A stretch of 27,891 bases of DNA from a bacterium (GTDB lineage: Bacteria > Bacteroidota > Ignavibacteria > UBA10030), in NCBI GenBank assembly GCA_043803945.1, contig JAZDJN010000110.1, forward strand, positions 1-27,891, read 5' to 3'. Position 1 is the stretch's first letter. Every line of letters begins with the position of its first letter. A program made the position numbers and the translations under genes. The notes under the pieces were generated by a model that saw only the letters and a program-made list of their open reading frames with translations, was not told the DNA's origin and ran no database searches. This document shows, one piece after another, positions 1 through 27,891 of this stretch.

Positions 1-140
1 TGCGCAAAACCATCGGAATGGAAGGACAAAAGAACTAAATCGAAACGACGTTACAGTTACGCTAAACTACTAAATATACGGGCTTGGAAGGTGGGTAAAA
101 ATAATTGTCGTTGGTGGGTAATTTTAATTGACGTTGATCA
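1..140 (+). mobile_element. Probable right end of an IS21-family-like insertion sequence (terminal tandem repeats; possible last codons of istB at <1..38)
   Basis: Two tandem 23-nt repeats, ggtgggtaaaaataattgtcgtt (90-112) and ggtgggtaattttaattgacgtt (113-135), are 19/23 identical and end in ...gatCA at 140 (5'-TG on the minus strand). The + frame from base 3 reads RKTIGMEGQKN* (stop 36-38), compatible with an IstB-type 'S(M/L)RK' C-terminus. The neighbouring gene stops exactly at this end. Confidence 0.55.
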
Positions 141-641
141 AAAGAGCTTTTCTGGCTTCATATCCCCTTTTCGTACATACTGGTTATTAATGTGCAGGAT
201 GAAGCATCTCGAAATCTTTAATCCTGCTCCCTCATACGCGTATCGCTGCAGGGCAAGATCGTGCAAATTGATTTCCTTGACCTCCGTGGAGCTCTTGACC
301 TCGACGATTTCCCAATCGTTCTTGCCGACGGGATTCAGCATGTCTGCCCGGGCAAAGGCATGCTCATATTTAAATGCAGCTTCAAAAAGTGGTTTGCGGT
401 GTCGTATTGCTTCCTTTGACGCCTCAAATATCTTTGCGAAATCCAATACACCTTTTTCTACCTCAATTCCATCCGGATATAGCCGCTTGGCAAATTCACC
501 CACAAGATGTCCCTGATCAAATATTGCCTGTATCTGTGCATCAAATGCGGGTATCTGATCCTTGGCATTATACTGATACCACAACAGCTTGTGGCATTGG
601 AGGCCGGAGAGGTATTTTGATTTTGAAATGAAAGGAGTCAT
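138..641 (-). pseudogene. N-terminal part of a DUF2779-domain / PD-(D/E)XK Cas4-like nuclease protein, truncated
   Basis: Starts MTPFISKSKYLSGLQCHKLLW and has the nuclease motifs ARADML...EIVEVKSST...DLALQ. It is only 167 aa, whereas such proteins are usually much longer. Its TGA stop (138-140) is supplied by the putative IS terminus. Confidence 0.65.
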
Positions 642-707
642 GATTATAGAATCTTAGATCCCAGCACACATCATAATGTGGTTATACGTTATACGATCTT
701 TCTCAAC

Positions 708-3700
708 TCAACTTACAGATACAATGCTTCCCTGCTCACTATCGAGTTTAACCTTGATATAGTTATCAATTTCCTGCTGTAATTCTTCAACATGTGAAAT
801 CACCCCGACCACTCTGTTTTCTTTTCGTAATGATTTCAGTGCTTCGAAAACCGTGGTAAGGGATTCTTTATCTAATGTGCCGAATCCTTCATCAAGGAAG
901 AAGAAGTTTTCCTCTGTTTTGGCGACTTGCTGAATATTATCGGCCAACGCTAAAGCCAATGATAACGATGCCTGGAAGGTTTGACCTCCAGAAAGTGTTT
1001 TTACACTTCGCGTCTTCCCATCATTCAGAAAATCCCTAATTTGGAAAGAGTTGTCATCACGCAGTTCAAGCCTCAGTTTCTGTCGAGTCAATTGAGCGTA
1101 CCGCTGATTCGCTACCCCGCAGAGATTTTGGAGATAAATCCGGGATGCATAATTGACGAACCCTCCCCCCCGGAATAATCTCTTGAGTATTGCCAGGTCG
1201 GAGGCTTTTAGCTCTAATTTATCTTTCTCATTCTCCAGTTTGTGCTTTTTCTCCAGGTTCTTTGTTAATTCTGCAATATGGCTCTCTAGCCTGCCTATGT
1301 CTTGATTCACCTGCCTGATACTCTCCTTGATTTCATCAATCTTTGTCTGCAATTCCAAGTGCTTTGGTCTGTCATACAGAGATTCACTTGCCTCTTGTTC
1401 TAATTTATCCAAATGCTCCTTAGAGGTAATTACTTTTTCGTTAAAAGATCGAATCGCTTCCTTTTCCTTCTTTGTGTCAATTTTATTGGTCAGGATATTT
1501 TGAATTGCTGCGAGATTATCAAAGCCGGTGGAGTGCATCCGTTCTGTTAAATCATTATTGATGCCCTTCAATTTCTCCTGTAATGTTGCCTGGTTTGTTT
1601 CTTCTGTATCAATAACCCCGCTTAATTCACTCCGTCGCTCCTTCATTTTTCGTATTGAGTCGTCGAGCTCTTGATATCGAATCTCGATGTCCTTCACATA
1701 TCCTTTGAGCTTTTCTATTTCACTCTTGATCGATTGAGGTGCCCATTCATTGAATGACTCTTCCTTAAAGTGTTCTATCTTTTGAACCAATGTCTTCCGC
1801 TCGCCGCTTAGCTCAGACGATTTCTCTTTGACTTTCTGCAGAGCATCCTTCGCTTCTGATATTGTAGTATTTATCTCTTCTATCGTTGTCCGCGATTGTT
1901 CGATATTCTCTTCTAAATCAGCCAGATCGCTATTTATTGATTCTGCATGAGCAAGCTCATTGTCTATCTTATCAATGTTGTCTCGTGAGTAATCAGGCCA
2001 GCAATATTTTCCCTCCTGCTCAGTTAGGCTTGCGTTTTTTACTTCCAAATCTTTTAAGGTTTTCTCAAAGGCTTTGTTTGCGTTTTCGAGCTCTGAGTTA
2101 AGTCGAACAAACTCCTGAGTCTTTTCATCCAGGCCTTCAGCGTCTTTCTCGAGCTTACGTTTCTCCTTCTTGAGCAAATCGATCTGCGTTTTGATCCCTT
2201 TGCCAACATACTTGTGTGGATGATGTTCAGACCCGCATAGAGGACATGGATCTCCTTCGTTGAGGTTCGCCGCAAATGATTCAAGTACCTCGGTCTGTCT
2301 GAGAGTATCAATATCATTCTGCTTGCTTGCAGCAGCCAATCGACAGCCCTTCGCTATGGTTTTAAGCGTTTCGATTAACTTGCCCAAAGAATTTTTTCGA
2401 TCAGCACTTGTTGTGTAAGCAAGAACCTTTGAATCGGCAAGCAATGTTTCTTTTTCCATCTCGAGAGTCTTCAGGTTCTCAGAATGCTCATCCCTCAAGA
2501 TTTGGAGTCCGTCTATTGCCTCCTTGATCGAATAATACTTATCAGACCAACTCTTTATCTCTAAAAGCTTTTTCTCATTTGGCATCTCTTTCTTGGATTT
2601 CTTAAGCGTTGCTTCCATTTCTTTTGTTTCGATACGAAGCTTAGCGGCTTTTTCGGTCTTGGCTTTGATATTCTTTTCTAGTTTGCCTTGCTGCAGCTCA
2701 AGCGATTGAGCTTGATGATCTAATGTCAGGACTTCGCCAACCGACTCAAGCTCTTTCCACATTATTTCAGAGTCATGCCTATGTTCATATTCTTTTCTGG
2801 TCTGTTCGAACTCAAGTTCAGCCTGCTCTATCTTCTTACCAAGAGTAGTGATAGTCTTTCTGTTCTCATTGATCCTATTCAAGGCTTCCGATATTTGGGC
2901 CTCGGCATCATTCCGTTGTTTCAATATATCAGGAAAGTTCTTCTGGCAAAGTTCATATCGCTCAACAAGAAGCTCCCGGTTCCGGTAGTTGTCGCTTTGT
3001 TGATTCAACAGATCCAATGCTCGTCTTGCTTCCCCGACTTTATCCAGAAGCTTTTTCATGTCTTGCATTGACTTGTCAATCTTTTCGGAAACTGATAAGT
3101 CCCCTTCAAGCTTTCCCCGGCCTACAACCAGCTCATTGCGGTGTGTTGATTCTTGCTCAATGAGGCCTTCATCGATTTCTCCTATTTGGTGCAATTGACC
3201 CTTAACACCATCCAGGGCTGAACAAGTAGACTTGTCGATAACATCTGTTTTTGAGGCTAAATCATACCGATTGAGATTGAATATCTCTTTCATCATTCGG
3301 GTTCTATCGGTTTCACCTAATTGGAGAAACTCCTGGAATTGTCCCTGCGGAATGATGATGGTGCGTCGAAAATTCAAATAGCTCAAACCAATAATTTCTT
3401 CAGCGGTGGTGCAATCAAGGGGGATCCAACTTTCCCCCTGTAGTTTATATCCTTTACGATCTAACGTTTTTACGATATTGAAATCTTTCTTATCCCTGGT
3501 TCCCTTTACGGTGAAACGAAATATTTCCTGGTTTTTATTTCCAGACTTAAACTTGAAGTCAATGAAGAGCTCTCTGGACTTCAAATTCATCATGTTGTAA
3601 TTGCGGCCATCCCTCGAATTGAGACGTTCGGTTTCACCAAAAAGCGCATAGGATATTGCCTCCAGGATCGTCGATTTCCCGCTTCCAACCGGACCAAAGA

Positions 3701-3797
3701 TTCCAAATAAATGATTATTCGTTAGCTTCGTGAAATCAATAGTCTGTTCAGTTCTATATGAATAGATTCCTTTCAATGTCAAACTCAGCGGTATCAT
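708..3797 (-). CDS. sbcC: SbcC (Rad50-like SMC ATPase)
   Basis: Walker A GPVGSGKST, Q-loop IPQGQFQEFL, long coiled coil with central CPLCG zinc hook, signature LSGGQ, Walker B/D-loop FLDEGFGTLD and H-loop ISHV. ATGA overlap with the sbcD stop. Confidence 0.95.
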   Translation of the reverse strand: MIPLSLTLKGIYSYRTEQTIDFTKLTNNHLFGIFGPVGSGKSTILEAISYALFGETERLNSRDGRNYNMMNLKSRELFIDFKFKSGNKNQEIFRFTVKGTRDKKDFNIVKTLDRKGYKLQGESWIPLDCTTAEEIIGLSYLNFRRTIIIPQGQFQEFLQLGETDRTRMMKEIFNLNRYDLASKTDVIDKSTCSALDGVKGQLHQIGEIDEGLIEQESTHRNELVVGRGKLEGDLSVSEKIDKSMQDMKKLLDKVGEARRALDLLNQQSDNYRNRELLVERYELCQKNFPDILKQRNDAEAQISEALNRINENRKTITTLGKKIEQAELEFEQTRKEYEHRHDSEIMWKELESVGEVLTLDHQAQSLELQQGKLEKNIKAKTEKAAKLRIETKEMEATLKKSKKEMPNEKKLLEIKSWSDKYYSIKEAIDGLQILRDEHSENLKTLEMEKETLLADSKVLAYTTSADRKNSLGKLIETLKTIAKGCRLAAASKQNDIDTLRQTEVLESFAANLNEGDPCPLCGSEHHPHKYVGKGIKTQIDLLKKEKRKLEKDAEGLDEKTQEFVRLNSELENANKAFEKTLKDLEVKNASLTEQEGKYCWPDYSRDNIDKIDNELAHAESINSDLADLEENIEQSRTTIEEINTTISEAKDALQKVKEKSSELSGERKTLVQKIEHFKEESFNEWAPQSIKSEIEKLKGYVKDIEIRYQELDDSIRKMKERRSELSGVIDTEETNQATLQEKLKGINNDLTERMHSTGFDNLAAIQNILTNKIDTKKEKEAIRSFNEKVITSKEHLDKLEQEASESLYDRPKHLELQTKIDEIKESIRQVNQDIGRLESHIAELTKNLEKKHKLENEKDKLELKASDLAILKRLFRGGGFVNYASRIYLQNLCGVANQRYAQLTRQKLRLELRDDNSFQIRDFLNDGKTRSVKTLSGGQTFQASLSLALALADNIQQVAKTEENFFFLDEGFGTLDKESLTTVFEALKSLRKENRVVGVISHVEELQQEIDNYIKVKLDSEQGSIVSVS

Positions 3798-5017
3798 GCT
3801 TCCTCCGCTTTCATCACTTCACGCAACAAGCCCATCATCTGCTCGTTGGGTTCCTGACCCATTTCATGCTTGAAGTAATCTCTAAAAAGCTCCTCAACCG
3901 ATTTTGAAAGACTTGAAGAATCTACCCTCTCACTCACTCCGCTATCAGCATCGTTGATAACCGGAATAATGTCTACGATCCCGTCATGTGCTGAGTAAAT
4001 CGCCTTCCGTTCTTCCGCTGTCAGGTAGGTATCGCTTTCCATCGTCAGCTCAACAAGTGTGTTGGGATTTGATTCCAGCCACGCAATCGTTTCACCGACA
4101 GACTTGAATAGTTTTCTAAATACTTTCTTTCCCGAAACAAGCTCAACGCGTCTGTGTTGGGCGGGTTTGCCCGGTTCGAGGTCAACAATGGTAACAGATT
4201 TTGATTGCTCTGTGTCGTTCAGGCTATAAGAGAGGGGACTTCCACTATAAATTACAGGAGTATTCTCTCCCTGCATGACAATTCGCCGATGCAGGTGGCC
4301 GACAGCGACATATTGGACTTGAGGCGGGAGGTTATTTGTATAAATTGCCTGAGCACCACCGATGTCAAGTATCGGCTTCTCATCATCCGGCTCCGATAAT
4401 TCTTCACCGCCCTGTGCAGTCAAGAAGAGATGTGCAATCAGAATATTGATCCCTTGGGAGTCACAATGTTTTTCACAGATCTGCTGCCATCTCGTTTGTA
4501 GGATGGTTCGAAGTTGTTCCTCGGGATTTTCAATCCCCAGAAAAGACCTTAGACGCTTTTCATTTGCATAGGGTGTGATAACTATTCTTAGAGGAACTTC
4601 TTGGCGGGGCACCATTATTTCAATGAATCCTTCATCGGATCGTGCAACCGATAACCCGGAAGAAAGCGTAAATGGATGAACCTTCGTCAATGGATAGCCA
4701 ACGAAAATGATACCGCATTCACGGGCTAATGGATCTGGAGATTCAATTCTATCCGGGGAGTCGTGGTTTCCTGCAATTGCAATGACAATACGACTGCCTT
4801 CATTGGCGAGGCGTTTTAATGTGCGGTAAAATAGCTCAACGGATTCGACGGCAGGGTTGAAGGTATCAAATAAATCACCGGCAATAAGTATGGCATTTAC
4901 TTTTTCTCTTTCGGCAACCTGGCATATTTCATCAAGAACAGCCATTTGTTCAAGATGGCGGGAAATATTGCCGAGTGACTTACCGAGATGCCAATCGGAG
5001 GTGTGTAATAATTTCAT
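3794..5017 (-). CDS. sbcD: SbcD (Mre11-like metallophosphoesterase nuclease)
   Basis: Motifs HTSDWHLG, AGDLFD, AGNHDS, GHLH and YSGSPLSYS. RBS GGGAG upstream, and translationally coupled to sbcC. Confidence 0.95.
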   Translation of the reverse strand: MKLLHTSDWHLGKSLGNISRHLEQMAVLDEICQVAEREKVNAILIAGDLFDTFNPAVESVELFYRTLKRLANEGSRIVIAIAGNHDSPDRIESPDPLARECGIIFVGYPLTKVHPFTLSSGLSVARSDEGFIEIMVPRQEVPLRIVITPYANEKRLRSFLGIENPEEQLRTILQTRWQQICEKHCDSQGINILIAHLFLTAQGGEELSEPDDEKPILDIGGAQAIYTNNLPPQVQYVAVGHLHRRIVMQGENTPVIYSGSPLSYSLNDTEQSKSVTIVDLEPGKPAQHRRVELVSGKKVFRKLFKSVGETIAWLESNPNTLVELTMESDTYLTAEERKAIYSAHDGIVDIIPVINDADSGVSERVDSSSLSKSVEELFRDYFKHEMGQEPNEQMMGLLREVMKAEEA

Positions 5018-5247
5018 ACAACTCCCTAATTGATTAGGATATTAATTCATCCTACAGATCATCTGCTATCGTTGAGTATTTATCGTAACACTCACGAGAC
5101 AGCGCTTTAGCAGATGGCACCTTACTTGGCAAGGCCATTGACAAACCGGTGCCGCAGAGCATAACCAGACTATTGCTTTCTATTGAAAGTAGGAGTTGAT
5201 TCTTTAGTTTAGCTTCCATAGTCTTTGAGCAATAATCATAACATTTA

Positions 5248-7275
5248 TCAATTCAATCCCATCGCTTTAAACGCTGCGTCAATAGGATCGGAATAAATGA
5301 CAAGGCTAAATTTCGAAACCAGATCGGTTGGTACTTTCCCGAGTTGCGACATATCAGAAGCGGGAATAAGCACTTTCTTTGCACCGCTGTCACTTGCTAC
5401 CTGAAGGAATTCACCAAGATTGTCTGATCCGATGATTGCACCGCCAATACTCATAGATCCCAATACAATCATCTGTGAAAGTAAAGAACGCTCAGTGATG
5501 CTCGAAATGATAGAAAGAAACATTGCCAATTCTAATCCTTTGACATTTCCGATACCATTGAGGTCGGTTGCCTTGATGTGAAATTCATATTCATTGAATT
5601 TCGCTACCTGTGTCACACGATTCAGGTTTGACCTTACATAGTTGACGGCTTCCTTGAGTTCTTCTTTTATGGAGGTACCACCACCGAACCCAGTATCACT
5701 CATTTTGCCGTTGCCAGGCATTTTCTGAATATCGAGACGGAATAGTCCTTTGTGCCCCGTATCTGTATTTTGTGCAATCGCATAAACAGTACCAGCAGGT
5801 AGATCTCCTTCTGGAATAAGTGACTTTCCACCGCTCTCAGGTACACCGACGAAATGCTCCTCGTTGTCTGCCAGGTCGATGTAGCTGAAATGGACATCGT
5901 AAAATTCCATGCCGCCAAGCTTCTTCAACTGCTCTTTGATTCTTCGCCTTCCAACAAGTGCATACTCGAGGCATCGCTTTACATCTTCTTTCGAGAACTT
6001 GCCATCGGGGAACAGTAATTTGACAAGACCGCTTACCGTTCGTTTCACTGCAATAGTGTCTCGTTGGTTAAGATCTTTCCCTAGCCGGAAGTGCTGTATT
6101 ATTGCATCAGAGAAATTGTGTTTCCTCAGCTCACGCAGACATTCAGCGAGATAGTCAGAAATAAATCCGAACGCATTGGTGAAAAATTCCGGTCTCATCT
6201 TAGGTACTTCCCAGCCCGGCAGATAATGATGGAACCGGTCAAAGAATGCAGTATCGATCATATCCTGCGGAAATGGTGCCAATAGATGGCTTGTCTTTAC
6301 CATATTCTCGACAGATGAATTTATATTGCCAACAAACACCATGGATGCATCAGCATTGATGCTTTCTTTTCCTCTGCTGAAAGATCCATTCGCCATGAAA
6401 CCTTTCATGATCTGAATGCCGTCTTTGTCCTTTAGATTAATTCCAGCAACTTCATCAAAAGCTACAACATCCCATAAACCAACTAAACCGACGGTACGTG
6501 TACTCATATTATAAAATAGATTCGCGACGGTCGTTTGTCCTCCAGAGATCAATATGGAATAGGGGGATATTTCATCATAGACGTACGATTTTCCTGTTCC
6601 TCTTGGGCCTAATTCGCAGATGTTATAGTTCTTCTCGACAAATGGAATCATGCGTGCAACAAGATGCCACTTCGTATCTTGATCGAGATTCACCGGTTCC
6701 ATGCCGATGCTTCGGCATATTATGTCAATCCATTCATCAAGAGTAAAATTCTGACGTGCGTTAAGATATTCGGAGAGATCCAATCCGGGCATTTGAATCG
6801 GTTTCAAATCGACAATTTTGAACGGTGAATCCTGAGAATTTTCATCAAAATAATACTCGATATTTAGAATGCACCAGATGCCTCCAGCGAGCAGCTTTTC
6901 ATATTTGCGGACGTATGATTCATCAACGATAATATTTCTAATATTTATGTTTGACAGCAATCCTTCGTAACGATCCTGTTTTTCATTCAGCTTGGCGGTC
7001 ACTTTGTCAATTATTTTATAGCGCCCCTTTTCCTTTATTTTCGACTTTACCTTTTCAGCTTCATCCGGTCGAACATAATTTTCGGCAAGAATCTGCTTTA
7101 CCTTCTGAATCCCCTCTTTGATAATAACCTCATCATCTGTTGCACAATACATTCCTAGAAGATATTCGAGAACATACACTGGTACGTTTGCCCCTTCGCG
7201 AATATGTTTGGTGAGATCTTTCCGAACAACTTTGCCCGGAAAGAATTGATTCAGTTTTTGATCTAGTGTATCCAT
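5248..7275 (-). CDS. brxL: BREX Lon-related AAA+ protein BrxL
   Basis: N-terminus FPGKVVRKDLT...NVPVYVLEYLLGMYC, Walker A GPRGTGKS, Walker B VAFDEV, DTAFFDRFH and a Lon-like C-terminal domain. Last gene of the BREX operon. Confidence 0.95.
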   Translation of the reverse strand: MDTLDQKLNQFFPGKVVRKDLTKHIREGANVPVYVLEYLLGMYCATDDEVIIKEGIQKVKQILAENYVRPDEAEKVKSKIKEKGRYKIIDKVTAKLNEKQDRYEGLLSNINIRNIIVDESYVRKYEKLLAGGIWCILNIEYYFDENSQDSPFKIVDLKPIQMPGLDLSEYLNARQNFTLDEWIDIICRSIGMEPVNLDQDTKWHLVARMIPFVEKNYNICELGPRGTGKSYVYDEISPYSILISGGQTTVANLFYNMSTRTVGLVGLWDVVAFDEVAGINLKDKDGIQIMKGFMANGSFSRGKESINADASMVFVGNINSSVENMVKTSHLLAPFPQDMIDTAFFDRFHHYLPGWEVPKMRPEFFTNAFGFISDYLAECLRELRKHNFSDAIIQHFRLGKDLNQRDTIAVKRTVSGLVKLLFPDGKFSKEDVKRCLEYALVGRRRIKEQLKKLGGMEFYDVHFSYIDLADNEEHFVGVPESGGKSLIPEGDLPAGTVYAIAQNTDTGHKGLFRLDIQKMPGNGKMSDTGFGGGTSIKEELKEAVNYVRSNLNRVTQVAKFNEYEFHIKATDLNGIGNVKGLELAMFLSIISSITERSLLSQMIVLGSMSIGGAIIGSDNLGEFLQVASDSGAKKVLIPASDMSQLGKVPTDLVSKFSLVIYSDPIDAAFKAMGLN

Positions 7276-7289
7276 AATGTTTTACCTGC

Positions 7290-9791
7290 TTATTCATCGA
7301 ATTCACTGCTGAATGAGATCAGCATACGATATCTAAATTCTTTGTATGGTCGGAGGAGCGTTGTGCCCTCAATTGGTTCTTCAAGTTTCAAAACGACTTC
7401 CTGATTGTTGTATTGCGTTGCATCGGAAACGAAAAGGAATGTATGTCGCTTTTCTCTGCCCGATGAGTCTTTTTCTGAGCTATCGAAGTTGATGTTTGTA
7501 ACGTCTGAAATAGCTTTTCCACTTTGCGAATAGAATCCTGCCCGTACTTGTCGAGCAAGCATTTTTTCACCAACAGCCTGGCGTTGGTAAAAGCTGATGC
7601 CATACTGATTACTGGTAATGTTTGTTGTTCCACCCAAGATGTCGATCTCAACATATTCAATATCGCTTTTTCGCTTCTTATTCACTTCCAGCACCGGTAA
7701 TACAATTTCCTGCAGACTAGCGCCGCCATGCACATATCGGCTGCCAGCACCCTGAACACGAAGCCGATTGATAGATTTTGGAATCAACACTTCAATGTCA
7801 CCCGACAAACCAAGTTGCTGATCTGTAAAATTCATCACTGTTGGACCACTATTGAGCTGTTTTCCAATGACAAATCTTCTACTACTCTTGAAAATATTTC
7901 CTTCAGGCATAAAGTCATTGAAGTCGCTTTCGTCAAGCCGACTATGCTGATAGAGGAATCCGTGATCAGCCGTAATGATCATGTTCGAACCATTCATGTT
8001 CGCTATCTGCTTGATGATCTTAATCATCATCTTGAATTCATCTTCAACAGCGCCGAATACTTTGTTTTCAGAGCTCTTATCATCTCCAACCTTGTCGATA
8101 CCGTTGTGGAAGATATAAATCACCTGATACGGTTTAATATTCTCCCTGCCAGCGTGTGCGTTCATTGCGAGGAAATCTTCAGAAGATATGGCCAGACTGC
8201 CAGGATGCGCTTTCTGAAGCACTTTGGTGCGACTCTCCATTCCTTTGGTGCTTGATCCATCTGCAAAGACCGTATCGCTTTCTTTATCAAACGAAAGCTC
8301 CTTGTGTGGTAACAACGCTGCCATTCCAAGTTGTGTGAATGACGGAATTACTCCGAGCACAGGATGAAGATCAGCGGTGTATCTATCTTCCTTCAGAATG
8401 ATCTCTCGTAGTTCAACCGCAGTTTCATACCGAAGCGCATCAGAGATGATGACAAATATCCTTTTCCCCTTCTCCACGTATTGCCGAATGTATCTGCTGT
8501 AGAATTCTCTTTGAAACTCGATTCCACCAATCTCCCAATCGCTTTGAGCATCTATTACTCTCTGCCATGAATCCGACAGTGGCAAGAGAAATGAATTGGT
8601 ATAAGCCTTCTCGATCTTTGTCGTTAAGTCTTTTAACAGGTTCTGATGCTCTGCATTCTCGCTGAAGTAAATATATTTCCTGTATAGGAAGTCGATTCTG
8701 AAGTGCTGTTTTGCGTATAGCAAAAAGCCGTCTTTCGCATTATCTGCTTTTAAATCTGCTTTTCGAATTTCATCCAGCAAGAGACTACCATGGCTTAATG
8801 CCTGATACATATTCTCGTAGTTCTTGTAAAAGAATTTCGTCTTGCGTTTATCGATCCATTCCTGAATCGACTGGTTGGACAGGGTTTCTTTCAGTAGATG
8901 GTCGCGTAAGCCGAGTAAAATAGTTTTATCGACTGCATCGAATGTGTTTACATCCAGCAGTTCTTCCGCGTGTAATGTTTGGATCTCACTTTCGATACCT
9001 AGTTCTGCTGCTGCACGATTACTTAATTGCTCGAATACTGTTTGCGATTTTGCATGTTCCTTCCAGCGGTTTACAAAAAGATAGGCATCCTTCGAAAGTG
9101 CCGGTATTCTCTTTGGCAACGCACGGTGATAATTACTTAAGAGAAGTTTTGCTAATAGATCTTTGATGCTTGTTTCGGTTGATGTGTAGCCGAATTTCTT
9201 TTCGAGATGCTCCCAGAAGAATGTGGCAAGTTGAAATCGCTTTATGGTATCGTACTTGATTGTCGCGTTTAGCAGAAGATCTTCAAAGAGAGCAAACAAC
9301 ACTTTGTCCCATTCCGGTTCACAGTCGCATATAACGGATAACATTTTGAGCCGTAATTTTGACTCTCGATCATCCGGCTCCAACAGTGCTTTTAATTTTT
9401 GAATACGATTGGCATCAGTAAAGAATTCTTCATGGTTCTGTATTACTGACTCAAATTCCGGCGGCAACCCGAGCTCCTGTAAATATAGAGAAGAGGGCTT
9501 TGCATGAAATTCATAATAAGCAAGATTCAAATCCAGCAACCAATTTAATGAATCGGCTGGTTTGGGCTTGAGTTGGTAAAGAAGGAATTTTGTATCGGGA
9601 TGTTCCACCAACACCTGATATTTGACGCCGAATTCATTGTTGTTGATAAACACTTTGTGAACATCGACAAACGAGAGGCTTTCAAACAGCTTTTGCATAT
9701 CGGCTTTGTCATCATACCAAAAGATCAGCCGGTGCTGTTGAAAGAGTTTCAGCAGGGCATCTTCAATTTTCTTCTGCACTTCAAACATCAT
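7290..9791 (-). CDS. pglZ: BREX-1 alkaline-phosphatase-fold protein PglZ
   Basis: RLIFWYD N-terminus, ISDALRYE, PSFTQLGMAALLPH, TADHGF and YVHGGASLQEI. 833 aa, positioned before brxL. Confidence 0.95.
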   Translation of the reverse strand: MMFEVQKKIEDALLKLFQQHRLIFWYDDKADMQKLFESLSFVDVHKVFINNNEFGVKYQVLVEHPDTKFLLYQLKPKPADSLNWLLDLNLAYYEFHAKPSSLYLQELGLPPEFESVIQNHEEFFTDANRIQKLKALLEPDDRESKLRLKMLSVICDCEPEWDKVLFALFEDLLLNATIKYDTIKRFQLATFFWEHLEKKFGYTSTETSIKDLLAKLLLSNYHRALPKRIPALSKDAYLFVNRWKEHAKSQTVFEQLSNRAAAELGIESEIQTLHAEELLDVNTFDAVDKTILLGLRDHLLKETLSNQSIQEWIDKRKTKFFYKNYENMYQALSHGSLLLDEIRKADLKADNAKDGFLLYAKQHFRIDFLYRKYIYFSENAEHQNLLKDLTTKIEKAYTNSFLLPLSDSWQRVIDAQSDWEIGGIEFQREFYSRYIRQYVEKGKRIFVIISDALRYETAVELREIILKEDRYTADLHPVLGVIPSFTQLGMAALLPHKELSFDKESDTVFADGSSTKGMESRTKVLQKAHPGSLAISSEDFLAMNAHAGRENIKPYQVIYIFHNGIDKVGDDKSSENKVFGAVEDEFKMMIKIIKQIANMNGSNMIITADHGFLYQHSRLDESDFNDFMPEGNIFKSSRRFVIGKQLNSGPTVMNFTDQQLGLSGDIEVLIPKSINRLRVQGAGSRYVHGGASLQEIVLPVLEVNKKRKSDIEYVEIDILGGTTNITSNQYGISFYQRQAVGEKMLARQVRAGFYSQSGKAISDVTNINFDSSEKDSSGREKRHTFLFVSDATQYNNQEVVLKLEEPIEGTTLLRPYKEFRYRMLISFSSEFDE

Positions 9792-10938
9792 ATTCCTGTC
9801 TGTCCTTTTCGATGAGTTGCTTTAATTCTTCGACGCTTGGCAATTGCACCAAATATTTACTCACAAATACTTCCATTGGTAATCCAGCCGTTGCATACTC
9901 AACAAGCGAATCGTTCTTGTTTGCACAGAGGATGATTCCCACCGGAGGATTATCTCCTTCTGTCATTTCGTTTTTCTTGTAATAGTTTAGATACAAATTC
10001 ATTTGACCTGCATCTGCATGGTCAAATGCTCCGATTTTTAAATCCACAAGAACATGGCACTTCAGAATGCGATGATAAAACACGAGGTCAATGAAGTAGT
10101 GGGTCGTATCGAACGTAATGCGTTTCTGTCTTGCCTCAAAACAAAATCCTCTTCCCAATTCCACTAAGAACTTTTGTAAATGAGTAATGATAGCTTGTTC
10201 AAGATCATTTTCACTGTATTCAGGTTTTTCCTCCAATTCCAGAAATTCCAACACATACGGATTTTTCACAATATCCATCGGGGCAACAACCAACATATCC
10301 TTTGCTTTTGCGATTACCGCTTCTTTATCTGTTGAAAGTCCGGTACGTTCGAACAAAAGCGTATTCATTGCTCTTTTAAGTTCCCGGACACTCCAATTGT
10401 TTTTAATTGCCTGGACTTCATAAAACGCTCTTTTTATTGGGGATTCAGCTTGAATAAGCTCGAGGAAATGCGTAAAGCTGAGACGCGAAATCAGGACTTC
10501 CGCGGGAAATGAGAGATTCGCTGTTTCATCGGTAGACTTCTTCGAGGGAGGCAATACAGCACTTTGCCCTTCGCCCAATTTGGTGTTCAGCGAATTCCAA
10601 ATCTCGCGATACTGATCTTGAAGAAAATGCAATTTGGGGGTCAGTGAACCCCAAATTTGCGGATAGCAATTATAAAATGTCCGACATGAGCGCAATGTCC
10701 GGTCATCAAGCCCTTTTACCCCTTTTTGTTTCAGCGTCGAAGCAACGTTCACCAGCAGTTTTTCCCCATACACCGCTCTGTCTTCTCCTTGCTGTTCGTA
10801 TTCTACCAGATAGCAGCCGATAAGCCAATTACGTATGGTAAGACTTTGATTGACCTGCTGAAGAGCATACCCTTTGGAGTAGGTACATGTGTTTTGTATG
10901 ATCTCGATAAGTTGATTGTATTGCATTGCCATAATCAC
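9781..10938 (-). CDS. DUF1016/YhcG-family PD-(D/E)XK nuclease-domain protein (start may be 10932 or 10926)
   Basis: NWLIGCYLVEYEQ, LSFTHFLEL, NWSVRELKR, KNPYVLEFL, ELGRGFCFEARQKRI, IDLVFYHRILKCHVLVDLK, GQMNLYLNY and NPPVGIILC. Overlaps the pglX stop and the pglZ start. Confidence 0.92.
   Translation of the reverse strand: MIMAMQYNQLIEIIQNTCTYSKGYALQQVNQSLTIRNWLIGCYLVEYEQQGEDRAVYGEKLLVNVASTLKQKGVKGLDDRTLRSCRTFYNCYPQIWGSLTPKLHFLQDQYREIWNSLNTKLGEGQSAVLPPSKKSTDETANLSFPAEVLISRLSFTHFLELIQAESPIKRAFYEVQAIKNNWSVRELKRAMNTLLFERTGLSTDKEAVIAKAKDMLVVAPMDIVKNPYVLEFLELEEKPEYSENDLEQAIITHLQKFLVELGRGFCFEARQKRITFDTTHYFIDLVFYHRILKCHVLVDLKIGAFDHADAGQMNLYLNYYKKNEMTEGDNPPVGIILCANKNDSLVEYATAGLPMEVFVSKYLVQLPSVEELKQLIEKDRQEYDV
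10577..10657. repeat. Two 27-nt imperfect palindromic units, 54 nt apart, inside the DUF1016 gene
   Basis: aatttggtgttcagcgaattccaaatc (10577-10603) and aatttgggggtcagtgaaccccaaatt (10631-10657) encode IWNSLNTKL and IWGSLTPKL. Confidence 0.7.
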
Positions 10939-13900
10939 TCTTCTTCTTTCTCCAATCCCTTGATTGGATAGAGCACTTCTTTGAACTTAATGTAATTCAC
11001 CTTTACACCATCATCGAGGTCAATTTCTATTTTCTTCGCTGCCACTTCATACAATGTCTTCTCGTATGCTTTCAATTCCTTCAACATTAATTCTATATCA
11101 GCGATCTTTTTATCTGCCTGTGTCCGTTCACGTGGGCTGGCGTTTTCACTTATTTTGATTTTAGAGAATGATTGCCTGTTCGCTTCCAGTTTACCGATAA
11201 AAGCGCGAAGATAATCGTTGAGGATCTTTGAAACTATATCTGGGCGGTAGCGGTGCATATAGATGAGAACATTGAATGTTCGTTTGGGTGAGCTGAACAT
11301 CCAATAGATCGGCCGCTTTTTGTAGCGCTTCACATGGTCGTTGTAAAAGTCTTTGACAAAGTATTTGCGGATATCTTTGCCGATGGCATCTTCGATGAAT
11401 TTCAGATTCTCATCGTAATGTTCGGTGCCGAATGTGACTTTAAGAAATTCCTTAAACCGACCAACGATATCGTCTGTAAAATATTCATCTTCAAGTATTG
11501 GGATGATGTTATCTTCATCTGGCATAAACGTCGGTTTAGGGATTTGTTTCAAATAGTCTTGAAGAGTTTCACCTTGATTCGCGAGAATGATGCCAGGCTT
11601 ATCGAGCGAATAGCGACCGAGCATACATCCGACAGCGTAGGAGAAGAATTCTTTCATCGTATCTGCGAGTAACAAGTCCTCTAACTCCTGCTCGGTTTTG
11701 TCGCCACCATAGCGGTAGTACGGGTTGCAGGTAAGGGTGATTTCGGGAAGCGGGACATCTGGTGAAAGCTCATCCTGCAGGCCATAGGCATCTATATAGA
11801 AACGATTGTTCTCCTTTTCTAATCGCTGCATCTCCAATGTCATCTCTTTGCAATTGGCACGAAGTTTAGTATAAGCTGCATTCAGAGTGTATTGATGTTG
11901 AGCAGGATCTAAAATCGAAAGGTGAGCAAATTCCCAAGAGGTTTCGTAAGAGTTCCAGTCTACCTGGGAAAGTCCAATCAACCGATCAATTGCTTTCAAC
12001 GTATTCTGTGAAGAAAAAACTCCGTATGGAATTTTTGCCAGTTCTCCGCTCGTAAAGCTCAATGTTGGACACAGAACACGTAAGAATTCATTTGCCAGAA
12101 CGGAGCAAAAGAGCCCAAGAGTATATCGAAGGCAGACATTATCTTCAGAAAATCCACACCTTCCAGTATCATCAAATAAAAAACCAACTGGACGGCAGCG
12201 AGCAGCGAATTTTCCAGAACTTATCTTTGACCAAGTTATCCCTTCTCTGAAATAATATGATTCATTTCGCACAGCAGATCTTGGTCTCCCATCTTCAAAC
12301 GAGTAATTTCTAATTTCTTGACCATTTTTCCACCAATTTACAACTATGCTATGATTCCCAAACCATTTTCTATATTCGCCACCGCTATGACATGGATACC
12401 ACTTCAAGCCATTGGTCTCTGTCTCTTCTAAAGATTTTGAACTAAGTCCAATTGAATTTTGGGCAACCTCATGCCAGATCCTCTGGAAGACCGTATTGTC
12501 ACCAGTTGACATACCCGCTTTCAATTCAATAATGCCACCTATTGGTTCATTATTAGAGAAACACTCCAAGAATTTTTCACTCACCCAATAAGCAATCGGA
12601 CTGCCAGGTATCTTCACGAACTTGGAAGAGGAGGTACGATAAAACCAACCGCACTTATGATTTCTTATCGCTTCCAATGCTTTCGGAGCTTGAATATCAG
12701 CTCCACGAAAATCAGAAAGTCGGACATACCCCCCCTTGAATCGTGGGTCATGTGAGTTCTGGATGGTGAATGTACAAATGGGGACAGTAGCACCTTCAAA
12801 ACCAGAATACTCAAGTTGGATGAGTGATGTGATGGTTTTTTTTTCAATCAAGAAGTTCCGCAATTCTTCATAAGATGAAATAAACATCCACACGAAGGGT
12901 GTCATAAACCCCAATTGACCTTTATCCATGGCAAGCTCAGTGTTCCTAACAACAAAGGCGGAGAATACGTCTGACTTCACATCAGGATATTTCTCTTGCA
13001 AGAATGATTTGAGTCTATCATTCATCCCCTTACCACCCATGTAAGGGGGATTTGTCACAACAACGTGGTATCGTTTGCTTAAGTATTCTGCCTGCCGGAG
13101 CGCTTTGAGAACGCCTTCAGTCAAGGCACTAAGAAACGCCTCTTGTATATGAGTCTCGTGTAGGGTGATTGCTTCTGCACTTGCCTCTTTCAATTGCACA
13201 GGAGAAAGGCGGGGCTGAACAAGAGAGCCAAAATTATCTGCTTCAGCGAACAAGTTAAGATCGTGTAGAAGGTCATCGCGGCGAATTCCGCCTTTGCATA
13301 ATTCGTCCAGAATCTTCTCCCATCCTTTATCTTCCCACTTCACATTACTGAACAAATCGTTCTTTGAACTTTTTGGATCTCTGGCCGTTGTGAAGTCGAT
13401 CTTCTCTAACACACAAATATTTGGCTGTATTGGCTTTTTGAAGAACCGGCTATACTTTTCTCTGGCAACCATTGTCAAAGCAAATGCTGACAATTCTCCG
13501 GCGCGTTCATCTATCTCGATACCAAACAAGTTTTTCGTCAGAATCTTGTTCGGTATCTCTGTCGGTTCGTATCCCTCTTCTTCGTAGATCAGATACAGCA
13601 ATTCAAAGGCATACACCAACATGTGTGCTGATCCACAGGCGGGGTCACAGAGTTTAATCTCTTCGGGTGAAGAAATGCGTAGGAAATCAGGGGTGAGGGT
13701 ACAGGGATTAGGAGTTAGGGATGAGGAGATAGTTTTTGTCTGAGTGATGAGAGCATTTTGGAGATCTCGGTCAGCAGGGAGAGAATCTGCGCGGATTGTT
13801 CCAGGCTTAAGTACCCCAGCCGTTGCGCAATCATGATTTGCGTTTCCGCTTCCGCTTTGGATCCCTGGGCGATCGAAATGAAGTTCCTGAACTCCGCCGT

Positions 13901-14933
13901 CGATTTCCTTGAATGGCCCTCCGCTATGTTCGATGGAATCGACACCACCGCCCGCCGGAGCTGGCTGGTCAAACCATACAGTTCCTCCTTCGGAAATAGC
14001 TTGGTTGCCCGATAGACCATCTCCACCAATTCCATCGCCTTCTGCCACACGACCAAGTCCTGATAGCTTTTCACTTCCTGCATCTTCAACTCCTTTCTTT
14101 TCTCTAACCACTACGCCCTCGCCCCTATCCCCTACATAAAACTGCATCTTATCAATCAGCTTGGAATTCGGACGGTTCAGCATCCAGAGTCTGCCAAGGG
14201 AATTCTCTACGAGATAGCGCACAATCCAATTCGGTGTAAATAATTGTGTTGCAGCAGGAATGTCCTCTGGCGTTATCTTCTTGTTCTTTGCCAGTCCTTC
14301 GAACACTTCATCCTTCTTTTCTGAAATGTAGAACTGATACATCCAGCCGATAATTTCTACCTGTTTACAATCTTCATCACTCATTCCATCTCGAATATCG
14401 GTGACGATAGAATACTCGCTCAAAAGATCATCGGGGAGAAGCAACTCGGTATAATCAGCAATCCGCTCAAACATAAAGGGCATCGTAGTGTGCCATGCAT
14501 TGCAGGATGCCACAAGGAGTATTTTATATGCTTCGGTCTGCGCATCAGCAACAGAAGTACGACTATCCAGCAGATCATTCAGACGCTTTCGGTCTAATGT
14601 GAGCACGTCATCTATATGCCCTGCTTTAGCCTCCTGCAGTAGCTCCGGTATTGTGCTGCCTGCTGCAGGTGTCACAATCTTCGGAACAGTGTAACCATTG
14701 GCATCCATAAACCGGAATGCCATCAAACGGTTAAACCACGTGTAAGCAACACGCTCGATTACTTGTTCTTTGCCATATTTCGCAATTTCCAGCTTCAGCT
14801 TGTTCACCTGCTCTCGTTTACCACGCAGTTCGGCGGTATCGTGCGACAGCACATACTCCAGCTTCCTGCCGACCAGATCGAGCAGTTTTACACGGGCTTC
14901 GCGAGCGAACTTCTTGAGTGTGTTGGTATTCAT
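10935..14933 (-). CDS. pglX: BREX-1 adenine methyltransferase PglX with a 148-codon in-frame insertion
   Basis: Likely start MNTNTLKKFAREAR (ATG 14933, AGGA upstream). Motifs VAYTWFNRL, IPAATQLFTPNWIVRYLVENSLGRLW, motif I DPACGSAH, motif IV TNPPYMG, YKKRPIYW and IDLDDGVKVNY. A foreign segment lies at 13689-14132. Confidence 0.95.
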   Translation of the reverse strand: MNTNTLKKFAREARVKLLDLVGRKLEYVLSHDTAELRGKREQVNKLKLEIAKYGKEQVIERVAYTWFNRLMAFRFMDANGYTVPKIVTPAAGSTIPELLQEAKAGHIDDVLTLDRKRLNDLLDSRTSVADAQTEAYKILLVASCNAWHTTMPFMFERIADYTELLLPDDLLSEYSIVTDIRDGMSDEDCKQVEIIGWMYQFYISEKKDEVFEGLAKNKKITPEDIPAATQLFTPNWIVRYLVENSLGRLWMLNRPNSKLIDKMQFYVGDRGEGVVVREKKGVEDAGSEKLSGLGRVAEGDGIGGDGLSGNQAISEGGTVWFDQPAPAGGGVDSIEHSGGPFKEIDGGVQELHFDRPGIQSGSGNANHDCATAGVLKPGTIRADSLPADRDLQNALITQTKTISSSLTPNPCTLTPDFLRISSPEEIKLCDPACGSAHMLVYAFELLYLIYEEEGYEPTEIPNKILTKNLFGIEIDERAGELSAFALTMVAREKYSRFFKKPIQPNICVLEKIDFTTARDPKSSKNDLFSNVKWEDKGWEKILDELCKGGIRRDDLLHDLNLFAEADNFGSLVQPRLSPVQLKEASAEAITLHETHIQEAFLSALTEGVLKALRQAEYLSKRYHVVVTNPPYMGGKGMNDRLKSFLQEKYPDVKSDVFSAFVVRNTELAMDKGQLGFMTPFVWMFISSYEELRNFLIEKKTITSLIQLEYSGFEGATVPICTFTIQNSHDPRFKGGYVRLSDFRGADIQAPKALEAIRNHKCGWFYRTSSSKFVKIPGSPIAYWVSEKFLECFSNNEPIGGIIELKAGMSTGDNTVFQRIWHEVAQNSIGLSSKSLEETETNGLKWYPCHSGGEYRKWFGNHSIVVNWWKNGQEIRNYSFEDGRPRSAVRNESYYFREGITWSKISSGKFAARCRPVGFLFDDTGRCGFSEDNVCLRYTLGLFCSVLANEFLRVLCPTLSFTSGELAKIPYGVFSSQNTLKAIDRLIGLSQVDWNSYETSWEFAHLSILDPAQHQYTLNAAYTKLRANCKEMTLEMQRLEKENNRFYIDAYGLQDELSPDVPLPEITLTCNPYYRYGGDKTEQELEDLLLADTMKEFFSYAVGCMLGRYSLDKPGIILANQGETLQDYLKQIPKPTFMPDEDNIIPILEDEYFTDDIVGRFKEFLKVTFGTEHYDENLKFIEDAIGKDIRKYFVKDFYNDHVKRYKKRPIYWMFSSPKRTFNVLIYMHRYRPDIVSKILNDYLRAFIGKLEANRQSFSKIKISENASPRERTQADKKIADIELMLKELKAYEKTLYEVAAKKIEIDLDDGVKVNYIKFKEVLYPIKGLEKEEE
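13687..13728. repeat. 3' arm (mRNA sense) of heptamer repeats flanking the nested gene
   Basis: Six imperfect 7-mers on the + strand: tcagggg tgagggt acaggga ttaggag ttaggga tgaggag. Confidence 0.8.
13715..14083 (-). CDS. Four helix bundle protein (23S rRNA IVP / Avd-like family), nested out of frame within pglX
   Basis: MQEVKSYQDLVVWQKAMELVEMVYRATKLFPKEELYGLTSQLRRAVVSIPSNIAEG...EFRNFISIAQGSKAEAETQ carries the family signatures FPxxExYGLTSQxRRA and SIPSNIAEG. RBS AAGGAG (14090-14095) is 6 nt before the ATG, and the TAA is at 13715-13717. Confidence 0.93.
   Translation of the reverse strand: MQEVKSYQDLVVWQKAMELVEMVYRATKLFPKEELYGLTSQLRRAVVSIPSNIAEGHSRKSTAEFRNFISIAQGSKAEAETQIMIAQRLGYLSLEQSAQILSLLTEISKMLSSLRQKLSPHP
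14101..14135. repeat. 5' arm (mRNA sense) of heptamer repeats, inverted relative to 13687-13728
   Basis: Five imperfect 7-mers on the - strand: gtagggg atagggg cgagggc gtagtgg ttagaga. Confidence 0.8.
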
Positions 14934-14957
14934 TGTTCCTGGTTCTGTGGAATATGC

Positions 14958-15052
14958 ACATGTCCACGCCTTGGACCTATATTCATAACGTGTCCAAACA
15001 GGTGACAAATATGGACACGTGTGTTGGAACGTGTCCATGATGTGGACACGTT
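14958..15052. repeat. Cluster of three REP-like hairpins between fic and pglX
   Basis: acatgtcca..tggacctat (14958-14980, imperfect), acgtgtcca..tggacacgt (14988-15020, 9 bp) and aacgtgtcca..tggacacgtt (15028-15052, 10 bp, overlapping the fic stop). Confidence 0.85.
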
Positions 15053-16139
15053 ATTTTGTGAGCAAAGCATAGAGTTTTTTGTTCAAATAGAGATTTTCCT
15101 TGCCCACTTTTTGTTTTTTAAGAATACCAGCTTCTTCTAATGCTTTCAGATACACCGCAGCAGTTTTACGCTCTGCAAGACCGGCATCGACAAGGAATTG
15201 CCCTTTTGTATAGGGCTGCTGGAAAATCAATTCGATCAATTCTTTTGAATAGACTTTTGCAGGAAGTGTTTTCTTTGCCGATTCGAGTGTCTCCTGCAAC
15301 AGTGATCGGATATTCACAATACGCTTCGAGGTCATCGCAGCAGTCGATTCAACTGCATCAAGCATGAACAAGACCCAAGGCTCCCAGCTATTCTTCTCCG
15401 TTACTGCACGCAGTAATCGGTAGTAATCACCTTTATGTTCAATAATATATTTGCTCAGATATAACACAGGAAGGGTGAGAAGACCTTCTTTTACAAGGAA
15501 GAGAATGTTGATAATTCTTCCAGTCCTGCCATTTCCATCAAAGAAAGGATGAATTGCTTCGAACTGATAATGAATCAGGGCAAGCTTCACGAGAGGGTCA
15601 AATTGATTCTCCGAGTGAATGAAGATTTCCATGTCTTTCAGTTTTTGTCGAATCAATGCTTCTCCCTCGGGTGGCGTATAAATTACTTTTCCTGTATGTT
15701 TGTCTCCGACTGCAGTCCCGGGTAAGTTACGAATGCCCGCACTGTTTTCTTTTATTGTCTGGACCAGCGAAACGAAAAGATTCGTCGTCAAGAGAGGTTT
15801 CTTCTTTAACGTATTGAATCCCGTCCACAATGCCTCTCTGTACCGGAGTACTTCTTTTGTCGTTGGATCGATATTGGTCGTATCAGCCGTGATCGCCCGA
15901 AATAGTGCATCATGAGTGGTGATTATATTTTCTATCTCAGAACTTGCTTGTGCTTCCTGAAGAACGACAGTATTAACAAGCATCGATTGATTTGGGATTG
16001 TTTCACCCAATCCCTTAAGTTCTGCGAGGGATCTCCCAGCGGAGATAGCTTTTTTCAATACTGCATTTGTTTCTATTTCGTTCTTTGGGGGCAGAGATGG
16101 CAAGTCATTGTATGGTATAAGTGGATTAAAGATTGTCAT
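15051..16139 (-). CDS. Fic family protein (class II-type AMPylase with N-terminal inhibitory helix and C-terminal wHTH-like region)
   Basis: Catalytic motif HPFFDGNGRTGR and inhibitory motif SSEIEN. Lies between brxC and pglX. Confidence 0.93.
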   Translation of the reverse strand: MTIFNPLIPYNDLPSLPPKNEIETNAVLKKAISAGRSLAELKGLGETIPNQSMLVNTVVLQEAQASSEIENIITTHDALFRAITADTTNIDPTTKEVLRYREALWTGFNTLKKKPLLTTNLFVSLVQTIKENSAGIRNLPGTAVGDKHTGKVIYTPPEGEALIRQKLKDMEIFIHSENQFDPLVKLALIHYQFEAIHPFFDGNGRTGRIINILFLVKEGLLTLPVLYLSKYIIEHKGDYYRLLRAVTEKNSWEPWVLFMLDAVESTAAMTSKRIVNIRSLLQETLESAKKTLPAKVYSKELIELIFQQPYTKGQFLVDAGLAERKTAAVYLKALEEAGILKKQKVGKENLYLNKKLYALLTK

Positions 16140-16152
16140 GCAAGTTCTTTCT

Positions 16153-19100
16153 CTATAGGGAAATTCGTTTATCCTCTTTAATCAATTTAAGATATGCTTC
16201 TTTCAAGGCTTGCACATACTCTTCAACATCCCGTTCTGTTTCCAACGACGGTTTTGCAAACTTCACTTTTACAGAATCTTTGCGAACGTACGCCACCTTC
16301 GTATACTGAACACCAGTTCCTGTTTGTGTTGCACCGGTCGAAGCAGGCACTGCTAAGCGCATCATCAGATCAATTTGTCTGTGGTACAGATCGTCTTGAG
16401 CAAAACTCTTCTTTGCACGCAGATTACCGATGAATCGTTCGTGATTGACTTCCTCGATAGACTCAATAAACGGTTGCAGCACTTCTGCCTGTTGAGATGG
16501 GGATAGCTTCTTGAACTCTTCATACGACTTCAACTTCTCTATCGTCTCTTTAACTATCTGAACGCTTTCAATTCGCTCTTTGTCAATCTTTGTTTTCACT
16601 TCACCACGCAGGGTATCAAGTGCTTGCTTGCCAGTCTGGATTAGATTGCCTTTGTAAGGAACAATACTCTCTTTCACAGCAGTCAACGGCTCTATTCCAG
16701 CCTTATCGATATAGTTGAAATTCGCATTCTCGCTATCCAGGTAGGATAGAATGTTTTCGTAGATATCCTTTTGCGGTCCCTTCATGAATTTCTTGATACC
16801 GTCGATAATGCTTTCCTTGTCAACTAACAATTCTTCACCGAATTGATCGAGAGCATTGAAGAAATAGGGATGTTCTTTCTCGCTAACCAATCTTAATCTA
16901 TTCAACGCCTCGCCGAGCGAATTGAGAAACGCATAACGTTCGCGCTGTGAGTATATATCCGCGACATCACCGACCTCGACCGTAATGCGCTGTTTAAAAT
17001 ATTTCGATACTTCCTTTGGTTCATTCCCCAGATTCGCTTCGTTGAAGTATTCCTGATGGAAGTCCTTCAGTTTCTTCAGTTTCGAGGTACTGATATCTTC
17101 TTCCACATCGATGATCGTATTTGGATATTCACGATTGCTCTGCAATGCTTCCAGCACTGCCCTGTCATTGAGCGTATTGCCATCCAATTTTAGACTGACC
17201 TTGTTCCGTTTATAGAGCTTTGCAATGAGGCACAGAACCGCCATCTGGTACCAACCATATGGTCTCGCAGCAAATGTCTCTATAAGCACCTTGATCGTCG
17301 TCCGTTCATGATTCGCCTTATTGCGTGTGATTCTATTTAAGACTTCCAGTTCCACTTCAGACAGCGTGTCTTTAAATAACACGTCGTCCTGGCTCCAGAT
17401 GATTTTCTTTATATGATCTTCCGTGAACTCAACAGTCAGCATTTTCAGATTTGTGTAGGTCGTCCTTATCAATTGCTGAACGCCTGCATGTATCTTTATC
17501 CGAGGATCCTTGGAAGAGATGTCAACTACCTCAGAGCCATTGAGATACATCTTAGCATCGCCGATAAGATCTTTCAGCCGTCCCATCACATTTCGTTTTC
17601 TTATTGTGTTGTATTCTTTCTTCTCTGTCAGTATGTTTATCTTTGACGGATCAAGATTTTGGGAATAGGTCGTTTGGTAATATTTCTCAGTCTTTATGAC
17701 AAGTCTTAATTCATCAAACAAACGTGGATCTTGGGGAAGATGAACAACAAGGTCGGTATTTCCGAATGATTTAAGAGAAACGTTTGCAGTTGCGATTTCG
17801 TTTTGATTTAGCGGCGTAATGAAATTCACATAGAAATCGCGTTCTTTACTGACAATGTTATCATCAATTTTTCTGCCGTACTCATAAATTTGATTATTGG
17901 AATCGAGTTTTACTTTGCTGTCACGAAGTATTTCCGTAAATATCATTTCGGAAAGGAGATTGCCCGGTGCTTTTGGATCAATATCCGTGCTTTTTATTTC
18001 GTTCTCTACATCCTTCTCTTGATTCGTTAAATACTCGTACGTATCGCCAACCCTTTGGATAAATGTCTGAGTCTCCAATAGATTGAGCGCTTCCTGAATA
18101 CTCTTTTGGAAGGAAACGAGATCAACTTCGAATGACGGGAAGAGCAGAATAGCAATATTGTTCAGAGAAGCCTTGAATTCTTTTATATACTTCACAAGGA
18201 ACAATGCCTTCAAAACTTCGACAGCTAAGGGATTAGTGATGTTTCGTTCGCCCTCCAGGACATCCGTCTGAATATTACTTTGAAGAATATCTCGAATACC
18301 ATCGAACATCTGAGCGTAATGCACGATCTCGCTCATATCCTTTTGTGCGTTTTGTTTTGCCACCTGCTGGAAGACCCCGAGCATCGATCTCTCACCCACA
18401 GATTGGTGTTTCCCCATAAACGCATTATGAACAGACAATGCTTTTATCGAGGCTTGAAAAAGTTCAAATTGATATGGTATGAAAGGATATGTCAATTGGA
18501 AATGTTCTTCATTTTTGTAGACACCATACTGTCTTGAATTATCGCCGAATTCAAAGAGTGTCCTGAAGTTGTTTTTTTCTTTTTCAAATATACCAGACAA
18601 CAGCTTTGCAGATGGTTCATTCTTTGCAAGTAATCGCTTTTGTATTACTTCATCAGCATTGGAGCTTGTAAGAGGCAGCTTGATCGAGAACCGTGCTTGA
18701 ATACGGGAGAAGTCGTGCGCTTGTTGTTTTGCCAATTCACCAATGGTGGCATTCAGGTCATTCTGCGATGTAACGATCATGAATGCCTGGCCTTTACACG
18801 AACTTGATAATGTCTCTGCTAACGTTTGGAGACTCAGCATCAAACGAACATCTTCTGCAATAAATTGTCCCACTTCATCCACACAGAAAATAAGCCTGAA
18901 TCCAGCCGGTTGTTTCGCAATAAAGCTTTTCACCAGAGTTACAAAACCTGCAATATCCAATTTATAACTATTGCGTAAATCGTTGAAATTCTTCTTCGCT
19001 TCTTCCTCGGTTATTTTGTTGAGTTCCGCGAATGCCTTTGCGAATTCACTTTGATTAAGCAGAATGTGTCTTCGCCCCGTGTACCACTCTTTCTTGTTTA

Positions 19101-19650
19101 GTTTTAAGTAGATCTCTTTGAACTGATCGTACTGCCCCGCATCATCAATATGCCGCTCTATCTCTGCTACAGCAGGGGCTTGTCCATAATAACCTTGGTA
19201 CTCATTGAAGACTTTTAAAAAGACCGCAAGGATCGGATCCACTGAAGTAAGATTGCCGATACCGTCAGCTTTTTGCGCTATGTTAAATAAGAGCGTCTTT
19301 GCAGGGATTTTCAAAGATTTCTTAATGTTCGCATTGAGTTCAAAATCGTTTTGAATTTTCTCAGCGAACATTTCGCCGCACGTCGTACCATCCAGTGATC
19401 GGTTCTCCAAGACAAGTGACAACATTTTCAATAAATGGGATTTTCCGGAGCCGAAGAAACCAGATATCCAGATACTGTCGTTATATCCCTTTTTTACATA
19501 TTCCTGAAAGAATGATCCGAGATGCTTTTCGATCTCTTTCGTCACAACATATTCGTCAACTTCCTGAAGGAGATATTCTTCATCGTCCGCTTTGATAACA
19601 CCTTCGATGTGGCGAGAGATGTCTTTGAGATACAGGTCTTGTTGTTTCAT
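16153..19650 (-). CDS. brxC: BREX P-loop ATPase BrxC
   Basis: IEGVIKAD, EVDEYVVT, Walker A WISGFFGSGKSH, Walker B VDEVGQFI, VTSQ, SRIQARF, EVIQKRLL, YPFIPYQF and RPYGW. 1165 aa. Confidence 0.95.
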   Translation of the reverse strand: MKQQDLYLKDISRHIEGVIKADDEEYLLQEVDEYVVTKEIEKHLGSFFQEYVKKGYNDSIWISGFFGSGKSHLLKMLSLVLENRSLDGTTCGEMFAEKIQNDFELNANIKKSLKIPAKTLLFNIAQKADGIGNLTSVDPILAVFLKVFNEYQGYYGQAPAVAEIERHIDDAGQYDQFKEIYLKLNKKEWYTGRRHILLNQSEFAKAFAELNKITEEEAKKNFNDLRNSYKLDIAGFVTLVKSFIAKQPAGFRLIFCVDEVGQFIAEDVRLMLSLQTLAETLSSSCKGQAFMIVTSQNDLNATIGELAKQQAHDFSRIQARFSIKLPLTSSNADEVIQKRLLAKNEPSAKLLSGIFEKEKNNFRTLFEFGDNSRQYGVYKNEEHFQLTYPFIPYQFELFQASIKALSVHNAFMGKHQSVGERSMLGVFQQVAKQNAQKDMSEIVHYAQMFDGIRDILQSNIQTDVLEGERNITNPLAVEVLKALFLVKYIKEFKASLNNIAILLFPSFEVDLVSFQKSIQEALNLLETQTFIQRVGDTYEYLTNQEKDVENEIKSTDIDPKAPGNLLSEMIFTEILRDSKVKLDSNNQIYEYGRKIDDNIVSKERDFYVNFITPLNQNEIATANVSLKSFGNTDLVVHLPQDPRLFDELRLVIKTEKYYQTTYSQNLDPSKINILTEKKEYNTIRKRNVMGRLKDLIGDAKMYLNGSEVVDISSKDPRIKIHAGVQQLIRTTYTNLKMLTVEFTEDHIKKIIWSQDDVLFKDTLSEVELEVLNRITRNKANHERTTIKVLIETFAARPYGWYQMAVLCLIAKLYKRNKVSLKLDGNTLNDRAVLEALQSNREYPNTIIDVEEDISTSKLKKLKDFHQEYFNEANLGNEPKEVSKYFKQRITVEVGDVADIYSQRERYAFLNSLGEALNRLRLVSEKEHPYFFNALDQFGEELLVDKESIIDGIKKFMKGPQKDIYENILSYLDSENANFNYIDKAGIEPLTAVKESIVPYKGNLIQTGKQALDTLRGEVKTKIDKERIESVQIVKETIEKLKSYEEFKKLSPSQQAEVLQPFIESIEEVNHERFIGNLRAKKSFAQDDLYHRQIDLMMRLAVPASTGATQTGTGVQYTKVAYVRKDSVKVKFAKPSLETERDVEEYVQALKEAYLKLIKEDKRISL

Positions 19651-19652
19651 AG

Positions 19653-20240
19653 TCAGATCTTGTAGTCGTTGAGGTTAAATGCTCTGTAATAGTTGTCGTC
19701 TTTCAATCTCCCGAAGAGGGTCAAAGACAGGTTATCATACTCACCCGGGAAAAATATTACCAAGGGAATTTTCTTTATCAGTGACTGCAAATTGTTCAGA
19801 ATTGTGTGAGACCTGATGATGGGGTAAACGGCCCCGATGCCAGTGAGAAATACAATCTTATGACTACTTTTTTCCGTCATTTTCTTGATGGCGGGGATAA
19901 TCTCGTTCTGCACATTTAATGGGCCGTTCAATGCTTCCTGAAATTCTGCTTTCTCTTTCTCTGGTTCTATCTGTAGGGTATGCAAGAGAATACCTTGTTC
20001 TTCAAGAAGGTCAGTACAGAGTTTGAAAAGATCAATTTCGAAAACCTCTATACCTTCAGAAGCAAGACGCTTTTTTAGATGTGCGATATGATTGCCCACT
20101 AATACTTGATCCGTTGGCGAATAAGGCTGGACAAAAAATTGAATTTCACCGGCTGTCCCCTCTCCGTTTAGAAATCGATGAGAAGAGAATATTTTAAAAA
20201 ACCCCTCAAACATTACTTCAATATGTAGCTCTTTGCTCAT
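19653..20240 (-). CDS. brxB: BREX protein BrxB (DUF1788)
   Basis: FLTGIGAVYPIIRSHTILNNLQ, PLVIFFPGEY and NYYRAFNL. The start at ATG 20240 (ATGA overlap with the brxA stop, AGGA upstream) is preferred over the ORF-track start at 20294. Confidence 0.92.
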   Translation of the reverse strand: MSKELHIEVMFEGFFKIFSSHRFLNGEGTAGEIQFFVQPYSPTDQVLVGNHIAHLKKRLASEGIEVFEIDLFKLCTDLLEEQGILLHTLQIEPEKEKAEFQEALNGPLNVQNEIIPAIKKMTEKSSHKIVFLTGIGAVYPIIRSHTILNNLQSLIKKIPLVIFFPGEYDNLSLTLFGRLKDDNYYRAFNLNDYKI

Positions 20241-20875
20241 CTGTATTCCTGTTGTGCTAAGTATTTGATTTCTTGATCGGAATAGAAGAAGCACTTTAAG
20301 AGCAGTGGATCGTGCGAAACAATTGCCTTGATGCTTTTTGAATCCAACATGGGATGTAAGATTCGCTTTTCTTTAGGATCATCTAACAAACCCACCTGCG
20401 TGAGAATTCTGAGGACTACGGTTTTGATCTTCTGTTTGCTTTTATCTGACAATGTTTCGATGGATTCATCCGTTGCCGATTTTGAATCCAAGAACTTTTG
20501 ATAGTCGGAATCAAGCAAAATCCTATCATGGATAAGATATTTGTTTCTAACTACCTCGACAATGAATTCTCGGATAAAATCATACGTTTGCACAATCCCC
20601 ACAAGAATCATTGCTTGCGCTTGATTACGTTCACCTATATTTAGAAGCTGTAGCTGTGCTGGTGTTAGCATACTCAGTCGTTTCCTAATTTCCCGAAACT
20701 CCCTTACAAGGGTCCCTTCTTTGATTTTATGCAAGAGATTATTTTTTCGAACGGTTGCATAGGTTTTTTGCCAATCACCGGTTTCCACAAATACTTCTCC
20801 TACGGTAATGGTTTCGGATATTAGAGCGTTTGCTCCAACGAAAGCAAATGAATATTTGATGCGATGCTTATTCAA
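20237..20875 (-). CDS. brxA: BREX protein BrxA (DUF1819)
   Basis: 212 aa and first gene of the operon. NLLH..K..T..R..REIRKRL..L, FIREFIVEVVRNKY and KIKTVVLRILTQVGLL match the BrxA pattern. The TTG start is uncertain. Confidence 0.85.
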   Translation of the reverse strand: MNKHRIKYSFAFVGANALISETITVGEVFVETGDWQKTYATVRKNNLLHKIKEGTLVREFREIRKRLSMLTPAQLQLLNIGERNQAQAMILVGIVQTYDFIREFIVEVVRNKYLIHDRILLDSDYQKFLDSKSATDESIETLSDKSKQKIKTVVLRILTQVGLLDDPKEKRILHPMLDSKSIKAIVSHDPLLLKCFFYSDQEIKYLAQQEYR

Positions 20876-20907
20876 GTCTATTTAAAGCTTCCTTATTGCT
20901 AAAAGTC

Positions 20908-21023
20908 AAAAACCCGTTTGACGTTTGCTGTTCTCACGCCCCACGGGTTTCATTGTTGCTGGTTTCACTCTCCTCTGTTCAGCAATTCGTTGGAAATGTA
21001 TGCTAATGTGAGAGTAAAATCAA
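20908..21023 (-). promoter_or_regulatory. Sigma70-type promoter and structured leader of the BREX operon (copy 1 of a duplicated cassette)
   Basis: TTGATT (21023-21018)-N17-TACATT (21000-20995). The leader has a ttgctg/cagcaa stem, then an aaacccgt/acgggttt stem running into a U tract. Confidence 0.65.
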
Positions 21024-21294
21024 TTTTATTTGAGTATTCGCAATGGTTAATTGCCTGATATTCAATCACTTAGGTCGTATACACTTTTATCAGGCTTCAG
21101 TTACTCCTTTTGACACACTATAGAGCCTTTTCTCATATCAGTCTGGTAAAAATCGGACAATTTATTTCAGTCATTAATGCAGAAGGTGTTTCGAGGAGAG
21201 ATGAAACCGATTTTTAATCGTTTGCCATATCATTTTACATAAGGCAATTGGCAGATGTTTAGGTAAGCCGTTTCTCTAATTATAGATATAGAGG

Positions 21295-21338
21295 AAAATA
21301 AAACAGGTGAACACAATTATCCATTGAGTTCACCTGTT
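21295..21338 (-). terminator. Intrinsic terminator after the 57-aa gene
   Basis: Perfect 11-bp inverted repeat aacaggtgaac (21302-21312)/gttcacctgtt (21328-21338), followed on the minus strand by a T-rich tract. Confidence 0.7.
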
Positions 21339-21355
21339 CAAGAAATGGTATTCAA

Positions 21356-21529
21356 TTATTTTCCCTTTCGGACGCCTTTGAATGGCTTGTCATTGGATTT
21401 TTGATCAATGAATTTTCCGGTGTCAGTATCACGTTTAACCCAATGATCGTTCTTGGGATTATATACTTGAGATCGACCGGTTACCTGACCACTTCTATGA
21501 TTATCGCCTTGGGGCGGGTTTGTTGCCAT
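21356..21529 (-). CDS. Small basic conserved hypothetical protein (57 aa, KRDxxTGxF motif)
   Basis: MATNPPQGDNHRSGQVTGRSQVYNPKNDHWVKRDTDTGKFIDQK. Strong RBS AAAGGAGGTG 8 nt upstream, with its own promoter and terminator. Confidence 0.85.
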   Translation of the reverse strand: MATNPPQGDNHRSGQVTGRSQVYNPKNDHWVKRDTDTGKFIDQKSNDKPFKGVRKGK

Positions 21530-21564
21530 TATCATTTCACCTCCTTTCATAAGTTAATTTCTTA

Positions 21565-21600
21565 GTTGACAAAATAATAAATAATATGTATTATGTCAAC
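21565..21600. promoter_or_regulatory. Overlapping divergent promoters forming an inverted repeat (probable XRE operator)
   Basis: On +: TTGACA (21566-71)-N17-TATTAT (21589-94). On -: TTGACA (21599-94)-N17-TATTTT (21576-71). The arms gttgacaaaata / tattatgtcaac match 11/12. Confidence 0.75.
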
Positions 21601-21621
21601 CATAATCTTGGAGGAAATAAT

Positions 21622-22665
21622 ATGTTTGGAGATCGGCTAAAACAAGCTCGGTTAGCGGCCGGATTGTCTCTACGAGGCCTTGCAGACCAAATGGATAATT
21701 ACATTTCAGCGCAAGTCATTCACAAATATGAGTTGAATAAAGCGACTCCCGGGTCGGATGTGCTCATTAAATTGTCGCAAACTCTCGGAGTGAAGATGGA
21801 ATTCTTTTTTCGGCCTCAATCCATCGAAATTGAATTAAGTGAACCCGCTTATAGAAAACGGGCGACAGTGTCAAAAAAGGAATTGGAAGCGATCCGTGCT
21901 CAGACTAAAGAGCAGGTGGAAAAATACCTCGAAGTCGAGTTTTTATTTCCCAATCGATTCAACGCGAAAGTAATTCCCAAAAAACTTCGAACCTCTGTTA
22001 AACAGATGATTGATATTGAAGACCGCGCAAAAGAAATTCGTAAATACTGGTCTCTAGGACTTGACCCTATCGAGAACGTGACTGAAGTACTAGAAGATCA
22101 AGGTGTGAAAGTCGTAATGCTCGAAAGCGATTCTAAAGTAGATGGTCTTTCATGCTGGGCTAATAAGACTATTCCTGTCGTCGTTGTAAATAAAAAACAA
22201 ACTTCTGATCGACTCCGTTTAAGTATCGCACACGAACTTGGTCACCTTTTATTAGAATCTTCGAAATCCATAGATCAAGAAAAGGCCGCCTACCGCTTTG
22301 CAGGAGCATTCCTCGCCCCCGATGAAGTAGCAAAGCGTGAGTTGGGGAGCAATCGTACGAAGTTAAGTATCTATGAATTGAAGAATCTTCGTGCAAAATA
22401 TGGAATGAGTGTTCAGGCCTGGGTACACCGGGCACAAGATTTGCAGATCATTAGCGATAGTTTTGCTGTACAAATATTCACTTATTTTCGACGTCTTGGT
22501 ATTCATAAAATGGAAATGGGTGAAAAGCTTTCTACTGAGGCACCGAAACGATTCGAAAGGCTTGTTGTCCAGGCTGTGGAGGAGGGATTAATCTCTGATT
22601 CACGTGGAGCAGAATTGTTAGATTTATCTGTTAACGAATTACGCCAAAGAATCAAAGGGGAATAG
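21622..22665 (+). CDS. XRE-family HTH fused to ImmA/IrrE (HEXXH) metallopeptidase
   Basis: MFGDRLKQARLAAGLSLRGLA HTH, RLRLSIAHELGHLL and EKAAYRFAGAFLAP. RBS GGAGG before ATG 21622. Confidence 0.92.
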   Translation: MFGDRLKQARLAAGLSLRGLADQMDNYISAQVIHKYELNKATPGSDVLIKLSQTLGVKMEFFFRPQSIEIELSEPAYRKRATVSKKELEAIRAQTKEQVEKYLEVEFLFPNRFNAKVIPKKLRTSVKQMIDIEDRAKEIRKYWSLGLDPIENVTEVLEDQGVKVVMLESDSKVDGLSCWANKTIPVVVVNKKQTSDRLRLSIAHELGHLLLESSKSIDQEKAAYRFAGAFLAPDEVAKRELGSNRTKLSIYELKNLRAKYGMSVQAWVHRAQDLQIISDSFAVQIFTYFRRLGIHKMEMGEKLSTEAPKRFERLVVQAVEEGLISDSRGAELLDLSVNELRQRIKGE

Positions 22666-22669
22666 TCGG

Positions 22670-22816
22670 TTGGTGGCATTCATCCTTGATACGAACATTT
22701 GCGTCGACCTTTTCAATGGCAATCTTCTAAAATCTGTTCTGGAGTTGCCCGATAGTTTTTTATTACCAGATGTTATTCTTGCTGAGTTGAAAGAACCTGA
22801 TGGAAATAGCGTTTTA
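22670..22816 (+). pseudogene. Truncated PIN-domain protein (first ~49 codons)
   Basis: FILDTNICVDL...LLPDVILAEL is a PIN N-terminus directly after the XRE-ImmA gene. After codon ~49 the ORF runs into low-complexity sequence and antisense hsdM. Confidence 0.7.
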
Positions 22817-22848
22817 CCTATTCGCCCTTACGACGCTTCGTTCATAAT

Positions 22849-22890
22849 CCTCTCCCTCTCTCCCCATCCCCCCTCTTCCATTCTTCCCCT
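22849..22890 (-). repeat. Purine-rich imperfect octamer repeat tract at the hsdM breakpoint
   Basis: Minus strand: aggggaag aatggaag agggggg atggggag agagggag agg, followed by att ATG (22845). Confidence 0.6.
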
Positions 22891-23091
22891 TCAGCGTTAC
22901 CATATCCTTGAAGCTTGCACCTTTCGGTACGGTTATCGGAGCATACGGAACACCGGCATACTTATCAGAGACGTATTTGATAAACAACAAGACGAGAACG
23001 TAGTTTTTGTATTGCGATGCATCCATACCGCCGCGTAGTTCGTCGCAGCTTTTCCAGAGAGATAAGTAGAGTTCAGATTTTTTATAGCCAT
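22883..23091 (-). pseudogene. hsdM: Type I restriction-modification M subunit, 5' fragment, frameshifted and truncated
   Basis: Adding one A to the A6 run (23078-23083) gives MAIKKSELYLSLWKSCDELRGGMDASQYKNYVLVLLFIKYVSDKYAGVPYAPITVPKGASFKDMVTLKGK, a typical HsdM N-terminus. Similarity ends at 22883. Confidence 0.85.
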
Positions 23092-23134
23092 AGATATACG
23101 TTGCTTTCTACTGAAAGTGGGCCAATTCGAATAG

Positions 23135-23288
23135 ACGTGTTCCATTATGTGACCAATGTATTGTTCGTGTCCCATTCAGAAAACATTTGGGACACGTTCA
23201 AAGAACATGTCCCACGCTGGGACATATTCCAATCTCATGTCGATTCAATCGACATATCCCAAAAACGTGTCGAATTGATCGCCATATC
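23135..23288. repeat. Second cluster of REP-like hairpins, related to 14958-15052
   Basis: cgtgtccca/tgggacacg (23166-23196), gaacatgtccca/tgggacatattc (23203-23229) and atgtcgat/atcgacat (23237-23255), plus degenerate units near 23135 and 23266. Confidence 0.85.
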
Positions 23289-23325
23289 CAAAGAATGTAT
23301 TTATTCTATCAACCTCTTCAGGCTT

Positions 23326-23376
23326 CTTTGAAAAAACATCGAAGAGCTTCCTATTGAGGAAAAGAATTTCCTTTCC
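23326..23376 (-). pseudogene. C-terminal remnant of a Fic gene
   Basis: Reads GKEILFLNRKLFDVFSK, 9/17 identical to GKENLYLNKKLYALLTK at the end of the Fic at 15051-16139. It occupies the same position upstream of a hairpin array. Confidence 0.6.
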
Positions 23377-23519
23377 TCTCGACACGCGGCAGGAGTTTTT
23401 GTAAACTATTATACGTTCTATGAACGTTCAATGCCATGGTCAGAGTCTTCGTATGATTTGAATATTGCAGATGATAACTGAGATCTCCATTAATTAATTC
23501 ACACTATTTAAATGGCGAT

Positions 23520-23957
23520 TTAGCTGTCTACAAATAATTTCAACGCCGTCTGATACGCATCCTCAAAATCCAGCCCTGTGTTCATGGTCGGATCAATCTT
23601 CTTGAATCCCACAAATATGAAAACGAGTAATTGAAGTCCTGAGAATTGCTCACCTGGAAGAGCTTGAAGTGAATACCGCCTATCCGGTTTCGTATAATCA
23701 ATTCCCGTTGCACCAAGCATGCCAACTTCAAATGCTATCTCTCGAATTTTATCTATCGGCATATTCTCAAACCGTTTCAGTGTGTCCAAACAATACATTA
23801 CTGTGGCAGATTCTTTCTGTTTGAGCAAATCGAGATTTGTTGGACCTTCGACAGAGGAAGAGACTATCGTCCCTTCTTTTTCCAACGAGAACCATCTTTG
23901 CAAGCCGAGGGCCTCTGCAAACTCTTGAATGAGAATATACTCTTCGCCAGGCTTCAT
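23520..23957 (-). CDS. C-terminal part of the TPR protein (separated by microsatellite frameshift)
   Basis: The ATG is formed by the last base of the (AGCA)6 tract and there is no clear RBS. The ORF becomes in frame with the upstream ORF at 1, 4 or 7 repeat units. Confidence 0.7.
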   Translation of the reverse strand: MKPGEEYILIQEFAEALGLQRWFSLEKEGTIVSSSVEGPTNLDLLKQKESATVMYCLDTLKRFENMPIDKIREIAFEVGMLGATGIDYTKPDRRYSLQALPGEQFSGLQLLVFIFVGFKKIDPTMNTGLDFEDAYQTALKLFVDS

Positions 23958-25465
23958 GCTTGCTTGCTTGCTTGCTTGCTTTGGTACGACGAGAATAACT
24001 TCTCTCCAAGAGCAAACATGGATGATGATCTATAGGGTTTACTAAATTCCGTTGCACCGTGATACAGCCAATCGGCAAATAGCGCATAAGCACAATTCAT
24101 CGCCAGGCTGGCACGATAAATACTCTGAGGTGATATTTTCTGCAAGTCCGAATCTGTTAGAACCTTAAGATATTCTCTCTGTGTATATGCAAGGGAGACA
24201 AATTGAAACGGCCTCAGCTCCGGATATTTGTCATACATCCGTTTCTCGACAATCATATCGAGGGGACAATTGTAGAGTTGATTCGTCAACCCAAAGAGCC
24301 AGCGGGATACAATTTCCTCTTTTTCACTTTGCTCTAATCCCAAATCATCCAATTTGAACAGTTCATTCTGAATTTGATCCCGTCCATACTGTCGCTGCTG
24401 CTCGGTAACAACAAACACCCGATTATTACCAGCTTCGCTTGCCTCATATTCCAGAAGAATATGTTTTATTTCATGCATAATGAGATGAGGAACGATGCGT
24501 TGAGGCCCGGAACGATGACGAATTCTATGAGAATTTGTATGATGACGCCAGGCAAGTTCACTCATTGCAGAAACGCCCGATAAAGAATCATCTACGATTA
24601 TCTCAACCGGATACCCGGTGATAGCCCTTATCGCATTCGCCCGTACGCAGATGTAGTTCTTTATCGATTCACAATGTTCATCACAAAGCTTTTCATTGAG
24701 CGTCTTATAGAGATCGCGGGCGTGCTCATAGACGATTGATGCTCTTTGGTCTGATGAGATCGGGTGATCAAACAATTGCCCGAGAATGGAGATGCCTTCC
24801 TGGTGGTTGTTCAACTTCGATAAAAGGGTTGCAAGCCCCAGGTATGAATTAGGATACGATGGATCGATCCTTATCGCTTTTTCGAACATCGCCCTGGCTT
24901 CATCCGTTTGACTGTTCTCAGCTTTCATTGCCGCATAGTTGTTGAGCAGATAAGGATCGTCTGGATTTATCTCATACGCTCTTTTGTAAAATTGCTCTCC
25001 CGTTTTTCTATCTTCTTTATATTTCACATAGATGTTGCCAAGAAGAATGTATCCCCAGGCATCCCTCGGATTCAGTCGGAGCACATCAATCAATTGATTG
25101 AGCGCTTCATCGGCATTTCCCGTCTCGAGATAGGCCATAGCGAGGTTCCGGCGGGCATCGCTATGGGCGGGGAAATATTCTAAGGTTCGAAGGAAAAGTT
25201 GAATTGCACTCTTGTAATCACCGTTATTAGCTTTCTTAATGCCCCGTGTAAACCATTCGAGGGCACTTTGTACTTTGCGGGACTTTTCTTCCGGTAATGT
25301 AATCATTGCCACACCGTCTTGAATCTTGACAGCGATTTCCGTGGATAGAAATCCATAAGAATTTTTGATGTATTGGCATGCCAGATCAATTGAGAGAGCG
25401 GCAAGATCAATTGGACGTTCTGGATCGATCAAGATATCAGCTAACGGGATGATAATCGTTGGCAT
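23954..25465 (-). CDS. Tetratricopeptide repeat protein with HEXXH motif (N-terminal part, frameshifted at SSR)
   Basis: TPR units (DARRNLAMAY, AWGYILLGNIY, YLLNNYAAM, NSYLGLA) and MHEIKH. It ends in the repeat-encoded SKQASKQA*. Confidence 0.85.
   Translation of the reverse strand: MPTIIIPLADILIDPERPIDLAALSIDLACQYIKNSYGFLSTEIAVKIQDGVAMITLPEEKSRKVQSALEWFTRGIKKANNGDYKSAIQLFLRTLEYFPAHSDARRNLAMAYLETGNADEALNQLIDVLRLNPRDAWGYILLGNIYVKYKEDRKTGEQFYKRAYEINPDDPYLLNNYAAMKAENSQTDEARAMFEKAIRIDPSYPNSYLGLATLLSKLNNHQEGISILGQLFDHPISSDQRASIVYEHARDLYKTLNEKLCDEHCESIKNYICVRANAIRAITGYPVEIIVDDSLSGVSAMSELAWRHHTNSHRIRHRSGPQRIVPHLIMHEIKHILLEYEASEAGNNRVFVVTEQQRQYGRDQIQNELFKLDDLGLEQSEKEEIVSRWLFGLTNQLYNCPLDMIVEKRMYDKYPELRPFQFVSLAYTQREYLKVLTDSDLQKISPQSIYRASLAMNCAYALFADWLYHGATEFSKPYRSSSMFALGEKLFSSYQSKQASKQA
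23957..23980 (-). repeat. (AGCA)6 tetranucleotide simple sequence repeat
   Basis: + strand tgct x6 at 23957-23980. Confidence 0.95.
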
Positions 25466-25540
25466 AATTGTTTATTCTTCTATCCGAATATTGCACATCT
25501 TGCAGCCGATCTATAGCGGCCCACGGTTCGGACAGGTTCA

Positions 25541-25623
25541 CCCACGGGTTCATTGTGGCTGGTTTCACTCTCCTCTGTTCAGCAATTCGATAGAAATGTA
25601 GACTAATCTGGTAGGAGAATCAA
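25541..25623 (-). promoter_or_regulatory. Copy 2 of the promoter + leader cassette, upstream of the TPR gene
   Basis: TTGATT (25623-18)-N17-TACATT (25600-25595). A 32-nt stretch is identical to copy 1 (25558-25589 = 20958-20989). Confidence 0.7.
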
Positions 25624-25803
25624 GACTTCATAACTTGGGGATTTTGAGATCCTTTGTTGAATAATTACGAACAAATGGAATGTCCGATTGCATAACTCTC
25701 TTTTGCACTTATCATTTCATCCAAATAAAAAACCCCCTTCATCACCATAAACGAATCCGGAGGTTTCCCCTGCAAATAGAGTGCTTAAAAGATTACTATT
25801 TCT

Positions 25804-26160
25804 TCATTCTTTCCTTACCTGCCGAGGTGGTGGATATGGGTATCGATAGATTTCCAACTGCTCACTTAGAAATTCTCTGCTTTGGGCGCCTTTAAGAGTC
25901 TCATACATATTTTCTCTTCCGGGTCCATTATCAGAATGGATATAGATTTTCCGGATCTTATAGTTGCTCTGACATATCTTTTTAACAAGATCATAACCGG
26001 TAGGCAGAGGGCTTTCGGTATCATCCACACCCATATCATGATCCAGCGAGAGGATATCTATCTCATTAGCTTCCAAGATTCCAATAGCCTCATCGACACT
26101 CCGAGCCACAACAAATCCCGGTGGACATTCTCTCACATCGTCAACATAGAGATTGATCAA
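25804..26160 (-). CDS. Cyclic-phosphate processing receiver-like (cREC) domain protein
   Basis: LYVDDVRECP, VARSVDEAI, SLDHDMG, TGYDLVK and IYIHSDN. TTG start with AAGGGGG RBS. Confidence 0.8.
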   Translation of the reverse strand: MINLYVDDVRECPPGFVVARSVDEAIGILEANEIDILSLDHDMGVDDTESPLPTGYDLVKKICQSNYKIRKIYIHSDNGPGRENMYETLKGAQSREFLSEQLEIYRYPYPPPRQVRKE

Positions 26161-26264
26161 GTTTCCCCCTTATTCTATAACGGTCTTTACTCCAATGATA
26201 CTGATCAGCAGCAGATCTGTTGGGACCATCAATCCTCAATTCTCATGCAGAATGCTGCAATTTT

Positions 26265-27404
26265 CTATTCGTTCGTAAAAAGATCCAGGTATTTTTTGAA
26301 CTGGAAGAGTCTATTTCTACGCCTGCCCGTCGCTTCATGCACGATGCCAAGTTCAATGAAACCCTGCAGCAGGAGATTCGCCGTCTTCGGTGTCACCTTT
26401 AACTCATTCTGAACATCAGCAGCAGATACCGTGGGAATCCGGTAGAGCATACCCATTAACGCGTAACCCCGTGAGACCTTCTTCCCCAATTTCGGTAAGC
26501 GCACTTGTTCGATATCTTCTTTCAATTTCAGGATTTTCTGGAAGGTTGTGATCCCCTTTTTCGAAGTCTCCGCTACACCCACCAAAAAGAATTTTATCCA
26601 CTGGAGTAAATGGTTTGAATCATGGACCGCCGTCAGATGATCATAGTACAGGTTTCTATGCTTCTCAAAATATTCCGAGAGGTAGAGCGTTGGTCTCGAT
26701 AAAATACCTCTGCTGACCAGATAGAGGGTAATCAGTAATCTTCCAAGGCGGCCATTCCCATCGAGAAATGGATGGATCGTCTCGAACTGGTAATGCGCAA
26801 TTGCGACTTTGATTAAATCCGGCACATCAATCATGTTATTGTGCAGGAACTTTTCAACATCCCCCATTAAATCAGAGATTTCCGAATTATGAGGAGGGAC
26901 GAACAGGGCATCCTTCAACGTCGCACCCCCGATCCAATTCTGACTTGTGCGATACTCCCCCGGAAGTTTTGTTTTTCCCCGTACGCCGGACATTAAAACC
27001 TTATGCGTCTCTTGCAGGAGCCGTGTCGACAGAGGCAATGCGTTGAGGCGTTTCATCGCATAGTTCATTGCCTTGATATAGTTTTGGACCTCCTGCCAGT
27101 CGTCGTGATACTCAGGATTGATATCTCGTTTTTGCATGAGCGCATCTTCAATCCCTGTACGAGTGCCCTCTATTCTGCTGGAGGTTGTTGCTTCCTTGAC
27201 GATATGCATTTGTATAAAGATCTCAACATCAGGAATATGAAGCGAGAAAGCATTCAATTCACCCAGCTTGATATTTGCCTCAGCCAGAAGCGTGTTCAGC
27301 TTTTGATCTGTCCATGTCCAATTCTTATTGATCGGATTCGGTGTAAAGCTCTTATAGTGATACCGTTGATGATACGTTCCCGCTATGAACTTGGCGATAT
27401 CCAT
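26265..27404 (-). CDS. Fic family protein (class II-type, C-terminal HTH)
   Basis: HPFLDGNGRLGR, inhibitory motif SSRIEG, PGEYRTSQNWIG and C-terminal TGRRRNRLF. Confidence 0.93.
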   Translation of the reverse strand: MDIAKFIAGTYHQRYHYKSFTPNPINKNWTWTDQKLNTLLAEANIKLGELNAFSLHIPDVEIFIQMHIVKEATTSSRIEGTRTGIEDALMQKRDINPEYHDDWQEVQNYIKAMNYAMKRLNALPLSTRLLQETHKVLMSGVRGKTKLPGEYRTSQNWIGGATLKDALFVPPHNSEISDLMGDVEKFLHNNMIDVPDLIKVAIAHYQFETIHPFLDGNGRLGRLLITLYLVSRGILSRPTLYLSEYFEKHRNLYYDHLTAVHDSNHLLQWIKFFLVGVAETSKKGITTFQKILKLKEDIEQVRLPKLGKKVSRGYALMGMLYRIPTVSAADVQNELKVTPKTANLLLQGFIELGIVHEATGRRRNRLFQFKKYLDLFTNE

Positions 27405-27426
27405 CGCTACTCCCGGGATATTATCC

Positions 27427-27498
27427 CAAAGTAAAATACAAATATTTATATTATACCTTACTGGCTCAAAGTAAAATAAGAAATTATCTTGTTTTACT
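27427..27498. promoter_or_regulatory. AT-rich direct/inverted repeats upstream of fic (possible operator)
   Basis: caaagtaaaata at 27427 and 27467. agtaaaataag (27470-80) / cttgttttact (27488-98) is an inverted repeat matching 10/11. Confidence 0.45.
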
Positions 27499-27610
27499 CA
27501 AGCAGTTAGAAGAGTTTAAGGGTAAGAATATTCCAATGGTTTCTATCCACCAATTAACGATCTGCCAAAATCACCTCACCGTTTTATTCCTATTTTCTCC
27601 AAGGAGATCT

Positions 27611-27703
27611 ATGACAAACCCGATACAGGCTCAGCCAACCTGTGGCAATTCCGACTTCCCCATTATTATCGCATTAATCAATAATTTGCATTGGCGATAC
27701 TAA
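27611..27703 (+). CDS. Possible 30-aa small ORF
   Basis: AAGGAG lies 4 nt before the ATG of MTNPIQAQPTCGNSDFPIIIALINNLHWRY*. No recognisable family. Confidence 0.2.
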   Translation: MTNPIQAQPTCGNSDFPIIIALINNLHWRY

Positions 27704-27891
27704 CAATTTTGTTAACAATTGAACGACAATTTCCGAAAACATTCCGTTTAGCTAGCCCAAGTTCGACAGTTGTGAAGAAAAAACGATGATTCTGAGCTAT
27801 AAGAGGCAAAAGGTGTCAAAAGTTTACACTACAATTTGAGTTTCATTTCAAGCCTGGAAGGGGGTTTGAGATTTAGTTTGTGCAATAGAAT

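Follow-up and report, generated by a model that had tools for sequence, protein, structure and literature searches.

The pglX gene described here raises two questions: how a methyltransferase gene of a phage-defence locus can hold a second, complete gene on the same strand while its own frame stays open, and what kind of element the second gene belongs to. The window, by which we mean the whole stretch of 27,891 nucleotides analysed, is a bacterial contig (Ignavibacteria, UBA10030; GCA_043803945.1, JAZDJN010000110.1). Within it, a small hairpin-armed type of cassette known from rRNA genes lies inside a phage-defence methyltransferase gene. The host frame runs stop-free through the nested cassette, and by database counts of open frames this arrangement is found again in hundreds of other large genes. 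We found no prior description of such nested cassettes in the literature. The explanation we favor, and consider likely, is that the insert belongs to the 23S rRNA intervening-sequence (IVS) type of cassette and persists within genes by letting translation run through it.

The pglX gene and its insert

The pglX ORF (minus strand, 10935 to 15038; 1367 codons) encodes a BREX-1 adenine methyltransferase. Its true start is probably M36 (14933), with whose equivalent the starts of homologues align, giving a product of ~1332 aa. The product, P0001, matches the BREX_1_MTaseX family NF033452 at 1381 bits (cut-off 500) in two stretches. The second stretch (aa 450 to 1354) corresponds to profile positions 300 to 1209 of 1210, and because it begins at position 300 the insert falls between two matched parts of the family. 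The family match, motif I, motif IV (NPPY) and the BREX-1 neighbors together identify the protein as a BREX-1 PglX. The locus (5248 to 20875, all on the minus strand) contains brxL (5248 to 7275), pglZ of type A (7290 to 9791), an ORF of no assigned family between pglZ and pglX (9781 to 10938), a Fic gene (15051 to 16139), brxC (16153 to 19650) and two small ORFs (19653 to 20875); brxL, pglZ and brxC were assigned by family matches.

The insert occupies 13689 to 14132 on the minus strand, between ...KMQFYV and DFLRISSPEE... of PglX (P0001 aa 303 to 450). Its 444 nt, or 148 stop-free codons of the host frame, bear out what the initial annotation had counted. The site is 12 residues upstream of SAM-binding motif I, and the DPACGSAHM codons of that motif (13641 to 13667, minus strand) start seven codons past the end of the insert. 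In Salmonella PglX, the GxG of motif I is placed at residues 315 to 317 in the portion of PMC11341690 drawn on here. The insert is richer in GC than its flanks (0.50–0.54 versus 0.41–0.47), as had been proposed, but the ~55% originally given is a peak value. Neither a promoter-like nor a terminator-like site was found in the cassette, nor a transposase, integrase or reverse transcriptase gene, and no Rfam family, intron, ribozyme or rRNA reached its gathering score between 13400 and 14400 (best 19 bits, against 45).

In the host frame the insert encodes a Gly/Ser-rich peptide running from GDRGEG to CTLTP, with D as the next residue. AlphaFold assigns model residues 270 to 416 (aa 305 to 451) a pLDDT of ~21–25 without secondary structure, whereas the flanks score 85–95 (model pTM 0.74), and the insert is thus predicted to form a disordered loop in PglX. 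In the +1 frame of the same strand, an ORF spanning 13715 to 14089 contains a gene of 122 aa plus stop (13715 to 14083, minus strand), whose ATG at 14083 is preceded, six nucleotides ahead, by the Shine-Dalgarno-like AAGGAG (14090 to 14095, minus strand). The intact gene and its ribosome-binding site had been recognized from the start. The family proposed for it was also correct: the protein matches PF05635 (23S_rRNA_IVP; 141.6 bits, cut-off 33.8, E 1.3e-41), TIGR02436 (133 bits, cut-off 24, E 4.7e-39) and NF008911 (151.5 bits, cut-off 137). We therefore call it the IVP gene; from family membership, its product would be a four-helix bundle. A structure of the Xanthomonas family member, S23p, has been solved (cited in PMC4990558, in the part of that article used here).

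It could be argued that pglX is dead or dying and that its open frame is a leftover. Motif I reads GSA here and GSG in the 8 other nested hosts in which it is recognizable, so the activity of P0001 is not assured. With this query, 60 related genomes from the same family or order yielded no BREX, one of them showing no more than a weak partial match (31% identity over aa 185 to 490); this suggests recent acquisition. In addition, the protein-database gene caller split the gene (P0038, 953 aa). Against this, the full-length frame is open, the PglX profile is covered nearly to its last position, the remaining BREX-1 genes are all intact with full-length family matches, GSA also occurs in another insert-bearing PglX (P0146), and the arrangement is kept in many diverged homologues. 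We regard a dying gene as very improbable; full-length PglX is presumably made and active.

Empty sites, recurrence and the frame rule

Homologues without the insert define its empty site. The PglX homologues P0004, P0019, P0060 and P0064 have a linker of ~7–8 residues in place of the insert; P0004 is 79% identical over its best local alignment (37% of the query region). In PDB 8c45 the first aligned block stops at chain residue 282 and the second starts at 303, and the insert is likewise missing from 8zek and 9ewz, with the alignment continuing on either side in all three chains. The short linker before motif I that the initial annotation had expected is therefore real. A host of the PF01555 type also has empty-site homologues (G212, G177).

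We examined 116 IVP gene copies for which DNA was available, 17 nested in long same-strand ORFs and 99 free-standing. No alignable segment of ~150 aa lacking the nested gene was encountered: every segment with DNA overlaps a +1-frame IVP homologue, which is intact in 15 of 17 cases. The host frame is the −1 frame of the IVP gene in all 17 nested copies, and the +1 frame is open across the IVP gene in none of the 116. None of the free copies sits between two halves of a known host. They average 7.1 stops in the host-equivalent frame, and only two are stop-free, both at or near a contig end with an open −1 frame that reaches the end on one side only.

The open host frame shows in codon choice. 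Among nested copies, T stands at none of the 472 third positions before AA/AG/GA codons, where it would create a stop, versus 279 of 1517 third positions before other codons (18.4%); in free copies the figure is 702 of 3070 (22.9%). The chance of a single copy being stop-free is ~0.0035, and probabilities pooled over the 17 overstate independence because these copies share ancestry. In the IVP frame, differences at codon positions 1, 2 and 3 are 0.36, 0.25 and 0.58, and mean amino acid identity is 0.59 in the IVP frame against 0.31 in the host frame. As judged from these sequence patterns, both frames are under selection, the host frame to stay stop-free and the IVP by purifying selection. In two nested copies (L098, L154) the IVP frame is internally stopped and the host frame is still open.

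These observations bear on a second alternative, that the insert is removed or bypassed, by RNase III excision and ligation or by ribosomes hopping over a stem, so that PglX of normal length results. The predicted fold described below would let the arms bring both junctions together. If the insert were removed, however, an open frame would be needless, and yet stop-creating T is avoided throughout and all nested copies are open in one and the same frame. The Rfam search described above gave no intron or ribozyme, and the junctions of the sequences displayed lack the conserved Cys/Ser/Thr or His-Asn of protein splicing. The same kind of element is cut out of 23S rRNA by RNase III, but that excision occurs without subsequent ligation, both according to the part of PMC4990558 consulted. 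We judge removal to be quite unlikely. Of the two options offered in the initial annotation, a disordered loop tolerated by PglX thus seems favored, because the frame is stop-free under selection and the predicted pLDDT is ~22 across the insert, and removal at the level of RNA or translation appears disfavored because it would need no open frame.

A third alternative, an assembly or chimera artefact, might be suspected since the source of the window is a draft of 118 contigs. The cassette, its frame and its site are nevertheless shared by independent assemblies (G332, G438 and the metagenome loci L101, L102 and L106), and the cassette is seen in dozens of database proteins, so an artefact is scarcely credible.

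Terminal arms, hosts and probable movement

The cassette ends in two arms of degenerate heptamer repeats, a G-rich 5' arm (14102 to 14135, minus strand) and a C-rich 3' arm (13679 to 13714, minus strand) that starts directly after the IVP stop codon. The earlier description of the gene as hairpin-bracketed holds in part. The minimum-free-energy RNA fold pairs the 5' arm (~14135–14102) with the 3' arm (~13714–13679), the duplex having −64.6 kcal/mol (z = −3.3, 30 shuffles). At the DNA level the arms of the pglX copy are 72–79% complementary, but their inverted-repeat score of 9.5 is below 13, the 95th percentile of cross-element controls, and the fold of the whole 501 nt is not unusual (z = −1.03). 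Complementarity of an element's own arms exceeds that percentile in 77 of 111 elements. Mismatch counts show no strand asymmetry between G-U and A-C (free copies, 181 versus 155; nested copies, 30 versus 47), and pairing at the RNA level is for that reason not demonstrated by them; the arms may nonetheless form a duplex in the transcript and may serve as an RNase III target.

Nested hosts are DNA methyltransferases in 17 of 17 cases, of the PglX/MmeI type or the type-III-like PF01555 type, with at least four distinct insertion sites. Among the best 120 PglX homologues, a ranking that favored carriers at the site of the pglX insert (site 1), the host-frame peptide occurs at site 1 in 22, at a C-terminal site in 33, at both in 5 and at an unassigned site in 1, and is absent from 59. 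A profile of the 17 host-frame peptides matches 730 representative proteins when E ≤ 1e-3 is required and 317 when E ≤ 1e-10 is, counts that detect open host frames only; the matched clusters are mostly defence methyltransferases. Hosts other than methyltransferases occur too, among them sensor kinases, a protein kinase and a DNA pol III alpha.

The IVP tree is poorly resolved, and no more than one change of state is forced by its starred branches. In it, L095 and L101 have their site-1 and site-2 copies together in one clade (support 95), and the IVP of the MmeI-type host L154 clusters with those of PF01555 hosts. An AU test, run after the tree was seen, rejects a single nested clade (p = 0.030). 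The cassette is polymorphic among close PglX homologues, and it would have been duplicated from site to site within one gene and moved between unrelated methyltransferase families; it behaves as a selfish, occasionally mobile passenger. The initial proposal of a compact element that enters a gene without inactivating it, keeping the frame open, gains strong support from the empty sites, the recurrence at this and other sites of many methyltransferase genes, and the context-specific avoidance of stop-creating bases.

A fourth alternative is that the cassette has been domesticated as a regulator of BREX. Several versions can be conceived. First, RNase III could cut the arm stem, lowering PglX output. 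Second, either the transcript or the PglX complex could be a binding target of the IVP protein. Third, the 7-nt repeats of the arms could slip, shifting the pglX frame on and off in a phase-variable manner, one version of the switch suggested in the initial annotation. The hosts with DNA are without exception defence methyltransferases, classic phase-variable genes, and 102 representative proteins include 25 of the Eco57I type, 14 N6_N4_Mtase and 3 DUF1156; heptamers make up the arms, and 7 is not divisible by 3; in nested copies, purifying selection acts on the IVP; and the stems of 23S IVSs are RNase III substrates (PMC4990558, in the part used here). Conversely, the arms of nested copies are degenerate: perfect period-7 repetition over at least 21 nt is present in 1 of the 17 nested versus 28 of the 94 free copies (Fisher p = 0.04), which looks like selection against slippage and leaves that version weakly disfavored on sequence grounds. 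Moreover, the IVP gene is lost from two nested copies with the host frame nonetheless open, some hosts are not methyltransferases, and the cassette is dispensable in many close PglX homologues that function without it, such as the solved Salmonella and E. coli proteins. On balance a regulatory role seems unlikely, if less so than the other alternatives.

In the preferred reading, an IVS-type cassette that is translated through, the cassette sits in a variable surface linker of PglX, where it replaces ~8 linker residues, and would be transcribed as part of pglX. Ribosomes translating pglX would read through it in the IVP −1 frame, which has been purged of stop codons, giving full-length PglX with a Gly/Ser-rich, disordered loop of ~148 aa. 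The IVP protein would be made separately, in the +1 frame, from its own AAGGAG and ATG.

Relation to known systems

Several known systems resemble the pglX cassette in part. First, phase-variable methyltransferases (phasevarions) also carry simple repeats inside a defence methyltransferase ORF, and in Streptomyces Pgl a G-tract makes pglX phase-variable. The repeats here are degenerate, unlike the perfect tracts of phasevarions, and no length polymorphism was observed. Second, inteins and group I and II introns are likewise selfish insertions that leave the host functional, often beside catalytic motifs. An intein carries Hint-domain blocks, has a nucleophile at its N-junction and ends with His-Asn and a further nucleophile at its C-junction; the termini given above lack such motifs and no Hint-type Pfam was found in P0001, and we rejected an intein. 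In contrast to inteins and introns, the cassette shows no evident splicing chemistry and no Rfam intron match, and its stop-free host frame speaks for retention of the insert in the protein. Third, Rickettsia palindromic elements (RPEs) are palindromic selfish DNA lying in frame inside protein-coding genes and translated as an extra surface segment. The cassette likewise has an in-frame, stop-free state under selection, and would likewise be translated with its host. RPEs are ~100–150 bp, are not known to carry a gene and are known only from Rickettsia. The cassette, unlike them, has its own conserved gene in an overlapping frame, which makes its DNA dual-coding, and is found across many assemblies and metagenomes; the two have no sequence relationship. 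Fourth, the DGR accessory protein Avd (bAvd) is distantly related to the nested protein, but the matches to PF22296 (E 1.5e-7, 32.3 bits, cut-off 40) and NF033474 (E 2e-6, 28.1 bits, cut-off 80) are under the curated cut-offs and no reverse transcriptase was found among the 10 neighboring ORFs scanned with NCBIfam; identity with Avd was rejected.

The closest parallel is the 23S rRNA IVS of Coxiella, Leptospira, Brucella and Xanthomonas, with which the cassette shares the protein family PF05635. Location separates them, since IVSs lie in helix 9, 25 or 45 of 23S rRNA and the cassette lies inside pglX, with no rRNA match; the arms of the cassette are also degenerate heptamer repeats, unlike those of 23S IVSs. 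Both have a terminal stem, which in the pglX copy appears in the RNA fold and duplex, with the DNA-level score below the control threshold. According to the part of PMC4990558 drawn on here, the Coxiella IVS is 428–444 nt long, similar to the cassette, and in both elements the termini are complementary, enclose the ORF in a long stem and take the place of a short dispensable loop in the host molecule. The host is an rRNA in one case and a gene that encodes a protein in the other: 23S IVSs are excised by RNase III, leaving a fragmented but functional rRNA, whereas the pglX cassette would be accommodated by translation through a stop-free alternative frame.

A gene nested in pglX and the linker it replaces

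The pglX ORF (10935-15038, minus strand) encodes 1367 residues (protein P0001), which the BREX-1 PglX model matches with 1381 bits in two stretches, the second covering residues 450-1354 from profile position 300 of 1210. Its neighbors are BrxL, PglZ type A, an unknown ORF, a Fic protein, and BrxC. Within pglX lies a 444-nt insert (14132-13689, minus strand), which adds 148 stop-free codons between ...KMQFYV and DFLRISSPEE... and has a GC fraction of 0.50-0.54, versus 0.41-0.47 in the adjoining sequence. The same strand, shifted by +1 relative to pglX, carries a 122-aa ORF (ATG at 14083, end at 13715) preceded by AAGGAG six bases upstream of its ATG. The product matches PF05635 (23S_rRNA_IVP; E 1.3e-41) and TIGR02436 (E 4.7e-39); its matches to the Avd family fall below their cut-offs. 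The arrangement proposed in the initial annotation, an open PglX frame with an intact shifted gene and its AAGGAG, is thus borne out.

The locus has several further features. Homologues begin at a methionine (MNTNTLKKFA...) that in the pglX ORF is preceded by 35 further codons (14934-15038, minus strand), and the true start is probably at 14933. Motif I (13641-13667, minus strand) reads DPACGSAHM, so that the second Gly of the GxG SAM-binding motif is Ala. This GSA variant also occurs in one other insert-bearing PglX, P0146; all eight other nested hosts in which the motif pattern matched have GSG, and the pattern had no match in the host at locus L154. A Fic-type adenylyltransferase gene (15051-16139, minus strand; NF046030, 492.6 bits, just under the cut-off of 550) lies between brxC and pglX, and a 385-aa ORF without an NCBIfam match (9781-10938, minus strand) overlaps pglX and pglZ at their ends. 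In the database this pglX is represented by P0038, which has only 953 aa; the gene caller evidently split the gene around the nested one, and insert-bearing methyltransferases are therefore likely to be under-counted or mis-sized in databases. The same genome holds five further IVP homologues (L002-L006, on contigs C65, C62, C104, and C87) at 36-42% identity, all free-standing, two of them 1.8 kb apart on C65 and one with an internal stop. Rfam at gathering score gave no family match around them.

A homologue search with residues 180-600 of P0001 recovered two kinds of PglX, one of ~1150-1200 aa that aligns to a flank only and one of ~1310-1525 aa that aligns across the insert at 50-61% identity. 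In the best local alignment of P0004, a member of the flank-only class, identity reaches 79%. At the insert position P0004, P0019, P0060, and P0064 have a linker of 7-8 residues, and the solved PglX 8c45 aligns to chain residue 282 and resumes at 303, as do 8zek and 9ewz in like manner. In Salmonella PglX the GxG of motif I occupies residues 315-317 (PMC11341690). Thus, the insert stands in place of a short, variable linker that directly precedes the SAM-binding strand, and the short linker that the initial annotation ascribed to PglX homologues is found in both alignments and structures, with empty and filled sites recovered together. For a second type of host, the PF01555 protein at locus L097, the position of the cassette is taken by a 13-residue loop in homologues of 70-85% identity from genomes G212 and G177. 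The filled-versus-empty comparisons gave no clean target-site duplication; a short variable linker is replaced instead. An AlphaFold2 model of residues 36-780, built from a 25-row alignment, has confident flanks (blocks mostly 85-95, pTM 0.74) and a featureless stretch at model residues 270-416 (P0001 305-451) with pLDDT ~21-25, a prediction that fits a normal methyltransferase domain bearing a disordered loop.

Among 60 related genomes, a single one matched pglX at E <= 1e-20, weakly and over part of its length; close kin thus offer no orthologous empty site. A scan of genome contigs found 57 pglX loci with best-segment identities of 30-71%, six of them whole-gene loci at 50-55%; most of the 57 look empty-site as judged from match length only, and they are too distant for a base-level junction. 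Among public sequencing runs, none of RNA was found to contain the stretch and none of any kind covered half of it, the best shares being 0.05-0.06. Four public DNA contig sets compared with the window yielded fragments only, short ones from the pglX flanks of relatives and a few of 35 nt from within the IVP gene, and none of them bridged the insert. Two loose ends by the insert boundaries run on into sequence whose translation resembles an empty-site linker; they come from other organisms at 85-90% likeness and are not counted as evidence.

Recurrence, hosts, and arms of the cassette

Insert-bearing homologues have a similar host-frame peptide at this first site, before motif I (site 1), and several (P0003, P0007, P0010, P0019, P0023, and P0033) have a second such peptide near the C terminus (site 2). 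Among the best 120 PglX matches, whose ranking favored site-1 carriers, a host-frame profile assigned 59 to no insert, 22 to site 1 only, 33 to the C-terminal site only, and 5 to both, with 1 left unassigned. Median lengths were 1172 aa without an insert, 1318 with site 1 filled, 1341 with the C-terminal site filled, and 1470 with both. The length classes of PglX (~1170, 1320, and 1470 aa) correspond to none, one, or two cassettes.

For the DNA, the IVP protein was searched against 401 genomes of the window's phylum (220 matched, and the best 30 loci were kept), and seven nested IVP proteins were aligned for a scan of metagenomes, which gave 80 loci. These scans, the paralogues in the window's own genome, and the window itself yielded 116 IVP copies from hits of at least 96 residues. 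We call a copy nested if a long same-strand ORF extends at least 150 nt past both its ends. Seventeen of the 116 are nested: that of the window; two in a single 1479-aa PglX of G332; one each in G438, G202, G042, G164, and G080; and nine in eight metagenome loci. Every one of the 17 has its host frame at minus one relative to the IVP frame, and in none of the 116 does a +1 frame span the IVP gene. A long antisense frame (237 codons) occurs at one of the 116, L143, which has 60% GC; it was judged to be chance. The main inference of the initial annotation, that a compact intervening element enters a gene without inactivating it, is supported.

The hosts of all 17 nested copies are DNA methyltransferases. 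PglX or other Eco57I/MmeI-type proteins are the hosts in the window and at L095, L096, L101, L102, L106, L107, L099, and L154, and, on a weaker basis, at L143 (a weak match) and L113 (PADLOC PglX models). PF01555 proteins of ~1020-1120 aa are the hosts at L097, L098, L100, and L128; the ORF adjoining the L097 and L098 hosts is helicase/Res-like as judged by eye. Insertions occur at four sites or more: directly ahead of motif I, past the helix next to motif I on its C-terminal side (L107), at the C-terminal site of PglX, and in a C-terminal loop of PF01555 proteins. Free-standing IVP cassettes also lie directly upstream of the start of a pglX-like gene at L140 (3598-3924) and L108 (532-891), so that the association with BREX/methyltransferase loci is not confined to nested copies. 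Four PglX homologues (P0014, P0016, P0018, and P0007) have short in-frame inserts that resemble the arm repeats described below and lack an IVP gene. In these, Trp-containing Gly/Ser/Glu/Lys repeats are paired with Thr/Ser-His-Pro-Leu repeats, and in P0014 two arm-like stretches surround a native segment of ~40 residues.

Several observations bear on movement of the cassette. Site 1 is filled and site 2 empty in P0014, and the reverse holds in P0019. In a tree of 116 IVP proteins, the copies at both sites of L095 and L101 fall into a single clade (support 95) that is split by site, which implies that one site was filled by duplication of the copy at the other. The IVP at L154, whose host is MmeI-type, clusters with IVPs from PF01555 hosts. 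On the best tree the nested state changes seven times, of which well-supported branches force only one, and an AU test, run after the tree had been inspected, rejects a single nested clade (p = 0.030). The cassette encodes no recognizable recombinase.

The initial annotation also described the nested gene as bracketed by a hairpin. For the window copy this is the weakest part of the description. In its predicted RNA fold, a G-rich arm on the 5' side is paired with a C-rich one on the 3' side (duplex z = -3.3); as DNA the arms are degenerate, and the whole-insert fold is not unusual (z = -1.03). Free-standing IVP genes are likewise flanked by inverted arrays of 7-nt repeats. In the examples compared, the heptamer unit varies between elements and the arms are complementary within each. 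The complementarity score of an element's own arms has a median of 16, versus 7 for arms paired across elements (95th percentile 13), and 77 of 111 elements (10/17 nested, 67/94 free) exceed that percentile. Arm alignments show no strand bias, G-U-compatible versus A-C mismatches numbering 181 versus 155 in free copies and 30 versus 47 in nested ones, and so favor neither RNA nor DNA as the level at which pairing matters. Perfect period-7 tracts of at least 21 nt occur in the arms of 1 of 17 nested and 28 of 94 free copies (Fisher p = 0.04), as expected if 7-nt slippage, which would shift the host frame, is selected against. At L154 (~3890-3995), the upstream arm seems to hold an extra local hairpin of the same heptamers before the IVP start.

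Selection on the two frames

A stop in the host frame arises when an IVP codon ending in T precedes one starting with AA, AG, or GA, which gives ~28 positions at risk per copy. In nested copies T is found at none of 472 such third positions, versus 279 of 1517 third positions elsewhere in the same genes (18.4%); in the 99 free copies it occupies 702 of 3070 risk positions (22.9%). At 18.4% T, a copy would be stop-free by chance at a rate of ~0.35%. Free copies have a mean of 7.1 stops in the -1 frame. Only two, L121 and L141, have none; both lie at or near a contig end that the frame reaches on one side, and they could be nested copies as well. Stops in the +1 frame are as common in nested copies as in free ones (10.7 and 8.6). 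Third positions are near saturation among nested copies, at 0.58 differences per site, so there was plenty of time for stops to arise in these lineages. Moreover, the IVP frame has an internal stop at L098 and L154 and the host frame is intact, so that the constraint on the host frame is independent of a live IVP gene. These data indicate that selection keeps the host frame open, as had been suspected.

The two frames are not constrained alike. Differences between nested copies at IVP codon positions 1, 2, and 3 are 0.36, 0.25, and 0.58, and identity is about twofold higher in the IVP frame (0.59) than in the host frame (0.31). This codon structure, together with the higher IVP identity, indicates purifying selection on the IVP protein. 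The host-frame peptide is constrained mainly against stops; it is 28% Gly plus Ser in nested copies, versus 16% in the same frame of free copies.

Some caution applies to these comparisons. The contrast of zero stops in 17/17 nested versus 2/99 free copies is partly circular, as nesting is defined through the open frame, and our case for selection on that frame rests on the third-position test, the continuity of host domains, and a search for broken hosts. In this last, frame-independent test, the flanks of the 99 free copies were compared with a panel of host proteins, and no copy lay between two halves of a panel host. Nested copies are mutually related, so pooled probabilities overstate their independence; the pattern nonetheless holds from host to host and from site to site.

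Breadth, mechanism, and relation to known elements

A search with the insert alone as a single protein gave just three matches at database-wide E-values, and a profile of the 17 host-frame peptides was used instead. Against 1.84 billion representative proteins, this profile, which sees open host frames only, gave 730 matches at E <= 1e-3 and 317 at E <= 1e-10. In 89 of the 150 best matches, the insert is flanked on each side by 60 or more host residues. A Pfam scan of the 102 proteins of at least 330 aa among these 150 matched Eco57I in 25, N6_N4_Mtase in 14, DUF1156 in 3, histidine-kinase or response-regulator domains in about 5, and a protein kinase, DNA polymerase III alpha, nSTAND1 (STAND NTPase), and DUF3516 in one each; many of the 102 had no Pfam match. 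Carriers that are not methyltransferases, such as sensor kinases, include P0183. The type III methyltransferase model was matched by 16 of 77 proteins. A count of 55 of 77 matches to the PADLOC PglX model PDLC02522 was set aside as inflated, since that model is matched by the insert alone, over profile positions 282-413 (E 3.4e-20 for the window's peptide, down to 2.7e-09 for that of a PF01555 host). Passenger sequence has therefore been built into a published defense profile, which can produce false PglX calls on unrelated hosts. The cassette is evidently common enough to have been included there unnoticed.

How does a host gene survive the cassette? The best-supported mechanism, judged from the frames, is that ribosomes would translate through it in the stop-purged host frame. 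PglX would thereby gain an extra flexible loop, and the same transcript would also express the IVP gene in its overlapping frame. For the window's own PglX, the GSA variant of motif I is a caveat. Removal of the insert from the RNA, or its bypass by the ribosome, would instead give PglX of normal length, and both had been raised initially; given the frame evidence, these routes are disfavored, as neither would seem to call for a purged frame. An Rfam scan of the insert region gave no family match, and a promoter/terminator scan found no sites there, although the organism's promoter type may fall outside that scan's coverage. A regulatory or switch role for the cassette is possible but unsupported.

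Translation through the cassette leads to a broader proposal, which we favor with modest confidence. IVS-type cassettes, in which inverted heptamer-repeat arms enclose an S23p/IVP gene, may constitute a large, unrecognized class of selfish gene-within-gene elements, of which a lineage-spanning subset has evolved a stop-free -1 frame. This subset would colonize protein-coding genes, be translated through as a harmless flexible loop, and make a protein of its own in the frame that overlaps. The hosts it prefers would be defense DNA methyltransferases (BREX PglX, type IIG/L, type III Mod, and DISARM-like), with sensor kinases and DNA polymerase III alpha as others. If so, the cassette offers a third route, besides inteins and self-splicing introns, by which a mobile gene can reside inside a gene without killing its host. 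The finding connects the very common, functionally unexplained S23p/IVP family with a concrete lifestyle. It is also a clear natural case of long-range dual coding under measurable selection, in which ~120 codons are maintained in one frame for a protein and in the other mainly against stops. The bias toward defense methyltransferases is striking and may point to a link between the cassette and restriction/BREX biology. In practical terms, gene callers split or mis-size such methyltransferases, as with the 953 aa assigned to the window's protein, and the cassette shows where PglX and type III Mod proteins have loops that are permissive for insertion.

The literature listings searched contain no account of IVP cassettes that lie within protein-coding genes. 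The closest known elements are the ORF-bearing intervening sequences of 23S rRNA. That of Coxiella, of 428-444 nt with a 28-bp terminal stem and an S23p ORF, replaces a small dispensable loop and is cut out by RNase III without religation (PMC4990558). This layout is common to the pglX cassette; the rRNA elements differ in the host molecule and in the means by which the host is spared. Next closest are the Rickettsia palindromic elements, which lie in-frame in genes and so use the same trick as the cassette, but carry no gene of their own. S23p/IVP proteins were already known from rRNA intervening sequences; here they belong to a hairpin-armed cassette that is usually intergenic and is able to live inside ORFs.

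Follow-up and report, generated by a model that had tools for sequence, protein, structure and literature searches.

To our knowledge, no function or mode of spread has been accepted in more than 30 years for the intervening sequences (IVSs) of rRNA and the S23p/four-helix-bundle genes. Phase-variable DNA methyltransferase genes harbor tandem short repeats within the open reading frame (ORF), the unit length not being a multiple of three. In the Coxiella IVS, tandem GACAGAT heptamers are found within a 28-bp stem that is cut by RNase III (PMC4990558, available excerpts). Rickettsia palindromic elements (RPEs) are in-frame palindromic insertions which are translated in the host protein, apparently without destroying it (PMC10969869, available excerpts).

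The locus described here lies in the window, i.e., the whole stretch of bacterial DNA that was analyzed (27,891 nucleotides; GCA_043803945.1 JAZDJN010000110.1:1-27891). Two repeat arms enclose a small gene nested in the BREX-1 gene pglX. These arms are inverted arrays of heptamers that form the two ends of an IVS-type cassette, whose PF05635 gene has its own Shine-Dalgarno site. The cassette sits in frame in pglX. The explanation we regard as probable is that PglX is translated through it with nothing excised, and that the arms are the cassette's own ends.

Organization of the Locus

The features of the locus are listed below in coordinates of the window.

10935..14933, minus strand: BREX-1 pglX (adenine methyltransferase), frame open through the cassette
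13689..14135, minus strand: whole inserted cassette, 447 nt, corresponding to host codons V302-P450
14087..14135, minus strand: seven 7-nt units (nnAGnnn) forming the 5′ array, rich in purines and in G when read on the coding strand
14081..14094, minus strand: Shine-Dalgarno-like AGGAG and ATG of the nested gene, in an inverted pair of 14 nt, 79% complementary
13715..14083, minus strand: nested four-helix-bundle gene (P0002, 122 aa), 23S rRNA intervening-sequence protein family
13684..13732, minus strand: seven 7-nt units (CTnnnnn) forming the 3′ array, rich in C and complementary to those on the 5′ side
13679..13683, minus strand: host bases CCUAC in the codons of a conserved FLR, predicted as paired in a single minimum free energy (MFE) structure

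Regarding the host gene, the open frame spans 10935-15038 (1367 codons), and M36 is the likely start of pglX since homologues begin at the residue aligned with it. The public gene call (P0003) comprises only 953 aa and starts within the cassette. The protein gives a full-length match to the PglX model NF033452 (BREX_1_MTaseX) of NCBIfam, with 1381 bits (cut-off 500) in two stretches, the second aligning residues 450-1354 with profile positions 300-1209. The match to the PglX structure 8c45 in the PDB (E 1e-252) is likewise divided, into residues 75-303 and 457-1362. Pfam identifies Eco57I and N6_Mtase domains in the host frame, which form the N6-adenine methylase core, and the cassette lies in the linker that immediately precedes the SAM-binding motif. 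In Salmonella PglX, the segment at the equivalent site is resolved in the crystal and not disordered (PMC11341690, available excerpts). The BREX-1 operon is intact, with full-length brxC, pglZ, and brxL on the same strand (BrxC, 989 bits; PglZ type A, 771 bits; BrxL, 1076 bits).

A preliminary description of this DNA had placed the arms where PglX similarity stops and resumes, and the block V302-P450 does lie between Y301 and D451, both invariant in nine PglX sequences. In the alignment of homologues, insert-free PglX reads ..MEYYIKPEQAETDFLRI.. at this point, and a relative (L020) has the empty site MEYYIKPEQEETDFLKI. The arrays of 7-nt units reported to bracket the nested gene are confirmed, with seven units on each side (14135-14087 and 13732-13684). 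Read on the minus strand from 14135, the 5′ units are gtagggg atagggg cgagggc gtagtgg ttagaga, then aaagaaa ggagttg; the best autocorrelation period of this array is 7, and its host-frame product is VGDRGEGVVVREKKGV. The 3′ units (13732-13684, minus strand) are ctatctc ctcatcc ctaactc ctaatcc ctgtacc ctcaccc ctgattt. They share bases with the last five codons and the TAA stop (13717-13715) of the nested gene, and the last unit reaches into host codons D451-F452. The units are degenerate, with no two adjacent ones identical. Tandem Repeats Finder reports 13703-13732 only, with a period of 14, and the main arms are absent from the list of inverted pairs of a general repeat search. No promoter-like or terminator-like site was found in 13400-14500.

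The nested protein belongs to PF05635 (E 1.2e-41; 141.6 bits, cut-off 33.8), with corresponding matches to TIGR02436 (133 bits, cut-off 24) and NF008911 (151.5 bits) in NCBIfam. The host frame is the +2 frame of its gene. Identification as the Avd protein of a diversity-generating retroelement (DGR) was rejected: the scores against PF22296 (bAvd; E 1.4e-7, 32.4 bits) and NF033474 (DivGenRetAVD; 28.1 bits) are under the respective cut-offs of 40 and 80, and the surrounding genes belong to BREX and include no reverse transcriptase. The four reverse transcriptase genes of the genome sit on other contigs (C21, C7, C98, and C64). A self-splicing intron or an intein was also rejected: an Rfam search of 12500-15500 at E≤1 yielded a single chance-level snoRNA match and nothing else, in particular no rRNA or group I/II intron, and the only Pfam domains of the host frame are those of the methylase.

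Pairing of the Arms

The 23-nt register given in the preliminary description is exact (17 Watson-Crick pairs, 3 G-U pairs, and 3 mismatches), and the best ungapped register comprises 31 Watson-Crick and 3 G-U pairs of 51. The sliding registers attributed to the 7-nt period are real, as ungapped scanning of registers gives peaks at 7-nt intervals (offsets 5, 12, 19, 26, 33, and 40). None of 2000 like-spaced random window pairs and none of 2000 random partners reached the arm duplex energy of -41.6 kcal/mol. When both arms were dinucleotide-shuffled, however, 37 of 1000 trials did so, a consequence of the G-richness of one arm and the C-richness of its partner. The pairing strength of the arms is thus graded as moderate.

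By contrast, the claim that the arms pair best in the mRNA orientation did not hold. On the opposite strand, the 23-nt register has 17 Watson-Crick and 2 G-U pairs, two C-A mismatches turning into G-U, and the antisense duplex of the window is the more stable one (-48.5 vs. -41.6 kcal/mol; -58.0 vs. -52.1 kcal/mol in a second calculation). Relatives were sampled from 80 genome loci and 80 metagenome loci (160 in total); 79 relatives with enough flank entered the arm analyses. Among their 47 significant arm pairs, sense was the more stable strand in 22 and antisense in 25 (p = 0.77). The arms can pair as RNA or as single-stranded DNA, without strand preference. When the 481-nt region was folded against shuffled controls, the fold as a whole was ordinary (z = -1.39, 10/100 shuffles as good), while a long stem appeared in both the MFE and the centroid structures, with 26 pairs over about 30 nt and an outer 6-bp helix. 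In the predicted MFE fold, the AGGAG/ATG segment (14081..14094) pairs with 13710-13723, spanning the stop codon of the nested gene. The CCUAC of the host (13679..13683) may lengthen the stem by pairing with GUAGG at 14135-14131.

These results bear on the proposal that a stem in the mRNA loops out the nested gene, as in rRNA IVSs, and that RNase III processing frees a small mRNA or else down-regulates or splits pglX. The IVS anatomy and the predicted stem on which that proposal was built stand, and the heptamer stem of Coxiella 23S rRNA, which encloses a gene of the same family, is cut by this enzyme (PMC4990558, available excerpts). Moreover, the Shine-Dalgarno site and AUG of the nested gene are paired in the fold, so that the stem could gate its translation. 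However, selection at the RNA level predicts the strand bias that neither the window nor its relatives display, the whole-region fold is unexceptional, and no Rfam family was matched. A cut by RNase III without ligation would sever and destroy the pglX message, and pglX ribosomes would presumably already cover the 5′ arm by the time the 3′ arm is synthesized. Looping-out is further weakened by the open host frame of most relatives embedded in PglX genes (24/26, see below), because selection for it would be pointless if the block left the mRNA. Processing through such a stem is therefore considered unlikely.

Related Cassettes and Their Heptamer Units

Complementary arms, which the preliminary description expected of homologous genes, were indeed found: in 47 of the 79 relatives, none of the roughly 25-30 in-locus controls equals the flank pair. 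Period 7 is the best autocorrelation period in 65/79 upstream and 64/79 downstream flanks. In 31/79 relatives, the own flank pair also exceeds all 20 foreign 3′ flanks, chance expectation being about 4. The heptamer units are alike within a locus and different between loci.

Such arrays could alternatively be putative binding sites for a ring-forming nested protein, serving autoregulation, protection, or mobilisation, in which case the arms would be complementary as a side effect of repeating the same sites in inverted order. This interpretation is compatible with translation of PglX through the cassette. The unit core nnAG[T/G]GG / CC[A/C]CTnn is kept in the subfamily over 50-79% protein identity, the units differ in more distant paralogues from the same genome (36-41% identity), the G-rich array is always upstream of the gene, and pentamers have been described for relatives of the family (Lin et al., 2006, cited after available excerpts of PMC4990558). 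On the other hand, the shared units may reflect common descent alone, because gene and arrays are inherited together, and the arms of the paralogues in the window's own genome are weak. We hold this role of the arrays to be possible, with the balance on the side of doubt.

Host Frame and Host Genes of the Relatives

Among the 160 relatives, 26 cassettes are found between parts of PglX-like methylase genes, at three sites, namely A (the window's site), B (near residues 949-967 of P0005), and C (following the helix of motif I). In 24 of the 26, the host frame is open and in frame, always as the +2 frame of the nested gene; the +1 frame is open in 1/160 relatives. Since "embedded" was defined partly by an open frame, the definition-independent count is this one of PglX flanks, and the embedded copies are related to one another rather than independent events. 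The small-protein tree has poor resolution (8/76 inner branches starred). Sites A and B are both occupied in two PglX genes (L012 and L014), whose frame is open, and in another relative (L010) the host gene has a frameshift about 1.2 kb beyond the cassette. Of the embedded copies, two are broken. That in L088 has a host frame ending 14 nt past its nested gene, with no PglX part found further downstream, and that in L025 has PglX flanks in different frames.

The latter copy is the one that recalls a slippage-prone switch, in which gain or loss of one 7-nt unit would shift the pglX frame and render BREX phase-variable (on/off). As 7 is not a multiple of 3, unit changes do shift the frame; L025 has long near-perfect arrays, with PglX flanks in frames +0 and +1 relative to the nested gene and the cassette open in +2, and unit number varies between Coxiella strains (PMC4990558, available excerpts). 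Nevertheless, the degenerate units of the window disfavor slippage, and the predicted pattern is seen in only 1/26 embedded copies, where any indel or assembly error would yield the same. A switch of this kind is very improbable.

A profile of the host-frame peptides matched 736 representative protein clusters at E≤0.001. Among the best 150 of these, 83 are at least 400 aa long, and 67 of the 83 were scanned, of which 20 have an Eco57I methylase domain and 9 N6_N4_Mtase. Judging from the sequences compared, the cassette is a member of a lineage that keeps its gene stop-free in the +2 frame and resides mostly in DNA methyltransferase genes.

Stop Avoidance and Properties of the Host-Frame Peptide

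In 18 embedded genes, the +2 frame contains no stop, against a mean of 4.7 in 61 non-embedded genes (3/61 stop-free). Shuffling of synonymous codons leaves the +2 frame of embedded genes open with P of 0.000-0.18 (geometric mean 0.01). The window's own gene is not rare in this respect (P 0.177), and the stop-avoidance argument therefore rests on the relatives. In the two other frames, the arrays contain about 1.3 and 2.6 stops per 70 nt.

It might be argued that the insertion simply killed pglX, and that the open frame is due to chance or recency. The value of 0.177 for the window gene taken alone would be in keeping with this, as would the truncation of the automated gene call and the occurrence of the window's PglX in 0/100 related genomes, which makes the locus a recent import. 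But about 7 stops are expected over gene and arrays, and 24/26 embedded relatives are open although the identity of their nested proteins is 50-79%. The TAG of a 5′ unit enters the host frame only at units 3 and 6, and exactly these two lack the T (GAG and AAG). The remaining BREX genes are all intact, and the PglX domains on both sides of the cassette are folded confidently by AlphaFold2. A dead pglX is hence scarcely credible.

Pairwise identities average 0.60 when the sequences are read in the nested frame, against 0.31 for either of the other two (host and +1), and all 378 of 378 pairs are most alike in the nested frame. Conservation is confined to this frame and does not extend to the host-frame peptide. 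In an AlphaFold2 model of PglX residues 36-700 (pTM 0.71), the part encoded by the cassette has a pLDDT of 25-35 and is devoid of secondary structure, whereas its PglX flanks score 90 or more. The peptide is thus predicted to be disordered in the window's protein.

Proposed Mechanism and Implications

According to the explanation favored here, in which PglX is translated through the cassette, pglX ribosomes would first traverse the 5′ array, then translate the +2 frame of the nested gene, and finally cross the 3′ array. Read-through would add to PglX about 149 unconserved and predicted-disordered residues as an extra linker, and the small protein would be made separately from the internal ribosome-binding site on the same operon transcript. 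From the sequence, the long PglX is probably made and working, and the nested protein is probably expressed. The arms would then be the cassette's own ends, used for its spread or processing, rather than a device restoring pglX.

It is also conceivable, but quite unlikely, that the lineage is a distinct mobile element specialized for the frames of defence-system methyltransferases (three sites in PglX, and PF01555), with its own gene overprinted to let the host read through in +2, and that it acts on or benefits the host gene beyond being tolerated. For instance, ribosomes on the host message might unmask the ribosome-binding site of the nested gene, thereby coupling its synthesis to the translation of PglX; alternatively, the 7-nt units might act as a frame-shifting on/off switch or as recombination points shuffling PglX modules.

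If PglX is translated through the cassette, a unit made of a gene and heptamer arms can reside in a protein-coding gene without breaking it, and across a whole lineage the cassette gene and the host protein would be encoded by the same DNA in two frames (dual coding). This yields a concrete and testable model of how a cassette is tolerated. The marked preference for phage-defence DNA methyltransferases calls for an explanation. With regard to annotation, PglX proteins with 120-150 extra residues, or split or truncated calls such as the 953-aa one, may be intact carriers of a passenger. A literature search of main texts gave, among the papers listed, no link between the PF05635 four-helix-bundle family and BREX or PglX, and a term search of a 2026 BREX survey (PMC12839542) gave no mention of "four-helix" or "Avd".

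Comparison with Known Systems

The ORF-bearing IVSs of 23S rRNA (helix 45 in Coxiella burnetii; Leptospira and others) carry the same S23p/PF05635 gene in the loop. As in the window, their terminal inverted repeats form a long stem and tandem heptamers are found within it upstream of the ORF (PMC4990558, available excerpts). The window's cassette shares with this group a PF05635/TIGR02436 protein, complementary terminal repeats, and heptamer units. It differs in its location inside pglX codons 302-450 instead of a 23S rRNA helix, and in being in frame and open in the host frame, so that excision is not needed.

Avd of DGRs belongs to the same four-helix-bundle superfamily as P0002 (PF22296), but P0002 remains under the Avd cut-offs and lies amid BREX genes without a reverse transcriptase. 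With phase-variable methyltransferase genes, the window shares intragenic non-triplet repeats, although here they are degenerate and arranged as inverted arms around a gene. RPEs and other intragenic MITEs have in common with the present cassettes an in-frame insertion, an open host frame (24/26), and many host genes (736 clusters). However, RPEs measure about 150 bp and have no separate gene, while the window's cassette of 447 bp contains a conserved 122-aa gene in another frame, and the hosts of cassettes of its type are mainly DNA methyltransferases.

The cassette and its host gene

The BREX-1 pglX gene of the window harbors a cassette consisting of a small nested gene and two arrays of 7-nt units, termed arms below.

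Features of the window at and around the cassette
10935-15038, minus strand: pglX frame, 1367 codons, open throughout
14135-13689, minus strand: inserted block of 447 nt, pglX codons V302-P450, between Y301 and D451
from 14135, minus strand: 5' array, upstream of the nested gene, seven 7-nt units (gtagggg atagggg cgagggc gtagtgg ttagaga aaagaaa ggagttg)
13715-14083, minus strand: nested gene, 122 aa, in another frame than pglX, between two PglX-matching parts
13732-13684, minus strand: 3' array, seven complementary-sense units (ctatctc ctcatcc ctaactc ctaatcc ctgtacc ctcaccc ctgattt)
16153-19650: brxC, BREX-1 operon
7290-9791: pglZ, BREX-1 operon
5248-7275: brxL, BREX-1 operon

The pglX product is a BREX-1 PglX methyltransferase matching NF033452 (1381 bits) in two stretches, the second of which aligns residues 450-1354 with profile positions 300-1209. 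The solved Salmonella PglX (8c45) also aligns in two parts, its chain residues 65-282 with residues 75-303 and 303-1217 with 457-1362. The position aligned with M36 is where homologues start. The residues bordering the block, Y301 and D451, are invariant in nine aligned PglX sequences, and insert-free relatives read MEYYIKPEQAETDFLRI at this position. The nested protein belongs to the 23S rRNA intervening-sequence protein/four-helix-bundle family (PF05635, E 1.2e-41; TIGR02436, 133 bits). Its gene is preceded by AGGAG 6 nt upstream of the ATG, a site found in 21 of 28 embedded copies (those lying inside another gene), and its last codons are overlapped by the 3' array, which extends beyond the stop. 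In the predicted fold, the AGGAG site and the AUG are paired with a segment spanning the nested stop codon. A promoter and terminator scan of 13400-14500 returned 0 and 0 sites, and an Rfam search gave no match except a chance-level sR44 (19.2 bits, gathering score 45). Regarding other kinds of element, an intron or intein is ruled out by the Rfam search together with the absence of motifs, a DGR Avd protein is ruled out by scores below the cut-off and the absence of an adjacent RT, and no target-site duplication is visible by eye at the cassette junctions.

The BREX-1 operon is intact apart from the cassette in pglX. It also contains a Fic-type protein adenylyltransferase gene between brxC and pglX (15051-16139, minus strand; NF046030, 492.6 bits, just below the cut-off of 550) and, between pglX and pglZ, a 385-aa ORF overlapping both by a few bases (9781-10938, minus strand), for which no NCBIfam match was obtained at E<=1e-5. 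Directly downstream of the operon lie sbcC and sbcD, encoding a hairpin-cleaving nuclease (708-5017, minus strand). The public call of this pglX, P0003, has only 953 aa and starts inside the cassette (13794-14081 region) despite the 1367-codon open frame; such erroneous truncation is probably frequent in the calls of cassette-bearing methylase genes. The PglX of the window was found in none of 100 related genomes. A search of sequencing runs listed only four DNA runs, with 0.05 of the sampled words, and no RNA run.

Complementarity of the arms

The 23-nt register of the preliminary description was reproduced exactly (17 Watson-Crick pairs, 3 G-U pairs and 3 mismatches), as was its proposal of registers sliding by 7 nt: an ungapped scan of both arrays peaks every 7 nt, with 31 Watson-Crick and 3 G-U pairs of 51 in the best register. 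The arm duplex, at -41.6 kcal/mol, was equaled by none of 2000 like-spaced random window pairs and in no case when the 5' arm was given one of 2000 random partners, but by 37 of 1000 dinucleotide-preserving shuffles of both arms, a consequence of G-richness in one arm and C-richness in the other. Concerning the stem proposed to loop out the nested gene, a long-range stem is present in both the MFE and the centroid structure of the 481-nt region, whereas the overall stability of that region is unremarkable against shuffles (z = -1.39; 10 of 100 equal). A general repeat search and Tandem Repeats Finder barely detect these arrays. The arms had also been said to pair best in the mRNA sense, which does not hold, the antisense duplex being the stronger in two duplex computations (-48.5 vs. 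-41.6 and -58.0 vs. -52.1). In the 23-nt register, the opposite strand forms 17 Watson-Crick and 2 G-U pairs, the latter gained because two of the three mismatches are C-A and turn into G-U there.

Relatives were sought as 80 homologues of the nested protein (50-77% identity) in species-representative genomes of many phyla, 79 of which had enough flanking sequence. The best autocorrelation period was 7 in 65 of the 79 upstream and 64 of the 79 downstream flanks. In 47 of 79 relatives, the flank pair was more stable than all of the approximately 25-30 in-locus controls; it surpassed all 20 foreign 3' flanks in 31 of 79, where about four are expected, and at least 18 of the 20 in 47 of 79. For the arms of the window, 3 of 20 foreign 3' flanks were equally stable. 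The units vary between loci and agree within a locus, e.g., TAGGGG/CCCCTA, CAGTGGC/GCCACTG, GACAGGG/CCCTGTC, and GGTGACA/TGTCACC. These stabilities and matching units show that homologous genes do have complementary arms, so the lack of such arms among homologues, which the preliminary description had named as a refutation of its stem, is not what is found. Judged from these comparisons, arms of this kind characterize the cassette family. No strand bias was seen in the 47 significant arm pairs (sense more stable in 22, antisense in 25; p = 0.77), and the complementarity is therefore as compatible with an RNA stem as with a single-stranded-DNA hairpin.

The genome of the window contains five further copies:

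Own-genome paralogues (36-41% identity): C62:7222-7533; C65:12083-12412; C65:13878-14210; C104:93727-94047; C87:62677-62856

In fixed windows, period 7 was found upstream of four of the five and downstream of one. Since none of their arm duplex energies lay beyond 40 genome controls in this crude fixed-window test, arms are not demonstrated for these paralogues. Upstream they have different purine-rich 7-nt units, which in the C62 copy include GACAGAT, reported as the unit of the Coxiella intervening sequence. Other array arrangements occur among the relatives. In locus L010 (2872-3004), a second G-rich array follows the nested gene and precedes the C-rich array, a composite or nested hairpin arrangement, and upstream of the nested gene in L024 and L037 the coding strand bears near-perfect arrays, e.g., (GGGGACA)n, that fit a G-quadruplex motif by eye.

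Cassettes inside methylase genes

A homologous insert occupies the same PglX position in three homologues of 1321-1343 aa (P0006, P0091, and P0107), among 119 other matches listed. Of the 80 genome loci, 19 proved to have PglX parts around them in a DNA-level tblastn search with the insert-free PglX P0005, with 17 cassettes lying between PglX parts, one just after the PglX stop (L023) and one just before the PglX start (L026). In 16 of the 17, the host frame is open and both flanks are in register, the exception being L025. In a second, independent set of 80 metagenome loci, nine cassettes were found in PglX-like methylases, eight of them open; in the ninth, L088, the host frame is closed 14 nt beyond the nested gene, with no PglX part found downstream. 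The host frame is the +2 frame of the nested gene in all 24 open cases, and at 1 of 160 loci the +1 frame is open across the nested gene. Three insertion sites were distinguished:

Site A: linker before the SAM-binding motif, the insertion site in the window
Site B: around residues 949-967 of P0005
Site C: past the motif I helix, used in Eco57I/MmeI-type methylases that are more distantly related

Two single PglX genes, L012 (1-300 and 2495-2851) and L014, carry cassettes at both A and B, with the +2 frame open through both. Further hosts are PF01555 DNA methylases (L071 and L134). The host frame is still open in L030, where the nested gene is truncated to 54 codons. L010 has a frameshift in the host gene about 1.2 kb past the cassette.

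The insert-free P0004 has 7-aa-periodic stretches (QLSVVSH QLSVFSH; SNQLSVI SNQ) exactly at sites A and B (columns 431-452 and 1211-1232 of the PglX alignment A1), which, to judge from the protein, look like gene-less heptamer arrays, either scars or seeds. L025 (21-2148) has long near-perfect GGGCAGT arrays at site A, with its PglX flanks in different frames (+0 and +1, counted from the nested gene); this pattern is expected from unit-number changes in both arrays but also from any indel or assembly error. In L008 (1627-4809), identity to P0005 is 93% for the PglX part preceding the cassette and 52% for the part following it, which could reflect an exchange of modules at this site or simply the way recognition domains usually diverge.

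Probable selection on the open frame

Embedded copies (n = 18) contain no +2 stops, against a mean of 4.7 in non-embedded relatives, of which 3 of 61 have none. When synonymous codons were permuted within embedded genes, the +2 frame was stop-free with a probability of 0.000 to 0.18 (geometric mean 0.01); the value for the nested gene of the window is 0.177, so that the window alone proves little. Stop triplets number 1.25 and 2.61 per 70 nt in the two non-host frames of embedded arrays, and about 1.5 in each frame of non-embedded arrays. In the 5' array of the window, only units 3 and 6 would place the TAG of the unit in the pglX frame, and exactly these read GAG and AAG. In our view, +2 stops are avoidable by synonymous third-position choices, whereas an open +1 frame would demand avoidance of common Leu, Val, Ile, and Met codons.

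Pairwise identity among 28 embedded copies averages 0.60 in the nested frame and 0.31 in each of the host and +1 frames, the nested frame being the more conserved in 378 of 378 pairs. What is conserved is thus the small protein, and the host-frame peptide is under no constraint other than lacking stops. In an AlphaFold2 model of PglX residues 36-700 (40-sequence alignment, pTM 0.71), the cassette part has a pLDDT of 25-35 and no secondary structure, against at least 90 in the flanks. A word-indexed search with the host-frame insert (residues 300-452) matched only P0006 and the public gene call of the window itself, the peptide being too divergent for such a search. A profile of the host-frame peptides, run against 1.84 billion proteins, retrieved 736 representative clusters at E<=0.001, with 289 at E<=1e-10. 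Among the 150 best, 83 had at least 400 aa with the peptide internal, and 67 of the 83 were scanned for domains, giving 20 with the Eco57I methylase domain, nine with N6_N4_Mtase, and a few with other domains such as response regulators or histidine kinases, a spectrum biased to PglX kin since the profile was built mostly from PglX-borne copies.

In a quick tree of 79 small proteins, copies at sites A and B mingle with non-embedded ones, but the branching is unresolved (8 of 76 inner branches starred). End branches in this weak tree are short in embedded copies (about 0.06-0.3) and reach 0.3-0.97 in many non-embedded ones, which could reflect dual-coding constraint or recent spread.

Probable translation through the cassette and comparison with known systems

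Judging from sequence, pglX is most likely translated through the cassette with nothing excised. Ribosomes on pglX would read straight across, adding to PglX an extra linker of about 149 residues that is predicted to be disordered, while the small protein would be translated from its own ribosome-binding site on the operon transcript and the arms would represent the cassette's own ends. Such translation would explain the open frame, the fixed +2 relation, and the unconserved host peptide. Excision, i.e., removal of the cassette block from the pglX transcript, explains none of the three, and cleavage by RNase III without ligation would destroy the pglX message.

A literature search of article texts found no paper linking the nested gene's family to PglX or BREX. 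The closest anatomy is that of ORF-bearing rRNA intervening sequences. As described in passages of PMC4990558, the Coxiella 23S rRNA intervening sequence carries an S23p ORF of the same family, terminal inverted repeats forming a 28-bp stem and, upstream of the ORF, tandem GACAGAT heptamers whose copy number is strain-dependent and at the first of which RNase III cuts. The cassette shares this anatomy but differs in location and in probably being read through. Its behavior is like that of the Rickettsia palindromic elements, which insert in frame into ORFs, as described in PMC10969869, although those elements lack a gene of their own.
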